Assembly (NCBI GenBank): GCA_973895155.1
Contig: OZ316892.1
Coordinates: 3,847,223 to 3,911,222 of the forward strand
From: Marsupella aquatica
Taxonomy: Eukaryota > Plantae > Marchantiophyta
Reading direction: 5' to 3'
Length of the DNA: 64,000 nt
The position numbers and the translations under genes are program-made. Below are positions 1 through 64,000 of the stretch, piece by piece; positions within the stretch are counted from its first letter, which is position 1, and the number at the start of each line of letters is the position of its first letter. Under the pieces are notes generated by a model. That model was given only the letters and a program-made list of their open reading frames with translations. It did not search any database and was not told the origin of the DNA.

Positions 1-1265
1 ATGAATGTCCTGTTGAGACAAAATTGATAGTGGCAGCAATTCGAATTCAATGACCTGCAATTTCTTGCTGCGGGCAGTCAGCTCACGGGTGGCAGTGGGA
101 TAGAATCCTTCCACCGTTGCCCTCACTCGCATCAAGACTTTGGGACCTAGACCTGGCAAGGGTGGAAAGGCACTGCAATCCTGGCAGTAATTATCTCAAC
201 GGCAGGCGCAACGTAGAGCGAATCTTTTCCTTAATCTGTGACTATCGCGTTACAAGTATAGACAATTCACATCTAGTTCTACGTAGAAGCAATCACAAGT
301 AGCACAGTTCTAACTTACTTCACATTACCTATTGAACTAGTTCCTTTGATCACAATCCAGCAAGAACCCACTCCCAAGAGTTGACGTTGTGAGCGTCCGT
401 AATCAGCTGGCCCAGGTAGACCGTTTCACTCGTGAATTTGTGACAAACATGTGTAGCGGCAATCTAACTATTGCCCGAAAACCAGACCACCTCTCAACGA
501 AAAGAGATCTGCATATGCTTGGAAACCAATTGCTCATGGCAGTTTGTGTAGTCCATAATTGGTGAATGACCTGGACCACGGTGAACAGGGGACTAGATCA
601 AACCTAATTCGAAGAGAGCTCATCCTGAACCAATTCGACAGAAATTCCAAAACGCAATAAATGACTCACGTCCGTGCTCGTACATCCAAGATACTTCAGG
701 TTCCCTTTCATTTATCTACTAAGACGAAGAAAGCAGCCACAAAAGGTGCTACTATAGTTACCATACAGAGCAACCACAAGTGCTAATCCATGCGTATCCT
801 TCGAGCCGAAACTTCGGCAAACATGATATGTAGATTTAAGCTGCGATCTACCTCCGGCTACAGATATGTGGATGTGGCAACTAGTCCTCTCCCCCCCCCC
901 CCCGGATCCTCTTCTCTCCAGCCTTCGTTCCCCGCACTGCCATCAATCTCTACTACAGGGCCCAGATTAATAAGCGTGTCATCGACTTCCATTCCTGTGG
1001 TACCTTCGCGTTACTCGTTTGGCTTCAATAGAAAATAACAATTTAGATGCAGCATAGTGACGATCTGACCATGTTCCCGTTTGCTTTTGATGTTTTCAGG
1101 TTTGTATGCTAGTCCCTACTCGCTGGAGGGTCTGCGACCAGTTCGGAGACTTTCTCGGAAGATGTCACCTCGTCTGTTACAAATTCGGCAGAACAAGGGA
1201 GCGGTTTGACAAACTCTGCTTCATTTTCGCAAGAAGGACTGAGTTCCTACTTTGGAGAAAGGTTC

Positions 1266-1283
1266 TATAATACCCTCAGCCGC
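1266..1283 (+). promoter_or_regulatory. Candidate TATA/core promoter of helicase copy 1
   Basis: TATAA(T)ACCCTCAGCCGC is present upstream of all three helicase copies (1266, 50039, 60481) although the flanks of copy 3 are diverged. Confidence 0.5.
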
Positions 1284-1940
1284 TCCTAGACAATTGCTCT
1301 GCTTGCACTGCATGAGCCCTTCCGTGAGTTCCAGTCACGTTCGAAGGAAGGGTGGAAATCGACTCAGTGCTCTCTCGTTTATGCACTGTCGTTTTCTCTC
1401 ACTCATGAGAAAGTAGCCACATACAGTGTAGAAGTTTCTGAGCATATTTGGTTAGACTTCTCGTACAAGAGGAGTATTATGCACAAGTGAACTTGTCCAT
1501 TGAGCGATGAGACCGTGAGTTAGGGTCCCTCACAGTCATGTCAGATTGACGACAAGAGCCAGCTGCATAAACGGACTTTGTCCTTATGCGCTAAGCAGCT
1601 AGTCGGGCTTTGTCCCTATACACTAAAAGGGTAACAGCAACACTAATTAGCTACTCAGAGAAGTCGGCTCACTAGTTGAGCTCGAATGTCAACTTGATTG
1701 TGGGAGAACACGAGGACAGTGTTTCTGTCCTAATCTCCAAAAGTGAAATGCAAGTCTGGTTGGTCCCATCACCCCAGCTCTCTTCCGGGAACCAACGCTG
1801 CCCCTCCCCCCTGTAGTCGAATTGGACCGACTCATTGTTTTTGGAAGGTACTAAGCTGGGCCCAATTCTCCCTCGTTGAATCACTTGTCCCATTCCAGTT
1901 TTTTCTTGTGCGCTGGGTACCTGCCAGGCGATTGAAATAA

Positions 1941-4900
1941 ATGACGACATGGGAGTGCACTGCGCTACGATGGTCGGTGCTTGACATAATCAACGAGAAC
2001 AAGTACTTAGGCAAGGTGAGTCAATGTCTTAGCCAATGGAGCGTCCTTTCTCTGCTCCCATGTATCGAGAGGTTAGTTTCAGCCCTGTTTATGCTCTGCT
2101 TTAATCTAGCTCGCAGCAATCTAAATGCTAGTAGGCCGTTGATAGTTTTGGTGTCAATAAGACATTCAACCTTTACTTTTGCTGGAATTTGTTTCATGTA
2201 GATAATTCCTGACTCGACTAAAATCTACATGAAATTACAAGTTCAAGATCAAGATCAAAAGTCTCCCAGTATCACGATGCACTTTCATCCCTCGGAACTA
2301 TTTTTTACTCCCGTGAACCTACCCGAAGTATAGTTTCGATGTAGTCTGGGCTATGCATTTCCTTTAGCTAGCTCAACTTTGCTGAAATTTTAACACGTCT
2401 TAACGTGTCTTCCGGTCTCCAGGTAGCACCTCTTCCAATGACGTTCCAAGATCTACGTTCCTATTACAAAGCGTTTCGGATGCCTTTGCTGGAAGATTCA
2501 CGTGCGCAATTAAAACGGGGTCTTGAAGAGCTTAGCACGGCTGATTATATGATAGTCAGTTACAATGGCGAGGGGAAGCGTGACGACGATGAGAAAGAAC
2601 TCATCAAACTCAACCTTGGTATCGTTCGGTTGTTCCAAAGAGGGAAGAAGGAAGATTCATCGAACCCGAAGCCTACGGATGTCCTACTCCTGTCCACATT
2701 TCTCCCAGAGAGTTTAGAGGACCTGCTAACGAAACCTGGAGGACACTATACCTTGGCGCTAATATCGAAGTCAGACGATGACTTTGCAGCATCTTTTCAA
2801 GTAAAATCATGGAGGAACACAACGAATCCTTTGTTGGGGTGCAAAAGTTGGTACGCCATCTACGTCAATAGTGCCGCTACGGTTAGGAGGATTTGGGACG
2901 CGCTAAATCCGGAACCAGCGGTGTTTCAAGATAAACGACAGCACACAGTCGCGAAGCAAAATTTGTACAGAGACAAGCACCTTGTGAAGGTAATGGTCTC
3001 TTCTCTATGTGCGACTTCCTCTGAGATTTTCAAATCATCCAAGGATTTTCCTACCTACCTAGGGATGTACAAGTTCAAAAGCACCTTCAGAAATAGAATC
3101 ACACGAGTTGCTAGTAAGTCCCGGAAGCCCACTTTTAGCTAGAATTCAAAATCACCGGGTTACGCTCTTATGGTGGCTGGTTCGATTCACAACAAACTTG
3201 TTGCTGCAGGAATGCACAACATCTGGATTTGAAGGACCTTGTGATCGGAAAGTGAATCACCTGAGAGGACTTGTTGAACATTATTGCATGTCTCGACATC
3301 TAAATGAGCCACAGATCGTAGCCATAAGTACTACTGTGATGGGACTAATGGAGAGTGACGGTGTCCGGACAAAGCTCCTTCAAGGTCCTCCAGGTAAGGA
3401 AAGGTTTTGCAGATTCATAGGATGGCAATTCTAACTAAGTGTATTCAAGTTTGTCTACCGGAATTCGCTTTTTGAAGTTGCACATCCGGATTGGACAGGA
3501 ACAGGAAAGACTACAGTTATTACTATACTCTTGTCCATCATTACTTCTTTGAAGGATCGGGTTCTTGTTAGCGCTCCAACAAATCGAGCAGTTGCGGAAA
3601 TTGCCGAAAGGTTTTTGAGGAACTTAGGAATGAAACAATCTGCCTTACTTTCTGACATTGCCAACTTCCTATCTCCGGGGGGTCATTTCGCACCATTGCA
3701 TGTTGGAGACGTTCTGCTAGTTGGAAATGAGGGTAGAATAGACGCTGACGGTATTCTTGGTGACATCTTTCTGAAGAAACGCGTAAAACTCCTCCAAAAA
3801 GCAATGGCTCCTCTCTCAGGCTGGCAAGCCTCAGCCCGAGAGGTCCTTAATATTTTGAGCACGGACTCCGGTTTGGTACAGTATCAACGGCACAAAGAAC
3901 TTTGCGACAAAGACGAACGGCCATGCCCAACATTTCTGGAGTTCATTCGACAGACAATGAATAAATTGGGGCAGGATTGGATCGAAAATGGTCGTGTGAT
4001 GTGTAAACACCTACCCAGCAAGGTACTGACTCCAAAAGCACGAGAGCTGCTTCAAATTTCGTGCGAGAGTATGGAAAATTTTCGCAAGTGTCTGAGCGAT
4101 GTACGCGTTAAAGACAAACGAGTAAGAAGGTGGTTCGAAGATGCCTCCAAGGGCCATGTTACAACAAACTCTACTGCAGACAGAGATTTTTATAGTTCTA
4201 AACAGAAACTTCTAGCTAGCATGGACAGTCGGCCTGGCTTTGATGTTCTGAAGTTGAACGTTGAAGCAACGTGCCTCCGAAATGCATCGTTGCTCTTCTG
4301 CACAACTTCCACAGCAGGAAGCTGGCGTGTGAAAAAATCGGGACGCTTCGATTATGCGGTTGTTGATGAAGCTGCACAACTTGTCGAAGCTGAGACGGCC
4401 ATAATCGCACAACTGGCTGGAATTGATCAAATGCTGTTGGTCGGGGATCCTAATCAACTTCAGGCCATGGTCACCAGTAAGGTTTGGGCTCAAATTTCTG
4501 TGCTCCCAGTGATTTGACCTTGCATAGTGAGACCAATGGTTACACATGAAATTCGAGAGAGTTAATGTCCACTATTTAAAGCCGGCTTGCAAGTAAATAG
4601 TACTTTTTGTTCCTGAATAGACGCATAAATGTGACCTATTTGGGCTGTCATTCGTTTATCTGCGATTGGCTTACCACAATCTCCCCAATGTACAACCTCC
4701 AGATATCCAAAGCAAGCGGGTACAGCAGAAGTCTGTTCGACAGGCTTCAGACACTGGGTCATCCACACCAGATGCTGAGAATTCAGTACAGAATGCATCC
4801 GGAGATAAGTAGGTTTCCTAATCAGCAGTTTTACGGAGGTCTGCTCGAGGATGCACCAAACGTTCAGCACGAATCTTATAAAATACCATGCCAAGACCTT

Positions 4901-7568
4901 TACGGGCCCTATGCTTTCATAAACGTAACGAACGGAGAAGAAGAAAAGGGGGAAAACGGGAAATCCTTCGAAAACTCTATCGAATGCGACGCCGTGCAAT
5001 ACATCCTCAACAAAATTCAAGCAGGTGATTTACAGTCATTCGATCAGATTCCAGTCTTGCACGTAGACTTTGCAGCGAGAATTAGTGATGAATAAATTGT
5101 ACTTAGTTGTACAGTCATTCGGTTGCATCCGCTAATTCGAGTTGACATTTGAGTGTCAGGCTGTTGCTGTATGTAGATTATGCACGGACGCTTTGCTTCT
5201 GGTCGATGACACTCATCCCTGTTTTGCAGAGAGTAAGACGAATTTGAGCGTGGGAGTCATTTCTCCATATCAGGGCCAGATCGCGAAGATGAGTAAACGT
5301 ATGTCAGTTCTTGCCTCTCGTGGCTCGAAGCATTCGGCTAGACTGAACGTCGATTTCAAGACGGTGGATGGATTTCAAGGAGGAGAAAAGGACATAATTA
5401 TCTTCTCAGCTGTAAGGGCAAACCCTTCAGGAAACATTGGGTTCTTGGACGATTTTCGAAGACTGAATGTGGCAGTAACCCGCGGCAGGTTGATATCTTC
5501 TTGAATCCTTATGTGTATCCTGTGACGGGTTTCGTTCGTCGGATACAAGAGGTGATACCGAGACAGCATACTGCTACAAACATTCAAAATACGAAGCTTC
5601 AATTCACAACTTCATGGTTCTTGAGTATTTAAGTCATGTCAAAGAAACTCTGGACAATGGAATACTTGCAAATTCCCCTTAGAGTTTCGTCTCGTGCATA
5701 TTGGTTTTACCTCTAGAGCGGCAATTGAATTACTTCTTTACCGTGATGCTAGCTGATCGATGGATGCCATTTTCTTTGAAACAAAGCTTGTGACTAGATC
5801 TCTGGACGGTAACCGATCTCTCCCTTCCATGCAAGACTTGGGGTCTTTCCGTTCCGCCAATCACGTGGCTGTGCCAGAAATTCCAAGTATCTTTTAGTAG
5901 CACTGAACACTATATTTGCCTGCGCGGAACAGTTCCCAAACTTACTTGTTGAAACTGCCTTGATTTACAGGCACTGTCTTTTGATCATTGGTCATGCGCC
6001 CACGTTAAGTTTCAGTGATCCGCTGTGGAGAGCAGTCATCGCGGACGCGAGTAAGAGGTTTTGCTACCGCAATACAAGAGTTGATCCATATCCGGGGACC
6101 ACAATCCCTCTTCCTCGTCAGATATGGAGCTTTGCGTAAGAATTGATTGCCCTGTTGAAATTAAGCTTTAGTGCATCAGCATAGTCACAGTTCGATAATG
6201 ATAAATGATTGTCTTAAAGTCTGAATCCCTGGGAGCTACAGCACTAAGACAACCTAAAGCGCAAAAGCAAGAAAACAGCTTATCTGCTACACTTAACCTG
6301 CTTTCGACCGGTCCAAATGTCAAGTCACGAACTGTACTGTAGAAATTGAGTCGCGTTAGGGTCCTGGTTTAGCAATTCCAGTCTTGTCAGCTTGTATCTC
6401 TATAACCCTCCGCCGGTGATATTTGATCTCTCGTTTATTGCTTTGGGCATGCGATATCTCCGCTTCTAAAAGACTAGTTCGAAAAGACTAGCATTCGAGC
6501 GACCATTCCGGAAGAAAGGAATGTGTACGAAAGAGTAGTCTAGCTTCTTCTAGGTTAGAATCCTGGTAAGTGAAATGTTTTTGTTTTTAATAGTGGAGGG
6601 CTGGGAAATTTGTGGCAGCATATATGTATCTTTTCAGCCTGGTTCTTTGGCTGATAGAGTCTGTCTCTATGAACTGTTTCAGGAATGAGGAGGAAAAGGT
6701 GGAAGATACGATAGTGGTTCAGGAGAAATTGCAGACTTTGACCTTGAAAGAGGTAGAAACTATTCAAACGATGAAAGCAAACAGGAGATTGTCAGCAGAA
6801 TCTTCAGGAAAACAGGTTGTAGTTCTGGAGAAGGTGCAGACGTTGACCAGGAAAGAGGTGAAAACTAGGAAAGAGGTGAAAACTGTTCAGCATATGAAAG
6901 CTGGACAAGCTTCACGCAAACAGGCTGTAGTTCAGGAGAAACTGCTGACCTCAGCCTTGAAAGAGGTGGAAACTATGCAGAATATTAAAGTAAACAAGAA
7001 ATTGCCTGAACAAGCTTCAGCCAACCAGGTAGTTGGGAAGAAACTGCCCGGACAAGCTTCAGGCAACCAGGTAGCTGGGAAGGAAGTACTGCAGACGTTG
7101 GCCTTGAAAGAGGTAAAAGTTGTTCAAAACAAGAAAGTAGACACGAGATTGCCCGGACAAGCTTCAGGCAAGCAGATTGTAGCTCGGGAGAATCTGCAAA
7201 CTTGGGCCTCGAAAGAAGTAAAAACTGTTCAGCAGATGAAAGCAAACACGAGATTGGCTGCACAAGCCTCAGGCACACAGGTCGGAGATCAGGAGAATCA
7301 GCAGAACTTTTTCTTGGGGGAGGTACGCCCCAATCGACAGCTGCAATCTGAAGGAAGTCGCATGAGAGCGAACAATCATCCTCTGGAGTTTACATGGGAA
7401 CACGTTGTAGCAAATGACGTTTCGAGAGTGAAGGAAGCTTCGAATTTTTCTTCCAACGCAGAATGTGGGGCGAGTCGTACAGAATCTCTTTCGACATGGG
7501 CTCTGAGAGGCCTTATGTGCCTACCTGTAGTACTAATTGCGAAGGCACTTTTTGGCAGTGGGACGTAA
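1941..7568 (+). CDS. Plant SEN1/UPF1-like (DNA2/NAM7 family, SF1B) helicase, copy 1, spliced, apparently intact
   Basis: Inferred GT-AG exons ~1941-2015, 2423-2989, 3210-3393, 3499-4481, 4703-5024, 5230-5488, 5971-6135, 6683-7568 join in phase. Motifs: WSVLDIINE and PLLEDSRAQL (N-terminal domain typical of plant DUF6469-type helicases), GPPG|TGKT (Walker A split by an intron), VVDEAAQ, LVGDPNQL, RSLFDRL, QYRMHPEI, TVDGFQGGEKD, RRLNVAVTRG. The join to the last exon is inferred; without it the CDS stops at TAA 6137-6139. Confidence 0.88.
6710..7325 (+). repeat. ~105-bp (35-aa) coding tandem repeat in the terminal exon of helicase copy 1
   Basis: About five units plus a partial one of consensus VVVQEKLQTLTLKEVKTVQNMKxNxRLxGQASGKQ in ORF 6612-7568. 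The paralogue at 55164-55695 has about two plus a partial unit. Confidence 0.85.
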
Positions 7569-8611
7569 CTTTCAGAGGCGTAACCTCTATCTACGTGCAA
7601 GGACGGCAATCGGGCCAATTATCCTGGCACGCTAGTGTTATTCTCCGCCAGGTAGCACTGACTCTAACAGGTTAATTATCTACAGAAGAAAGAGTCCCAG
7701 ATCGACTAGAGACTTGGGTTGACGTGAATTTTCACTAGGTCGTCACAAATTTGTAGCTTGTTTACGAGGTTCAAAGTCTGTATTGTTACTCACCGGATAG
7801 TCGGCTCCTCGAAGCATTGTGACTCAAAATTTGCCAGATCAGGACTGATGATGAGTCCCAGCAACTGTCTCCCAATTCGCTGTACTATCGCAATTTATGT
7901 ATAACCTTATATATGGTATACTGGCTGAGTGGGCATGTCAATCAAGGAACTCCGAGCCAGTGGTCACTTTGACAGTTGGAACCCCTTTTCACTTTCAGTT
8001 CAACCTTCAATTCGTGGGCCTTCATGACTTTACTTTCAGGGTACAATTGAGTCCCTAGTAAAGCCCTCTCATCAGTGCATTCTTATGGATAAAGTCCAGG
8101 TAAACATACGTTCAATGACTACGCTATCACAGAAGAATACAAGAACTCTCTACCAGACCAATCACATTCTTGTAGGTACACATCTTAAAGACGAGTCCCC
8201 AAAGAGTGCATTTGAGCTTGAATTGCCAGATCACTTGAAGAAAATGCTGTCTGCGTAGAGCAATTCCGATTCTAAAGATTTTCAGGTCTAACCTGTAGGC
8301 TCAGATTCCGTGTAGCTCCATTTCGATATGACGTTTCACCATTTGAACACGCTCGTGCATGCTTGTCTGACGACCAAGCTTGGTGCAAATTTGTCTGAGA
8401 ACGAAACCTTACACCGCGGAACAACACATGATTTTCTGACGACCAAACTTCGCGCATCTTCTCCGACGACAGTCCCGTTTTGCGCGGCATCATCTCCAAC
8501 GACAATCACGTTTTGCACCTACTAAGACAACTCTACTGACACAATTGCACGTGAAGTATTTTATTTCATACTTGCATCGTTTCATAAAGTGAGATGCAAA
8601 TTGGATTGAGT

Positions 8612-8771
8612 GATGAGGGCCGCGCGAACGCGAGCCCTCTCTGTCACAAATTATGACGTGCATTTTCCCCATAGGGAAATGCTAGAACTTGTCCAGTCGT
8701 GGTGCAATGAGCGGACTCGTCCTAGGCCAACCCCCTTGTGGATCAAGGTTAGATCCCGCCCAGGTAAGTAT
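8612..8771 (-). ncRNA. U1: U1 spliceosomal snRNA, divergent variant (copy A)
   Basis: Minus strand begins AUACUUACCUGG. SL1 loop GAUCCACAAG; SL2 loop contains CAUUGCAC (U1A site); SL3 GCAUUUCCCUAUGGGGAAAAUGC; helix-H partner ACGUC; Sm site AUAAUUUGUG; SL4 GAGGGCUCGCG-UUCG-CGCGGCCCUC. Length ~160 nt; 3' end approximate. Confidence 0.95.
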
Positions 8772-8795
8772 GCTTCTCCTTCATGGTGGAAGAAC

Positions 8796-8849
8796 TTTAT
8801 ACTCAGGGTATCATTGCATCTGTCTGTTGAAGGCCCGACTTATGGGTTT
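8796..8849 (-). promoter_or_regulatory. Pol II snRNA promoter: TATA box and USE-like element for U1 copy A
   Basis: TATAAA (8801-8796) starts exactly 30 nt upstream of U1 +1. AAACCCATAAGTCGG (8849-8835) lies ~33 bp further up, the spacing expected for plant Pol II snRNA genes. Both are conserved in copy B. Confidence 0.7.
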
Positions 8850-9299
8850 ACGTGATCGCGTTCACGTATGTTTTCGTGGTAGGGAGGAGCATGCGAGCCA
8901 GAAAGACAGAAACGCACTGTGTTCCGATGCACAATTCGAAAAGAAGGAGTTTTCCACGCACCCCACCTCAAACCACCCCCACAGCTTCACGACAGAAAAA
9001 CAAAAACGAGGCGCTCTAAAAAACTATCAATTGAGGGTCTCAAAAACCTGGTTTGGACTTGACCGACAAATGAGAGGTCTGGACCCCGACATCCAACATG
9101 TCACACTTGGTCGTCCCGGCCCCAGCCCTGGCCGACCCACACCCCGCCCCAACCCAGCCCAACCCTGTCTCTGTCCCGACTCCAACCCTGGTCCGGGCCT
9201 GTCATGGCCCGACCCCAGCCTGTCCCGGCCGGCCAGTGAATATAAGCAAATGTCCAACATTTGACCCCTTTTGGAGCCAAAAAATGACAAGTTAAAATT

Positions 9300-10039
9300 T
9301 AAAGTACATAATTATGCATGTAGTGTTTATTACTCAAGCAAAGTGAGGCCTCCAAGCACCAAGAAAGACTGTCTTCAGTTGGTGCATGGCACTTAGGGCT
9401 AGGTTCCATGGTGCTGGGAGTGAGGAGTGCACATGTGAGTCAGCATGTTTGAGCCAATAAGATCACAACTTTTCCAGAGAGTGACTAGTGTACAAATACA
9501 GTATTAGGGAGTATGATTTTTGCCCTCACCCTGCCCCTAGCCTGTATATATAGTGACACAACCGTGCACTCTCATTGGCTCTAGACTCTAAAACTCATAC
9601 ATTTAAATACTGCATTGGCCCTCAGTTGGCATATGGTGTATCCCCATGGGATGTCAGAGGGAGTGATTGCACTCCCTGCGGCTGGCCCATGGAACCTATC
9701 CCTTAACCGGGTGGCAGGTGACTGCAGAGGAAAAGGCAGGGGAAGGGAAAGGCGAATAGTTACTAGGATGGCAATGCTAGGATGAGCTAGGTATGATTGT
9801 GCAGATGAGGCAACTTCCATACACCCTCTCTCCCAATATCCTCCTGCCGTCTCATTTCATTATGAAATCAAAGCATTCCCCCACCCAACACTTCCCCCTA
9901 AGGAGCCCTAGTCACCCTCCTTACGACCCACTTGCACCAGAGCAAGCCTTGTCCCCTCACACCCATTCTCTATGTAGCCCATTCAGCTAGACTCTTCCTG
10001 GAATGTCATTTATGGCATTCATAGAGTCTGCTGCCCCAA
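9300..10039. repeat. Unclassified repeat segment hosting the Helitron; an internally deleted homologue lies at ~57995-58370
   Basis: Blocks at 9300-9390, 9705-9975 and 19375-19450 match the contiguous 57995-58370 in unit 2. No termini recognised. Confidence 0.45.
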
Positions 10040-11374
10040 TCTAACACTATAATAACCGATGCCGCCTTTTTTTGGCTTTCGTCCGTTTACGAAATGAGCA
10101 GAGGGCGGGAGTCATCCATGGCCGTTGGATTATTTCACATTTTTTAAGGGCCGTTGATTGGTTTGTTTGTCCCCTGTCTCGCCGCCAGATGAGGTACGTT
10201 TGTCCGTCGCCGTATCACTACCGTAGTTTGCTTTCCCTCTGGCAACGACCTGCCTGGCTGTGCCACGACTTGGTATGCCCTGCCCTGCAGGGCTTGCGCT
10301 TGCCTGGGTTGCCCTCCTGCCTTGCTTCCCCTGACCCCCCTTGAGCGCCCAAGTCTCCCCTCGCTCCAGTCCAGGCAAGGAGTAGACAGCGTAACCCTGC
10401 CGTTCTGCCTGCCTCGCACGTCCCTCCTGCCTCTCTCCGTGGCTAGCCTGCGACGCTGCTTGGGCTGCCCTCCCTTGCCATCGGCTGTTGTCAGGGGCTG
10501 CCATCGGCGCGCTCCCCTCCCATGCACGCCCCTCACCCCATGGCACACCCTCCTCCCTCCTCTTTTGGCTCGCCCTCCTCCCTCCTCGCCATGGCCCTCC
10601 TCCCCGCCACGGCGCTCCGCTCCTCCACGGCCCTCCTCCCTCCCACGGCCCTCCTCCCTCCTCCCCGCCTCCGCTCCTCCTCCCCTCCACGGCCCATGGA
10701 GTACTCCCGCATGGAGGGAGCATCGGCCCTCCCCTTTGCGCCCCCCCTCGGCCCCTGCCATTGACCATCCCCTCTCGCTCCCTCCTCGCCACCTCGCTGG
10801 TGGCTGCCGGCTCCCTCCTCGCCAGCTCTCCTCCTTGCCGGCTCGCCGGCTCTCCTCCTCGCTCCCCACTCCCCACTCCCTCCTTGCCACCTCGCTTCCC
10901 GCTCCCTCCACTTTCTTCCCCTCCTCGGTGCCTTCCCTCCTCAATGCGAAACCTGGGGTGCAGCACGAAACCTCAGGGCCCGACTCTGGATTGGCCCGCC
11001 GCGCCTGGATTGGCCCGCTGCGCCTCATGCCCTCCCTCCCCGACCGGGCGCAGCCTCGCTCTCACCCTGGCACACCCCACGCCTGGATTGGCCCGCTGTG
11101 CCCCGCTCCCTAAACCCGCCCTCCGCCACTGCCAGCCCCTCCAAGCCCCGGCCACCCCTCGCCCTTGCTACATTGGAACCGGCACCCTGCCTTGGAACTT
11201 TCTTTGTCAGTCCAGGCGTGCCTTGGCCCCCACGGTTGAGGCCCCTCGATCGCCCCCTGCCGCGACTGAGGCTGCCTCCATCGCTCCAGTCCAGGCGCGT
11301 CACGGCAAGCACAGCCCGTCCCTGCACCTCCCTTGGATGCACTGCCATGGCCCTGGCTCACTGGCACCTCCCCC

Positions 11375-11775
11375 TCCCTTGCCCAGGCGCGGCTGCGACG
11401 CCTGGAACCAGTCCAGGCGCGGCCATGCTCGCCCTCACGCTCACTCGCTTGCCCTGCCACGGGCCCTTGGTCCAGGCGTGCTCTCTGCCTCCCCTTGGCT
11501 CACGGCTGCCTGGCCGCGCCTGGACCGCCCTGCCACCGTCTTTGGCGTGCCTCCAATGCTCCTCGGTCCAGGCGTCCCTTGCCCAGGCGCGGCTGCCACG
11601 CCTTGGAACCAGTCCAGGTGCGGCCATGCTCGCCCTCACGCTCACTCGCTTGCCCTGCCACGGGCCCTTGGTCCAGGCGTGCTTTCTGCCTCCCCTTGGC
11701 TCACGGCTGCCTGGCCGCGCCTGGACCGCCCTGCCACCGTCGTTGGCGTGCCTCCAATGCTCCTCGGTCCAGGCG
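11375..11775. repeat. 200-bp tandem duplication in the GC-rich 5' part of the Helitron
   Basis: GCCCAGGCGCGGCTGC... starts at 11381 and again at 11581; the two copies are near identical. Confidence 0.9.
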
Positions 11776-12805
11776 AGCTCACGCTAAGGCGGCTGTAGCC
11801 CCAATCCATGCGCGCTTTGGGCTGGCTCACCGGCTCTCCTCGCCCTTGCTCTACCCTCGCCCTGGCCATCCCTCTGCCAACATCCCCGAGGTGAGCGTTG
11901 GTGCCTCGCCGTGCACCCTGCATTGGTTGACTCTCCTGAGGTTGCCCCTGCCCGTGCCTAGACTCTGCGGCCATGGCTGCCTCTCCCAATGTCACCCCTA
12001 CCACACATGAGTGGTCAGGCTGCGGCCAGTGCATGGTTGCCACTCGCCCATGCCTGGACCCTTTGGTAACCAAGGTGAGCCCGTTCCATGTCACGGCCAA
12101 ATATGACACCCTCGCCCATGCCTGGATCAATGTCAACCCCGTACTCTGCCGCACGGCTAAGCCAATCTGTCACCCTGCCTGCCACGCTTGCTCGCCTTGG
12201 CATTCCATTAACTCGATCAGCGCCTAGACTTTTTGGGGTTGGGGGCCAAAATTTCACCGCGAAATGTGGTCCGGGGGTGGCAGGACCCCAGAAGTATATA
12301 TAAGGGGACTAATGGTTTTGAGGGAATGAGATGGGAACTGATGGGAACGATGATGGGATCTGATGGGAGCGATGGTCCATGAGTGACGGCAATGGCAATG
12401 GGCAACCCTCAAACAAGGATGGAATATGTTTGGGGGGACAAATGCAATGGAATGGAGAATTTTCCACGTCCCATGGGTGACGGACACAGGGATGGGTGAC
12501 CTTTTGGCGTAATGAATACTAGGGGGTACCACTCGGGGTACCATAGGGGCAAGAGACATCGTGGAAGCAAGATAATCGCCAGCAAGGTTGGGGGGGTGAG
12601 ACGAGGGATTGTGGTAAGCAGTATCATCGACGGATATTGAATCTCCTCACATGTCTCGGGTCTCTTGCAAAGGTGTGGCCCAACCGGCGTTCAACATAGC
12701 ATTTACTTAGGGGTCTGTCGAGCTTCATTGCAAGTGCATCCAAAATTCTCATATGTTGTGTGGGTTGGATGCAGATGATGAAGGGGTTTTGAGAGTTTTT
12801 GGACC

Positions 12806-15800
12806 ATGAGAACACCAAGCGAAATATTGGAAGCTGATCGCGAGCGGCATGCCCAAAATAGGGCAGCCATAAATGCAAGGCGTCGTCAGTGATATGCCGA
12901 GCGACGTCTGCAAGAGGGGGCTGAAGTTTGTACGGTGCCGCAGCCAACCTCCACACCAAGTGTGGGATCTCCAATAACAGTGGCAAGCATTACACCAAGT
13001 ATGGCACTTTTGATACCAGACTCAAGTGTGCCACCTTCCCCTAGAGTTAGTGGCCGACAATTGCACCGCAAAGCAAGGGCACCACGGAGAATTCCAACAA
13101 AAGTGGTGGCTTCCCTTGAGGGGGCCATTTTAGGACCAACTGTAGCATCTGGCCGCGCAAATAGTGGAAGGGAGCTTCGCCGTCAAGCAAGGGCTACTCA
13201 AGAGGCGTCGGCCAGATCCATCGTTGTCAATAACAGCCGTGAGGGAACCCCAAGTGCAGTTTCCACTCATGCAGTGACGCCTGTGAACGGTTTGTCCGAC
13301 CCTCCCATGTTCGATGAAGGTTGGCTCATTGATGGTGCCTTGGATGCATGTAGGGTTGACCAATATCCGGAGGAATTTGCCATTCCCCCACCATGTGAGC
13401 CCATAACCAACACTGTGTCAGAACATCTACATGTCTTTGACGAGGATTGGCTCATTGATGGCGCTCTACAAGATGGGGTTGCCTCTTTGGCCGTCCCCTT
13501 GCCCTGTGAGTCCATGCCAAACAATGAATGGTCTGACCCTCACATCTTTGATGAAGATTGGCTCATTGATGGTGCATTGCACGAGGGGGAAAATCCTATC
13601 CTGCATGATGGAGGAGGTCAATTTGACACATTTGTTCAAGGCACCTTGGATTTGCCAAATGAATATGAGGATGACGAGATAGACCATAACCTCCAAGAGG
13701 AAACGGGAGGCATAAACCTGGCACCAATTACCCCAGCTCAACTCAATCCAAATGACGTATTGCGGGAGCGTCAAAGATTGGAAGAGATCCAACGGTTGCC
13801 AAAGGCAAGACAACCTTTGGACCCTACAATGGGTCGACATCTTTTGGGGCAAATGAACATCGAGTGCCAACAATGTAAAGCGCTTCATTGGATGGAAGAG
13901 TGCAAGTCAGGAACACAACGCAACCCGTGCTTCACCATGTGTTGCGCCGACGGGAAAGTGAGATTGCCCCCGCTTGGTGCTCCCCCTGAGCCACTTCGAG
14001 GCTTGCTGATTGGTACCAACGCCGTAGCAATAGCATTCCGAAAGAATATTCGAGGCTACAACAATGCCCTAGCATTTACCTCCCTAGGTGTTAAAATTGA
14101 CGAAAGGGGTGGCAATCGTGGCCCATACTCCTTTCGTATCCAAGGAGCATTGTATCATCGTGCTGGTAGCCTCTTGCCTCCTGATGGAGCAGGGCCAAAG
14201 TTTGCTCAACTCTATATTCATGACACAGGGAATGAGTTGGGGAACATGTAATTAACATGTGCAACTTATTTCATATTCCTTTGATGTTACATGATCTTTG
14301 CAATATTGTGTCTTATGGTTTTTTCTTGGGTTCCAGGATGAATAGGATGCCACAATTGGATCAGGCGGTGTTGGCTTCCTTGCAAGAGATGCTCCATATG
14401 TACAATCCGTATGTGAGGGTCTTCAAAAATGCAGGGAGCCGTATTGATGACACTGAGGTGCCAGACATATCGCTACGTATTGTAGCGGAGCGGGACACAG
14501 ACCCCAGGCGCTACAATAAACCAACGGCAGATGAAATTGGCGTGATAATGGTTGGAGATGAGGATATTGAAACATGTGGGAGAGATATAATCCTAAGGAA
14601 GAGGAATGGTGGCCTACAACGGATTTCCGAGTGGCATAGGTCCTATGCCCCGCTCCATTATGTTTTACTCTTTCCTCACGGACAGGATGGATGGTCTTAT
14701 GACATCCCGTTGGCGGGGCACGAATTCCAGGATGGGGTCATTGTGGCTGTTGAACCAGGAGCCAGGGGTGGACGAAATGGTTCTAAGAAGGTGACCCAAC
14801 TTCAATACTATGCGTATATGTTACATGCAAGGCGGGAAGATGATTGGCTGCTTCGTGGTGGAAGATTGCTGAAGCAATTTATTGTGGATGCATATGCGTG
14901 TATAGACCAGACACGCCTCACATATATTCGGAACAATCAGAAAAAGCTTCGGACCGAGTTATATCAAGGGCTACAAGATGCAGTTCAAGACGGGGATGCA
15001 CAAGCAAGCAATGTGGGTAGGACCTACATTTTACCGTCCACATATGGGGGTAGTGCACGACATATGATGCAGGCCTATCAGGATGCCATGGTGGTTGTTC
15101 GAACATATGGGCCTCCTGACCTTTTCACAACTTTTACATGCAATCTTGAATGGCCTGAAATCAAAGTGGAGTGCTTCCCCTACCAGACCCCGGCCGACTG
15201 CGATGACATTGTGGCAAGAGTGTTCAAACTTAAGTTGAAGGCCCTATTGGCGGATATTCGGGCAGGGGTATTGGGTAGACCTATTGCCTCTATGTATGTC
15301 ATTGAATTTCAGAAGAGGGGTCTGCCGCACGCCCACATTCTCATAATATTGGTGGAACAACATAAGTTACGCACTCCACAGTTGGTTGATCAATTGGTTT
15401 CGGCAGAGATACCAGACGCACGAGTACATCCACAATTATATCAAACTATTATGAAGTCCATGGTCCATGGTCCATGCGGTCGTGGATATCCAAACTCACC
15501 TTGCATGGTCGACGGGCAGTGCAGCAAGGGCTATCCACGATCATTCTCAACCAAAACAGTTTTTGGAGATGATGGATATCCTATGTATCGACGTCGGGAT
15601 GATGGCCGCAATTTCTCAAAAGACCGAAGTGGGTTTAAGTTTGACAATAGTTGGGTTGTTCCTCATAGTCCATATTTGAGCATGAGATTCAATGCCCATA
15701 TTAATGTGGAGATTTGTTGCTCTATTAAAGCAATCAAGTATTTATACAAGTACTGTTATAAAGGGCATGATAAGGCAACGGTTGAGGTGGAGCAACGAGA

Positions 15801-18084
15801 TGAAGTGAAGGAGCACTTAGATGCCAGATATGTCTCTGCTGCTGAGGGAGTATGGCGCATTAACCAGTTTGAAATGTCTGAGAGTACTACTTCGGTGCAA
15901 CGGCTGCAAGTTCATTGTGAGGGAGAACAATCTATAATGTTCAATGAGAATTCTAACATCAGTGATGTGGTTCAACGAGAATCTCATAGGGACACAACCC
16001 TCACAGGGTGGTTCAGAGCTAATACTTTGCATGAACGGGCAAAACAACTTCTCTACAACAATTTCCCCCATGAGTTTGTATGGGATACGTCCTCCCGTGC
16101 ATGGAACCCACGAAGAAGAGGGTTTAGCATTGGCAGGATGTATTTTGTGCCGCCAGCCGCGGGTGAACGGTACTATTTGAGGGCACTTCTTCTTCACATC
16201 AAAGGTGCAACATCATTCATCGACCTTCGCACTTTTGAGGGCATTGTATACCCCACCTTTCAAGCAGCAGCTCTTGCTCGGGGTTTGTATGAGAACGATG
16301 AGGAGTGGGATAGATGCCTTCAAGAAGCGGCAAGCATGCACACCGGTGCGCAAATACGACAACTATTTATTACGATATTGTTGTTTGGAGGTGTTACCAA
16401 ACCGTGCGACCTATGGGCACAACATGCATCCAATTTGAGTGATGATTGTAGGTATCGTTTGCAATTGATGGGCTTCTTAGATTCTACAGAGCAACAACAA
16501 CAAAGCTTTGCTCTACATTTGATGGATGAGGCTTTGAAAAGTGTGGGTAAAACATTGTTGGAGTTTGGTCTTCCGGAACCAAGTATGGATTTCTTCCAAG
16601 AGGAAGAAAATAGAAACCGGTTGATATATAAGAGAGGAGACATGTTATCCAATGGATGTACTTCTACAACAACTTGCAGAGCAAGAGCCGTTGTTGAACG
16701 AGGGTCAAAGGGCAACGTACACTGCAATACTTGCAGCCGTGAGGGCTCGAGATGGAGCGACATTTTTTATTGATGGACCAGGGGGGACAGGCAAAACATT
16801 TGTGGAGAATGTTCTACTTTGGAGCGTCCGTGCAGATGGGGACGTCGCATTGGCCGTAGCTTCCTCGGGTATTGCAAGTCTTTTGTTAGATGGAGGTCGC
16901 ACCGCACACTCAAGATTCAAGCTACCATTGAAACCAATCTCGACATCAACATGTGGCATCCAAAAACAATCTGACCTTGCTGGATTATTGCGGAGGGCAA
17001 CTTTTATTTTGTGGGATGAAGCACCCATGATCCATCGGCATGGAGTGGAGGCGTTGGATAGAACTTTACGCGACATACGAGATAATGACCGAATCTTTGG
17101 AGGGGTTGTAGTTGTATTTGCAGGTGATTTTCGACAAGTGCTTCCAGTGAAGGCAAGGGCAAGTCGTCCAGAGATTGTGGGGTCGTGTTTGAAGAAGTCT
17201 TATGTGTGGAGTAGTATACGGACTTTGAAGCTAACTGAAAATATGCGGGCAAGAGGAACTAACACATCTCCTGAATTTGGTAATGTTACATTTGCGGAGT
17301 GGCTACTACAATTGGGCGATGATAAACTCCCAAAAGGAGGGCCTTCAAATAATCTTATTACTTGCCCTGAGTCTATGGTGGTGGATGGAGGACGTGTGGA
17401 ATCATTGATTCAGGCAATATACCCAACTCTTGCTAATGTGGACGACAGGTTCTTAAGTGAGAGAACTATTCTGGCGCCGACAAATGATGAGGCACTAAAA
17501 ATTAACGACTCTATCTTAGAAGGAATTCCTGGGAATCAAGTGAGTTTTTTAGCGTTGATCGTCCAGATCAGCTCGAAGGGGAAAATTTCTACCCTACGGA
17601 GTTCTTGAATACACTCACGCCGAGTGGTCTGCCGCCTCATAAGTTGGTACTGAAGGTTGGATGCCCTATCATTTTACTTAGGAATATAGATCACTCTTTG
17701 GGGTTGTGTAATGGTACTCGGTTAATTGTGAGAGCAATGAATCATCGTGTCATTGAGGCACGTGTTCTTGCAGGAAAACATGCAGGGACCCTTACATTTA
17801 TCCCACGGATTCCGTTGACCTCTGACGAGTCACTTCCTTTCTTATTACGTAGGGTCCAATTTCCAATTCGAGTGGCATATGCAATGACCATAAACAAGGC
17901 TCAAGGTCAGACTTTAGAACATGTAGGGTTGCAACTTTCAAAGCCTGTATTTAGTCATGGACAGTTGTATGTAGCATTCTCAAGGGCAACATCACCTACA
18001 ACTATCAAGGTTTTACTTTCAGATTCCGAGGAGGGTCAAGCAAAGTTGACAAAAAATGTTGTATATGATGAGGTTCTTTATTGA
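12806..18084 (+). pseudogene. Helitron RepHel (HUH Rep endonuclease + PIF1-like helicase), disrupted
   Basis: Zn finger CQQCKALHW..E..CCADGKV; Rep motifs PDLFTTFTCN, VIEFQKRGLPHAHIL, KYLYKYCYKGHD; PIF1 motifs [47 protein letters not shown]. Putative ATG 12806, premature TGA 12890, GT-AG intron 14248-14336, frameshifts near 16630 and 17545. Confidence 0.93.
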
Positions 18085-18179
18085 ACACCTGAATAAATAT
18101 TGTATCACTTTTGTATTAATCTCTTTGACTTTTTGCCTGAATTATAAGTTTGCAATGCACAACCATGTTTGCCTCGCCT

Positions 18180-18430
18180 CAAAATCTTACCCTCACCTCA
18201 ACATCTAACTTGCTCTCATCTCAAGATCTTGCCCTCACCTTGACATCCTGCTCTCACCTCGACATCTTGCACTCACCTCAAAATCTTGCCCTCACCTCCA
18301 AATCTTGCACTCACCTCGACATCTTGCCCTCACTCGAAATCTTGCTCTCACCTCCAAATCTTGCACTCAACTCAACATCTTGCCCTCGCCTCAACATCTT
18401 GCCCTCACTCAAAATCTTGCCCTCACTCGA
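18180..18430. repeat. ~19-bp minisatellite (~13 copies) in the Helitron 3' subterminal region
   Basis: Unit CAAAATCTTGCCCTCACCT and variants arranged head-to-tail without spacers. Confidence 0.9.
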
Positions 18431-20269
18431 AGTCTTTCGTGCAACGCATGGGCATGGGGCTAGTCAAGTCATAACAGCTTGTCTGATCCCCACTTTTGGG
18501 TGGGTATTGGTGTAAAAAGCTTTCACCCATGGTGGGTTTCAAACCCATGACCTTTACCTTCCTACTCAGCTCGTCTCCCGCTACGCCCTCAACCTGCTTT
18601 TGAAAAACAATGATCCATTTTTGGTATTTATTACGGACCCCCATTAGAGGTCCTTTCCAAAATTCCTGGTTCCACAGCACGCCACCTCATCATGGCATGC
18701 CGCAAACAGGAAGAGACTTGTTTTTGGATATTAAAATTAACTTCTACATTCGTGTTTGTGGCAACTTTGCTGTAAAAACTGGGACGCCATGCTCACAACA
18801 AAAACTCACGTATAATATGACGTTGGAAAGATCTTGAAGAGACGATCCTGATGAGCTTAGCATTGTCATCATTCGATAAGAATTGAGTAAGTAATTTTGA
18901 AAAATACAGTTTACCCGTGATTTCATAATCTCTAACTTGAATAGAAATCTTTGTTGTACATCCCCTGAAATGTTGACCCCTTTCATGAGAATGAAACAAA
19001 AATTAACAGATTTTATTGAATATTAAGGAGATTATGAATTCTAAAATTTATTTAACTTTTAATGAACTTTACATTGATAGATTTAGTTCTAAAAGCTGGT
19101 TTTGTATTTGATGTTAATTATGGTTGTATTGGTAAGTTTTGCAACTATTTGAAGTGTCAAACATTGACTCATCTATTTTTGAATTTTTTTCTTCTTTAGA
19201 TTTGGAGGTCCATTTAGGCTTTAGTTTCTAGAATAACATAGGGGTCCAGGGATTAATTTTTTTAATAAACAACCAGTTCAGGCAGCATCGGGCTGGGATG
19301 GCATTGGGCTGGCATGGCAGTGGGTACGGACAGTCATTATTGACTTTCCAAGGCCCATAACCCTGAATTGTGACTAACAGAACTCTAAGTAAGTATCCCT
19401 TGCTCTTGTCTGTTGCCTCAAGGGCATGCCTGGTCCAGCATGTAAAACATTAAAGTTACATTACAATTATTGACGTTTTCCCGAACGATTTTAAATATCA
19501 GCCAACCATTGGTCCTTGACCTAACCTGCGTTGTCAGCTGAACTGTCACCTAAAGCTAAGCCTTGCCATGCCCCTTGCCATGCCCCCAATAATCACAGCC
19601 CACCCATCTCCACCCCTTATTGACTCGCCCATCGACCCCGGCATCAGATTGAAATGTAATGTTTAGTTTCCATGGCGTTTCAATCTGGGCTGGTTACCGC
19701 AGAGCCAATTTGGCCCCAAGAACATAGCCTGGTCCAATTACTGTTTGTGTAGAAGTGATACCTTGGTCTTCATACGCTAGCTGAAGGCTGAGATTATTAA
19801 AAAAGAAGTCCGTATCCGTCGAGATCAAGAATTCGTTCTCACTTGAATGAATGTGCCGTTCAAATCGAAGTCACTACTCAGGACGACCTGAAGGAGGAGT
19901 GAGCTAAAACAAGCCAAGTACACCAGCGATTGAAAATGACATGTGAGGGCCTCGATCCGTATGCGAAGATGCAGGCTTTCTTACAATGATTGTATGGAGC
20001 TTTTCGAAGCGGTGGAACGGATCCTTACATCTACTTTCGTCTCCAACGGCCGCCGGCTCTGGGTACGGTCACTGTGATGCAGCTCCCCCAATTCCATCTC
20101 GTGAGGTCCACTTCAGCGATAATGCGCAAGTACCTCAGCTATATACCTGATTCCGACAGAAAGAAAGAGGCAATCCGTAGTGCAACGGGTGCACGGAGGA
20201 TCTGAGTGACTCACACTTATCCAAATTGGCAAATTCAGATTTCCAAAGAGCATCGAGAAAACTACTTAT

Positions 20270-20377
20270 TGTTAGACTCTACCTTGACCGGATGACTGGA
20301 TCAGCCGGTCATCCCGGCACCACTATATGTATCCTTACCCAGACTATACAGACACAGATATTCATTCTCATCAAACA
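20270..20377 (+). repeat. 5' LTR (108 bp)
   Basis: TGTTAGACTC...CATCAAACA; identical by eye to 45512-45619. Confidence 0.95.
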
Positions 20378-20391
20378 CGTTATCAGCACGA
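20378..20391 (+). other. Primer-binding site, probably half-tRNA-Ile(IAU) type
   Basis: CGTTATCAGCACGA directly follows the LTR. It does not start with TGG and is complementary to the anticodon arm UCGUGCU-IAU-AACG of plant tRNA-Ile (tRNA sequence recalled, not checked). Confidence 0.7.
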
Positions 20392-21729
20392 GGACTTACC
20401 AACGGAGCCAAGAAAGAAAGGAGAAGACCATGGAAGATTGAAATTTTTTAAAGGTTGAAAAGGAGAATCGAGAAGAAAACCTATGGCGAATTGAGTAAGG
20501 ATCGAGTAAGAAGAAATTAGAGAGACCCAGCCAGAAGCATATGAAAATTAATAAGGCGGAAGCAGCAGAAACGCACTGATTCATAAGGACACCGAGAAGC
20601 GAAAAGATCGATGCGGATCAAGAACACAATAAGGAGATGCATGCTGAGAAGAAAATTGATCAGAACAGCATCGACAACTGAGAATTGAAAAGAGTCCAAT
20701 CGAAATCACCTTCTGAAGAGAAAGAATGGACGAGAGGCACTGTGAGGACCGATCCCTCAAGAAAATTATAGTGAGAAGAAAAAGAGGCAACGGGACCCAT
20801 TCATCGAATCGAAATTGCAGCATATCGATCATAAGCAGTTAATGACCGGGGCAGCAAGGAGGCAGATTAACAAAGTAAAAGAGAAAACTTTAGAAGCAAA
20901 AACTGATCGAAGCCACAAACAGAAAGAGAGCACAAATCGTTGCAGAGGCCGATTGGAATCTAAAGGACAAGCGCAAACCCCTGGAAACCTGATCGAACAA
21001 CGGCAGCAGATAGAGGAAGAGAGCTCGAAGTTGAAGCGGAGGCACTGAGATTCGAAAGGGTGAGAGAGAGGTAGCCACCACCTCAATCCCCATAAGGACA
21101 TAACACACAGGATTGGAACCTGAGAAAAAAGCAAAACGATTAGAAGAGGACAAAAACCAAAGAATTGAAGCAGTAACAGTCACGGAAGGCCGGAGCTACA
21201 GCAAAGACCGCAGAGGAGCTTGGAAGGAGGTCGTTGAAATCAAAATTTCGCAACATCAATCGAAAAACGCCGAGAAACCATCGCTAAGTGCAAAACCCTC
21301 TTTAAGTGCACAATTCGTCAAAGAGATTTCAGTTACAAAGGAAAAGTTGCACTTAACCATAACTGCAAAACCTAAGCGCACATCCGCATAACTGCACACC
21401 ATAACCAAGAAAAATTTACTTTACAAAGCCGCATGTGCACTTAACCAAGGCACGAGTATATTACCACCCATAACTGCACAAACTGCACAATTCCATTACT
21501 GCACAATTTAACAAAGGAAAAAGAAAATACAAAGGAAACTTTGCAGTTAACCAAATAGCAAGGAAAACCTAAATCCTAAGTGCAAACCCTAAAATTGAAT
21601 TCTGGATTTGCATGCTCTCTCCACCCAGCCCCACCTTGCATGCCGCAGAAATGTGCTTTGTCGTTCCCTACTATACTTACTAGTATATAAGCCTCAAACA
21701 CCATTAAAAGGAATCAAGCCACCACCCCG

Positions 21730-22993
21730 ATGACCAACCTCGAAAAATTAACTTTCCCTGCACTAGAAATAGATGGCGGCAACTACCTAGAATGGTCCAT
21801 GAACCTCAAAGAAAACCTAACCTCGCTAACCCTACTCCCAGCGATAGGGATGGCCCAACCTATACTAGCTGGCGAACCCCAACCAAACCCGTTAACTAAA
21901 GCCAATGAATCGAAGGCCCTAGTATTCCTGAGACGCCACATCCATAGATTCCTACAGAGACAATACATGCACCTTTCGACCCCTCGGGAACTATGGACAG
22001 CCCTACAGACCCGATTCGACCACCAGAAACTGGTCGAACTACCTAAAGCCAGGCAAGACTGGCTAAACCTATGAGTCCAGGACTTTACCTCTATTTCAGT
22101 CTACAATAGCGAACTCTTTAGAATAACCTCAACCCTTGCACTATGTGGCGAGCCAGTTACGGACAAGGATCTGCTAGAGAAGACCTTGTCGACATTTCAT
22201 TCATCGAATGTGTGGCTATCAACACAGTATCGAAACATGAAGTTTGGGCAATACTCCGAGCTCATAGCCCACCTTCTAGTCACAGAGAGAAACCAAGAAC
22301 TCCTTTTAGTTAACTCTAGAAAACGTCCCGCGGGCACACTGCCCTCAAGATCACAGAGTGAAACATATCTTACCGACACCGCTGAACCCTCCACATCAAG
22401 GTAGGGCATTAAGTGCAGTAGGAATGGCAACCATAGAAACAACCCCAACAGGGGGAGTTTCTTTAACCAACGCCCACAACACAATTTCAGACGGTCCTTT
22501 AGTGGACGTGGAGGACGCGGAGGACGTGGAGGACGCGATGGACGCGGCGGACGCGGAGGACGAGGTGGACGCGGCGGTGGTAGAACATATAACAACAACC
22601 GTAGAAATGAATGGTCACAATCCCGACCACAACGAGAACGCCCAAAATGCCATGCATGCGGCATGACCAACCACCTAGCCAGAAACTGTAGAATCCCGCA
22701 ACACCTTAAAGAGCTATACCAACGATCCCTCAGGGACGGACAAACCTCTAGGGCACCACCCCGTGAAACCCACGGGGCGTTTATGGAGTCAAGCGACCCA
22801 TTCCAAGACTTTTCAGACCTACCTGCCCAACCCGAGGCACACTTAGTGGCAAGTAGCTCCACTACACCATATTTAAATAGCCCAAGCACATGTATATCGA
22901 CAGTGCGACCACGCACACTATCCTCAGGGATAGGCACCTTTTCCACAAGATTACACCCTCACGTAGATCCCTGACCACTATAAATGGCCCTAG
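21730..22993 (+). pseudogene. Copia gag and N-terminal half of the aspartic protease
   Basis: Gag with in-frame stops at 22072 and 22402, an RGG repeat (~22500-22580) and CCHC knuckle CHACGMTNHLARNC. Frameshift near 22895 into DSATTHTIL; cut by the CACTA at 22994. Confidence 0.9.
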
Positions 22994-23848
22994 CACTAGA
23001 AGAATCCGAGGTGAACTGAGACCGCAATATATGACTCATTTTGGCTCATGTGACTTCATTGTGACTCAACGTGACTTGACCCACGCTGTGACCCTTGGAG
23101 TTGCAAAAGTTGAGACCAAAAAATGGAAGTCACTATTGATACTGGGCTTTGCAACTTGCTTGATACCCATTTGTGACTGATCTGTGACTTTATTGTGGAG
23201 TCTAGCCTTGTTTCGACGTGACTGCAATATGACTTCAGCGAGTCATATCGTAAGTCACATACATGACTTACCCGCATTCAACAACGACTAGCGTGTGACT
23301 ATTTAGTGTCACAAGAGAGACCAATGGAGACCCTGGCCCGCGTCACACAACAGAACCATTTGGGACTCTATATACTCATGTTTATAACTAATAAGGTTCA
23401 CATGCAAGTTATAACCATGACTAATGAACACAGAGGGACAGTTCATAAGGAGAGAGAGCACTCGACATTACAATACATAGAAACCTGATGTTCTAACTTT
23501 AGAAATATAACACATTGAATACAAGAAATGAACATAGCATGAATGACATCCACATGAAACAAAGCATCATATAAGCAGATCCTACATAAAACATTCATAA
23601 GAATTAAACACAATCACAATCTTGCTAAAAAATGAAGATCATTTGAATTCCAATGGAATAGTTTACAATGTGATCAATGTAATTTAGACAAAACAGGAAC
23701 TCATAATTGATGATTGTAGGATGAGATAACTGAAAGCACATGCATGATACTATGAATCTCCAAGAGGACATGATTCTTGTACTGCTTCTTGACATCTAAA
23801 ATCTACATAACATGACTCACACTACAAACGAATAATGGCATGACATTG

Positions 23849-26800
23849 TTATGGATCCTCTATGAACTTGCTTGGCCATAATACCAAAGAACCTGCAGCA
23901 TCTCCAAGTGTCTTTTGAGGAGGATCATCATTTGTGTTTGGAATGGGAAGGACAGCTTTAGGTTTCACTAGTAATGTGACTAACACTACTGAATAACCTG
24001 GGGGTATCCTCTTGCCATGGAACGTTGTGGAACCAACCTGCACTCTGGCAAATCCTACTCGTGTTCCACTCTCATCAATAGCTAACAAGCCACTTTGTCC
24101 CTCAGCATTAGGTGCTTTCCCCACTTCCACCTTAGATCTTTCTGCCAGCACTGTTCTTGGAGGTTTGTATGAAACCTTTGACGTGGCTCTGCTCCCACCA
24201 GCAGACTTGCTTCGTGTGCGCATGCTTCCTCTCTTCACAGTAGTGAAGCTAGGCTCAGTAGGTTCCTCTGTTAGGACTGTCACAGTAGCAGTTTCATCAC
24301 CTGGGAGTGTCATACCAACTAACTCTTTGGTTGGATTTATCTCAACAAGAGGCACACCTGTCATTGAGAATGATACATTCTGCAAATCATTTATCTCTGC
24401 AATGGAGTCAAGATCTACATAGCATGAATCTGGCTCAATGGTATCATTGTCATGCTTGCTGATATCCTCATTTGCCCCAACATTGATATCATCCACTCCC
24501 TTGCCAATGTCATCCTCATCCAAACATGGTTGACTGCCCTCTGTCAAACAAGTTGCTTGTACAGACTGCAACTTTGTTGCCTCTAAATTACAGCGAGTAT
24601 TTGCCAGGTTCTCATACTTCTTCTCTGTAGCACCTGTCTTATTCTCTATGGACACAACAACCACAATATATGTTACTGAAAATAACACATTCAACAAACA
24701 ATGTCAATTCAAACTATACATTTAATAATCATATCCCACACAGTTGTAAAGGCCTTACCTTCAAGCCTACATGTCGTTGGCATGCCAGAAGAGTGCATCG
24801 ACTTTGCCACCTCAAGTGGTGATGGTGGAACTCCTGCAGAATTGGAATCAATTTTATCTCTCACCGACACAACAGCTTCCATTAATGTCTTGAAGTTCAC
24901 ATGGAACAAGTCAGTCAATGAATTCAAACGTTCATTGATCTCTGGAAGACATGTTTCGACAGCCTTCAAACGACCACTTATCTCTGTAAGTGAAGATCCA
25001 CCTCCCTACATGACACAGGGGTATAGGTTCAATCACTCCATATGAAATGTTGGGCAATATATGCACAATCAATGTTATATACAGTGTACACCTGAAATTC
25101 AACGCAGGTCATTCAATTACCAATCAGAACTCATATAACTTACATGCTTGGAGGATTCAGATGCACCCTCTTGAGCCCGGGTGTTCACAATTTCAGCCCT
25201 CAACTCTTCTTTTGAAGGGCTTTGCCCCAATTGGGCTTTCTGCACATGCATGGCAAACACAAGTTATCGATCAATATTCAGGGAACGTACACTAAAAAAC
25301 AAAGTTTACATGTATGGGTTTACACTAAAAAATAGTACATAGTGTAGCATAAATTACATAGCTAGGCCATTCATTCTTACCAAACGTTTAGCTGTCGGTG
25401 CAGTGCCGGTCCTTCCTGTCAGATTAGGGTTCTGAACACTCAACCTGGCCTCGGTCATCTGTGAACTCTTCTTTTTTGAAGCATCTGTTACAAAATAAGC
25501 TACTAACCTTGCCCACACTTTATCATCACAACTGGCTGGTGGAGGCATATCTGTCTTCTCCCCACCTTCCTTCCAAGCCTTATGCATTCTCCACCTCTCT
25601 TGCTTGATAATTTTACCTGCTGTACTCTCTAGGCAACCTATGTCCACGCCATCATCACTGCCCACATAATTCCATTTGGCAGCAACATTTTCACATACAG
25701 TCTTCCAATCTTTTGGATGCTGTTTTTTAAAATTAATAACACTCACATCTAACCAACGCAATACTTCAGCTTTCAAATCAGCATGCCATCGGTTCTTGCG
25801 AGGACACTCAGCATCCACCCATTGTCTCTCATTCAACTTTACGTCCCCTTTCTTTGTCACCTCCCCTCGTGCACTGCTCTCGGTAGTACTGGGCGTTGTA
25901 TTGGCCACCCCTTCATTCACCCTACCTGGGGTTCTGAAGCCACCTGGGAAAATACAATGCCATTCATGCTTGAGAACTACATATAGCAGAATGGATGACG
26001 GCAACATTCAATGCTTCACTTCAAGAAAAATTCTTCAAACATACATACCTGTAGCTTTGCCTGTAGATGCCTGTGCAGGGACTGCACTCTGAAATTGTTG
26101 CGACCCTGGACCACCTGTCCAGCCTAGTACAGGGGCCGGATGATGTCACTTTCTAGGTATGTGTGTGCAAACATATGTACTGAAAACTAAGTACAAACTG
26201 TAGGAAAACAACTGAACATTCACCGACATACCTGTCCCCCTTCCGTGCTGCATCTGCATAGGGGCATTAGTGAATACTTGAGTCGATGGTTCGACTGTCC
26301 AACCTGCACACATACATTTTCTATCATTATACATGTGCAGAGTCCCCCCCACGTGAATGGACTCCACATATAATGAGTTCTTCCATTGCTGACAAGATCA
26401 GACATTACCTGCTCCTCTTCCAGCGTTTGTAGGTACTGAATTTTGATATCCCTGCCAATTACCTTCACCACCTTCCCAACCTTGTTCATTCCACGACCCA
26501 CCACCATCCTCCCAACCTGGTTCAACCCATGTCTGTCCTTGTGGACATTGGAACTGATCATTACTAGCATTTGCCCAATCAGGTTGGGCAGAATCTGCAT
26601 GCAATGGCAGGTGGACAGAATTTCATGTTGTCTGAATCCAATACATCCCAAACAATGTCAAAAATTGATATGCAGTCTGAAATTCAGGAGTGCCATGCCT
26701 TCACAAAGAACTGGCATATAGATATATACTCACATCCCCATGGTTGAGGTGGACGTCCATACCCACGAGATTGTGGGTTTGGACCTGCTCTGCCTCTACC

Positions 26801-27560
26801 ACGGGCATAACCTAGAGCTTGCCCCCTGCCATAGTATTGGGCACCAGCCTGGGATCTACCACTACTACCACCTCGCCAACCTTGATCAGAGGTCAGCCCC
26901 CCTGCTGGTATGGTGCATGCACAGGCTTCGAAGGCAAAACAGAACTGGCAGGACGTTGCATCACATCACCAACTACAATGTCAGGAACTAAGCAAGGTAC
27001 ATATGTGTAGTACTGAACATATGAAACCTCTAAACAAGAGTTTTTAACTCAAAACCTTGTTGGGAAAACTACTTACATGTTTCTTTTGGGGCTGCTCTGC
27101 AATGTATTCATCTTCATAACCCCCATCCTCATCCATTTCCTCTGGAAAATACTCATCATCTGCATCTTCTTGTCTAGTGTCTGCACCCACCTGTGCAGCA
27201 TCAATGTCATCTCCACATTCTGCCATTGTAGGTACGACCTTCTTGCTCAACCTGTCACTCCGATGCACAGGCCCAGAGATAGTGCTGGTCACCCTTCTTG
27301 CGTACTCCTTTTGTTTCTTTGAAAATGTTGTGGCTCTGCGACATTCCAATATGAGAATACAGTCACAATTTCAGTGCCACATTGAACTATTCATGTCACA
27401 CAAACTCAGCGGAGGGGTGTAGTTGAGAATCGTTCCCTTACAATTTAGCCACATCCTTTTCCAGATCCAGTTCTGCAATTTTGGCTTTCACGTATGCTCG
27501 TTGTTCCATAGCTTTCCTTTCATACTCACACATCTCTGTGTCACTCTGTTCCATCCTACT
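23849..27560 (-). CDS. TnpA-like / Ptta-type second CACTA protein, multi-exon (exon model uncertain)
   Basis: 25354-26007 shows the Ptta/En-Spm-like pattern (QERWRMHKAW..PPASCDDKVWARLVAYF..KKSSQM.EAR..NPNLTGRTG). The C-terminus FHGKRIPPGYSVVLV..LPIP..TLGDAAGSLVLWP resembles the Tnp1/DUF8039-type domain. Several GT-AG exons lie between. Confidence 0.7.
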
Positions 27561-27710
27561 GGACCACAAAAACATGTCATCTATGGTCACCCCGTATAAC
27601 ACAATGCAACCACAATCACCAGGCATCCATCCATACATCTGTGTTGCTTCAGAATTACTTTATTACACATCCTTCCCCTCACTAATGTCCATGCAAAAAA
27701 TTCACATTAC

Positions 27711-30700
27711 TCATGGCACAGGCACACTGTTGGCATCTGCATCTCTGAATTCGCCTCCTTCAGCAAATACATCTACCCTTGTCACAGGAATGAAGTCCCC
27801 GCTATCATGAACTACAGGCACTTGGTCTGAACGCCGACGATCAAAGGCACTATGAGAGTGTAAATGAAACTCAAGGTTTGATCCTTCCATCCGACGTTGC
27901 CTGGCCTGTTTATGACACACTACACGCCAACCTGGGGAGTCTTCCACATCCAGGAAGAAAGCTTGCTCCACCTGACTAGGAAACACAAATGGCTCAGACC
28001 ATTCGGGCAATTTCCCTCTGAAATTGGCCAGCAAGAAACCGTCGTTGTCTCTCTTCATGGTAGCCCTGTTACCAAGCCAATCCTGCCGCACCCATGAACC
28101 TTTCATAAGAATCACAGGACTGGACACCGCCCCATAGTCCAAAGCCCATATGTCAACTAATTCTCCCACATATCCCATCTCCATCCAGGCCCTGTCGTGA
28201 TTGTGGCTCTGTTGCTCAAATACAGTGATGAGCCCGTAGTCATTCGTCACCCTGTAGGCACTGTCACCATCCTTCACTCGGAAGTGATTTCCATATGCTC
28301 TCATCCGTTTGTAAGTCTTCACTTTCAGGCTAGGGGCATTAGACAGTAGGTAAACATCTGCATCCATGTCTGGGTGGGTCTCGTGATGCTCTCTAATTGC
28401 CACTCTGATCCACTCCATGAAACCTGGAAAAGTTGTTCCTGCAGTGGGATGGGCCGCCTTCAATGACTCATACTCCCTGAACGAACAACCACACAGCATT
28501 AGCTTGGGTAAACATGAACAGGCTGAAGGAGAAAACCACACGAACACAACATTTAAGCTCATGAACTGGATTATAGCACATGTATGCACTCACTGTATCC
28601 AGGGTTCCATCACCACAGTGTTGTGCAATACAAAGTCATGTGCCAAGTCTCTCATAGATATGGTCAGGTTCTTTGTGGTTGCAGCCCCTTCCAGTACTTC
28701 ACCTATCACCCCTTCCTCCTCATCAGAATTCCACACCCTGGTCTTCACATGCTCATATTGTGCTATGTATTCGGTCAGAAATCCCAGAGTCTCATCCTTG
28801 ATGTAACCTTTAGCCATGCTTGCTTCAGGTTTGTAATATGTTCTCACGTGACCTTTGAGTAGCTTCATGTACCGTTCCAAAGGGTACAACCAACGAGCAC
28901 TCACAGGCCCAAATTGGTGTAGCTCTTCCACAACATGGACAAGTAGGTGGGTCATGACATCAAAAAATGCGGGAGGAAAATAAATCTCCAGGTCACACAG
29001 CACCTGAGCGACATCTTCTGTCAGTTGTGGGAAGTGTGTTTCATCCCAAACCTTCACACAAATACGACGAAACACATCACTGAGTCGCATGATCACAGTA
29101 CGAACAGGCTTCTGCAACAGGCCCCTCAGGCATAAAGGCAACACATGTTGCATCAACATATGGTAGTCATGGCTTTTCATACTACCAAGCTTTCTAGTCA
29201 TGATATGCTTCTTGAAAGCACTGCCATAGTTTGAAGGAACCTTCAAAGAACTCAACCTCTGCACAAATAGTTCCCACTCTGTGTCTGTCAGAACATAGGG
29301 CGCTTGGTACTTCAAGAGCACATCAGCTCTGTGGGCATGTGGCCTCAACCAAAGATGGGGTTTCATTCCCCTCTGTTCAAGATCCAATCTCACTGAACCA
29401 GTGTCTTTCTCTCCACACAAGAATCTGAGTAGACTCTCACAAATATTCTTTTCAATGTGCATAACATCAATGTTATGTTTGCTTGGCTCAAACTCCTGCA
29501 TCGTTGCAATGCAAAAGCGTCAGGAAATGCCTCAAGTTTAGTCTCTCTCTTCGAAATGAATGCACATGCTCTGAACCAAAACATGTATCCCAATTAGCAT
29601 CAACTCCAAGAGGCTTACCCTCCAGTACTTGAGCTCCAAGTCCAATATGCTCAGTCTTTTTACACCATATCGCTTTATTGGATCACTCACTCCATCTTCC
29701 CTGCCCCCTCGTTTGATATTGTCATCCCTCAGTGCTCCCCACTGCCTGATCTCCTCTTTGGTCACTCGTGCCGGGGGTCCACGTTGCTCAATCTCATTGC
29801 CAAAGTGTGCAATCAGTGCCTGTCTTTCTCTGTAAGGGTGATCTGCCTTCAGAAAATGATGATGGCCCATGTATATCACTTTCTGCAGGGCTCTGGAGTA
29901 CTCACTGGTGACATTGCGCCCACATATAGTACAAGCACAATATCCTTTTGTTGTTTGGCCTGATATCATCCCATGGGCTGGGTAGTCAGCTATAGTCAGA
30001 ATGACAATGGCTCTAAGGATGAATGGGTTTAACCTCCCAAGCCTCTGTAGGACATCATATGTGAGAACTCCTTCCTCCCAAAGCTTTCTCAATTCCTCCA
30101 CTAGGGGAGCCAGAAACACATCTATGTTGGCAGATACAGCACTGTCTGGCCCTGGTATCAGTAGGACCATCAGAACAAAAAATCGCTTTATAGTCATCCA
30201 AGGACGAAGGTTATAATTCAAAATAGTTACAGGCCAGCACGAAAATTTGTTGTTCTTGTCTCCAAATGGGTTTACCCCATCCAATGACAGCCCAAGTCTG
30301 ACATTCCTCGGCTCAGCAGCAAATTCGGGATACATCTCATCTATGAGTTTCCATTGCCTTGAATCTGCAGCATGTCGTTGTAGCCCATCATCACTTTTCT
30401 TGTCAGTTGCCCAAGTCATCATCTCCGAGATGGCACGGCTTCTGAACATCCGCTGAAGTCTGGGAATGAGTGGAAAATGACGAAGTACCTTGGCGGGAAC
30501 CATAGACTTTCCTGAGTTCCGATACCTGTGCTTCATACACTTAGGGCATGTCAACGATTCTTTATACTCCTTTCTGAAAAGAACATGCCCATCAGGACAG
30601 GCATGGATCGAATCATAGTTCAATCCAAGATTAGATATGCATCTTTTTGCCTCGTACATGTTCTTGGGCAAAATATTACCATCTGGTAGCACAGTTGTTC

Positions 30701-31442
30701 GCAAGAATGCCAACAACTCAGAAACCAAAATGTTGGGGACATTGTGGTTGCCGCAAATGTTCAGGAACATGATGACAAATCCCAGTTTAGAACATTTGCT
30801 ACCGGGGTACAAAGACTTCCTGCCTTCCTGTATTTGCAGGGGAGAGCCAAACATCCCATCATGCCCAGGGGTTTCCTGCCCTATCTCAAACTCATCAAGA
30901 GGCTCTTCGACAGGGGGCACACTTGCATCTGCAGCCGTATCCTCTTCATTGTCCAGCCCATCATGAAATGCATCCAAGTCTTGGAAGATGTCTCTCACCA
31001 TCTCTTCCACATGAATTCCTTCGTCACGTGGTGCTGCCTGAGCACCATCCCGTTGGAGAGCTGACAACCCACAGAGACCAGCTACAACATTTTCAAATGC
31101 ACCAGGCAGAACCTCACTTGCCCGTCTTGCAGCATTGGCAGCATCAAATTCTAACCTCCACTCCTCGTCGGAAGAATCTTCCTCTGCAGGATCATTCCAA
31201 ACTCGATGTCGTGGATCTCTTCCATGAACCGCGATATGCCGCCAAACCTCATTCAGACCCCTGGTACGGGATCCTTGGCAGATTGCACAAGGACATCTCA
31301 TCCTATTGGCTCCTGAAAGTCTGGTTCGTAACCTTTCACGCTGCCAAAGCTTATTATCATGGCGTGATATCCTTGTGGGATGATGCAAAGGCAGTGCCTG
31401 TGCCCTGGGCTGGGTCTGGGGAGGGTGGTGACCAGGGTGCAT
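27711..31442 (-). CDS. CACTA TnpD/Tnp2 transposase, apparently intact
   Basis: Exons ~31442-29619, 29495-28594, 28476-27711 join in phase. Motifs MRCPCAIC..H (transposase-associated domain), IHACPDGHVLF, RNVRLGLSLDGVNPF, TIADYPAHGMISG, HNIDVMHIEKN, MKSHDYH, FFDVMTHLLVH, RWLYPLER, EPFVFPSQVEQAFF. Confidence 0.93.
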
Positions 31443-31875
31443 TGTAACAGGCTGGGAGCTCTGCAGTCATGGACAGCAGTGAACAAGGATGCCTAATGGT
31501 GGTATTTGTGTTCCATATATCCCTGACTGTATCTGCCAAAAGAGTTAACATAACGTGTACTAAATTCTCACAAACCCTAAACCACCCCAAAAGAAAAAAA
31601 CAGGTTCGCAAGTAGTGTACCTATTGTCAAGTGAATGACACAAAATTCCTAAATGTTGGAGGGTGTCACCACCTCCTCCGCTGTCCTCAAATGTACCGCC
31701 TCTGCATGTACGTTTACAGTGACACCCCCAGGCAGCAGGAAACAACAATCCGCCAACAGTAAAATAAGCCCTACTGCCACCAACCATAACAAGGTACATT
31801 AGTTCAAAGATCACATTTATTTCAATGATCTGATTTATACAAAAAAACTTGTGTCCAAACTGATGCTACTACTCC

Positions 31876-32748
31876 TCACTCTGATTCAGAATCGCTAATG
31901 ACCCATTCCTCACTTGTTGTCTCATAGTCCTCTCTGTAAGGATCCTGACCCTTCCGTGGCCAGGCCTCAAAAAGATCATAGTCCATTGGGTTTTGACGCT
32001 TCCCAGCTGCTACTGATTCCACAAGCCAAGCATATGAAACCACAAACACATTATGGGACATGACATAAAAGCGAATGTCTCCCTTCCCAAACTTGCGGCA
32101 GGCTTTGGGATATGACTTAGTAATGACATGAGTGGTGTCCTCTGTTATATTCTCCTCCACTGTCCCACCTAGGTCAAGCACTGTGGACTTGTACACTTTG
32201 CACTTAACCTCTCCAATTCCCGCCTCCACAAATACCATGCTCAGCCCTTTCAGAATGGGGGTTGGTTGCTTCGTCTCCTCAGCCAACATACACTTCAGCC
32301 TTGTAGAGCTCTGTCCTTTGTTGAGTACAGGTCCATATTGGAGATCAGCAAGCCGTGCCTTTGCTTCCCAGACTTCTTGTTCAGCCCAAGCTGATGCAGA
32401 AGCTTCTTCATCCTCCCACAACTCATATTGCTCAGTATCCTGTACAATCTTATGTGCTATGGAATCTGTGATCCAAGAGGCCTCAACTACTTTTAGGCCT
32501 TGCTTAGTAATTGCAGAATTCATGTAGGACCATGACCACTTCTTTATCACTGATAGCCATGTCCCTGCAACAACATGTGTAGTCTCTGGAGTGATGTCCT
32601 GAACTACAGTGCCATGGAGCTCAGAGAATCGTTTCTGTACAGTTGGCCAATGCACTTTGGTCAACCCATGCTGGCCATGGACCAAAATCGCTCTGACCCC
32701 TGTAAACACTGCTGGGTGGTCACACTTTCTACGTTTACCAGGCTCCAT
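31876..32748 (-). CDS. Tandem BRCT-domain protein (DNA polymerase lambda-like BRCT), CACTA cargo
   Basis: Uninterrupted 290-aa ORF from ATG 32748 (MEPGKRRK). Two repeats: VFTGVRAILV..LHGTVVQDITPETTHVV..VVEASWITDSI and ILKGLSMVFVEAGI..LGGTVEENITEDTTHVI..KFGK..VSYAWLVESVAAG. These show the BRCT Gly-Gly, THV and WxxxS hallmarks. Confidence 0.82.
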   Translation of the reverse strand: MEPGKRRKCDHPAVFTGVRAILVHGQHGLTKVHWPTVQKRFSELHGTVVQDITPETTHVVAGTWLSVIKKWSWSYMNSAITKQGLKVVEASWITDSIAHKIVQDTEQYELWEDEEASASAWAEQEVWEAKARLADLQYGPVLNKGQSSTRLKCMLAEETKQPTPILKGLSMVFVEAGIGEVKCKVYKSTVLDLGGTVEENITEDTTHVITKSYPKACRKFGKGDIRFYVMSHNVFVVSYAWLVESVAAGKRQNPMDYDLFEAWPRKGQDPYREDYETTSEEWVISDSESE

Positions 32749-33339
32749 GTACACACACTCTACGTGATGACAGTGAATTTGGAAGAATGGGTTCACCTGA
32801 CAATACAAGGACAACAAAATTCCTGCTTTTTGAGTTGATCTGGCCCACTGGTGCTCAAGTCCGATTTTGATAGGTACAAGGGATATGTGAACAATACGTA
32901 CTAGGCACCTGCACGGATGCAGGACATTGTTTGAATATATACTACAAAATCCATATCCGTGGTGAAATGAAGTGCAACCAACTTGTCATGGCACATACAT
33001 ATTTTGTTGTAAAGGAGGATACATTCAATGACAAACTTATAGGGCAATTTGATTAATTGCATGCCTGATAATTTATACGCTTACAACTTAGAAGTCCTGT
33101 TTTAATTTAGCAGTCTGATGAAAGTGTTTATGAAAATGACCACTCAGCCTAAATACTTCCAAGAAGGCTTGTAAGGATAAGTTTGTATAGGCATGTACCC
33201 AGCCACTGACGCCAGAGCACAAGATAAGTGCTGCCTATATAAACTCGCCTACCCAACTCCTTTTCAAAATTGGAATCTCTGCAATCTCAAAAAATAGTAC
33301 ATCCACATCAGGTGCACTGTGCATGTACAATGTTCAGCT

Positions 33340-34020
33340 TCACAGCCAAGATATGTGATCTCTCACAGGAGTGCGCGAGGTAGGATCAATGGCATGGCGA
33401 TGACAATAAAATATCCATCGATCAACACCATGTGCAGAGTGATCATAGATTTCTCTGTCACAAGCATAACCCTCTGCTTGATGATCTTTCAGGCAATGAT
33501 AGTGCCACATAGTGGGACACCTAGCACAGTGGACTATGTCAGTCCAGTAGTCATCATCATGCTCACCACATGCCTTGCACCTATGAAGTGGGCAAGCTGT
33601 GGCATGAGCAGGCAAACACTCAAAACAGAAAAATCTCACACAAAAACGGTCTGGACATTTCCTAACATTTGCTGCAGCATCAACAGAGCCCTCATAGGAC
33701 CCCAACTTCCCACACTGTGCACACTTAGCCTGCTTCTCCAAACAATCAGTGCACATCCAGTCTCCCTGGTGTGTTGACGGGAGGCCCACCCCTGGACAGT
33801 TGTTTTCTGCAGCAAGGTCAGACTCCGGGTTGAGGTGGAAATGCCTCATGCAAGGGCCCTCACAAATGACCAGGCCCCCACCATCGTCACAAATGGCACA
33901 ACAATGAGCTGCCTTCTGGAAAATCTGACTTGCAGAGAAGTTAGTAGCATCTGCCCCAAGTACACCTGTGTTTCTCACCTCTGTCACACGCTTTTTGGCT
34001 TGAATTTTAGGCCGTGCCAT
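33340..34020 (-). CDS. Stand-alone EDM2/NSD-type tandem PHD-finger protein, CACTA cargo
   Basis: Intronless 226-aa ORF: CAICDDGGGLVICEGPCMRHFH..WMCTDC..KCAQCGKLGS..CPLHRCKAC..CARCPTMWHYHCL..IFYCHRHAID..TPVRDHI. Collinear with the PHD cassette of plant EDM2 as recalled (CAICDNGG..CEG.C.RSFH..CPLHKC..TPVRDHV). Confidence 0.85.
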   Translation of the reverse strand: MARPKIQAKKRVTEVRNTGVLGADATNFSASQIFQKAAHCCAICDDGGGLVICEGPCMRHFHLNPESDLAAENNCPGVGLPSTHQGDWMCTDCLEKQAKCAQCGKLGSYEGSVDAAANVRKCPDRFCVRFFCFECLPAHATACPLHRCKACGEHDDDYWTDIVHCARCPTMWHYHCLKDHQAEGYACDREIYDHSAHGVDRWIFYCHRHAIDPTSRTPVRDHISWL

Positions 34021-34031
34021 GCCTGCGCATG

Positions 34032-34175
34032 AGATAGACTCTACAATTTAGCAGACTGTACAGAAAGTAAAATATATTTAGCATTTAAGGTACAAAGGCA
34101 TTTAGATAGACTCTACAATTTAGCAGACTGCACAGAAAGTAAAATATATTTAGCATTTAAGGTACAAAGGCATTT
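34032..34175. repeat. 72-bp tandem duplication just upstream of the PHD ORF
   Basis: AGATAGACTCTACAATTTAGC...AAGGCATTT starts at 34032 and at 34104, with one mismatch. Confidence 0.92.
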
Positions 34176-34790
34176 GCTACTGCAATGAATTGGAATGGCC
34201 ACACAAGGATGCAGAGCACACATACTTTTGGTATGTTGAGCCCACACACAAAACTGATCCCCTAATACAATTTCTCCACCAACACCTCAATTTTAATTGT
34301 GGCTATGATTCACCAAAGGAGATCTGCAACAACATTTCATGCATTTGAATCACATACAATAGTCGTGACATGTAAAACAGGCATTCTTCGAAGAGGATTG
34401 GTATGAAGCAGTGTCATAAGGGTTGAAATTTATACATCCTAAATAGGTTATGATAGTGGCTGAGACAAATAAGTGAGGCATAAATCATTTTGCATATTAT
34501 CACATGGCCCATTAATTCATTCAACGTTGCAATGTTCACCAGGTTAAAGCAGTCATGAAAGCAGTCTTTCAATAGAGACTTTTATGCGAGTTTGCTAGCC
34601 TCTTAAATTAGGATATTTTGCTTAGTGCAGGCATAATAGGATATAAGTTATGTACTGTTGACCCTAAACCCTGGACCCAAAATTGCTCATACATCAAAAT
34701 TTTAAGTAAATATCCTCTGTGTTGAAGTCAGAGTGTTAAGCTATAGGTCAATGGTATCTGGTCTGTGCATGCGGTGTGACAAGTGGTCCT

Positions 34791-35240
34791 CTAGAGCATG
34801 TGATCCAAACATGTGTAGACACCAAAGTCACCGGTGGTGGGGTCTGGGAGGGCAGGACAAGTGACATCACCAGGCACACTGCAGGATGGCGAGTGGTTCC
34901 AGATGATACATTGTGCTCTGTGCAAAAATCGGCATCCAAGAGAACGGTCATCCAATTCTGGGCCAGAAGCCCTACAGGCAGGACAGTCATATTGGCAACT
35001 GTGTACACACCCTTGGCACCTAATTTGTGGCGGGTCATGTACAAGAGACACAAATACCAAGGATGTCGGGAAGGGTACTGAAGCAGGTAGAGGCCGGCTG
35101 TAGTTGTTCCTGGAAACAACAGGGTACTCAAAGTACCATGCAGACTGGGCTGGAAGGATCCCAAGTCTGACATACTCAAGGCGCAACATCTCTGCCTTGC
35201 GTGCAAGTCGCACATGTTCAGCGTTGCGGGTCCTCACCAT
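34791..35240 (-). CDS. Cys/His-rich hypothetical protein (possible zinc finger), CACTA cargo
   Basis: 149-aa ATG-initiated ORF co-oriented with the other CACTA genes; CQGCVHSCQYDCPAC..CRFLHRAQC..C..C..YTCLDH. Family not recognised. Confidence 0.5.
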   Translation of the reverse strand: MVRTRNAEHVRLARKAEMLRLEYVRLGILPAQSAWYFEYPVVSRNNYSRPLPASVPFPTSLVFVSLVHDPPQIRCQGCVHSCQYDCPACRASGPELDDRSLGCRFLHRAQCIIWNHSPSCSVPGDVTCPALPDPTTGDFGVYTCLDHML

Positions 35241-36248
35241 AAGTGTTGCTTTCGTTGTGATGTCCTCTGTTCACGTCCTTTGATGAGCAAGGTGAGCAGG
35301 AGGTCGACTTGCCTCGCCAACAGCAACCACCTAAACTAATCAGTTCCCACTCATTGTCTTGGTTCCAACTACAGGTCATAGTATACACATAGCATGAAAC
35401 GTGCATAGTACATATTTGATTCTGAGTTTATGAGTTTCCTAAGACAAAGAGCTTGGTGATAAACCCATATTCTCGACGGACATGTATATCAATCATATTA
35501 AACTCCTGTTTTTTCATCCAGAAAGACCGAAAGTCTCACCTTGCAGGTTGCAGCAGAGAGAAAATTCACTGGTTGTCGTGTTGTGCAAGTGAACCTCCAC
35601 TGATGCCCCGGTGTAGCCCCTCAGATGCAGGTGACACTTACCAACTCCCAAGTTGCCTGGTCTAACAGAAAATGCTTATATCTTCAGAACTTTATAGAGC
35701 AAGTACATGATCACATACTTCTGGATCTATTCATATTTGGAACTCTTGCCAACTACAACTCCCATTATGCACAAGCTCACATCAACAGAGAAAGATACAG
35801 AATGCATACTTACTATGGCTCTAAGCACCTTCACTACCTTGTTGAACCCAGTCCTGAAGTCTTTTCAGCGTGTTTGTTGTGCTGTCTCCTTTGGCACCCA
35901 ACACCTTAGTCCTTGATGTAACAGAATGCGATTTTACAAGTTAGATGCTTTGGAACCTTCTATGGTCTTAGCTGAATTGATGTCATCGTAAGTGGTGAAA
36001 GACAAGGAAGACGAAAGCTGGTTGAAGAGCTGTGGACAACACACTAGCATGAAGTGCTTCAACCAATCCACTGCCAAACGGAACTCTTACACAGTCACAT
36101 TCTTTTAGTAAACAAAAACTCAGTCAAACTTCAGAATCAAAGTACAGACTCTGAAGGACCAAAGGAGGATGTTGTGAGTTTCTCTGTTGTTTAATGTGTT
36201 ACCCTTCTAGTTTCAAAGTTAGCAAATGCTGAATAATGTGTCTACCAG

Positions 36249-36591
36249 ATCTTCGAAAAGAAGCCCACCACAATTAAGAACTTCGGTATCTGGGTCCACG
36301 TATCAGAGTCGTACAGGTTATCACAACATGTACAAGGAATATTGTGATACCACAAGAAACGGAGCTGCAGAGCAGATGTATGATGAGATGGCTTCTTGTT
36401 ATAGAGTTCGGTTCCCTTGCATCCAGATCATGAAGACTACGACAGTCCCTGTCTCTCTGTGCAAGCGAGAAAGTACCAAGCAGTTCCATGATTCAAAGAT
36501 CAAGTTCCCCTTGACGTACTGCAAGATTCAACCTCCATTGCGAAAGCTAAAGAAGACTTACAAGGCCACCAAGCCCAACACAATTGTTTGA
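36249..36591 (+). pseudogene. RPL18A: Captured last exon of 60S ribosomal protein L18a (eL20)
   Basis: After a CAG acceptor: [15 protein letters not shown](frameshift)[51 protein letters not shown]. Several Arg>Cys changes; a 3'UTR-like tail follows. Confidence 0.92.
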
Positions 36592-38721
36592 GTAGTGCGG
36601 GTGCAGGTTCCCAATTTTGAGACAATTTGGCTCATTTTATGTCCCGAGGGAATCCTGGAGTTTATGTATTGAGTTTCTAGGTGAAGATGCTTAATATAAG
36701 GAAATTCAATTATCACTTCGTTCCCAACTTCTATTAATTGAAAATACACAAGCTGGAAGCAAGAAGACAAGCCACAATCTAGCATCTTAGCCAAACACAA
36801 TCGTCCCGACAAAGCAAAACTCAGCTGGACAGAAGTCACTCGGATCCACAAAAAATTGAAGATTCACCTCCAAGCCGGAGGCTGATCACTTCAGTACAGC
36901 AGCTTCTAGACGGAACAAACTCTGCTCAGCCCCACAGAAACACAAATGTTAAGGCTCCAAGTCAGAGCTCACAAACAGAAACTCAGATAAATAACATTCA
37001 AAATCTGTCCAGGTTTGTGCAAAGTGTACATATTCATTCTTCTGGAATGAACACGCAATGCATACATCACCTAGACACAGTCATTATAAATCATTGGGCG
37101 ATTGGGGACCACTAAGCAGGTGTGTTCCTATTTCGAGGCTACAGGAAAGGATAGAGTGACACCAAACTCAAGAGTACACCAAAAGAAAAACAGCAAGAAC
37201 CAAAGTCAATCATGTGTGGATAAACTGCACATGGGAAGTTCCCCTGAAGAAGCATCAGTTGCTAACATTGTCACCCGAACCACACCTAGTTTATGACCTC
37301 AATGTCTTCAGCCTCAATATCCAATCCTCAGCCCCCTGGTGCTTCCGTGTTTGTTCTGAAAATTTCTGTGATGAAATAATTATTCAATACATTCAATAGG
37401 AGTTCAGACAATCTGAAGAGGACTTTGGACTTGAATGGGGGACAGCGTGGCCATATAGTTATCCTTGTGGCCTTCAGCTACGTGTCTCACGCTGAATTTC
37501 ACTTTCCAGTTTCGAGAGTTGTGAAGGTCTAGTTTTAGTAACTTCCTCCTGACTCGACTTGGGAGCATTCTCTGTATTTGCTAGCTTGTAGTTAGCTTTG
37601 ACTCCTTTCAGCTTAGTTGACGACCCTCCTGAGATATTAACAATTAATATCAAAGGCATTGAAACAAAGCGGGTGGCAGTTTCAGTATCTCAGGCAATGC
37701 AAAATTAATCCATACTTAATCAGCCCTGGCCACACATTCCTTCAAAGCCCCTCATACTAGCAAGCAGGTCTGGCCTGTGAATCTTGTAGTGCTTAACGAT
37801 ACAAAGCCTTCCCAAGTACCAATTCAAAAGTAGCAGAAATAGATCGAAAGCTAGTTCCGATGATAGCTCCCAAAAGCTTTCCTCAGCCCGATTCCTATGC
37901 ACATCAGAGGAGCTCAAACCATTTAGAAATGAGATCACAGATTACTCTTGACAATCTCAAAAATGCCACAACCTAAGCACTGACAGCTCCGTCCCCCCAT
38001 TCTAATTTCTCCGACAAGTTTGCCTTAAAGCACATCCACTCGCAGTTCAAGCAGATTCAGAATCATCATAGACAATAGAGTGTTCTACCATAGCCCACGG
38101 TAGGTCCACGGCCATCGTAACAAACGCTCCACCCCCGGGGCTTATTAGTATTGCTCACTTTTAAGAAGGGCAGTTTTCGCAAAAGCAGTCTAATTGCCTA
38201 GACTGCACTAGAAAAGTTGGAGGCAATATCACAACGGAGCATTCTGCGTCTAAGGGAGAGCGACGCCGTTCAGGAGATAGATGCGCGAGAGAGTGAAGAT
38301 GGTGGGGAGTGGAAGACGGGTTGGGACTGGACCCTTGGTGCCGGTGGGTAATATGTGGGGTTTCAATGAACAATGGGCCAGTTTGAGGAGGATTAAGAAG
38401 CGCGCACCCCACGTTCTTGTGTGGTGGTTGGGTGGGGTTTTGTTTGATAGAAGAAGAAATCACCATTCTCTTATGGAAGAAAGAAAATCGTAGGAAACAG
38501 TGGGCGGGAGAACAAGGCATGTAATAGAGAACAACGAGGCATGTAATAGAGTACTTGCGGTTACTCTAATGGTGCACAAACACTCACCTTTGTCTTCCGC
38601 TTTGTCTGCTGTGGCCAACAAATCCCAGAGCGCTGCCGAGCTTGGTGGTTGCTTGATGGTTGAAAGTGCGTAGCTCACGTCCCTACCTCAATGTCCAACT
38701 CAATGTGGGATGCAACAACTT

Positions 38722-38790
38722 CTCTTGGTCGCATCTCCTCTTGGTCGCATCTCCTCTTGGTTGCATCTCCTCCTTGTCGCAGCTCCTCTT
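38722..38790. repeat. 16-bp tandem repeat, ~4 copies
   Basis: TCTTGGTCGCATCTCC and variants. Confidence 0.75.
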
Positions 38791-41786
38791 GGGGTTCACA
38801 GCTAGCGCGCAGCAGCGCTCGATTGTTGACAATGCGCAGCTGAGCTAGGAGAAGAACTGAATGACTGTGGCTGCTCTTCTCTGCAGTCCAAGCACCCGGC
38901 TGGCAGAATGCTACAACACCTGAAAGAAGCGCACTTTCAGCTGCATGGCCGGGACTAGTAGAAGCCGTTGACGGTGAAGGGCATTCTCGGTTTGGACCTC
39001 CTCTCTCCAACCCCTTCTAACCCGCACCTCCAAAGTTGTTTCGGGAGTTGATTAGCAATAACGTCGCTCCTATGCCAAAGGCACCAAGAACCAAGCCAAA
39101 AGAAAGGGTTTAGCAAAGGGAGAGCGATGTAGTGTGCACTGATCAATGACTCAAAGTTGACGTTGAACCCTCCATTGCGCTAGCTATTGGCGATTGCCAC
39201 ACAGAGAGCAGCCGTATGTAGCAAACTGTAATGCAGATACTCCCGTCAAAGGTCGATGCGTCACACTCAGCTTTAGAGGAAGGATAAACGATTGAGCAGC
39301 ATTGCATTGTGCAAAAATGTTGGAGAAGCACATTGCTTCCAGGCCCGAGCTCACCTCCTTCCCCTTTCACCACTTCGCAGCTCCTCCAAGAGACATTCAC
39401 TCAAGGGCACATCACGCAGTTGCTTGCCCTCCTCAGAAGCTCAACACCACAGCCACCAAAGTTGTCAGCTCCCACTGCAACTGAACAGGTCACTACCAAA
39501 AGCCCGCTCCCACCGCAGCTGAACAAGTGAGCGACACAAGAGTGTAGGACCTCCGCCAAGCCCAGGGCAGCAGCTCAATGAAACTCAATTTGCAACTCGT
39601 CTCACTCTCGCTCTTGCTGCAAAGAAAAAAAAGCGCAGGTCAAACTCCTTTGTGGCCTCAGTCCCCACCGCTTTCCCCAAGCTATGGACAACTACTAGCA
39701 GCTTGCGCTCACAGCATGACATCCAGGTCTTTAGCCAACTGCACACTGGAAACCGAGAGAAGTGAGCGCAGTCACGCAAGGCCAAAAAAGACCAAAGTTG
39801 AGCCAAAGCAAAACTTTACTAATGTATTTACAGTCAAGCATGAGGGCAATCAGGTAAGCAGAAGACCACGCATTCCCGCAAAGAGTTGTAGGTTCTCGTC
39901 ACTTCCTCGCCTCTGTATAGAAGGTCGATCGTTGTATCTCGGGTACCCAATGACAGTGGAGATGAATGCAAATAGGCCTCACCAATCGCCAGTCATCCGC
40001 GATAAACCTCCCGACAACCTTGCTCCTATACACCTTAGCACCCGCATTGTCACCACAAGAAAGACGAATGTAAGATTTAGGGCCCACCTAAACCCTATAG
40101 TGAGATTGCAGTCGACAATGGGTCATATAGCAAAGGTCGAAGCTCCAAGCCCTACGCAATGACATGAAATCCCACCTCCAAAAGCGCTAAATGTATTGAC
40201 TGAGTGCGATCAGGTGCAAGAGTCGAGAGCAACTGAGGAAAAGTGCATTATCGGGCGCAAAGTGTTTGGCCTTGGATTCCCTTGCAGAAACGTGAAGGAA
40301 AACCCTGGTGGTAGCCGTCGACACTTTGTGCAATTTTCCTTTACAAAATCCGTTTACCCTAAACATTGAGTCGACTGGAAGGACTCGTTCATAGGCATTC
40401 TGCAAGCACCTAACACATTTAGACGTAAGTTCACAGTTAGGATTAAACGGTAACTAAGACCAAGGGTGCATGCATTTATTTTTTTGGGGGGGGCTTTTAG
40501 TTGGGTATTTTGGGTATAGTCATTGGGTTAGATAAATATCCTAAGTCACCCAGATGGCAAAAAACAACACCTACCCTTAAACTCACCCTCCTCAAGCATA
40601 AACCCTCTGAAAACCCATTGGACATTTGGAGTCATTGGCAAAATAGGGTTAAATGGATGAAGAATGGACCGGGGGGGATGGATGCCGACGATCCAATGGT
40701 CCCTAAACCCCCATCCCCTTAACATGCAACCCCCGACCCTTGACATCAAACCCCCCCTAAACCCCCTTTAGTGAAAACCCAGCCACCCCCTAGCCTTGAC
40801 ATATAAATTGCCCCGGTTTCTACTAGTGTGTGAAAACTTTCCCGCTCATGAAACAACAAGACTCTCACTTTGCGGGCGCACTCTCTCTTTCTCCAAGTCC
40901 CTCCACAAAAGCTTTTGGCAGTCAAAAGTTTAGGGCAAAAGCTATTGCCAGTTGTATCAACTTGCAATTGCGCAACATGGTTCATTGGAAGAGGGCTTCC
41001 GATAGAGAAATTGATGCAACGGCATTGCATTGTGCACTTAAGGAAAAAGAGGTCCTAAATTGGGCCCTTCAATATTCCCATATGAAGGGGGTTCCATTTG
41101 ATATTGGCTAATTATGGGGTATATATGCAGAGCAAATTTTTAAAATGAGTTAGTGGATGAAGTGAGTTTTAATATGTGTGTGAGCAGTATGTGACAAGTA
41201 CCACTAATTGGTTGTGGTGACTTTTTTAAGGTAACTATGTATGTAGAGTATTAGGGTTTAGGGTGCATCATTATTTTGGGGGGCATGGCACAAATTTTCA
41301 CACCTTTTTGAACTCAGTTGCGGCCGTGTACATGAATGTTAACTTAAATTTGGTTGGTTCTTGTCTAGCTAGAATCACAAATTTGCCCTACTTACCTAAA
41401 CTTCAATTAGGGTAAAAATGTCATGTATACTTTCTTACAGGGGAACAATAAAGAGCAACTCAGTGATGGTTAAAGCAAAGGGAGGTAACTATATATAATT
41501 GCATGACATAATGTGATTAATATGATGGATCCAAAATCATATGTATTGGGCAAGGAAATCATGTAAGTCATGGTCACTTATATAACTTCAATATACTTGC
41601 CTTAACTCAGTTACAGAAGCAACTTTCCCAATAGTTAAATACATGACTTCCCAGAACTTCACCAAAAGTGAGTCAAGAAGATGTAACAAAGATGACACCC
41701 TAAACCTTGGAGTCACTTATTTTCAAAGGTCTCACACAAGTCATGTAAGGTTGGGTCTCAGAATGGCTCGGTTTCTTCTAGTGTAG

Positions 41787-44700
41787 CCAAATAGAAGAAG
41801 GCTTCGGCCCAGCTTCCATTAGACTACCGCAGGGTACAGCGATTCACATAGAATCTGCCATTTTCGCCCCGAACGCAACCCGTAATCTCCTAAGTTTTAG
41901 CGATATACGAGCAAATGGACTACATGTCCAGACGGGTGACACAAGAGACCAGGAAGTGATACACTTGGTTGAAAATACCCCTACGGGGAAAATCATTAAA
42001 GAAACACTTTTCTCGTATCCTTGCGGGTTTTATGTAACACATATTGAATGCCTGCATAACAATGCCCAAACAAGTGAATTGCCCGCGCTTTGGCATGCAC
42101 GCCTCAGCCACCCCGGCCAATCAATGCTAACCAAAATAATTAAGAATTTAAGTGGCATTCCAATCAATACACGCCACATCCCAGCTAGCACCCCATGCAC
42201 TGCATGCTCACGCGGCAAATTAATAACAAGGCCCACGGCATCAAAATTGCCAACCAACATACCCAAATTCTTGGAAATAATCCACGCCGATGTTTGCGGG
42301 CCAATTAACCCACCGAGCGGACGATTCCGCTACTTTATGGTATTAATCGACGCATCAACTAAATGGTCAAATGTGACACTACTTTCAACGAGGAACATGG
42401 TTATACCTCGTATTTTGGCGCAATCCTGCGCGTGAAAGCACAATTCCCCGACCACCCCATTAAGACACTAAGGGTAGACAATGCAGGGGAATTCACATCC
42501 GAAACATTTGATGACTTTTGCACATCACTTGGCATAGACGTACAATATCCTGTACCTCACGTGCATTTTCAGAACGGATTAGCTGAAGCGGTCATTAAAC
42601 GCCTTCAGTTAATTGCACGCCCATTACTAATGCAGTCAAAACTCCCCGTCTCAGCATGGGGACACGCCATATTACAGGCTAATGCATTAATCCAATACCG
42701 CCCATCGGCCTTTAATACCTATAGCCCATACCAAATTGCTAATGGTATTAAACCTGACCTATCACATCTTCGTTCATTTGGATGTCAAGTAATGGTCCCC
42801 ATTACTCCACCCAAACGAACCAAGATGGGACCCCAACGACAGTTGGGGATATACATCGGATTCGACTCTCCGTCCATAATCCGATATATAGAGCCTACAA
42901 CTGGCGATGTTTTTAAATCTAGATTCCTAGATTGCCATTTTGACGAACATGTTTATCCACAGTTAGTAACCCCTGAACACCCACAACCACCTTTGGAGTG
43001 GGAAAGACACTCGCCATTTTGGCAAGACCTTAGAACGAATCAAGGGGAGAAAGAAGTTCAAAGAATTCTGCAACTCCACAAGATTGTGGAAGAACTTCCT
43101 GACGCTTTCGTTGACACATCACAACTTACCCGCTCACATATTCCAGCTGCGAGAGCATCTGCCCGCATCGAATTATCAAATGAGCCAGCAAGTACATCCC
43201 AACCTCGTGCAAAACGAGGTAGACCCTTGGGATCAAAAGATAAACAACCACGAAGGCGTGGTTCATCTATACCACCTTCACCTGATGTCGATCATACCGA
43301 ATCCACAACTCATGAAGAAATTTCTATCCACTACGCACACACCGGTACGATGTGGGATAGAAATACTACTTCCATAGATGATGCTTTTGCATTATATCAC
43401 TGATGATACACCCGAACCAATATCACTGATGATACACCCGAACCAATATCTATCTTAGAATGCCAAAACAGACCAGATTGGCCCGAATGGCAAAAAGCTA
43501 TAAATGGAGAATTAGATTCCCTACTCAGCAGACACACTTTTGGCCCAGTCGAGCCAACACCGCAAGACGTACACCTAATTGGCTACAAGTGGACATTTGT
43601 CCGAAAAAGAAATGATAAAGGCCAAGTTGTACGCTACAAAGCACGTCTGGTAGGGAAAGGATTTACACAACAACCGGAAATTCATTACGATGAAACCTAT
43701 TCACCGGTTATGGATAGCACAACATTCCGATACCTTATCGAATTTGCCATTTTCCATCAATTACAGATGCGACAACTGGATGTCGCAACCGCATATCTAT
43801 ATGGAACTTTAGACACTTGTCTATACATGCGATCACCCCCCGAGTTGGAGCAACATCGCCGAGCTTTGGCTCAAGGCGCCAAATCGCATATTCCATATTT
43901 ACATAAGATTATAACACAATTATCTCAAGTTACACCTCATGTGTCATCTACACATGTAACTCATAATAACGACACTGCTGTGTCAACCGTACGGAATACT
44001 CGCCGCGGACTAGCTATCCGTGTGTTGAAGGCATTATATGGCCTGAAACAAAGTGGCAGAGTATGGTATCAAAGATTTACTGATGAAATGATTGCCATGG
44101 GTTTTTCCCATGATGCCATTACACCATGTTTATTTATTAAACATGTGAATGATGAATATGTCATCGTTTCCATTTATGTTGATGACTTAAATATATTTGG
44201 GACACCCCAATTGACAGAAGATACTATTACTAGTCTTAAATCCACATTTGAGATGAAAGACCTTGGACATACAAACTTTTGCTTAGGCTTACAACTAGAG
44301 ATCCTACCCATTGGCATGATGCTCCATCAGACAACACAAACGGAAAAGATCCTAAAATAGTTCAATATGAACCTAGCACACCCATTGACGTCACCAATGG
44401 TTGTACGTTCATTAGAAAACAACACTGATGTTTTTCGCAAGCGCGAAGAACATGAACCCATATTAGGACCAGAAACTCCATATCTTTCTGCGATAGGAGC
44501 ATTAATGTACCTAGCAAATCACACCAGACCAGACATTGCATTTGCAGTTAACTTACTAGCCAGACATAGTGCAACTCCCACAGCCAGACACTGGAACGGA
44601 GTTAAGCATGTATTTAGATATCTACGTGAAACCACCGATACCGGGTTATTTTACCCATTCGGTGCAAACCATGAGCTCATAGGATACGCGGATGCCGGAT

Positions 44701-45200
44701 ATCTCTCCGACACTGATACCGCAAAATCCCAAACTGGATATGTTTTTACCATAGGGGGTACCGCTTTTTCTTGGAAAAGCGTGAAACAGACCCTAACAGC
44801 AACCTCATCGAATCACTCAGAAATATTAGCTCTACATGAGGCTAGTCGTGAAGCCGTTTGGTTACGATCCTTTATAAACCACATCAACACCAAATGCGAC
44901 CTACCACCACTAACGAAGCCTACTAACATTTTTGAGGATAACGCAACATGTATACAGCAGGTCACAAAAGGATTCATCAAAGGCGATCGCGTGAAGCATA
45001 TAGCTCCAAAGTTTTTCTACACCCACGAGTTACATGGAAAAGAGATCAACATTTTGCAGATTTCAAGTGCAGACAACTGTGCGGATCTCTTCACCAAATC
45101 ACTATCGCCATCAGTTCATCATCGACACTGCCAGGCGATTGGACTACGGAGCGTGCGACGCATGATGACCGTGGAGGCTGCTACTCCACATGATACTTGA
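41787..45200 (+). pseudogene. Copia pol (rest of protease, integrase, RT, RNase H), disrupted
   Basis: WHARLSHP..CTAC (HHCC), HADVCGP, RVDNAGEF, QNGLAE, YKARLV, LYGLKQSGR, YVDDL, GYADA, FEDN, ADLFTK. Frameshift ~42420, 26-bp duplication 43394-43450, stop at 44358. Confidence 0.93.
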
Positions 45201-45502
45201 TGATGCTGACGACATGCTGTTGACGACCGACTGATGAAACAGATGTTAAAGCTAGATTTACTATAGCATCTAACTTTATTTTATATTGACATTTATTACG
45301 ACGAGGACTGTTAGGCTGCACTCTTTTTCCTTTAGCACTCATATTTTTCTCTGCTACACTGGTAGAGTTTTTACTAAGCTAGAGTTGATAAAGGTTTTTT
45401 AACGAGGCAGTCTACCTCGCTTGTACTTATATCATGTATTTCCTATGAACATGATATAATAGGTATAGTCTATGTTGTCTATATAGTTGTCACTATATAT
45501 CC

Positions 45503-45619
45503 AAAGGGGAGTGTTAGACTCTACCTTGACCGGATGACTGGATCAGCCGGTCATCCCGGCACCACTATATGTATCCTTACCCAGACTATACAGACACAGA
45601 TATTCATTCTCATCAAACA
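45503..45619 (+). repeat. Polypurine tract (45503-45511) and 3' LTR (45512-45619)
   Basis: AAAGGGGAG followed by TGTTAGACTC...AAACA and the TSD CTTAT. Confidence 0.95.
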
Positions 45620-46270
45620 CTTATACATATCTTGAAATGATTTTTACAATTTCCAGGAATAAGCCCATCCTTAGTCAGAAATGTGCATCCGGCTCACAGT
45701 TGAGACTGGCGTGGGGTAGCTTTGAGAAGAAACTAATTGCGTAGTGATCGAGAGAATTATCATCACAAAAACGTGAGATTGGGAAGTTTGTTGTGGAGTG
45801 AATCAATCCCAGCAACAATTCAGATAACTACATGATGGATTTGAATTTCATACGTTGCAAAATTATTTCCAGCCATCCCGCCCAGATCGACTCATTATGA
45901 CAGGTACATTTACGTATTAATCATCACACCGTTGGTAGCTCTGTCACCCTCACTCGGATCAAGACTTTGGGACCTAGACCTGGCAACGGTGGAAAGCCAC
46001 TGCAATTTCACAGTGATTTTCTCAGCGGCAGGCGAAAGGTAGAGCGAATCTTTTCCTTGGTCTGTGACTATCGGGTTACAAGTATGGACAATTTACATCT
46101 AGTTCTACGTAGGACCAATCACAAATAGCACACTCAGTTCTAACTTATTTAAGCTTGTATATTATACTAGTTCCTTCGACCACAATTCAGCAAGAAACCA
46201 CTCAAAGAGTTGACGTTGTGAGTGTTCGTAATCAGCTGCGCATATCGAATTTATGACATATTTGTAGCGG

Positions 46271-49200
46271 TTTAAGCAAGCCTGGTCCATCCTGGCTTTA
46301 ATTTCCTTTTGAGGGCACGGGCAAACTTTTACTAATTTTGCGCATATCAAAAAGATATATAAATTTTGCACATGACAGGCAATCCTCCTTTCTCAACCAT
46401 ATCTCTGGGGTCTCTATATATCCAGGCCCCGCAATCCCCAATCACTTGTGACGTGTTTAAGCCCTACAGACCCTAAAGAAATTAAAAAACTAGTATGTGG
46501 GTCCAGCTCAATTCATTTAGAAATTAAAAAACTAGTATGTGGGTCCAGCTCAATTCTTTCACATAAATGATAAAGCATGTTCATCCTCGAACATGCTTTA
46601 CATTTTGTCTTGAGTGATATTAAGTAGACAAAATTAAAGAATAAGACTAGAATACATATTAAATGTGAATGAAATTAAATAATATAAATAAAGTACATGC
46701 AATAAAAGCACATAGTGACCAATGGAAAGTATAATTTTATTACACAAAGTTGCTACTAGTTGTGCACAATGAAATCAAATAATATAAATAAAGCATATGT
46801 AATAAAAGCACATAGTGACCAATGGAAAGTACAATTTTATTACACAAAGATCCTTCGAGTTGTGCACATATTTCAGTGTGTCTTATTAATGACTCTTATT
46901 CAATAAAAATCATAAACTTAGGAAAGAAAGCCACAAGGGGAGCTTAAGACAGGATGTGCTGACATTTCTTAGAATCATTCCTCTCACTCATGAGTATACT
47001 TAAAAGCGGTAGAAAATGAAGCCCTTAGTTTCTCTCTAGGACTTAACAAAGTTTACAAATTATACAAATTAAGGGGGCTGCCAAAATAAATTCAAAACAC
47101 TATAGAATACCAAAAATTTAAAGGGGTCCAAAAATGAATTAAAAGTCTATGTGATACAAAGGATGCCCCTTGTTAAGGTACATTCAAATAAAAATTCATG
47201 ATACACAAATATGAATAAGACAAAACATGAGAGTTGGATTCACCATATAGCAGCTTCAAAAATTAGCCAAAGTGCATTCAGAGGAGTGTTGTAAATTTAT
47301 ATTAAATTTACATGCATTAGATTAAATTTATAAAAATGACATCAAAAGCTCATCTACAATAACAAGAGTATGCCACAAGAAAAATGATGGCTTGGATTGA
47401 GCCATTAGTTATAACTATTTGTAATACTATCTTGGGCAACTTAGTTTGAAGATTCAATTTGTTAATATGTACTAGTAAAAGAAAATTGATTGCCAATATC
47501 AAACATTTTTGTTGTTCCAAGATTTCACCTCTAGTATATTGATTTGTGATAATTATTTGTGAATAAAAGAAAGTATAAAATTCTAATTTTCAACATTCTG
47601 ATATTCAGATCTAAACTTAGTGTACTATTTGACCAGAAAATTGGAGCTTCATATTTGTCTTGTAAATGTTTTCTCAAATCTTAACAAATAAAGAAAATGT
47701 AAACACTAATACTCTATCTAAGGAGCTTTGCTACAAAGAAAAGCATAAGAAAACTTAAGTTTGAGAATTATTTTCTTTTGTTCCTTTTCCAATAGAAATA
47801 ACACAAGCAAGATCAATATTTGATACTACTCTTAACATAACAAGCCATTACCTTAAAAATCAAGAAGATTAAAAGTTAAGGCATCATGCTGCACACATTC
47901 GCAAGTGTACTTTTTGATCCCAATTGTAATTTTAAAATTAATAAGGTTACAAGTTAAGGCATTCTGGTGCACACATCCGCAAGGGTCAGTGTACTGTTTG
48001 ACCCCAATTGTAACTTTTAAATTGATAAGGTTGCAAATTAAAATTCTTTTGTGAACACATCCTTAAGGGTTTATGTAATGTTTGACCCCATGGTTTGTAA
48101 CTTTAAAATCATTTGATAAGGTATAGTAAACTTTTCAAAATTCCCAACACTAAATTAACATCATCTGAACATTTTTTCTCATCACCATTTTTTTATAATT
48201 AAAAATGCAAAGACATGACCTAAATTATGAACGTGGCTTTGACTTACTCAACTTAGGTAAAGTTGGCTTAGGGTACTAAGGTTTCCGTAACATAAAGTGG
48301 AGGTATCCCCTTAAGTACTAGCTATTCTTCTCTCAACAAAATTTTCAACTCATTTGGTTAAGTAAGGTGAAGTCTGTTTGTATCTTAAATTTTGTAACTC
48401 ACTATCATATATCTAGGCACAGATGTCTCCTAGTTTTCAGCCCATTTGATTGAGTAACAGAAAATGATAAATCCCACTAATTGGATTCTTTTGGCCCTAA
48501 CTTTAGCTTAGTCTTCTTAGGAAAGTTGGCTTAGGGTAACATTGGGCTAATTTCAAGTATAGGTACAGTTTTATTTTGAACCCTAAAATTTGACCTCAGT
48601 TTGAGCTCAAACTTTAAGTACATATTCTCCTAGGTAGTTTCCTTTTATCTCTCAACAAAGTTTTGGCACATTTGGTTAGGTAAGGAGAAAATGCAGAATC
48701 ACAAAGCTTCACGTAGATAGTCAAAGTTTAAGACAAATTTGGAATATCAATTCATTTTCAACTCACAAATTGGAGAGCTCAAACATTAGCTTCCCCTGTA
48801 GATTCCCCTAGCTTTCCTCTATCTTGTAGAGAATTTTTCAGCCCATTGGTTGAGTACAACACAAATAATTGAATTTTTTTTGAGATCCAAGTTGATTTTG
48901 GCTTCAACTTAGTTGCCAAATAATACTGGCACATGTTTAATTACTTTTTACCAGTTTTTGAGTGACATGCAATTAGCACATATTTGACATGCGTTACAAC
49001 TCTCACACGCATCACCATTCTAACTTGCACATGTTTCCATTCTCACACGCATAACAATTCTTACACAATTGAGTTTATTGTGCATCAATCCACGTTTCAC
49101 AATTCTCATCATTGATCAATTAACATCAATGGTTAAGATTAACTTGTTGTCTTATTTTATTGCCCAAAGTACTATGCAAGTTTCTGTTTAAATTTAGTAT

Positions 49201-49845
49201 CAAAGAATGTGTATCATTCCTGCACATGAACCAGACATTTTCTTCACACTTGCCACACGAGTGTCTTCAGCCATCACACGAGCGTTAAGGCACGTTGCAC
49301 AATCTCAACCATTGATAAGTAAAATCCAACGGATATGAATTAACTGTTGACGTGGAATTTTCTCTGAATTTTAAAATTTGCAAGAGTCTCTAACTGGACC
49401 CGTAACAATTACCTCTATAAGTTGGAATATTCATTTGATTAGAAGGGCCCTAAGTTTCTTACACTACTCAAAATTGGATTTCAAATCCCCTAATGTTCTT
49501 CCACAAAAAATCTAACAAAGTATTCCCTGAGAGCCAATAAATTAAGTGACTCTATATTTTGTTGCATGAAATTAATGACCTCCAAGAAACATATTTGGTT
49601 GAACTTTCACTAAGTACATATGGTCATTACCAACAGTGTTTAATAACAACTATATATAGTTGACAGGTCAAGCTTTAACGATATCATTAGTAACTATGTT
49701 TCATCAAGTACTATAATAATTATGTAATCCTGCCTAAAAAGTTCATCGTATGCTTACAAGCTTGAATGGAGAGAATAAAATATAGCCCTCAATTACATTC
49801 TGGACTTGTTCAGTTGGATTGTGTGCATTGGGGTGCCAAAAGAAG
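46271..49845. mobile_element. AT-rich non-coding insertion, probably a non-autonomous TE (unclassified)
   Basis: Homology to unit 1 stops at ~46270 (=~460) and resumes at ~49846 (=~1115). The interval is very AT-rich and nearly ORF-free, with internal tandem duplications (~46478-46556, ~46668-46868, ~47870-48110). No matching termini found. Confidence 0.5.
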
Positions 49846-50317
49846 GCCTACTCGCTAGAGGGTCTGCGTCCAGTTTAAAATTAAAGACTTTCTCGAGGAT
49901 ATCACCTGGTTTGTTAGATATTCGTCACGAACGAGGGAGCGGATTCACACGCTCTCTCACTCCAGTACTGCACAATTGTAATTGTACCACTTCTTTTTTC
50001 CAAGAAGGACTTCGTGCTTTGGAGGAAGGTTCTAGGTCTATAAACCCTCAGCCGCTCCTACATCATTGCTCTGCTTGCACTTCATGAGCCCTTCAGTCAG
50101 TCCCAGTCACGCTTGTAAGAAGGGCAATACCGACTTCCCATTGTCCCTCTTGCTCACCCTGTTCTGCACTGTCGCTTTCTCTCACTCTTGAGAAAGTAAC
50201 GACTCATTGTTTTTGGAAGGTACTAAGCTGGGCCCAATTCTCCCTCGTTGAATCACCAGTGCCATTTCGTTCCAGGCTTTTCTTGAGCGCTGAGTGCCTG
50301 CCAGTCAGTTGAAACAA

Positions 50318-53300
50318 ATGACTACCTGGGAGTGCATTGCGCTAGGATGGTCTGTGCTTGACATAATCAACGAGAGCAAGTACTTAGGCAAGGTGAGTCA
50401 ATGTCTTGGCCAATGCAGCGTCCTTTCTCTGCTCCGTGTATCGAGAGGTTAGTTTCAGCCCTGTTCATATAAGCTCTACTTTCATCTAGCTCGCAGCAAT
50501 ATGAACAGTGCTATACAGCACACCGTTGATAGTCTTGGTTTCAATAAGAGAGTCAACCTTTACTATTGCTGTAACTTGTTTCATGCACTTAATTCCTGAC
50601 TCGACTAATATCTCAACGATATTACAACTTCAAGATTAAAAAAGTTTTATCATGATCCTATACGCCTCCCAGTATCATGATGCATTTTCATCCCTCGAAA
50701 CTACTTTTACGTACCTTGCGCGAACCTACTAACCCGAAGTTATAGTTTCGATGTATTCTGAGCTATACTTTTCCTGTAGCTCAATTTGCTGAAATTTTAA
50801 CCTCTTAATGTCCCCTTTCGGTCTCCAGGTAGCGCCTCTTCCGAGGACGTTCCAAGATCTACGTTCCTATTACAAGGCGTTTCAGATGCCTTCGCTGGAA
50901 GATTCACGAGCTCAATTACAACGGGGTCTTGAAGAGCTTAGCACGGCTGATTATATGATAGTCAATTGTAAAAGCAAGATGGGGCCGAGGGTGAGGCATA
51001 GAAAGCGTGACGACAATGAGACGGAACTGATCAAACTCAACCTTGATATGGTTCGGTTTTCCAAAGAGGGAAGAAAGAAGATTCATCGCAACCGAAGCCG
51101 ACAGATGTCTTGCTCCTGTGCACATTTCTTCCAGAGAATCTAGACGATCTGCTAACGAAACCTGGAGAACACTACACCTTGGCGCTAATATCGAGTGCAG
51201 AAGATGACTCAAATGTAGCTTCTTTCAAAGTGAAAGCATGCATGCCCACAACGAGTCCTTTTTTTGAGTGCAAACGTTGTTACGCACTCTACGTCAACAA
51301 TGCCGCTACCATTATGAGGATTTGGGACGCACTAAATCCGGAACCAGCGGTGTTCCAAGATAAACGACAGCACACTGTCGCGAAGCAAACAGAGACAAGC
51401 ACCTCGTGAAGGTAATGGCTTCCTCCAAAAGTTTCGAATCATCGAAGGATTTCCTACACCTAGCTAGAAATGTACAAGTGTTCAAAAGCACCTTTAAGAA
51501 TAGAATCACACGAGTTTCTAGTAAGTTCCGTGAACCCACTTTGAACTAGGATTCTAGAGCACCAGGTTACTCTCTTACGGTGGCTGCTTCGTATGACAAC
51601 GATCGAACTTGTTCCTGCAGGAATGCACAACATCTGGATTTGAAGGAGATTCTGACCAAAAAGTGAATCACCTGAGAGTGCTAGTTGAACAATATTGCAT
51701 GTCTCGACATCTAAATGAGCCACAGATCGTAGCCATAAGTACCACTGTGATGGGACTCATGAAGAGTGACGGTGTCCGGACAAAGCTCCTTCAAGGTCCT
51801 CCAGGTGAGCAAAGATTTTGGAAGAGTTCGATCGATGGAATATATATCGATATAGGATGAATCGATATATCGAATACATATTGATATAGCTAACTAAGTG
51901 GATTCAAGTTGACATTATGTCTACTGGAATTAACTTTTTGAAGTTGATCGTCCGGATTGGACAGGAACAGGAAAAACGACAGTTATTACTATACTCTTGT
52001 CCATCATTACGTCTTTGAAGGATCGTGTTCTTGTTAGCGCTCCAACAAATCGAGCAGTTGCGGAAATTGCCGAAAGGTTTCTGCAGACCTTGGGAATGAA
52101 ACAGTCCGCCTTACTTTCTAACATTGCCGACTTCAAATCTTCGGGAGGTCAGGTGGTGCCAAATGTCGCACCATTGCATATTGGAGACGTTCTGCTGGTT
52201 GGAAATGAGGGTAGAATAGACGCTGATGGTATTCTTGGTGACATCTTTCTGAAGAAACGGGTAAAACTCCTCCAAAAAGCAATGGCTCCTCTCTCAGGCT
52301 GGCAAGCCTCAGCCCGAGAGGTCCTTAATATTTTGAGCACGGACTCCGGTTTGGTACAGTATCAACAGCACAAAGAACTTTGCGACAAAGATGAACGGCC
52401 ATGCCCAACATTTCTGGAGTTCATTCGACAGAAAATGAATAAATTGGGGCAGAATTGGATCGAAAGTGGACATGTGATGTGTAAACACCTACCCAGCAAG
52501 GTACTGACTTCAAAAGCACGAGAGCTGCTTCAATTGTCGTGTGAGATTATGGTAAATCTTCTCAAGTGTCTGCAGAGCAATGTACGCGTTAAAGACAATG
52601 TACGCGTAAGAAGGTGGTTCGAAGATGCCTCTAAGGGCCATGTTACAACAAACTCTACTGCAGACAGAGAGTTTTATAGTTCTAAACAGAAACTTCTAGC
52701 TAGCATGGACAGTCGGCCTGGCTTTGATGTTCTGAAGTTCAAGAACGTTGAAGCAACGTGCCTCCGAAATGCATCGTTGCTCTTCTGCACAACTTCCACA
52801 GCAGGTAGCTGGCGTGTGAAAAAATCGGGAAGCTTCGACTATGCGGTCGTTGATGAAGCTGCACAACTTGTCGAAGCTGAGACGGCCTTAATCGCACAAC
52901 TGGCGGGAATTGATCAAATGCTGTTGGTCGGGGATCCTAATCAACTTCAGGCCATGGTCACCAGTAAGGTTTGTGCTCAATTTCTGTGCTCCCCGTGATT
53001 TGACCTTGCATAGTGAGACCAATGGTTACACATGCATGAAATTCGAGAGACTTAATGTCAACTGTTTAATTAACGCCGGCTTACGAGTCAGTAGTACTTT
53101 TTGTTCCTGAATAGACCCATAAAGGTGACCTATTTGGGATGTCATTCGTTTATCTGCGATTGACTTACCACAATCTCCCCAATTGTACAACCTCCAGATA
53201 TCCAAAGCAAGCGGGTACAGCAGAAGTCTGTTCGACAGGCTTCAGACATTGGGTCATCCACACCAGATGCTGAGAATTCAGTACAGAATGCATCCGGAGA

Positions 53301-55695
53301 TAAGTAGGTTTCCTAATCAGCAGTTTTACGGAGGTCTGCTCGAGGATGCACCAAACGTTCAGCGCGAATCTTATAAAATACCATGCCAAGACTTTTACGG
53401 GCCCTATGCTTTCATAAACGTAACGAACGGAGAAGAAGAAAAGGGGGGAAACGGGAAATCCTTCGAAAACTCTATCGAATGCGACGCCGTGCAATACATC
53501 CTCAACAAAATTCAAGCAGGTGATTTACACATTCGATCAGATTCCAGTCTTGTACGCAAACTTTGCAGCGCAGCGTAGTTATGAATCAATTGTACTTGCT
53601 GGTAGAGTCATTTGGATAATAAACCTAACAAAGCTTCAATTCCGTTGTATCCGGGAATTCGAGGTGACAATTGAGTGTCAGGCTGTTGCTGTATGTAGAT
53701 TATGCACGGACGCTTCGCTTCCGGTCGATGACACTCATCCTGCTTTGCAGAAAGTAAGACGAATTCGAGCGTGGGAGTCATTTCTCCATATCAGGGCCAG
53801 ATTGCGAAGATGAGTAAGCGTATGTCAGTTTTTGCCTCTCGTGGCTCGAAGCATTCGGCTAGACTGGACGTCGATTTCAAGACGGTGGACGGATTTCAAG
53901 GAGGAGAAAAGGACATAATAATTTTCTCAGCAGTAAGGGCAAATTCTTCAGGAAACATTGGGTTCTTGGACGATTTTCGAAGGCTGAATGTGGCAGTAAC
54001 CCGCGGCAGGTTGATGTCTTCTTCATCCCTCATGTGTATCCTTTGACATATTTTGTTAGTCGGATAGAAGAGGTGATACCTATATAGACAGTATACTGCC
54101 AGAAACAATTAAAATGAGAAGCTTGACAACTTCATGATTGGTTATTGAGTATCCAAGGCGTGTCAATGCAACGGACTACTAGCTAATTCCGTTGCGTCTC
54201 GTACAGATTTGCTTTTACCAATAGAGCGGCAATGGAAACACGTCTGTACCGTGATGATGATCGATGAATGCCAATTGTTTCAAAGAAAGCTTGTGACTAG
54301 ATCTCTGGCTGGCAAGACTTGGAGTCTTTCCTGTCTGCCCAATCGCGTCGCTATGCCAGAAATTGCAAGTATCTTTTATCATCATTGAATATTATCTTTT
54401 CTTGCGAACAGTAACCAGACTTACATGTTGAAACTGCCTTGATTCACAGGCACTGTCTTTGGGTCATTGGTCATGCGCCCACATTAAGTTTCAGTGATCC
54501 ACTGTGGAGAGCAGTCATCGCGAACGCGAAGAAGAGGCTTTGCTACCGCAATGCAAGAGTTGTTCCGAATGCGGGGACCATAATTCCTCTTCCTCTTCAG
54601 ATACGGAGCTTTGTGTATGAATTGATTGCCCTGAAACGATATTGCTCGAGTGCATCAGAATAATTACAGTTAGATGGTGATAAATAAATTGTCTTTAAAA
54701 GTCTGATTCACTCGGAGCTATAGCACTAAGACACTAATTAAAGCCCAAAAGCCTCGCCAAAAGCAAGAAAACGGCTTCTCTGATTTAGCTCACTTAACCT
54801 GGCTGCGTTCGACCGGTGCAAATGTCAAGACACGAAATGTACTGTACGTAGAAATTTAGTCGCATTAGGGTCCTGGTACGTTTGGCAATTCCAGTGTTGT
54901 CAGCTTGTAGCTATATAACCCTCCGCTGGTGATATTTGATCTCTCATTTGGTTTGGGCATGCGATATCTCCGCTTCTAAAGGAGTCGCATTCTAGCGACT
55001 GTGTATGAAAGAGTCTAGTCTAGTCTCTCATATTATAGGTCAGACCTCCCGGTATAAGAATGTTTTGTGGAATCGTGCAGCAGTACTGGGAGATTTGTCG
55101 CAGCATCTTTCCTTTTAGCCTGGTTCTTGGGCTGATAGAGTGTCTTTGCATGAAATGTTTCAGGAATGGGGACGGAAAGGCGGAGGACACGACAGTGGTT
55201 CAGAAGAAACTGCAGACTTTGTCCTTGAAAGAGTTGAAAACTGTTCAAAACATGAAAGCAAGCAGGAGATTGACTGGCCAAGCTTCATGCAAACAGGTTG
55301 TAGTTCAGGAAAAGTTGCAGACTTTGACCTTGACAGAGGTGAAAACTGTTCAGAATATGAAAGTAAACACGAGATTGTCTGGACAAGCTTCAGGCAAGCA
55401 GGTTGTAGTTCAGGAGAGGCTGCAGAACTTTGTCTGGAGGGAGGTCTGCCCGGATCGACAGCTGCAAGAAGGAAGTCGCATGAGATCGAACAAACCATTG
55501 TCTCCTTCGGAATTTACATGGAAACAGATTGTACCAGAGGACGTTTCGAGAGTGAAGGAAGCTTCGAAATCTCCTTCCAACGCAGAATGTGGTGCGAGTC
55601 GTACAGAACTTGTTTATTCATGGACTCTGACAGCATTTATGTGCATACCTGTAGTGTTAATCGCGAAGTCAATTTTTGGCAGGGGGTCGCAGTAA
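50318..55695 (+). pseudogene. SEN1/UPF1-like helicase, copy 2, frameshifted
   Basis: Same exon layout as copy 1. A 1-bp deletion at ~51057 (CGGTT-TTCC versus CGGTTGTTCC) and a 7-bp deletion at ~51389 in exon 2 do not compensate each other. Downstream exons remain open. Confidence 0.85.
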
Positions 55696-57305
55696 CGGGC
55701 AATCGGGCTCGTGCCAAGGTAAGCCAGTGTTTGTCTTGCACAACAAATAACATTCTCAGCAGCACTGTATCTGAAAGGTATTAATTATCTACGCAAGAAA
55801 AAGTCCCAGATCGACATGGACTAGAGACTTGGGTTGACGTCAATTATCAGTAGGTCGTCACAAATTTCTAGCTTGTTTACCAGGTTCACATTATTGTTCC
55901 TCGCCGGGTAGTCGGCTCTTCGAAGCATTGTGGTTTAAAATTAGCTAGATCAGTTCTCATGGTGAGTCCCAGCCTGTCACCCGAGTCGCTCTACTATCTC
56001 AATTTGTGGCAGACATTGGTGCCTTTCTCCATGAAGCAGTATGAGGATGCGTGTTAAACCATAGTGTGCATTTCAATGAAGGAACAGCTAGTGAGGAAGT
56101 GTTCCCTTTGACAGTTGGAACCCCTTGTCACTTTCAGTCCAACCATCAATTAGAGGACTTTCTCATATCTTTAGTTTCAGGGTACAATTAAGTCTGTAGC
56201 AAAGCCCATTCATGAGGCCAGTCTTATGGATAAAGCCTGAGTGTAGGCCTGCAAAGTTGTTTTTCTGGGGACAGATGTTGCCTTTGTGAAAGGGTTTTAG
56301 GGGGAAAGGGTTTGGAGCCCAAATCTGACTTTTTCAACTTTGGTTCTAGAAACTTTGCCCAGGGCATTGACACATTCCAGCGGGCATTCCAGCTAACTGA
56401 ACTGCAAAATTTTACAAACAAAATTTGGAAGGTCCTTAACTTGTGAATATAACACGTACCTTGTGTCTCATGTCTAGCAAGTTCACTGCCTGTGCTTATA
56501 CCTGCCGACCTCTGGTATAAACCCAATGATTGTCCTTATCTCAAGTAGACTGAGGCCTCCTCAAAAATTCCTGTTCCCATTTCAACCTTTGTAATAGGAC
56601 ATAGGAATGCTCCAACTTTAAACATCTTTCCGCAAATGGTAGAGAAAACCTGTTAGGAGTATCCTAATTATCTAGATAAATGAGCAAAACCTTCTTAAAG
56701 ATACCTAAAAGTCTGGATCCCAACAAGAAAGTAAAGTGTCCTTTTCTGCTCCAAAAGGATTCTCCCTTTCTGGCGCCACCTGCATGTTTTGGTGGATCGC
56801 TGGTTCACTGGATTCCCACTTTTAAGGTTCGTGCATACCGTCGAATCATGCTTATCGTGTCCAGTCCATGTAAACATACGTTCAATGACTACGCTATCAC
56901 AGAAGAAAACAAGAACTCTCTACCAGACCAATCACATTCTTCTGGGTACACATCTTAAAGACGAGCCCCCAAAGAATGCATTTCAGCTTGAATTGCTGGA
57001 ACACTTGCGAAAAATACTGTCTGCGTAGAGCAACTCCGATTCTGAAGATTTTCAGATTCGGTGTCGCTCCATTTCGATATGACTTTTCACGATTTGAACA
57101 CGCGCGTGCATGATTGTCTGACGACCAAGCTTGAAGCAAATTTGTGCTTGGCCCAAATTTGTCTGAGGACCAAACCTTCCACCGCGGAACAACGCATGAT
57201 TTTCTGACGACCGAACTTCGCACATCTTCTCCGACGACAATCACGTTTTGCGCCGCATCATCTCCTAAGACAATCACGTTTTGCACCTACTAAGACAATT
57301 CTACT

Positions 57306-57505
57306 ACACAATAGCACGAGAAGTACTTTATTTCACACTTGCATCCTTGCTTCGCTTGATGATCAAGTGAGATACTAACACAATAGCACGAGAAGTACTT
57401 TTTTTCATACTTGCTTCGTTTGATGATAAAGTGAGATGCTAACACAATAGCACGAGAAGTACTTTTTTTCATACTTGCTTCGTTTGAAGATAAAGTGAGA
57501 TGCTA
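57306..57505. repeat. ~65-70-bp tandem repeat, 3 copies, downstream of U1 copy B
   Basis: ACACAATAGCACGAGAAGTACTTT...AAGTGAGAT occurs three times; a single copy exists in unit 1 at ~8539-8597. Confidence 0.85.
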
Positions 57506-57517
57506 GTTGGATTGACT

Positions 57518-57677
57518 GATGAGGGCCGCGCGGACGCGAGCCCTCACTGTCACAAATTATGACGTGCATTTTCCCCTTAGGGAAACGCTAGAACTTGTCC
57601 GGTCGTGGTGCAATGAGCGGACTCGATCTAGACCAACCCCCTTGTGGATCAAGGTTAGATCCCGCCCAGGTAAGTAT
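57518..57677 (-). ncRNA. U1: U1 spliceosomal snRNA, divergent variant (copy B)
   Basis: Same AUACUUACCUGG 5' end, SL1 loop, U1A site and Sm site as copy A. SL4 tetraloop is UCCG, with a few SL2/SL3 changes. AGTCAA (3'-box-like) lies just downstream. Confidence 0.93.
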
Positions 57678-57701
57678 TCATCTCCGTCATGGTGGAAGAG
57701 C

Positions 57702-57755
57702 TTTATACTCAGGGTATCCTTGTATCTGTCAACTGAAGCTCCGACTTATGGTTTT
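57702..57755 (-). promoter_or_regulatory. TATA box and USE-like element for U1 copy B
   Basis: TATAAA at -30 (57707-57702); AAAACCATAAGTCGG at 57755-57741. Confidence 0.65.
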
Positions 57756-60700
57756 ACGGGATCGCGTTCACGAGTCGCGTGGTATGTTTTCGTGGCAGGG
57801 AAGGAGCATGGGAGATGGGAGACGAAAGAAAGGCACTGTGTTCCGGTGCACAATTTAAAAGAAGAAGTTTTCCACGCACCCCACTTCCAACAACAAAATA
57901 AAATTAAAGAACGACTGCCACTGACCCCCACAGCTTCACGACAACAAAACCAAAACGCGGCGCTCTAAAAAACTATCAATTGAGGGTCTCAAAAAGCACA
58001 TAAGTATGCATGTAAGTAGTGTTTGTTACTCAAGCAAAGTGAGGGCTCTAAGCACCTAGAAAGGCTGTCTTGGTGCAGGGAGCTTTGCCGGGTGGCAGGT
58101 GACTGCAGGGGAAAAGGCAGGTGAAGGGAAAGGCGAATGCTAGGGTTACAATGCTAGGATGAGTTAGGGATGGGCGTCAGGATGAGGCAACTTCTATACC
58201 CTGCACTTCCCCCTAAGGAGCCCTAGTCACCCTCCTTGCAGCCCACTTGCACCTCAGCAACCCTTGTCCCCTGGCACCCAAACCCTATGTGGCCAGTGGT
58301 GAAACAGAACTCTAAGTAAGTATCCCTTGTTGTCTGTCGCCTCAAGGGCATGGTCCAGCATGTAAAACTCATGCAAAGCCCATTTGGGGGTGTATGGACC
58401 CTCTCTCCCAATATTCTCTCTCCCAATGTCTTTGACAGGAAGTTGTTTGACATCTGAGTTGCAACTAACTTGAACCAAATCACAGACTAGAAGATTGCTT
58501 TCACCATGACTTCCTTTAAAGTGTCTCTTCAAAATTAAATTTCCTTGGTTTTAAAATAATAAATGAGCCCTCTTTTTATCCAACCTTGCAGCGGCCTGGA
58601 CAAACCTGGGGTCTATCCACATCTGAAATTGATGATCCAGACCTGAAGACTTTAAGAACATGAGGAGAATTTGTACTTTCGTAGCATTGCTACAATTATA
58701 CATTCACTTCCAAGTATGCCCAAGGTGAGTATATATTGCATGATGCAACGGACAGAAAGTTTTGATATAGAGTAAGGTATAATTGTTAGCGAACCATTAG
58801 TGATTCTTAATGTATTTTGACTTTCGTTTTTTTAATGCATTTCTAAGACTCCATACATAGGGTTACGCAAAAGAGGACTTCCAAAATTGGGTTTTAATTA
58901 TAATTACTAATTAGGTTTTGGCTAGTGAGAGACTAACTTTGCGATGTTGTTTTTTCTAGTAACAAGAAATTCCCCCCCACCCACGCTAGCTGGAGGCTGA
59001 GAATATTAAATAGCAGTGCGCATCCGTCGAGATCGAGAATCGGTCTCACTTGATACAATGAATGTGCCGTTCAGATCGAAGTCACTACTCAGGATGATCT
59101 GAAGGAGTGAGCTAAAACAAGCCAAGTACACCAGCAATTGAAAATGACATGAGAGAGCCTCCGTATGCGAAGATGCAGGCTAACTTTCTTACAATGATTG
59201 TATGGAGCTTTTCGAAGCAGTGGAGCGGATCCTTACATCTACGGATCTACCTTCCTCTCAAACGGCCGCCGGCTTTGGGTACGGTCCCTCTCATGCAGCT
59301 CTCCCAATTCCATCTCGTCAGGTCCACTTCAGGGATAACACACTAGTACCTCGGATATTTACCTGATTCCGACAGAAAGAAAGAGGCAATCCGTAGTGCT
59401 ACGGGTGCACGGAGGATCTGACTCACAACAATCCAAATTCAGATTTCCAAAGAGCATCGAGAAAACTTCTTTTGTACATATCATAGTGAAATGATTTTTA
59501 AAACTTCCAGGAATAAAATTTTTGATTAGAGGCTCCTCCGTACAGGGAATTTTGTATCCATTTTGTACTTCAAATTTCAGCCCTTCGCTCGTCCTGTGAG
59601 TGAGGATGAATGCTCTGAGAGGATGGATTTCATGAATCTTTTAGAGCTAAGGGCTTTCTCTTCTCGTATGCTTGTCACACGCCTAACCTATATAACTAGG
59701 GAGGGCCAAGGACACATGAATAACAGCCCATCCGAGAGGCTACACATTCAAGATCTTAGGCATTCCACAACTTCGTCAGATATCTGAATCCGGCTCACAG
59801 TTGGACTCGCCTGGGGCAGCTTTGAGAAGAAACTGATTGAGTGGTGATCAAGAGAATAATCATCACAAAAACGTTAGAGATTGGAAAGTTGGAATCAATT
59901 TGGATAAATACATGGTGGGATTTAAATTTGATATGTTCCAGGATCATTTCCGCCCAGATTGACTCATTCAGCGATCACGCAACTCAACCGAGAACTCAAC
60001 TATAGCCTTCGTGCCTTGCTGATTAATATGTAAATGTACCTGTGGTAATGTGGCCTTGATTAATTCGCAGTACCCATGGAGGAACCGCACAGCCCCTTCA
60101 ATTTCATTTGCTCCAGTTGCTAGGTCATCCGGAACCATTTCCAACTGTGCCCACCCAAATCTTGGAAATGTCGTAACAAGTTGAATTGCAGACTCTCTTT
60201 CGTCGTGCGGTCATCTTCGTTGCCCGGCCCAATTTTGTTTTTGAGTTGTTGCTTTAAACGGGAAAAAAAGTACAGACTACAAATACGTGCCTCCCTACTC
60301 GGGGGAGTGCGCGTCCTGTCTAGAATGATTATTTGGAAGTGGTCACGGATTCTTTTTTATCATTGAGAGAGCGGAGTCGCAAGGAGCAGTACTACGTTAT
60401 CACCTCTCTCTCTCCAGTACTATACTTCGTTACTGTCCCAGAAGGGATGGTTTGGAGGAAGGCTGCAAGTCAGGTCGTTCTATAATACCCTCAGCCGCCA
60501 ATAGCAACCGTAATCATTGCTTTACTCGGAAATCTTGGGCCATTCCCTGCCTATCGGATTAATTATGTCCAAATCTTTAAGATCGGTCCGCATGAGAGAT
60601 CATCGATCCTTGCTCTTACTCATAGATTTATCCGTCCTTGTCACTCTCGAAAACAGTATTCTGTCATTCCCCGTCGCCCTCGAAGGACGGGCGGGTGTCT

Positions 60701-60944
60701 CGCGACTCAGAGAGAATGCCCTTGGCCAACTACGGTACATTACCTTTATCTCGGTCTGCTCATTCTCTATTATCCTCGAGCTAAGTATATAGCCAAGGCT
60801 TGTTTCCATCACTCCAGTCCACTTTTGGTGGCGAACACGCTGTCCGATTCATACTTTTGGAAACGTACGCTGCTCACATCGTTCTGAGCGCTGAATCTAT
60901 TTCACTTCATGCTTTTCTCGTCTGCTGGGAGGCGGACGGTTGAA

Positions 60945-63900
60945 ATGGCATCAGCCGTAAGATTCCAAAAGTGGAAGGATAGCAGAGGCAAGACATGTGT
61001 AGTGGATCCTCGCGATGAGAACGCGCAGTATAGATGGGCTTGCACAGTTCTAGGTTGGTCACTCCAAGGCGTAATCAATGAGCGCATGTTCTTAAACAAG
61101 GTCAGTCAATCTTTTGGCCAATGCTTTCATTTTCTTCATGTTCTGCTCTAATCGAGGTCGCAACTGCGTGAAATTATCATGCGAAAATTAAAGGTGGAGG
61201 GTTGATTTCTTTAGCTGTTTTCTACTTCCGTCGACTTGAGTGTATATATCTGTTCAAGTTATAGTTTCCCTGTAGTCTGAGCTATACGTATTACAAGACT
61301 ATAGTTGAGCTGTCAAAATCTTCACAATGATGTTTTGATATGTCCTTCCCGTCTCCAGGTAGAAGCTATTCCGACGACGTTCAAAGACCTACCTGCGTAT
61401 TACAGGGCCTTTCAGGTCCCTTTGCTGGAAGATACTCGCGCGCAACTACAAAGGGGTCTTGAAGAACTAAGCACAGCTGATTATTTGATAGCTAGTTGGA
61501 ACGTCAGAAAAGAAGAACATGGAGGGCATACAATGAATGGGAAGGTACTCATGAAAGTCAACGTTGGTATCGTTCGGTTGTTTCAAAGAGGGAGGAAGGA
61601 AGATTCATGGAAACCCAAGCCGACCGATGTTCTGCTTCTGTGCACTTTTCTCCCAAAGAATCTAAGTGATCTTCGAAGTAAACATGGAGGACACTACACC
61701 TTGGCCGTCATATCCAATTCCGACGATAACTTTGTAGCATCTTTCAAAGTGAAAGCATGCATTTCCACAACGAGTCCTTTGTTTGAGTGCAAACGTTGTT
61801 ACGCCATCTACGTAAATAATGCCGCTACAGTTATGAGGATTTGGGACGCATTAAATCCGGAACCAGCGGTGTTTCAAGATAAACGAAAGCACACAGTCGC
61901 GAAACAAAATTTGTATAGAGACAAACAACTCGTGGAGGTAACGATTTGACATTTTCTCTAGTGAGACTTCCCCGAAAGTTTCAAATCATCCAAGGATTTG
62001 CCTAGACCTAGGGCCTAGAGATCGATGTACAAGTTCAAAAGCACCTTCCAAAGTAGAAGATCACGAGTTGCTAACTGTAAGTTCCGGAGGCCACTTTGAA
62101 GTAGGATTCAAGATCACTGGGTTACTCTCTTACGGTGGCTAGTTCGTTTGACAATGTTAAACTTGTTACTGCAGGAATGCACAACAACTGGATTTGAAGG
62201 ACCTTGTGATCGAAAAGTGCATCACCTGAGAGTGCTAGTTGACCAATATTGTATTTCTCGACATTTAAATCAGCCACAGATATTAGCCATAAGTACTACA
62301 GTGATGGGACTAATGAAGAGTGACGGTATCCGGACAAAGCTCCTTCAAGGTCCTCCAGGTAAGCAAAGATTTTCGAGGAGATCAATGGGACGTCAATTCA
62401 TGCGAAGTAAGTACGAGAATTGAATTTGAGATGATGGGGTAGAACTAACTTTTTAAAGTTGCGCGTCCGGATTGGACAGGAACAGGAAAGACCACAGTGA
62501 TTACTATACTCGTATCGATCATAACTTCTTTGAAGGATCGTGTACTTGTTAGCGCTCCAACAAATCGAGCAGTTGCGGAAATCGCCGAAAGGTTTTTGAG
62601 GACCTTGGGAATGGAACGGTCTGTCATACTTTCTCAAATGGCCGACTTAGTATCTCCGGCGGGTCTGGTGCGAAATGTCGCACCATTGCATATTGGGGAC
62701 GTTCTGCTGGTTGGAAATGAGGGAAAAATAGAGACGGATGGTCCTCTTGGTGACATCTATCTGAACAATCGGATAAAACTCCTTGCGAAAGCAATGGCTC
62801 CGCTCTCAGGCTGGCAAGCCTCAGCCCGAGAGGTCCTTGATATTTTGAGCACGGACTCTGGTCTGGTACAGTATAGAGAATACGAAAAACTTTGCGACAA
62901 TGAAGAGCAGCCATGCCAAACATTTATGGAATTCATTCGACAGAAAATGAATAGTTTGGGCCAGAATTGGATCGAAAATGGTCGTGTGATGTGTAAACAC
63001 CTACCCAGCAAGGTACTGACTCCAAAAGCACGAAAGATGCTTGAATTATCATGTGATATTGTGGTAGAGCTCCTGAAGTGTCTGAGCAATGTAGACGCAC
63101 CCGCTAATGAAAGACGAGTAAGAAGTTGGTTTGGAGGTACATTCGAGGCGCAGCAGAAAACCCCTGCTTCAGAGAGAGGTTTCCACAGTGCTAAAGAGAA
63201 ACTGTTAGCCGTCATGGAGACTCGGCCTGGCTTTGATGTTCTGAAGACTGGAGTTGACGCAGAAACGTGCCGAAAGAATACATCGCTACTTTTCTGCACA
63301 ACTTCCATGGCAGGATCGGGACCCTTCGACTATGTGATTGTTGACGAAGCTGGGCAACTAGTTGAGGCTGAGACGGCTATTATCACACAACTGGAAGGAG
63401 TGAACCAAATGCTGTTGGTTGGGGATCCAAACCAACTGCGAGCTATGGTCACAAGTCAGGTAACGTGTGTTCAAACTTACCGCCTACTTTGCAAAGTCTC
63501 TTGAATCTTGATGCTGTATGTATTTTTTCTTTTAATAATTCTTAAATAATACTTCGTGAAACCATTACGATCACATGAAATCACATGAAATTTGAAGGAG
63601 TCCGATCATTGTTTAGTTTTGCCTTCCGCTTCCTTAACATGTTTATTTTCTGGGCTCAATTTTCAGCGAGCTATTCGTTTTACCCCTTACACTGAATTGA
63701 TTTGATTGAACATGATGTGTGCACCTGTACGGGATGCAGATATCCAAACGAAGTGGGTACGACAGAAGCCTGTTCGACAGGCTTCAGACATTGGGTCACC
63801 CATATCAAATTCTAAAGATTCAGTACCGAATGCATCCGGAGATAAGCAGGTTCCCAAATCAACAGTTCTATAAAGGCATTCTCGAGGATGCACCAGACGT

Positions 63901-64000
63901 TCAGTACGAATCTTACAGAAGATCATGCCAAGACTACTATGGGCCCTACGCTTTTATAAATGTAAGGGACGGAGAAGAAGAACGAGGCAGAACTGGAAAA
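60945..64000 (+). CDS. SEN1/UPF1-like helicase, copy 3 (more diverged; 3' part outside the window)
   Basis: Exons ~60945-61100, 61359-61938, 62175-62358, 62480-63459, 63740->64000 with the same intron positions; motifs GPPG|TGKT, VDEAGQ, LVGDPNQL, QYRMHPEI. No stop or frameshift seen. Confidence 0.88.

Follow-up and report, generated by a model that had tools for sequence, protein, structure and literature searches.

Is the U1 snRNA gene at 8612-8849 an ordinary working U1 gene of its genome, or does it encode a minor variant with an altered U1-70K loop that stands beside a different major form? The question concerns one locus of the window, which is the whole stretch of 64,000 nucleotides of DNA that was analysed. 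The initial annotation favored the variant, pointing to stems unlike those of typical plant U1, a changed loop in stem-loop 1 and a promoter with a non-canonical USE-like motif.

The region 8612-8849 contains a whole U1 snRNA gene together with its promoter, on the minus strand. A gene was counted as a member of the Rfam family RF00003 if its covariance-model score, taken across the full model, exceeded the curated gathering threshold, as it does for both U1 genes of the window, here called copies A and B. In cmscan, where the gathering score is 69.5, copy A scored 110.5 bits (E = 5.6e-27), and model positions 1-166 of 166 are covered, running from 8771 to 8614. The features of the coding region of copy A are as follows.

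8614..8771, minus strand: U1 snRNA coding region, copy A, 158 nt (Rfam RF00003, fold)
8761..8771, minus strand: 5' end AUACUUACCUG, RNA positions 1-11 (exact match to the Rfam consensus)
8725..8755, minus strand: stem-loop 1, the U1-70K site (cmscan alignment; pair table, columns 16-27 with 38-48)
8735..8744, minus strand: loop of stem-loop 1, GAUCCACAAG, 10 nt, RNA positions 28-37 (sequence)
8702..8708, minus strand: U1A-type loop of stem-loop 2, AUUGCAC, RNA positions 64-70 (aligned to the consensus CAUUGCAC)
8644..8652, minus strand: Sm site AAUUUGUGA, RNA positions 120-128 (aligned to the consensus AUAAUUUgUGg)
8615..8639, minus strand: 3' terminal stem-loop 4 (cmscan alignment, fold)

Copy A shares with canonical U1 (RF00003) the AUACUUACCUG end, a set of four stem-loops, AUUGCAC in the second loop and, after the Sm site, stem-loop 4. 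Its AUACUUACCUG is complementary to 5' splice sites and is unchanged. With the full model matched at 110.5 bits and the 5' end, the U1A loop, the Sm site and stem-loop 4 all read, the earlier description of a complete gene with every U1 landmark was confirmed. The single-sequence fold of copy A has an energy of -62.6 kcal/mol (z = -4.0); of 200 shuffled sequences, none was as stable. A more permissive scan of the 64-kb window found no Rfam families besides both U1 genes, and no other snRNA genes or USE-driven genes were found within it.

The loop of stem-loop 1 in copy A consists of G28 A29 U30 C31 C32 A33 C34 A35 A36 G37, with the same numbering, 28-37, as in human U1. The stem and a 10-nt loop are present, and G28-C31 and A35-G37 are retained. 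Positions 32 and 34 are both C, where the usual loop, GAUCAnGAAG, has A and G, respectively. Copy A thus differs from canonical U1 in carrying C32 and C34 in place of A32 and G34, and the altered loop named by the initial annotation was read again here as GAUCCACAAG.

The human U1 snRNP structure offers a guide to the weight of these two changes. According to its description (PMC4383343, section 6), Arg172 and Tyr112 enclose a flipped-out G28, the loop is closed by an A29-A36 pair, and U30 lies against Leu175 with a bond to Asp177. In the same section, C31 and A32 are stacked against Phe106 and Phe148, and C33 and G34 are mutually stacked between Arg191 and Lys138, two residues that both form salt bridges with phosphates. 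All of the bases to which it gives specific roles (28-31 and 35-37) are retained in copy A, and the contacts that it lists for the changed positions, 32 and 34, are base stacking and salt bridges to backbone phosphates. Because the bases with specific roles are kept, and 32 and 34 are held by stacking and backbone contacts, U1-70K binding would be expected to be retained, perhaps with altered affinity.

A second U1 gene is found toward the other end of the window.

57519..57677, minus strand: U1 snRNA coding region, copy B (Rfam 113.9 bits; pairwise alignment)

The coding regions of copies A and B are identical at 150 of 158 positions (95%), including the whole of stem-loop 1, whereas the 200-base flanks are only 60-81% identical (162/200 upstream and 121/200 downstream). 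Inspection of the 8 coding differences shows 7 that are unpaired or keep their pair, as G-C/G-U or A-U/G-U; the difference at position 52 weakens a pair of stem-loop 2 in copy B. The USE, the TATA box and the spacing between them are kept in both copies. Copies A and B show the pattern expected of two genes under constraint.

Both genes are part of larger repeated segments. A unit of about 7.7 kb, containing a SEN1/MAA3-like AAA_11/AAA_12 helicase gene, a repeat-rich ORF and the U1 gene, is present twice (1224-8973 and 49996-57891, 78-87% identity). In addition, 2406-4945 matches 61341-63982, and a third helicase copy begins near the end of the window. The U1 genes are therefore passengers of a tandem segmental duplication.

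Several types of transposable elements were observed in the window. A Helitron-type element at 14236-18084 (plus strand) contains a Helitron_like_N ORF (E = 1e-54), and the next ORF is a PIF1-like helicase (E = 3e-72). ORFs of a CACTA/En-Spm-type transposase occupy 27711-31466 on the minus strand, with Transposase_21 (E = 4e-68) and DUF4218 (E = 4e-28) domains. Ty1/copia-type retrotransposon ORFs with RVT_2 and a retroviral SH3-like integrase domain lie at 41782-45200 on the plus strand and are apparently split over several frames. The region 10130-12170 is GC-rich (GC 0.58 in 8001-12000, against about 0.44 elsewhere) and has long, overlapping, proline/arginine-rich ORFs on both strands, in which peptide segments are repeated internally; it resembles low-complexity or tandem-repeat DNA more than a gene.

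Information on further U1 paralogues was obtained from sequencing contigs. Four public runs, from organisms A and B, contain this exact DNA. The numbers of contigs matched on 8450-8950 in the four runs were 17, 34, 20 and 41, from which U1 paralogues appear to be many, contigs not being gene counts and depth not being copy number. Contigs at least 80% alike were matched, and a canonical-loop U1 with different stems would escape. No differences fell within the loop, 8735-8744, in this wider match among the 40 listed of 90 rows.

In run X4, one of those with this exact DNA, 16 contigs were matched on 8700-8785, with all of their differences listed. Within the loop, two contigs have 8738 G>C, one has 8739 T>A and one has 8739 T>C; there are no other loop changes. 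The loop-variant contigs have depths of 25.6 and 24.2, and these matching depths indicate that the changes at 8738 and 8739 pair up into the loops GAUCCUGAAG and GAUCCGGAAG. Two X4 paralogue contigs therefore carry the canonical G34, and the U1 family is not uniform. None of the 16 contigs has a change at 8740, the position of C32. In run X18, which comes from a different organism (E), 3 contigs were matched on 8700-8785; their loops are GAUCCGCAAG, GAUCCUCAAG and the unchanged form, all of which read GAUCCNCAAG, i.e. GAUCC[A/U/G]CAAG. No A32 was found among these 16 X4 and 3 X18 contigs, and the majority of the summed contig depth lies in contigs of the CAC type. No contig of runs X10 (possibly from RNA) and X12 (from DNA) was matched on 8700-8785, a result that says nothing on expression or absence. 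Of the 22 runs listed with sequence of this locus, none is recorded as an RNA run. The four air-metagenome runs X5 and X7-X9 share a small part, 0.06-0.15, of the sampled words of 8450-8950, from which no habitat can be read.

C32 is thus fixed in all of the U1 paralogues seen, which are at least 80% alike, and C34 predominates. A minor variant would coexist with a major U1 that differs from it, and no such coexistence was found among contigs at least 80% alike. The idea of a variant beside an ordinary U1 is not supported: copy B has the same stem-loop 1, the 16 X4 contigs keep C32, and X18 reads GAUCCNCAAG. The initial annotation had itself proposed that equality with the species' ordinary U1 would end the variant reading, and the sequence of copy A does appear to equal it, as far as copy B and the X4 and X18 contigs at least 80% alike cover the family.

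The lineage of the window bears on the comparison with other plants. The exon of the AAA_11/AAA_12 helicase gene that adjoins the U1 gene gave 39 protein matches. The top 3 are from the leafy liverwort Calypogeia fissa, with 56-64% identity over 91-94% of the query; the remaining matches have at most 40% identity, mostly over shorter parts of the query. Calypogeia is the nearest relative in the protein matches, and the window most likely comes from a related liverwort other than Calypogeia fissa. With the nearest proteins from this species, angiosperm U1 is the wrong comparator, and the "typical plant U1" that had served as a yardstick does not suit a genome nearest a leafy liverwort. The PHD-like ORF at 33340-34047 had no match in a protein search, and a protein atlas look-up of the window gave generic BRCT clusters only. 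Literature searches found no paper on liverwort U1 or on its loop, nothing relevant on 70K loop mutations, and, judged by title or abstract, none about the RNA sequence of U1 snRNA in Marchantia polymorpha; among 142 papers containing the loop string, the 10 listed have titles unconnected with U1.

The frequency of such loops in U1 genes at large was examined in metagenomes. A pattern of ATACTTACCTGG, 13-19 bases and GATCNNNAAG matched at least 126 stretches, and the loop was tallied in those 102 of the matches listed (94 unique) that also had a U1A-type loop motif. Among the 94 unique stretches, again from the matches listed, 85 have A at position 32, 6 have C and 3 have T, whereas at position 34 there are 68 with G, 18 with C, 6 with T and 2 with A. 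The CAC loop, GAUCCACAAG, occurs in none of the at least 126 environmental matches listed, and is thus unusual at large. CCC at positions 32-34 was seen once among the matches listed, in L111, with the loop GAUCCCCAAG and a score of 132 bits against Rfam.

Among prokaryote genome contigs, GATCCNCAAG gave 1 match, L127, which has the loop GAUCCGCAAG and is an animal-type U1 scoring 149 bits against Rfam. It is a 1944-base contig binned in a Sulfurovum MAG, and most likely represents DNA of a host or another eukaryote that contaminates the bin. The GAUCCNCAAG pattern had 0 matches in viral contigs.

Four environmental genes with GAUCCNCAAG or GAUCCUGAAG loops (L111, L127, L055 and L084) resemble the window U1 genes in having C32, with or without C34; they score 123-149 bits against Rfam, and none has CAC. 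All belong to unrelated lineages. L111 and L127 differ from the window U1 in their animal- or protist-like stems and in being without the plant USE, whereas L055 and L084 are of the plant type and have the USE form TCCCACAT. From these comparisons, C34 is a common natural state and C32 a rarer one, and the pair of changes at 32 and 34 has arisen independently in good U1 genes elsewhere. For scale, the window copies score 110-114 bits and eight other U1 genes 112-149 bits against Rfam.

The stems were compared in an alignment of 18 sequences, made up of the window copies and plant-type environmental U1 genes. In 24 of 45 predicted pairs both sides have changed and the pair is kept; in the upper stem of stem-loop 1, the double changes come from the two window copies. 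The SL1-SL3 stems of the window copies therefore differ from canonical U1 in being rewritten with compensatory changes, and the statement that these stems differ from typical plant U1 while still pairing holds, including for the stem of stem-loop 1. The environmental U1 genes nearest to copy A among the matches listed, L021, L090, L036 and L080, are 76-80% identical to it over the gene, and identity to the window U1 does not exceed 80% in any of the at least 126 matches listed.

The promoter elements of the two copies are given below.

8796..8801, minus strand: TATA box, TATAAA, -30 to -25 (sequence; conserved in copy B)
8835..8847, minus strand: USE-like element of copy A, ACCCATAAGTCGG, -76 to -64 (33-34 bp upstream of the TATA box)
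57741..57751, minus strand: USE-like element of copy B, CCATAAGTCGG (motif search, upstream alignment)

CCATAAGTCGG occurs 2 times in 64 kb, both times at the same place upstream of a U1 gene, and the USE core in the window is ACCCATAA. The angiosperm USE consensus is TCCCACATCG. At least 22 plant-type environmental U1 loci have TCCCACAT and a TATA box, and differ from the window, with its ACCCATAA core, in this form of the USE.

In Arabidopsis snRNA genes transcribed by polymerase II, the USE and the TATA box are 32-34 bp apart, according to the introduction of PMC8287931, and the spacing of 33-34 bp in copy A falls within this range. Copy A therefore resembles plant polymerase II snRNA genes in having TATA at -30 and an upstream element 33-34 bp before it. 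Table 1 of the same paper lists USE forms of green algae that include ACCCATAA in Auxenochlorella and ACCCAYAW in Micromonas; its Supplementary Table S1 covers bryophyte USE motifs and may already include a USE of the ACCCATAA type in liverworts. Since ACCCATAA is among the published green-algal forms, the "non-canonical" USE is a known form of the element. The TATA box at -30 and the USE-like motif of the initial annotation were both found.

Different spacings were observed among the environmental genes. L021, L036 and L090, which are 3 of the 4 environmental U1 genes nearest to that of the window among the matches listed, have the TCCCACAT USE at -64 and TATA at -32 upstream of their U1 genes. 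In the other 19 plant-type loci among the matches listed, the TCCCACAT USE is at -73 to -75. The short spacing of the former resembles the Arabidopsis polymerase III value given in the telomerase-RNA paper (PMC8287931), though these are U1 genes.

Taken on this evidence, copy A is likely to be one intact gene of a multicopy family and the ordinary working U1 of a liverwort-like genome. Polymerase II would start its transcript at the A at 8771, and the RNA would assemble with Sm proteins, U1A and U1-70K, and the unchanged 5' end would pair with 5' splice sites. Another reading, which seems improbable, is that copy A encodes a minor variant U1, akin to animal vU1, beside an unseen canonical major U1, and that its weakened or retargeted binding of U1-70K serves a specialised or regulatory snRNP. 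The two loop positions that depart from GAUCAnGAAG would suit such a variant, as would the 0 count of the CAC loop in the at least 126 environmental matches listed. The contig matching would also miss any canonical U1 below 80% likeness, and the nearest plant-type environmental U1 among the matches listed is itself just 80% identical across the gene. G34 in two X4 paralogue contigs implies that loop types coexist in the species. These G34 paralogues, however, still have C32, and A32 is found in 0/16 X4 and 0/3 X18 contigs. The loop is common to both window copies, the same loop type is found in unrelated U1 genes of 132-149 bits, and a coding region more conserved than its flanks, with an intact promoter in copies A and B, also argues against this reading. 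Human vU1, as treated in the part of PMC8457000 available, is alike in being a multicopy family whose copies differ, including in protein-binding loops; the difference is that the unusual loop is here the common form among the copies seen, and not a departure from a major form.

It is less probable still that copy A is silent or decaying, carried along in the segmental duplication and no longer contributing U1 RNA. That it lies in the duplication of about 7.7 kb, amid many transposons, is compatible with such a fate, and the Rfam scores of the window genes are low among the ten U1 genes scored (110-114 against 112-149 bits). The USE also departs from the TCCCACAT of at least 22 plant-type environmental U1 promoters. 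Against decay, the full RF00003 model is matched, the functional motifs are all intact, and the differences between A and B mostly preserve pairing. The USE, the TATA box and the spacing were kept, and the coding region stayed at 95%, while the flanks fell to 60-81%. Beyond the preferred reading of an ordinary working U1, a liverwort lineage-wide change of A32 to C and G34 to C in the U1-70K loop, with the U1-70K RRM co-evolved to read the new loop, is a speculative proposal that we consider unlikely, if somewhat less so than the two readings just weighed. If true, such a lineage-wide change would be a natural re-tuning of a core snRNP RNA-protein interface.

The window contains two good U1 snRNA genes that deserve annotation, with little significance beyond that for the genes as such, and neither the loop nor the promoter alters the known mechanism of U1. 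In this bryophyte lineage, GAUCCNCAAG appears to be the standard loop of stem-loop 1, with C32 fixed. The snRNA promoter combines the green-algal ACCCATAA form of the USE with the polymerase II spacing of the angiosperm type. Data on this loop and this promoter will be useful for models of U1-70K recognition and of the evolution of plant snRNA promoters.

Follow-up and report, generated by a model that had tools for sequence, protein, structure and literature searches.

Transposon-encoded systems that counter plant silencing are few: a 2019 review names three (PMC6719617), Spm TnpA has joined them since, and those known so far act via DNA motifs or small RNAs. Among the systems closest to the locus described here are maize Spm and Arabidopsis Spm1 and Spm3 (bioRxiv 10.64898/2026.08.24.746577), which likewise combine CACTA ends and a 3-bp target site duplication (TSD) with a TnpD gene, a TnpA-like gene (a candidate in the present case) and clustered subterminal motifs, and whose TnpA is a demonstrated sequence-specific anti-silencing regulator (same source). 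What sets the present element apart is a set of three additional free-standing genes that lie upstream of its TnpD. That source mentions unnamed accessory domains in a survey of 962 Repbase Spm proteins and its main text does not contain the term PHD; a stand-alone accessory-gene set on a CACTA element was not found in the literature searched. Accessory genes of DNA transposons are otherwise represented by VANC of VANDAL Mutator elements and by KIU (Ulp1) genes (PMC13547354, PMC13317346, PMC6719617). VANC derives from the captured host chromatin regulator MAIN and was kept by selection (PMC13547354); it belongs to another superfamily, has another donor, binds DNA motifs and demethylates, whereas the donor here is a histone-reader cassette of putative activity. 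Within En/Spm, the C-terminal barrel of TnpA comes from NDX and so also re-uses a host heterochromatin-regulator domain, yet it is fused inside TnpA (PMC13547354), whereas the EDM2 cassette of our element is a separate intronless gene. The rice CACTA that carries miR820 (PMC6719617) bears a counter-silencing factor as well, in that case a microRNA against DRM2 instead of proteins. The element analysed here is most likely understood as a fresh instance of the co-option of host regulators by transposons, comparable to the recruitment of VANC from MAIN and of the TnpA barrel from NDX.

Within the 64-kb window (the whole stretch of DNA analysed), the CACTA element occupies 22994..41783 (18,790 bp) and is judged to be real. 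Its terminal inverted repeats (TIRs), 30 nt each and 80% complementary, lie at 22994..23023 (+), the 3' end of the gene cassette, and at 41754..41783 (-), its 5' end; the first begins CACTAGAAGAA, which is exact at both ends. The 3-bp TSD, TAG at 22991..22993 (+) with a second copy at 41784-41786, flanks the element. Contigs from three of four sequencing runs (X1, X2, X5) join 22990 directly to 41784, omitting 18,793 nt, that is, the element plus one TSD. The CACTA element moved as one unit. The empty-site joint falls within a Copia-type LTR retrotransposon whose coding region, 21691..45200 (+), is split by the insertion, with the gag zinc knuckle before the CACTA element and the pre-integrase domain and pol frames after it. 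A short GTGAC-type motif forms a subterminal cluster at 23030..23300 (no strand assigned), where nine of the element's 18 GTGACT sites fall within 23050-23295; the clustering is weaker at the opposite end, and the cluster likely represents TnpA binding sites. TnpD, at 27711..31442 (-), matches Transposase_21, DUF4218 and DUF4216, and its three exons (31442-29619, 29495-28594 and 28476-27711) read openly through 1163 aa once two GT-AG introns are removed. TIRs beginning CACTA, a 3-bp TSD with an empty site, TnpD and subterminal repeats together characterize the element as CACTA/En-Spm. Upstream of TnpD, the same (-) strand holds three ORFs (BRCT, PHD and Cys-rich), each of them open, as an earlier note on this DNA had described. 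We consider it more likely than not that this intact CACTA carries three old and conserved accessory genes, likely docking modules that would allow it to stay transcribed and to move while lying in methylated heterochromatin.

The PHD gene, here called mini-EDM2, is a stand-alone EDM2-type PHD cassette at 33340..34020 (-) that encodes 226 aa in a single open frame, starts with a basic N-terminus and terminates at the last motif of the cassette. In a Pfam-type search it matched NSD-type PHD models, and PHD models alone, while its profile matches named EDM2; EDM2, EDM2-like and NSD2/NSD3 contain the same composite PHD cassette with the C-terminal motif. Named host EDM2-type proteins measure 690-1630 aa, whereas the mini-PHD proteins, of about 220 aa, do without the RFD and the C-terminal domain and show a loop deletion, an H-to-C swap and a basic instead of acidic lead-in. 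Relative to the domain list given for EDM2 in PMC7529245, both the RFD and the C-terminal methyltransferase-like (ELP) domain are absent from the 226-aa ORF; the RFD was detected in two named host EDM2 proteins. The zinc ligands of the EDM2 cassette are kept in mini-EDM2. In a tree for which 74 of 77 sequences were kept, 14 stand-alone PHD proteins including that of the window form one clade (support 0.999) apart from host EDM2. The clade shares the derived loop deletion and H-to-C ligand swap, and eight of its 14 members keep 25 of the 26 EDM2 C/H columns, with 29-80% identity elsewhere. The best host-type identity of the ORF is 38% among the 74 sequences, a set that excludes this genome's own EDM2; the ORFs accordingly lie far from host genes.

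The function of mini-EDM2 is best approached from its ancestry. EDM2 is described as binding H3K9me2 chromatin and promoting full-length transcripts across heterochromatin (PMC7529245), which makes heterochromatin reading by mini-EDM2 plausible. The protein would be a nuclear chromatin binder by virtue of its basic N-terminus, serving as adaptor or competitor at H3K9me2-type chromatin, a role to which we assign even chances; the outcome would be that long intron-containing transcripts of TnpD and TnpA are made, or that the transposase reaches silenced copies. An acidic patch immediately before the first zinc ligand bears on the histone-tail specificity of such cassettes. Since the patch present in EDM2 is replaced by basic residues in mini-EDM2, the histone-tail specificity may differ. 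The loss of this patch, together with a PHD protein devoid of an effector domain, the co-orientation of the three genes directly upstream of TnpD and the position of this CACTA copy inside a Copia element, would also suit genes selected for transposition itself and not for anti-silencing: a PHD protein that tethers the transpososome to chosen target chromatin, other transposons being one example of such a safe haven, and a BRCT protein that deals with the breaks. A single insertion site is, however, uninformative on preference, and the donor EDM2 works in transcript processing in heterochromatin; we regard this alternative as unlikely.

The stand-alone tandem-BRCT ORF at 31876..32748 (-) encodes 290 aa in a single open frame. 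Its two BRCT stretches (Pfam E 3e-13) resemble each other (24% identity, E 2e-11). Matches to Rtt107 (E 0.00097), BRCA1 (0.0026) and LIG4 (0.0038) are close together, with Pol lambda at 1.1; the donor is therefore ambiguous, and the role in non-homologous end joining (NHEJ) that had been proposed earlier is not singled out, LIG4 scoring like BRCA1 and Rtt107. In the first repeat aligned to BRCA1, His stands in place of Ser and the Lys is missing, while the second repeat keeps a Lys; with Ser/Thr-Gly and Thr-X-Lys in the first repeat as what we take to be the pocket positions, the alignment shows no BRCA1-type phosphopeptide pocket there. The predicted structure (mean pLDDT 35 from a 3-row alignment) was kept out of the fold search, and all Atlas matches for the ORF were below 0.9. 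The BRCT protein may act as a scaffold that draws host break-repair factors to the excision and insertion breaks, a suggestion that we neither favour nor disfavour if the repair pathway is left unspecified, and that becomes doubtful if NHEJ is meant specifically.

The third gene is an orphan Cys/Pro-rich ORF at 34791..35240 (-), a single open frame of 149 aa with no protein family match. Its predicted structure (pLDDT 59) matched nothing in Foldseek at E 0.001, reached a Z of at most 4.1 and gave no usable Atlas match, results that do not amount to evidence of a new fold. We do not take the 161-aa frame that overlaps it (34748-35233) for the Cys-rich gene, because two indels, at 34752 and 34775, lie inside that frame and because the 149-aa frame, the only one searched, has relatives with the same start. 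We predict that the product is small, binds metal and serves as a cofactor within the module formed with the other two genes.

The three ORFs are very probably selected genes, whatever their function. Open relatives of about equal length exist for each of them (five matches at 82-37% for PHD, two at 59% and 54% for BRCT, two at 56% and 55% for the Cys-rich ORF), which places the ORFs beyond this one copy, and start and stop positions are clean and shared with the relatives. In neutral simulations at about 54% identity, with substitutions only and indels not modelled, pairs were still open in 0 of 600 cases for BRCT, 0.3% for PHD and 3.8% for the Cys-rich ORF. The homologue search retains near-full-length proteins alone and is thus biased toward survivors; several ORF relatives are truncated or apparently frameshifted. 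For PHD, comparison with a diverged 1.9-kb locus (L001) that holds the PHD gene alone, with one in-frame stop near the gene start, gave a saturated pS of 0.77, a pN of 0.42 and a bootstrap dN/dS of at most 0.35, with 32% identity at third positions as against 59-60%. On the long time scale the PHD gene has a dN/dS well below 1; recent changes look neutral. Of 18 codons that changed in the three ORFs among 40 of the 204 substitution rows, 5 changed synonymously, which matches a neutral expectation of 0.21-0.29; for PHD alone the figure is 1 of 9. TnpD shows the same picture (2 of 8), and therefore this sample of recent substitutions cannot show selection. That the ORFs are functional accessory genes instead of passively captured ones is supported in part: their distribution, their distance from host genes and the long-term record of PHD agree with it, the recent substitutions do not.

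The neutral look of these substitutions would agree with an origin of the ORFs as small host genes of a poorly sampled lineage, in which selection arose in the host and the transposon carries the genes by chance or as camouflage. That captured genes serve as camouflage has been described (PMC13317346), and no diverged relative was seen beside a transposase in the context examined, the 1.9 kb of L001. Nevertheless, CpG depletion of the three ORFs (observed/expected 0.23-0.39) equals that of the transposase genes (TnpA/TnpD 0.28 and 0.38) and extends to the ORF of L001 (0.34), as against 0.90 in Copia and 0.86 in a helicase gene, and many relatives are broken, like transposon copies. Deep contigs in a run under another organism label (X7) lie on the coding parts of PHD and TnpD and not on the spacers, depth being a rough guide. 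Indels within the family avoid the ORFs: none of the 12 best-supported rows (of 20) falls inside them, the ORFs covering 51% of the region, although low-depth contigs do carry gaps there. All 16 mini-PHD clusters that were examined lacked an NCBI-annotated member. Taken together, a host-gene origin of this kind appears improbable. In further support of our reading, a second subfamily shows joints of comparable depth in X1, both within TnpD (1912-1949) and within the spacer between PHD and Cys (1958), and X2 has a PHD piece of it that is 13% diverged and free of gaps; X8 and X9, with thin coverage mostly in 151-nt pieces, say little. A metagenome scan yielded one locus from 136 pattern matches, viral contigs contained no relative of the PHD or the BRCT alignment, NCBIfam matched none of nine proteins, and a VANC/MAIN-type Pfam family was not detected in the three ORFs at E 0.1.

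Captured host sequence does exist in the element. A host RPL18a gene is represented by its 3' portion at 36249..36591 (+; approximate bounds), antisense to the cassette. The fragment agrees with the best plant structure chain at 74 of 94 residues and has a 1-nt frameshift near 36300 in this copy; it is passive cargo, and its antisense and decayed state agrees with what had been reported. Farther 5', a variable arm at 37400..40828 (no strand assigned) has lower contig depth than the core and no protein family in the frames scanned. It ends in an inner TIR-like end at 40813..40828 (-) that agrees with the outer TIR at 15 of its first 16 nt. We call the element composite at its 5' end because contigs break or exit the window at 40829. 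A nested element with one end at 40828 was considered and rejected, as none of the sites listed offers a matching partner end with an identical 3-bp flank. A captured fragment and a composite end are features shared with Pack-CACTA (PMC13317346), and they could suggest that the three ORFs too are pieces of host genes, recently and passively captured and open because they are young. Identity of at most 38% to host EDM2, derived features common to 14 relatives, saturated synonymous sites and the clean start and stop shared among relatives all contradict recent capture, which is largely refuted and highly improbable. Unlike Pack-CACTA as described there, the element has an open TnpD of 1163 aa and three old, conserved ORFs, with RPL18a as its only recent host-like cargo.

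The TnpA-like gene at 23849..27226 (-) is represented by an open 9-exon GT-AG model of 770-776 aa with predicted exons, whose Transposase_24 match (E 1.6e-4) is weak and below the curated cut-off. Its low-complexity, G/Q/P/W-rich N-terminal region (26049..26848, -) contains 4-5 GW/WG motifs in about 90 aa and an RGG-like stretch. The GW/WG repeats reported for the gene are therefore present, but weaker than described: 1-2 of the motifs are created solely by modelled splice junctions, and the GW-containing model is one of several open ones, because for most starts the automatic splice search read the GW exon in another frame. The motifs sit in a degenerate 22-28-nt DNA repeat (D2/D5), and their count in the model is not above composition shuffles (P 0.25-0.77), which makes the Argonaute hook the weakest part of the earlier reading; we regard a functional hook in TnpA as unlikely. 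The earlier note had gone as far as one element manipulating heterochromatin reading, NHEJ and Argonaute silencing through this hook. All the modules are indeed present, LIG4 is among the BRCT matches, and the G- and W-rich TnpA region with its degenerate repeats resembles the WG/GW platforms of PMC4476159; yet with a motif count inside the shuffled range and partly dependent on the splice model, and with Rtt107, BRCA1 and LIG4 tied, there is only a slim chance that the reading holds in full. A broader picture, which we advance tentatively, is that of a plant CACTA lineage with a host-derived toolkit, comprising a free EDM2-type reader that may allow transcription through the element's own silencing marks, a duplicated BRCT repair scaffold, an orphan metal-binding cofactor and perhaps an Argonaute-binding TnpA tail.

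Mini-EDM2 offers a small single-exon reagent for testing both expression under H3K9 methylation and the function of the cassette without the other EDM2 domains, and through the BRCT gene one could study how cut-and-paste elements direct the repair of the breaks they make. If our reading is true, a selected free-standing EDM2 reader module would be a different route from the anti-silencing systems described so far, acting at the histone mark itself; under the broader, tentative picture of a toolkit, a histone-mark reader encoded by a transposon would for the first time be shown to counter silencing in plants.

The CACTA element (22994–41783, 18,790 bp) is bounded by inverted repeats of 30 nt beginning CACTAGAAGAA, is flanked by a TAG target duplication and interrupts a Copia coding region. 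The empty site, a direct joint from 22990 to 41784, occurs in contigs from three of the four public runs first compared. On the minus strand the genes follow the order Cys-rich (35240–34791), PHD (34020–33340), BRCT (32748–31876), TnpD (31442–27711) and TnpA-like (27226–23849), and TnpD forms an open frame of 1163 aa once two GT-AG introns are taken out; terminal repeats, duplication, empty site and open frame together bear out the earlier note in its claim of a CACTA with intact TnpD. The stretch is wholly or partly present in 9 of 11 listed runs (7 studies, 6 coded organism labels), of which one may be the source sample. In sequencing run X1, near-identical contigs reach depths of 1554–1782 over TnpD and 1641 over the DNA at the BRCT gene 5′ end, as compared to 23–43 for diverged pieces in X1 and run X2; the family thus probably comprises tens of near-identical copies, a rough figure given that contig depth is not copy number. 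The 5′ arm is composite: contig depth is lower in the 5′ 4 kb, falling stepwise along 37400–41783, and contigs break or leave at 40829, adjoining an inner TIR-like end (40813–40828) nearly identical to the outer TIR. Family members therefore share a constant core of genes and differ in their 5′ ends. In the neighbourhood, an AAA_11/UPF1-type helicase gene is present in three similar copies (2372–5095, 51934–52998, 61305–63504), forming a tandem array of host genes that the transposons have invaded. A Helitron (12893–18084) has its Helitron_like_N and PIF1 helicase domains distributed over several frames, and GC-rich (64–70%) low-complexity repeats lie upstream of these frames at 10100–12000.

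The Cys-rich, PHD and BRCT ORFs are not confined to the present copy. Relatives of about the same length, starting and stopping at about the same positions, were recovered from public sequence data for BRCT (two among 1332 candidates; 59% and 54% identity), PHD (five among 123; 82, 75, 53, 37 and 38%) and Cys-rich (two among 23; 56% and 55%). When divergence to ∼54% identity was simulated neutrally and without indels, no BRCT pair out of 600 remained open, and the open share was 0.3% for PHD and 3.8% for Cys-rich. Because the searches retain near-full-length proteins only, and so favour survivors, the pattern of conservation weighs more than openness: in an alignment of six PHD sequences, 18 of 22 cysteines are invariant, as against 52 of all 226 residues. 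The one relative available as DNA, at the 1.9-kb metagenome locus L001, gives a bootstrap upper bound on dN/dS of 0.35 (193 codons; pN 0.42, pS 0.77, the latter saturated). None of the 12 listed indels among copies (of 20) falls in the three ORFs, which occupy 51% of the region; on the whole-element scale, none of the 12 listed (of 104) affects these ORFs or the TnpD exons, and one lies in RPL18a. Gaps within the three ORFs are present in low-depth relic contigs. Among 40 listed copy substitutions (of 204), none creates a stop in the three ORFs, and 5 of their 18 changed codons are synonymous, which is the neutral share; TnpD behaves alike (2 of 8), so that young changes private to single copies probably make up most of this sample. 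The proposal of functional accessory genes in the earlier note hence finds support in the open relatives and the PHD dN/dS, but not in the recent substitutions. CpG observed/expected ratios of 0.23–0.39 in the three ORFs, equal to those of TnpA and TnpD and unlike those of the Copia (0.90) and the helicase gene (0.86), fit with long residence in a methylated element. Linkage of the three ORFs to TnpD in diverged families is indicated indirectly, by joints of similar depth in TnpD and the PHD–Cys spacer of a second subfamily and by deep contigs of run X7 that cover PHD and TnpD coding parts and are absent from spacers. Collectively, the data establish presence, openness, ancestry and long-term constraint. 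The RPL18a fragment, by contrast, is passive cargo: it is antisense and frameshifted near 36300, the decayed state originally noticed. Its 79% identity with a plant structure chain marks the host as a plant. One contig each in X2 and run X5 lacks one base at the frameshift (36296), indicating that some copies or host genes differ there from the present copy.

The PHD gene is not an EDM2; it goes back to a single ancient capture of the EDM2 reader, pared down to a free-standing module. Profile searching across 1.84 billion representatives yielded 564 matches, with short stand-alone proteins ranked first and, below them, proteins named EDM2 and EDM2-like proteins from liverworts and lycophytes; the best solved relatives are NSD2/NSD3 (E 1e-10). 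Of 77 cassettes from the top part of 150 listed matches, three with short or split matches were dropped; in the tree of the other 74, 14 stand-alone proteins form one clade (support 0.999), to which long branches may contribute under the midpoint rooting used. Best identity to host-type proteins in this set is 38%, far from the near-identity expected of recent passive capture. The clade shares a ∼20-residue deletion in the second finger and a His-to-Cys ligand swap, and has a short basic N-terminus where EDM2 has an acidic lead-in; complete members end directly after the last motif of the cassette. Several short proteins appear frameshifted or truncated, and the 16 short-PHD clusters examined include no NCBI-annotated member. 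The intronless, CpG-poor PHD gene of L001 (529–1200; 41–44% identical to that of the window) carries a single in-frame stop at codon 22, near the start, and resembles a dead transposon copy; the 1.9 kb contain no match to transposase or other parts of the element. Three further profile matches (P0017, P0020, P0022; liverwort where named) represent a clade of shorter EDM2-like proteins (690–770 aa) that stops soon after the cassette, apart from full-length EDM2. A 72-bp tandem duplication (34032–34175, 99% identical), which may be private to few copies, ends 12 nt before the start codon of the PHD gene.

The two BRCT repeats are alike (24%, E 2e-11), hinting at duplication of one repeat. Repeat 1 lacks the Ser and Lys of the BRCA1 phosphate pocket, and repeat 2 retains the Lys. 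Repair docking is a fair inference; the solved relatives do not single out NHEJ, with Rtt107, BRCA1 and LIG4 tied at E 0.001–0.004 and Pol lambda at 1.1. The Cys-rich protein keeps 7 of its 10 cysteines in both relatives and gave no family or fold match in Pfam, Atlas and fold searches.

The TnpA-like gene is represented by our own nine-exon prediction, open over 770–776 aa, one of several open models; its Pfam match is below cut-off. The N-terminus (21% Gly, 6% Trp over 154 aa), with a degenerate repeat in its DNA, resembles WG/GW platforms described in PMC4476159 and PMC5204349, but its 4–5 GW/WG motifs, present as first noted, do not exceed expectation from composition (P 0.25–0.77). At 26956 the present copy departs from almost every contig of four runs; with the alternative letter an AG arises, a potential splice acceptor that could extend the G-rich exon by a further GW unit. 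The C-terminal 90 aa (23849–24121), lacking a Pfam match, resemble the small barrel ending plant TnpA proteins. Two papers describe TnpA-like proteins as confined to flowering plants, a point that would matter if the host is not one.

We consider the three ORFs likely to be accessory docking genes, whose expression, binding and effect we infer. EDM2, according to PMC7529245, PMC10241880 and PMC3632883, binds chromatin carrying H3K9me2 and counteracts premature polyadenylation. A free PHD cassette would likely be an adaptor or competitor at the silenced chromatin of the element itself, and would aid the making of TnpD and TnpA transcripts or transposase access to the element ends; the BRCT protein would bring repair factors to breaks. 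Precedents include DNA transposons co-opting host chromatin regulators, as in VANC, derived from MAIN, and the TnpA barrel, derived from NDX (PMC13547354), the KIU Ulp1 (PMC13317346), miR820 (PMC6719617) and TnpA itself (bioRxiv 10.64898/2026.08.24.746577). Among the papers listed by the literature searches, none by title or abstract start described a CACTA carrying PHD or BRCT, and none of those listed dealt with GW motifs in transposon proteins, although Repbase, subscription journals and a preprint supplement of 962 Spm proteins could hold such domains. Co-option of host regulators by DNA transposons is already known; the PHD/BRCT accessory set in a CACTA is new with respect to the literature searched.

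What the first reader, a model, noticed from the sequence alone, without database searches (positions are those of the whole stretch)
31876..32748. Duplicated DNA-polymerase-lambda-like BRCT protein next to the transposase
Seen: an NLS-like KRRK, two BRCT repeats and an acidic tail, with no catalytic domain. The second repeat (VFVEAGI..LGGTVEE..THVI..KFGK..YAWLVESV..G) closely follows the plant Pol lambda BRCT as recalled. Established: X-family polymerase BRCTs dock on Ku/XRCC4-LigIV, and cut-and-paste excision leaves breaks repaired by NHEJ. Inference: a transposon-encoded adaptor or decoy that steers repair of excision or insertion sites.
Basis: partly seen in the sequence, partly recalled or inferred. 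Interest (0 to 1): 0.78.

Follow-up and report, generated by a model that had tools for sequence, protein, structure and literature searches.

The report
Transposon gene with two BRCT domains
An apparently intact plant-type jumping gene (CACTA class) carries, just upstream of its transposase, a conserved extra gene for a small protein made only of two BRCT domains most like the one that anchors DNA polymerase lambda to broken DNA ends, so it would likely tie the breaks the element makes to, or shield them from, the cell's end-joining repair; that role is untested.

Summary
Window 32748-31876 (minus strand) is an intact 290-residue ORF with KRRK at residues 5-8, two BRCT domains joined by a long helix, an acidic Ser/Thr-rich tail and no catalytic domain.

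It lies 433 bases upstream of a TnpD-type transposase, on the same strand. Both sit inside an 18,790-base CACTA element (22994-41783) with CACTA-type inverted ends and a 3-base target duplication. The element split a copia retrotransposon.

The ORF is not degenerate in sister copies. In contigs of four sequencing runs no indel was listed, and synonymous changes are in excess. Full-length relatives at 21-60% identity form a rare twin-BRCT family.

Profile comparisons and a domain tree place both repeats nearest the N-terminal BRCTs of family-X polymerases (Pol lambda). The next-best group is 7-9 orders of magnitude weaker. Tree support is moderate, and human BRCA1 scores about as well as human Pol lambda.

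The repair adaptor or decoy role is plausible but untested. The Ku-contact positions of Pol lambda are conservatively kept in this copy and its closest relative, but not family-wide. Five text searches found no paper on a BRCT gene in a CACTA element. Interest is moderate.

The parts
22994..41783 (-). Whole CACTA/EnSpm element, 18,790 bases; its genes lie on the minus strand
   Evidence: Inverted ends (pair I1) and a flanking TAG duplication. Contigs of runs X1, X3 and X5 join 22990 to 41784, skipping 18,793 bases, which is the empty site in other copia copies.
22994..23023 (+). Left terminal inverted repeat, starting CACTAGAAG
   Evidence: 30 nt, 80% complementary to 41754-41783; sequence read.
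41754..41783 (+). Right terminal inverted repeat, ending CTTCTAGTG
22991..22993 (.). Left copy of the 3-base target-site duplication TAG (the right copy is at 41784-41786)
   Evidence: Read directly.
23049..23308 (+). Subterminal TGTGACT-type short repeats near the left end
   Evidence: family D1 with 6 copies, D2 with 3 copies; 20-base tandem repeat at 23032-23077.
31876..32748 (-). Twin-BRCT ORF, 290 residues plus stop (P0001)
32413..32721 (-). BRCT repeat 1 (about residues 10-112), with the family motif TH-x-x-A-x-x-W...KWSW
   Evidence: AlphaFold2 secondary structure; family alignments; weak Pfam stretches.
32335..32409 (-). Inter-repeat helix (residues 114-138), conserved E-x-A-T...E...W pattern
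   Evidence: Helix H114-138 with block-mean pLDDT 76-95 over residues 111-140; alignment.
31963..32265 (-). BRCT repeat 2 (about residues 162-262), Pol-lambda-like; K182, V185 and Y186 align with human Pol lambda R57, L60 and F61
   Evidence: Pfam best stretch 162-245.
31879..31947 (-). Acidic Ser/Thr-rich tail (residues 268-290)
   Evidence: tails of the same kind in P0002, P0003, P0005, P0008 and P0071.
27711..31442 (-). TnpD-type transposase gene: Transposase_21, DUF4218 and DUF4216 in one frame. The three in-frame stops fall in two inserts absent from the Ipomoea homologue (predicted short introns).
33340..34020 (-). Upstream ORF of 226 residues with NSD-like PHD fingers, a second conserved extra gene
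   Evidence: Pfam hits below the cut-offs; five full-length relatives at 37-82% identity; weak PDB matches to AIRE and NSD2 PHD fingers.
25354..26007 (-). Downstream ORF with a weak Transposase_24 (TnpA-like) match
   Evidence: E 1.6e-4, below the cut-off.
35822..37649 (.). 1.8-kb piece holding a ribosomal protein L18a fragment; absent from some sister copies
   Evidence: Joint 35821 to 37650 in X1 and X3; Ribosomal_L18A E 7e-17 at 36223-36588.

Best explanation
The 290-residue ORF at 32748-31876 (minus strand) is a conserved gene inside an 18.8-kb CACTA/EnSpm transposon, 433 bases upstream of the transposase gene. It encodes only two BRCT domains joined by a long helix. These are predicted to dock on the host's Ku/end-joining complex at the double-strand breaks the transposase makes.

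Shown:
- The element's ends and target duplication, and the gene's place and strand.
- An apparently intact transposase.
- Preservation of the ORF in diverged sister copies.
- A small family of twin-BRCT relatives.
- Nearest sequence kinship of both repeats to the N-terminal BRCT of family-X polymerases.

Inferred:
- The protein lacks any polymerase part but keeps, in repeat 2, conservative equivalents (K182, V185, Y186) of the Pol lambda helix-alpha1 residues that sit in the Ku70/Ku80 groove. It would therefore occupy that site.
- There it would act either as an adaptor that brings end-joining factors to excision or insertion breaks, or as a polymerase-less competitor that alters how those breaks are repaired.
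- My data cannot tell adaptor from competitor.
For: Element and position:
- TIRs and a TAG duplication. An empty-site joint appears in 3 of 4 runs laid.
- Same strand and close spacing with Transposase_21/DUF4218/DUF4216.
- The transposase frame is broken only inside two inserts that the Ipomoea homologue lacks.

Selection on the ORF:
- 186 contigs of 4 runs were laid on the ORF at 80% likeness or more. No inserted or deleted letters were listed.
- Of the 40 variant places shown (83 in all), 16 are synonymous, against 23.9% expected. Binomial p = 0.017.
- One diverged contig lineage with 28 listed changes over 224 bases alters 14 of 74 residues, makes no stop, and keeps the THVVAGTW and KWSW motifs.

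Family:
- Full-length relatives run from 54-60% down to 21-30% identity with the same architecture. The start and end of the ORF are conserved.
- P0010, a deep family member, and P0096, a transposase relative, are both single ENA contigs of exactly 13,432 bases. They are probably one contig; this is not verifiable.

Kinship:
- hhalign: repeat 2 vs the Pol-lambda-like set E 3.4e-19; repeat 1 E 2.4e-17; vs the next-best group 5e-12 and 2.4e-8.
- In the quick tree, all 27 family domains, 4 verified Pol X BRCTs and 20 Pol-lambda-like fragments share one clade (SH-aLRT 91). It excludes 22 TopBP1-like, 1 REV1 and 2 PARP domains.
- Pol X catalytic domains or source names were verified for P0034, P0045, P0063, P0073, P0074 and P0076.

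Mechanism precedent:
- Passages of PMC12056208 say that Pol lambda BRCT helix alpha1 docks in a Ku70/Ku80 groove through Arg57 and Leu60.
- The same passages say a catalytically dead Pol lambda lowers gap filling and radioresistance unless R57E is added. A polymerase-less binder can therefore compete.
Against: - No binding, expression or transposition data exist.
- The R57-equivalent is basic in only 5 of 9 family repeat-2 sequences aligned. The L60-equivalent is hydrophobic in 4 of 10. Repeat 1 of this copy has H33/T36/V37 at those places.
- Against solved structures, the repeat-2 profile scores human BRCA1 (36.2 bits) above human Pol lambda (32.7). Repeat 1 scores Rtt107, Rad4 and PARP4 above Pol lambda (16.9 bits).
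- One non-Pol-X fragment, P0039, scores 46.0 bits with the repeat-2 profile. That is inside the Pol X range of 43.7-57.2.
- In the careful tree the key split has ultrafast bootstrap 22 (SH-aLRT 91) and takes in one extra row, P0035. The other BRCT types form one side in 73% of 200 bootstrap trees.
- The excess of synonymous changes rests on the 40 best-supported of 83 places and is modest.
- The genomic context of every other family member is unknown. The one relative locus fetched (L001) carries an in-frame stop in the linker.
Confidence: 0.35

Rival explanations
1. The gene serves the transposon, but not through end joining. Together with the neighbouring PHD-finger gene it would act on chromatin, for example by reading histone marks, countering silencing or guiding target choice. 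Alternatively it would act as a cofactor of the transposase or the TnpA-like protein.
For: - A second conserved extra ORF with NSD-like PHD fingers lies 591 bases upstream on the same strand.
- Both ORFs have relatives at similar distances.
- BRCT domains are general protein-binding modules.
- The Ku-contact positions are not kept family-wide.
- Transposon-borne anti-silencing factors are known in plants (VANC of VANDAL elements; recalled, not checked here).
Against: - The nearest kin of both repeats are Pol X BRCTs, whose known partner is Ku.
- No chromatin-reader feature was found in the BRCT protein itself.
- Linkage of the PHD and BRCT genes outside this element family was not shown.
Confidence: 0.25
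2. It is a passenger: a host twin-BRCT gene, or a retro-copied one, picked up by this CACTA lineage. It is kept intact because the copies are young or because it still does its host job, and it plays no part in transposition.
For: - CACTA elements are known to pick up host sequence (general knowledge).
- This copy holds a ribosomal protein L18a fragment.
- The twin-BRCT family also appears on contigs whose context is unknown. A single-BRCT relative is annotated in a liverwort genome (P0028).
Against: - The L18a piece is a separate 1.8-kb insertion missing from sister copies, not part of the core.
- The ORF keeps its frame in copies up to about 16% diverged, with an excess of synonymous change.
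- No longer or fused form appeared among 1.84 billion representatives.
- It sits in the same orientation and close spacing as the transposase.
- A deep family member is probably on the same contig as a CACTA transposase.
Confidence: 0.2
3. The ORF is an unexpressed relic. The frame is open in this copy and in recent copies only because the family expanded recently.
For: - Two low-depth contigs in X1 show internal deletions in the ORF.
- L001, a relative, has a premature stop.
Against: - Relatives at 21-60% identity keep full length and both domains.
- Diverged sister contigs show no listed indel and no stop.
Confidence: 0.05

Closest known systems
N-terminal BRCT domain of family-X DNA polymerases (Pol lambda; also Pol mu and TdT)
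   Same: - It is the nearest sequence type for both repeats.
- Repeat 2 shares the helix-alpha1 pattern G-[IV]-G-x-x-[KR]-C-x-[IV]-[FY]-K with animal Pol-lambda-like fragments.
- Conservative equivalents of the Ku-contact residues R57, L60 and F61 are present in this copy.
   Different: - There is no lyase, fingers, palm or thumb domain.
- It has two BRCTs instead of one.
- It has a family-specific alpha2 segment (W...KWSW in repeat 1, SYPKACRKFGK in repeat 2) and a Y-[DE]-L-[FW]-E end motif.
- It is carried by a transposon and is multi-copy.
Tandem BRCT region of DNA ligase IV, with its XRCC4-binding inter-BRCT linker
   Same: - Two BRCTs are separated by a long linker.
- NHEJ-complex entries rank first and high in Foldseek: 9cq3_f at E 9.4e-12, 7lsy_X (named DNA ligase 4) at 2.5e-10, and 3ii6_Y at 1.2e-9.
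   Different: - TM-scores are only 0.26-0.28 with rmsd about 18 A, so only the domains match, not their arrangement.
- Sequence matches to LIG4 are weak (E 0.015-0.044).
- Binding of XRCC4 by the linker was not tested.
Maize En/Spm and other plant CACTA elements (TnpD transposase plus TnpA)
   Same: - CACTA-type ends, 3-base target duplication and subterminal short repeats.
- A TnpD-type transposase with Transposase_21, DUF4218 and DUF4216.
- A weak TnpA-like (Transposase_24) ORF downstream.
   Different: - Two further conserved genes, a PHD-finger gene and the twin-BRCT gene, lie upstream of the transposase.
- Text searches for BRCT with CACTA, EnSpm, TnpD or Transposase_21 terms found no paper describing such a gene.
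Coupling of domesticated or active transposases to Ku and Pol X in end joining (Paramecium PiggyMac IES excision with a development-specific Pol X)
   Same: The concept is the same: breaks made by a transposase-type nuclease are handed to Ku, Lig4 and a Pol X. This rests on the abstract of PMC11997757 as listed; the Ku-PiggyMac coupling itself is recalled.
   Different: There the repair factors are host genes. Here a Pol-X-type BRCT module without the polymerase is encoded by the element itself.

Membership tests
BRCT domain superfamily | Profile match above the curated score | tested here: met
   PF00533 scores 51 bits against a cut-off of 21.3 (two stretches). PF16589 scores 44.4 bits against 27.3.
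BRCT domain superfamily | Beta-alpha-beta-beta-alpha-beta-alpha fold, present twice | tested here: met
   AlphaFold2 model with mean pLDDT 85.8; both domains are mostly above 90. Foldseek gives 183 PDB matches at E<=0.001; every match shown is an entry containing BRCT-domain proteins.
Family-X DNA polymerase (Pol lambda) | 8-kDa/HHH_8, fingers, palm and thumb catalytic domains | tested here: not met
   No such Pfam hit was found in P0001, and the protein ends 28 residues after repeat 2. The true Pol lambda hits P0034, P0045, P0063, P0073, P0074 and P0076 do carry these domains.
Pol-X-type BRCT subgroup | Closer to Pol X BRCTs than to other BRCT types | tested here: met
   - hhalign E 3.4e-19 and 2.4e-17 against the Pol-lambda-like set, versus 5e-12 and 2.4e-8 against the next-best group.
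- Shared clade with SH-aLRT 91.
- Caveats: bootstrap 22 in the careful tree, with 73% of bootstrap trees separating the rest. Human BRCA1 scores slightly above human Pol lambda in the PDB search.
Pol-X-type BRCT subgroup | Ku-groove contact residues of helix alpha1 (human Pol lambda R57, L60, F61) | tested here: inconclusive
   - P0001 repeat 2 has K182, V185 and Y186; P0002 has K, M, Y.
- Across the family the first position is basic in 5 of 9, the second hydrophobic in 4 of 10, and the third aromatic in 9 of 10.
- The role of these residues is taken from passages of PMC12056208.
Phosphopeptide-reading tandem BRCT pair (BRCA1/MDC1 class) | Short linker with tight head-to-tail packing, and a Ser/Thr-Gly plus Lys phosphate pocket in the first repeat | tested here: inconclusive
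   - The linker is about 50 residues, with a 25-residue helix and a low-confidence stretch at 142-158. pTM is 0.50.
- TM-scores to BRCA1 and Rad4 pairs are 0.25-0.28 with rmsd 16-18 A.
- Repeat 1 reads THVVAGTW where BRCA1 has its pocket Lys. The identity of the pocket residues is recalled; their alignment was not tested.
CACTA/EnSpm transposon superfamily | Terminal inverted repeats beginning CACTA | tested here: met
   CACTAGAAG... at 22994 and ...CTTCTAGTG at 41783; 30 nt, 80% complementary.
CACTA/EnSpm transposon superfamily | 3-base target-site duplication | tested here: met
   TAG on both sides. An empty-site joint skipping 18,793 bases is seen in runs X1, X3 and X5.
CACTA/EnSpm transposon superfamily | TnpD-type transposase (Transposase_21) | tested here: met
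   PF02992 E 3.6e-68, DUF4218 E 4e-28, DUF4216 E 1.2e-4. It is colinear with the Ipomoea nil transposase over 1045 alignment columns.
DNA ligase IV-like BRCT pair | Inter-BRCT linker that clamps XRCC4 | not testable with these tools
The only evidence is a fold-level resemblance.

The most novel reading that the evidence does not exclude
A lineage of autonomous CACTA transposons in streptophyte plants has long carried its own polymerase-less copy of the Pol lambda Ku-docking module, duplicated into a twin-BRCT protein. The protein sits in the Ku groove at transposase-made breaks and so decides how excision and insertion sites are repaired. One possibility is that it blocks gap-filling end joining, so that the donor site is restored from the sister chromatid and the element gains copies. 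This would be the first transposon-encoded manipulator of end joining in eukaryotes.
Probability: 0.25. Interest if true: 0.8.

Novelty: new variant of a known kind. Interest (0 to 1): 0.55.

Why it matters
How cut-and-paste transposons deal with the double-strand breaks they make is usually credited wholly to host repair. An element-borne protein built from the very module that anchors Pol lambda to Ku would show that a transposon can bring its own handle on that pathway.

The idea is directly testable: binding to Ku, excision footprints, and donor-site restoration with and without the gene. It would also define a new small protein family (twin Pol-X-type BRCT) and add to the growing list of multi-gene CACTA elements.

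If the gene is only a passenger, the finding reduces to a tidy annotation of an intact 18.8-kb element.

Tried and rejected
- A first AlphaFold2 run on the 3-row alignment gave mean pLDDT 35.4 and was discarded.
- No whole genome is held for this window. No earlier notes exist on this genome or on look-alike sequences.
- Alignments A4 and A5 were too diverse for the search for related loci.
- The scan of metagenome contigs with A1 found no relative.
- The scan with P0071 returned only a 1,404-base contig, L001, with no usable flank (after a machine failure). Its 464 bases downstream of the gene show no significant match to 121 transposase sequences.
- No RNA holder was listed among the sequencing runs, so expression could not be examined.
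- Complex prediction of the first transposase block (634 residues) with the BRCT protein returned 'no answer' (score 0.00). That is no evidence either way.
- A complex with Ku or XRCC4 could not be tried, because no host sequence is held.
- The motif CACTACAA was uninformative: 2 matches against 2.66 expected.
- The pattern GTGACTYRA is not enriched window-wide: 4 matches against 2.5 expected.
- The protein atlas gave only generic BRCT clusters at 0.88 or lower.
- I considered that the PHD and BRCT ORFs are exons of one gene and rejected it. The PHD ORF's end is kept in relatives down to 37% identity (217-245 residues). The BRCT ORF's start Met is kept in P0002, P0003, P0004 and P0007.
- I considered that the three in-frame stops in the transposase are nonsense mutations and rejected it. 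They lie in two inserts that have no counterpart in the Ipomoea homologue.
- Contig depths are not used as copy numbers, as the tool warns.
Full report
WHAT IS THERE

The window is eukaryotic DNA of plant type. It holds:
- a Helitron (Helitron_like_N E 1.1e-54, PIF1 E 2.7e-72);
- a Ty1/copia element (RVT_2 E 3.4e-46);
- AAA_11-type helicase genes in repeated copies;
- two U1 snRNA genes.

A host helicase ORF falls in protein-atlas clusters whose commonest phylum is Streptophyta (score 0.97).

The flagged stretch 31876-32748 is, on the minus strand, an uninterrupted ORF of 290 residues. It begins MEPGKRRK. Nine of its last 23 residues are acidic and six are Ser/Thr. Pfam finds BRCT (E 1.7e-13, two stretches) and BRCT_2 (2e-11) and nothing catalytic.

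A first fold on three sequences failed. A fold on a 34-row alignment gave mean pLDDT 85.8, with two BRCT folds, a helix at 114-138 and a disordered stretch between them. Foldseek matched BRCT-domain entries: NHEJ complexes containing ligase IV, Rad4, BRCA1, TopBP1 and Rtt107. The matches had high significance but TM-scores of only 0.25-0.28, so the domains match and their mutual arrangement does not.

THE SETTING

The longest inverted repeat in 18-42 kb has arms at 22994-23023 and 41754-41783. It reads CACTAGAAG... and ...CTTCTAGTG. Both arms are flanked by TAG.

The flanks are the gag part (21691-22974) and the integrase-RT part (41782 onward) of one copia element. Contigs of three of the four runs laid join 22990 directly to 41784. 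This is therefore an 18,790-base CACTA element that inserted into a copia element with a 3-base duplication.

Reading along the minus strand, the element holds:
- a 226-residue ORF with NSD-like PHD fingers (34020-33340);
- 591 bases on, the twin-BRCT ORF;
- 433 bases on, a TnpD-type transposase (Transposase_21 E 3.6e-68, DUF4218, DUF4216);
- a weak Transposase_24 ORF.

The transposase is colinear in one frame with the 1,071-residue Ipomoea nil transposase. Its three in-frame stops lie in two inserts that the homologue lacks, so they are most simply two short introns. TGTGACT-type short repeats crowd the left subterminal region. The copy therefore looks autonomous and whole.

IS THE ORF KEPT BY SELECTION, AND IS IT PART OF THE ELEMENT FAMILY?

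Eleven public runs under eight organism codes hold at least part of the 2.3-kb PHD-BRCT stretch. Four of these, under four codes, were laid.

On the ORF alone, 31, 106, 39 and 10 contigs (186 in all) lay at 80% likeness or more, spread over all likeness classes. Many diverged copies therefore carry it. No inserted or deleted letters were listed anywhere in the 911 bases laid. Indels were listed in the flanking non-coding DNA. Two low-depth contigs of one run show internal deletions.

Of the 40 variant places shown (83 exist), 16 are synonymous. Given 18 transitions and 22 transversions, 23.9% would be expected (binomial p = 0.017). The one change that alone would make a stop sits in a contig with two neighbouring changes, and together they give Asp.

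One contig lineage with 28 listed differences in 224 bases changes 14 of 74 residues, makes no stop and keeps the core motifs. The evidence is modest in size and comes from short contigs.

RELATIVES

The word-index search found two full-length relatives, P0002 at 59% and P0003 at 54% identity.

An exhaustive HMMER search of 1.84 billion representatives with their alignment found 61 proteins at E<=1e-3 and 12 at E<=1e-10. The strong hits are proteins of 264-321 residues with the same two-repeat plan (P0006, P0008, P0010, P0013, P0020, P0071), plus fragments of them. No longer or fused form appeared.

They share family marks:
- TH-x-x-A-x-x-W...KWSW in repeat 1;
- a matching segment in repeat 2;
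- Y-[DE]-L-[FW]-E after each repeat;
- an acidic Ser/Thr tail.

Two hints point to transposons:
- P0010 and the transposase relative P0096 are each on a single ENA contig of exactly 13,432 bases.
- The one relative locus I could fetch (L001) is a 98% copy of P0071 with a premature stop. That is the pattern of a multi-copy family with decayed members.

The PHD ORF likewise has five full-length relatives at 37-82% identity. The best transposase relatives are at 52-68%. All three genes therefore have kin at similar distances.

WHICH BRCT?

Against solved structures, the whole protein matches BRCA1 only weakly (E 0.006). In the exhaustive search, most of the distant single-stretch hits are N-terminal pieces of Pol lambda:
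- P0034, P0045 and P0063 carry Pol X palm, thumb or fingers domains.
- The cluster mates P0073, P0074 and P0076 do too.
- Sources name two of these clusters DNA polymerase lambda.

With a repeat-2 profile:
- Pol X BRCTs score 43.7-57.2 bits.
- REV1 scores 32.5, PARP 27.0 and TopBP1-like domains at most 25.0.
- One other fragment, P0039, scores 46.0.

Profile-profile comparison gives:
- repeat 2 vs repeat 1: E 7e-20;
- repeat 2 vs a 14-row Pol-lambda-like set: 3.4e-19;
- repeat 1 vs that set: 2.4e-17;
- against the next-best group (P0024, P0025, P0039, P0048): 5e-12 and 2.4e-8.

The label 'Pol-lambda-like' for most rows of the 14-row set rests on their grouping with verified Pol X rows in the tree.

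I built a tree of 84 BRCT domains. Before building it I dropped 14 near-identical cluster mates and short fragments, and all domains under 15 bits or 70 residues. The quick tree puts all 27 family domains, 4 verified Pol X and 20 Pol-lambda-like rows in one clade (SH-aLRT 91), apart from 22 TopBP1-like, REV1 and PARP rows.

In the careful run, repeat 1 is one clade (97/91). The big split has bootstrap 22 and SH-aLRT 91 and takes in P0035. The remaining types form one side in 73% of bootstrap trees.

Against the PDB, the repeat-2 profile ranks BRCA1 (36.2 bits) just above human Pol lambda (32.7 bits, full-length match). Repeat 1 ranks Pol lambda low.

My reading is that both repeats belong to the Pol-X-type BRCT group and probably arose by internal duplication. 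The support is moderate, not decisive.

HOW IT MOST LIKELY WORKS

Passages of PMC12056208 state three things:
- Helix alpha1 of the Pol lambda BRCT docks in a groove between Ku70 and Ku80.
- Arg57 and Leu60 matter most for recruitment and gap filling.
- A dead polymerase lowers gap filling and radioresistance unless R57E is added.

Using the alignment of the Pomacea Pol lambda fragment to full-length human Pol lambda and a domain alignment, R57, L60 and F61 map to K182, V185 and Y186 of this protein. In P0002 they map to K, M and Y. Across the family, only the aromatic position is general.

I therefore take as most likely (0.35) that the protein goes to the nucleus and occupies the Pol X site on Ku at the breaks made by the transposase. 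It would act as an adaptor or as a polymerase-less competitor. The steps from 'Pol-X-type BRCT' onward are inference.

The rivals are:
- another element-serving role with the PHD protein (0.25);
- a captured passenger (0.2);
- a relic (0.05).

WHAT IS KNOWN

Five full-text searches were run. Searches paired BRCT with CACTA, EnSpm, transposon-encoded, DNA transposon, Transposase_21 and TnpD. One search covered Pol lambda BRCT and Ku. None found a paper on a BRCT gene in a CACTA or other DNA transposon. I saw search listings only, except for the passages of PMC12056208.

Earlier notes of this scan describe other multi-gene CACTA elements, so extra genes as such are not new.

I rate this a new variant of a known kind, with interest 0.55. 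The structure and conservation are solid, and the idea is attractive and testable. The function and the context of relatives remain open.

Noticed in passing
window 33340-34020 (minus strand): A second conserved extra gene sits in the same element: 226 residues with three NSD-like PHD fingers. The Pfam hits are below the cut-offs. Five full-length relatives at 37-82% identity exist, and there are weak PDB matches to AIRE and NSD2.
   Followed up: partly
window 35822-37649: A 1.8-kb piece holding a ribosomal protein L18a fragment (36223-36588, plus strand) is skipped by contigs of runs X1 and X3. The skipped part begins and ends with TA. It looks like a later insertion into this copy's lineage.
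   Followed up: partly
window 12893-18084 (plus strand): Helitron coding region: Helitron_like_N (E 1.1e-54), PIF1 helicase (E 2.7e-72) and the Pif1 2B domain, in adjoining frames.
   Followed up: partly
window 21691-22974 and 41782-45200 (plus strand): A Ty1/copia retrotransposon (gag with a zinc knuckle, integrase, RVT_2) is split by the CACTA insertion. The uninterrupted form is seen in contigs of three runs.
   Followed up: partly
window 8614-8771 and 57519-57677 (minus strand): Two full-length U1 snRNA genes (113.9 and 110.5 bits). Each lies a few kb from one of the repeated AAA_11/DUF6469 helicase gene copies (2372-5504, 51047-53813, 61305-63504), which suggests a segmental repeat.
   Followed up: no
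window 10000-12000: A stretch with 67% G+C and strong strand skews, with long Pro/Arg/Gly-rich open frames on both strands and internal repeats. Its nature was not examined.
   Followed up: no
L001 389-391: The metagenome copy of relative P0071 has TAG where P0071 has Gln, in the inter-BRCT linker. This splits the gene, and P0015 is the resulting repeat-2-only product.
   Followed up: partly
proteins P0010 and P0096 (no locus held): A deep twin-BRCT family member and a CACTA transposase relative (47% identity) are both recorded on a single ENA contig of exactly 13,432 bases. They are probably on the same contig.
   Followed up: no

What the first reader, a model, noticed from the sequence alone, without database searches (positions are those of the whole stretch)
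33340..34020. Intronless stand-alone EDM2-type PHD cassette inside a transposon
Seen: a 226-aa ORF with a short basic N-terminus (MARPKIQAKKR) followed only by PHD fingers, ending just after TPVRDH. A splice acceptor (CAG) lies 2 nt before the ATG. Established: the EDM2 PHD fingers read H3K9me2-containing marks, and the ASI1-AIPP1-EDM2 complex promotes full-length transcription through heterochromatic, TE-containing introns. Inference: a TE-encoded minimal reader could protect the element's own transcript from premature polyadenylation or act as a dominant-negative decoy.
Basis: partly seen in the sequence, partly recalled or inferred. Interest (0 to 1): 0.85.

Follow-up and report, generated by a model that had tools for sequence, protein, structure and literature searches.

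The report
Transposon-borne EDM2-type histone reader gene
A complete 18.8-kb CACTA transposon carries its own small, uninterrupted gene for the three-PHD-finger module found in the plant chromatin protein EDM2, the same short gene is kept in distant relatives, and it likely reads histone marks for the transposon's benefit, a role that is predicted, not tested.

Summary
Window 33340..34020 (minus strand) is an uninterrupted 226-aa ORF: a basic N-terminus, then three NSD/EDM2-type PHD fingers with all 24 inferred zinc ligands, ending TPVRDHISWL-stop.

It lies inside a complete CACTA element (22994..41783; CACTAGAAGAA inverted ends, TAG target duplication). That element is itself inserted into a Copia polyprotein.

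The best named relatives are EDM2 proteins (Arabidopsis EDM2 residues 225-432, 30% identity, E 2e-27). The ORF is not a recent copy of a host EDM2. It belongs to a clade of short, unnamed stand-alone ORFs (support 100/100) that lies outside the seed-plant EDM2 clade (100/96). Members share the basic start and the DHISW end down to 37% identity.

Among laid copies, listed substitutions are enriched for synonymous sites and no indel falls in the ORF.

A conserved twin-BRCT ORF sits between it and the Transposase_21 gene.

The most likely reading is a selected accessory gene of a CACTA lineage encoding a nuclear histone-H3-tail reader. Its role (anti-silencing or read-through versus targeting) is inferred only. 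No RNA evidence could be obtained. Five literature searches found no description of such a gene.

The parts
33340..34020 (-). 226-aa stand-alone ORF: basic N-terminus (1-16), PHD1 (C41..C93), PHD2 (C100..H146), variant PHD3 (C148..H209), conserved tail TPVRDHISWL
22994..41783 (-). complete CACTA (En/Spm-type) element, 18,790 bp, genes on the minus strand
41754..41783 (.). terminal inverted repeat at the element's 5' end (...TTCTTCTAGTG); TSD TAG at 41784-41786
22994..23023 (.). terminal inverted repeat at the element's 3' end (CACTAGAAGAA...); TSD TAG at 22991-22993
23049..23308 (.). subterminal GTGACTT-type short repeats (6 of the window's 18 GTGACTY matches lie in 23050-23258)
34032..34175 (.). 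72-bp tandem duplication (2 copies, 98%) directly upstream of the ATG; variable among copies; AT-rich TATA-like stretch in each unit (promoter role inferred only)
31876..32748 (-). 290-aa twin-BRCT ORF, second accessory gene; AATAAA 54 nt after its stop
27711..31466 (-). transposase gene (Transpos_assoc, Transposase_21, DUF4218, DUF4216) in one frame, interrupted at 29520-29540 and 28590 (the latter inside a CA|GTGAGT donor-like site, so probably introns)
25354..26007 (-). weak Transposase_24 (TnpA-like) match, E 1.6e-4, below cut-off

Best explanation
The 226-aa ORF is an accessory gene of a CACTA transposon lineage, kept as a short stand-alone reading frame, and its product is predicted to be a nuclear reader of histone H3 tails built only from an EDM2/NSD-type triple PHD cassette. 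Shown: it sits inside a complete, once-mobile element; it is an ancient diverged relative of the EDM2 cassette and not a fresh host copy; its start, stop and zinc ligands are conserved across a clade of short ORFs. Inferred: the protein likely docks on methylated H3 in the heterochromatin that covers copies of its own family. There it would favour expression of the long multi-gene element. It could do this by standing in for EDM2 in read-through of heterochromatin, or by shielding H3 tails from host silencing readers. It probably works together with the neighbouring twin-BRCT protein. My odds: about 0.85 that it is a selected accessory gene, about 0.45 that it acts as an anti-silencing or read-through helper, and about 0.25 that it is a targeting or transposition cofactor. 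The confidence given (0.55) is for the statement as a whole: a selected accessory histone reader acting for the element.
For: Element. CACTA inverted ends and a TAG target duplication. A Transposase_21 transposase (E 4e-68). An insertion that splits a Copia frame cleanly.

Identity. phmmer over 1.84 billion representatives gave 249 hits. After the short unnamed ORFs come 1000-1400-aa proteins with the cassette at about 220-435. NCBI names these ENHANCED DOWNY MILDEW 2, and one cluster holds A. thaliana EDM2. Direct BLASTP to EDM2 residues 225-432 gives E 2e-27. NSD2 residues 661-794 align with ORF residues 32-174.

Fold. AF2 pLDDT 83.5 and pTM 0.78. Foldseek matches H3-binding PZP modules at E 5e-5. 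VIA gives Z 5.5 to the NSD2 PHDv-C5HCH tandem.

Conservation. 5 of 5 word-search homologues (82-37% identity, 217-245 aa) keep DHISW at the end, and 4 of those 5 start at MAR. 10 of 10 TE-type rows with an intact C-terminus stop within 10 residues of H(I/V)(S/A)(W/T), while most host proteins run on for hundreds of residues. The zinc-ligand columns are invariant or nearly so in 14 and in 26 sequences.

Clade. The 10 TE-type rows form one clade (100/100), and the seed-plant EDM2 clade (100/96) excludes them (quick tree of 125 rows).

Copies. 18 of the 40 listed substitutions are synonymous, against 21% expected (P 6e-4 under uniform mutation). No indel is listed in 761 bp. 12 of 12 listed indels in 25000-36000 lie outside the ORFs.

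Neighbour. The twin-BRCT ORF has homologues at 59% and 54% identity with the same start and length.

Background. EDM2's PHD fingers bind H3K9me2, and the ASI1-AIPP1-EDM2 complex promotes distal polyadenylation through intronic heterochromatin (passages of PMC7529245; PMC7472560).
Against: There is no transcript, protein or binding evidence of any kind.

The ORF is only 30-39% identical to EDM2 cassettes and sits on a very long stem (about 2 changes per site), so H3K9me2 specificity may not be kept.

It lacks all other EDM2 regions, so recruitment of AIPP1/ASI1 is unsupported.

Pfam matches are each below the gathering cut-off.

The synonymous excess rests on the 40 best-supported of 75 variable sites. 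It was counted site by site, against an expectation without transition bias, so it is modest evidence.

Homologues come from gene calls on short contigs, which by construction show only open frames. Some relatives are clearly decayed: P0010 is frameshifted, P0011 and P0012 are truncated, and L001 has an in-frame TAG.

Only the window shows the ORF inside a CACTA element. The context of the other family members could not be read.
Confidence: 0.55

Rival explanations
1. Targeting or transposition cofactor. The PHD protein, perhaps with the BRCT protein, would tether or license the transposase on chromatin carrying a given histone mark. It would then steer excision or integration and would not affect transcription. 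RAG2's PHD finger does this for RAG1-like transposases, and chromodomains do it for chromoviral integrases.
For: There are two small conserved ORFs with protein- or histone-docking domains and no enzymatic domain, placed directly upstream of the transposase. BRCT pairs usually act in DNA-break signalling (established knowledge), which fits cut-and-paste transposition. A precedent is a captured reader that enhances a transposase: RAG2 with Transib (abstract start in the listing, PMC4840297).
Against: No interaction could be tested, because the complex predictor was not available. No insertion-site bias can be read from one copy. The chromodomain comparison is recalled and comes from no call.
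Confidence: 0.22
2. The ORF is not a stand-alone gene. It is the first coding exon of a longer spliced product, such as a PHD-BRCT or PHD-transposase fusion, made from the element's primary transcript by alternative splicing as in En/Spm.
For: A donor-like CCT|GTGAGA after codon 218 and an acceptor-like ...ttgtccttgtattgtcag|GTGAAC at about 32797 would join in frame to the BRCT ORF. En/Spm elements are known to use alternative splicing (recalled).
Against: The eight residues after that donor (VRDHISWL) would be intronic, yet DHISW is invariant in 6 of 6 aligned sequences down to 37% identity, and the matching RDHI.FP is coding in host EDM2. BRCT homologues start at the same Met. Most laid copies carry one extra base at 32777, between the acceptor-like site and the BRCT ATG, which breaks that frame: X1 1641 of 1641 depth, X2 12062 of 12801. 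Chance alone gives an open in-frame join about one time in seven (my estimate).
Confidence: 0.12
3. A host gene fragment picked up by the element (transduplication, Pack-CACTA style) that has no function and survives by hitch-hiking.
For: CACTA elements are known to capture host sequences (passages of PMC13317346). Some family members are broken.
Against: The carrier has its own transposase. The ORF covers exactly one whole domain cassette, with all 24 inferred ligands. Start and stop are shared across relatives at 37-82% identity. There is a synonymous excess and no indels among copies. The clade has a deep internal history. A neutral fragment would not stay open that long.
Confidence: 0.1

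Closest known systems
EDM2 (ENHANCED DOWNY MILDEW 2) of Arabidopsis and its seed-plant orthologues
   Same: The same triple PHD cassette in the same order. It aligns over ORF residues 41-225 with EDM2 225-432 (E 2e-27). It includes the long insert between His and Cys in PHD1 and the closing motif TPVRDH.
   Different: Only 30-39% identical. There is no N-terminal RFD-like domain and no C-terminal region (226 aa against about 1300). It is about 19 residues shorter between PHD2 and PHD3. In PHD2 a Cys stands where NSD2 and EDM2 have His. It lies outside the seed-plant EDM2 clade. It is carried by a transposon.
NSD1/2/3 PHD modules (animals)
   Same: Pfam families PHD-1st_NSD, PHD_NSD and PHDvar_NSD. 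NSD2 661-794 aligns with ORF 32-174. The best structural match is NSD2 PHDv-C5HCH: Z 5.5, rmsd 2.6 over 75 residues.
   Different: There is no SET, PWWP or other NSD domain. Sequence similarity is marginal (E 0.011).
Short PHD-only 'EDM2-like' proteins annotated in Triticeae (259-339 aa; cluster of P0041)
   Same: Short proteins made almost only of the same cassette.
   Different: They sit inside the seed-plant EDM2 clade, not with the transposon type. They run on past the RNHIKF motif. They are annotated as host genes.
RAG2 PHD finger with RAG1-like/Transib transposases
   Same: A histone-reading PHD protein that serves a DDE transposase as a separate accessory subunit (abstract start; the rest recalled).
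   Different: It is a single PHD on a kelch propeller, unrelated in sequence, in animals, and its function is known. Here the function is untested.
VANC anti-silencing proteins of VANDAL (Mutator) elements
   Same: A transposon-encoded accessory protein that counteracts epigenetic silencing of its own family (abstract starts of PMC10398659 and PMC5735166 in the listing). This is what the ORF may work like.
   Different: VANC binds DNA motifs and is not a PHD protein. No sequence relation appeared in any search here.
Pack-CACTA / transduplicated gene fragments
   Same: Host-derived coding sequence inside CACTA ends.
   Different: Those are non-autonomous carriers of recent fragments. This is an autonomous-type element with an old, complete, conserved ORF.

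Membership tests
PHD zinc fingers (NSD/EDM2-type triple cassette) | Three consecutive Cys/His ligand sets with PHD spacing | tested here: met
   All 24 inferred ligands are present: C41 C44 C53 C57 H62 C75 C90 C93; C100 C103 C122 C127 C132 C135 C143 H146; C148 C151 C165 C168 H173 C176 C206 H209. These columns are invariant or at least 90% conserved in 14 and in 26 sequences. The ligand assignment is my inference from spacing and alignment.
PHD zinc fingers (NSD/EDM2-type triple cassette) | Significant profile match to the NSD-type PHD families | tested here: inconclusive
   PF23011 23.9 bits (cut-off 27), PF23004 23.2 (27), PF22908 17.9 (23.9). All three are in the right order but each is below its cut-off. 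phmmer to cassette-bearing proteins is strong.
EDM2 protein family (host) | Cassette homologous to EDM2 residues about 225-432 | tested here: met
   BLASTP E 2e-27, 30% identity. Named EDM2 hits at E 1e-16 to 1e-20.
EDM2 protein family (host) | Full architecture: N-terminal RFD-like domain and long C-terminal region | tested here: not met
   The ORF is 226 aa and holds only the cassette. 7 of the 26 representatives scanned carry DNMT1-RFD ahead of the cassette.
EDM2 protein family (host) | Placement inside the EDM2 clade of seed plants | tested here: not met
   The seed-plant clade (100/96) excludes the 10 TE-type rows. A sister position is not rejected (AU p 0.14).
EDM2 protein family (host) | Binding of H3K9me2-containing H3 tails; association with AIPP1/ASI1 | not testable with these tools
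   This needs peptide arrays and co-IP. The background is from passages.
CACTA (En/Spm) DNA transposons | Terminal inverted repeats beginning CACTA | tested here: met
   CACTAGAAGAATCCGAGG... at 22994 and its inverse at 41783; 30 nt, 80% complementary.
CACTA (En/Spm) DNA transposons | 3-bp target site duplication | tested here: met
   TAG at 22991-22993 and at 41784-41786. The Copia frame is continuous across the empty site.
CACTA (En/Spm) DNA transposons | Transposase_21 (TnpD-type) transposase | tested here: met
   PF02992 E 3.7e-68, plus DUF4218 E 4e-28.
CACTA (En/Spm) DNA transposons | TnpA-like second protein and subterminal repeats | tested here: inconclusive
   Transposase_24 scores only 22.3 bits against a cut-off of 28.7. 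There is a cluster of GTGACTT repeats near the 3' end.
Pack-CACTA / transduplicated fragment | Non-autonomous carrier with a recent, often partial, host fragment | tested here: not met
   The carrier has a transposase gene. The ORF is a whole domain unit at 30-39% identity to host genes and belongs to an old clade.

The most novel reading that the evidence does not exclude
A lineage of CACTA transposons has carried its own two-gene chromatin module, an EDM2-type histone reader and a twin-BRCT adaptor, since before the sampled seed-plant EDM2 genes diverged. It uses this module to turn the host's heterochromatin mark into a signal that keeps the element transcribed or guides its transposition. 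This would be a transposon counter-defence built from the host's own reader.
Probability: 0.3. Interest if true: 0.85.

Novelty: new variant of a known kind. Interest (0 to 1): 0.62.

Why it matters
Plant transposons are known to carry a few accessory genes that fight silencing (VANC), and to pick up host fragments. I could find no report of a conserved, transposon-borne copy of the very reader that the host uses to transcribe through heterochromatin.

If the protein binds methylated H3, it gives a directly testable case of a mobile element using a host chromatin reader for itself. It would also be a natural minimal EDM2 cassette for dissecting what the PHD module does without the rest of EDM2.

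The adjacent conserved BRCT gene suggests a larger, undescribed accessory module in high-copy CACTA families of large plant genomes.

Tried and rejected
RNA evidence. The look-up of sequencing runs listed 13 runs. 11 hold part of the stretch and none is on record as RNA ('no RNA holder listed'). Laying X1, X2, X3 and X5 on 25000-36000, and X1, X3, X5 and X7 on 33300-34060, gave only short contigs. No joint had intron-like ends on the minus strand, so expression and splicing stay open.

Complex prediction (PHD with BRCT). It was not available. The queue was full, and searches came too early and were not sent on. Nothing was folded.

Whole genome. None is held for this window, so copy counts and full-length copies could not be collected.

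The search for homologous proteins with lengths 'longer'. 0 of 340 candidates scored. The exhaustive phmmer later found the long EDM2 proteins, so that blank was a limit of the word index.

Metagenome scan. 1 locus of 136 pattern matches (L001, 1867 bp). It is too short to show neighbours. No BRCT ORF lies in the 667 bp after its stop.

dN/dS between the window and L001. Not attempted, because 41% identity is saturated.

Donor at CT|GTGAAG over the stop. Rejected as a general explanation of the conserved end. P0004 ends ISWI-stop, which cannot hold a GT there, and joining to the 32797 acceptor-like site gives an immediate stop.

BRCT origin. The PDB search gave only BRCA1 BRCT at E 0.006, and the Atlas gave generic BRCT clusters at 0.88 or less. 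No host parent was identified.

Earlier notes of this scan. Three look-ups returned nothing.

Literature. Searches, and term searches inside PMC13317346 and PMC13547354, found no CACTA element with PHD, EDM2-like or BRCT genes. Subscription papers, Repbase reports and supplements were not seen.

CACTACAA search for the ends. At chance level. The true ends read CACTAGAAG.

Full report
**The observation**

On the minus strand, 34020 down to 33340 is one open frame of 226 codons plus a stop. It begins MARPKIQAKKR and ends TPVRDHISWL. An in-frame stop lies nine codons upstream of the ATG. The window holds a single copy.

Pfam places three NSD-type PHD families side by side: residues 39-93, 96-140 and 148-180. 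Each is a few bits below its cut-off. PDB sequences give the same reading. NSD2 661-794, its first three PHD fingers, aligns with residues 32-174 at E 0.011, and the AIRE PHD1 finger matches PHD1 at E 0.003.

All 24 Cys/His positions that I assign as zinc ligands, from spacing and alignment, are present. These columns are invariant or at least 90% conserved in alignments of 14 and of 26 sequences.

An AlphaFold2 model from the 26-row alignment is confident for residues 30-226 (mean pLDDT 83.5, pTM 0.78) and disordered for 2-25. Foldseek matches the H3-tail-binding PZP modules of BRPF1 and JADE1 at E 5e-5 to 2e-4, though with low TM-scores (0.2-0.28), and the NSD PHD5-C5HCH tandems. The exhaustive aligner puts NSD2 PHDv-C5HCH first: Z 5.5, rmsd 2.6 over 75 residues. 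That is a modest score by the tool's own guidance.

**The surroundings**

The only long inverted repeat around the ORF is CACTAGAAGAATCCGAGG... at 22994-23023 and its inverse at 41754-41783. TAG lies on both outer sides.

Within these ends, all on the minus strand, the order is as follows:
- about 7.7 kb without a recognisable gene;
- the PHD ORF;
- a 290-aa ORF with two BRCT domains, E 1.7e-13;
- a transposase with Transpos_assoc, Transposase_21 (E 3.7e-68), DUF4218 and DUF4216, plus a weak Transposase_24 match.

The transposase parts share one frame. They are broken at 29520-29540 and at 28590, and the latter break sits in a CA|GTGAGT donor-like site, so these are probably introns. GTGACTT-type short repeats cluster at the 3' end.

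Outside the ends, the left flank encodes Copia gag and a zinc knuckle, in a frame that reads ...SLTTINGPS at the junction. The right flank continues SQIEEGFGP... into gag-pre-integrase, integrase and RVT_2. The 18,790-bp unit, PHD ORF included, therefore moved as one piece into a Copia element.

**What it is related to**

A word-index search found five proteins of 217-245 aa at 82, 75, 53, 37 and 38% identity, all from unnamed assemblies. The search for longer proteins scored none of 340 candidates. That blank was a limit of the index, because an exhaustive phmmer over 1.84 billion representatives found 249 proteins at E <= 1e-3.

In that search the top seven (E <= 1e-30) are again short unnamed ORFs. 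Below them come proteins of 1000-1400 aa with the cassette at about residues 220-435. Sources name these ENHANCED DOWNY MILDEW 2 in Neltuma and Cryptomeria, and one cluster contains A. thaliana EDM2 itself. BLASTP of the ORF against that EDM2 aligns 41-225 with 225-432: 30% identity, E 2e-27.

The closing motif is shared. Hosts read TP.RDHI.FP and then continue, whereas the transposon type reads TP.RDHISW(L/I) and stops. None of the 13 transposon-type proteins looked up carries an NCBI or UniProt record.

**Phylogeny**

I built a profile from the first six sequences and cut the cassette out of 134 proteins that cover it.

A quick tree of 125 rows (nine dropped, see below) puts the 10 transposon-type rows on one side of a branch, with SH-aLRT 100.

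A careful tree of a hand-picked 50 rows (LG+C20+F+G4) gives that clade 100/100, on a stem of about 2 changes per site. The seed-plant EDM2 clade, which includes the conifer and the short Triticeae EDM2-like proteins, gets 100/96 and excludes the transposon type. The nearest group is a set of liverwort proteins that carry the cassette at their C-terminus, but support is weak (65/75). The bootstrap had not fully settled.

The AU test does not reject a sister position to the seed-plant clade (p 0.14).

So the ORF is not a recent pick-up of a host EDM2. Either it was captured before the sampled seed-plant EDM2s diverged, or it evolved so fast that its place is blurred. The tool flags long-branch effects, and I cannot exclude them.

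The nine rows dropped from the quick tree were six same-cluster duplicates (P0158, P0159, P0160, P0161, P0162, P0164) and three partial rows (P0144, P0145, P0146).

**Signs of selection**

Start and end are shared over great distance. DHISW is invariant in 6 of 6 aligned sequences, and four of the five homologues begin at MAR. 10 of 10 transposon-type rows with an intact C-terminus end within ten residues of the motif.

Contigs of four public runs cover all 30 bins of 25000-36000. Within 33300-34060, 40 variable sites are listed and 35 more are not shown. Counted site by site, 18 are synonymous and 22 are not, against 21% expected for uniform mutation (P 6e-4). A transition bias would raise the expectation, so this is modest evidence. 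The triple changes in codons 134 and 160 travel together in one contig and give Ser and Val, not a stop.

No indel is listed in those 761 bases. The 12 indels listed over 25000-36000 all fall outside the ORFs, including 33287 and 33302 just after the stop and 34144-34713 upstream (P about 8e-5 if placed at random; 17 further indels are not shown).

Against this, some relatives are plainly broken. P0010 is frameshifted and P0011 and P0012 are truncated. The one related DNA locus I could fetch has an in-frame TAG at codon 22 but is otherwise open to ISWL-TAG. This is what a transposon family looks like: selection on the active lineage and decay of dead copies.

**Stand-alone or exon?**

A donor-like GTGAGA after codon 218 and a good acceptor-like site at about 32797 would fuse the cassette in frame to the BRCT ORF. 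I rate this low for three reasons:
- The eight residues after that donor (VRDHISWL) would become intron, yet the DHISW within them is the most conserved stretch of the tail.
- BRCT homologues at 59% and 54% identity start at the same Met and have the same length.
- Most laid copies have an extra base at 32777 that breaks the linking frame.

AATAAA lies 54 nt after the BRCT stop. After the PHD stop only ATTAAA and TATAAA occur, at 233 and 262 nt. A 72-bp tandem duplication with an AT-rich, TATA-like stretch abuts the ATG and varies among copies. Whether the ORF has its own promoter, or is reached by splicing of a common leader to the CAG two bases before the ATG, cannot be decided without RNA.

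**Mechanism**

What is established for EDM2: its PHD fingers bind H3K9me2 and other marks, it binds H3K9me2-marked chromatin at transposon-derived introns, and with AIPP1 and ASI1 it promotes distal polyadenylation (passages of PMC7529245; PMC7472560; PMC3632883).

The element here is 18.8 kb long, with at least four genes in one direction. In a plant it would normally be heterochromatic (inference). That is the setting in which such a reader matters.

My best reading is that the protein enters the nucleus through its basic N-terminus and docks on modified H3 tails over copies of its own family. It would then help the element stay expressed. It could bridge to host read-through factors, or it could occupy tails that host silencing readers would otherwise use. 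All of these steps are inferred.

A targeting or licensing role for the transposase is the main rival. It has a precedent in RAG2 with Transib-type transposases (abstract start) and fits the DNA-break flavour of BRCT domains. I could not test binding between the two small proteins, because the complex predictor was not available.

**Novelty**

Searches for CACTA with PHD or EDM2, CACTA with BRCT, EnSpm with PHD finger, DNA transposon with PHD finger, and EDM2-like with transposase found no description. Term look-ups in a 2026 review of gene capture and in a 2026 atlas of transposon products also found none. I saw only passages and listings. Supplements, subscription journals and Repbase entries were not seen.

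I file it as a new variant of a known kind: transposon-encoded accessory or captured chromatin proteins. It is not a member of the EDM2 family proper, because two defining features, architecture and clade, were tested and not met.

Noticed in passing
window 31876-32748 (-): A 290-aa ORF with two BRCT domains lies between the PHD ORF and the transposase. Homologues of 294 and 295 aa (59% and 54% identity) share its start, M(A/E)PGKRRK. No host parent was identified. It is probably a second accessory gene of the element.
   Followed up: partly
window 21691-22993 and 41784-45200 (+): The CACTA element is nested in a Copia retrotransposon. gag and a zinc knuckle lie on the left. Gag-pre-integrase, integrase and RVT_2 lie on the right. 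The reading frame is continuous across the empty site (...NGPS|QIEEG...).
   Followed up: partly
window 12893-18084 (+): A Helitron-type gene: Helitron_like_N (E 1e-54), followed by PIF1 helicase and the Pif1 2B domain.
   Followed up: no
window 2372-4517, 51934-52998, 61305-63504 (+): Three copies of a DUF6469 plus AAA_11/AAA_19 (superfamily-1 helicase) gene, spread over the window. This may be a tandemly amplified gene family or another repeat.
   Followed up: no
window 34032-34175: A 72-bp unit is duplicated in tandem (98% identity), ending 12 nt upstream of the PHD start codon. One laid contig (X5) skips about one unit here and another (X3) lacks 4 bases.
   Followed up: partly
L001 530-1200: A metagenome contig holds a 41%-identical copy of the PHD ORF. 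It has one in-frame TAG at codon 22 and the same ISWL-stop end (stop codon TAG, where the window has TGA).
   Followed up: yes
proteins P0016, P0020, P0021, P0031, P0032: Liverwort proteins (Calypogeia, Riccia) of 619-768 aa carry the same cassette at their extreme C-terminus, behind about 500 residues without a Pfam family. They are the weakly supported nearest neighbours of the transposon type.
   Followed up: partly
proteins of the P0041 cluster: Wheat and Aegilops have annotated 259-339-aa 'EDM2-like' proteins made almost only of the cassette. They branch inside the seed-plant EDM2 clade, so PHD-only derivatives have arisen more than once.
   Followed up: partly
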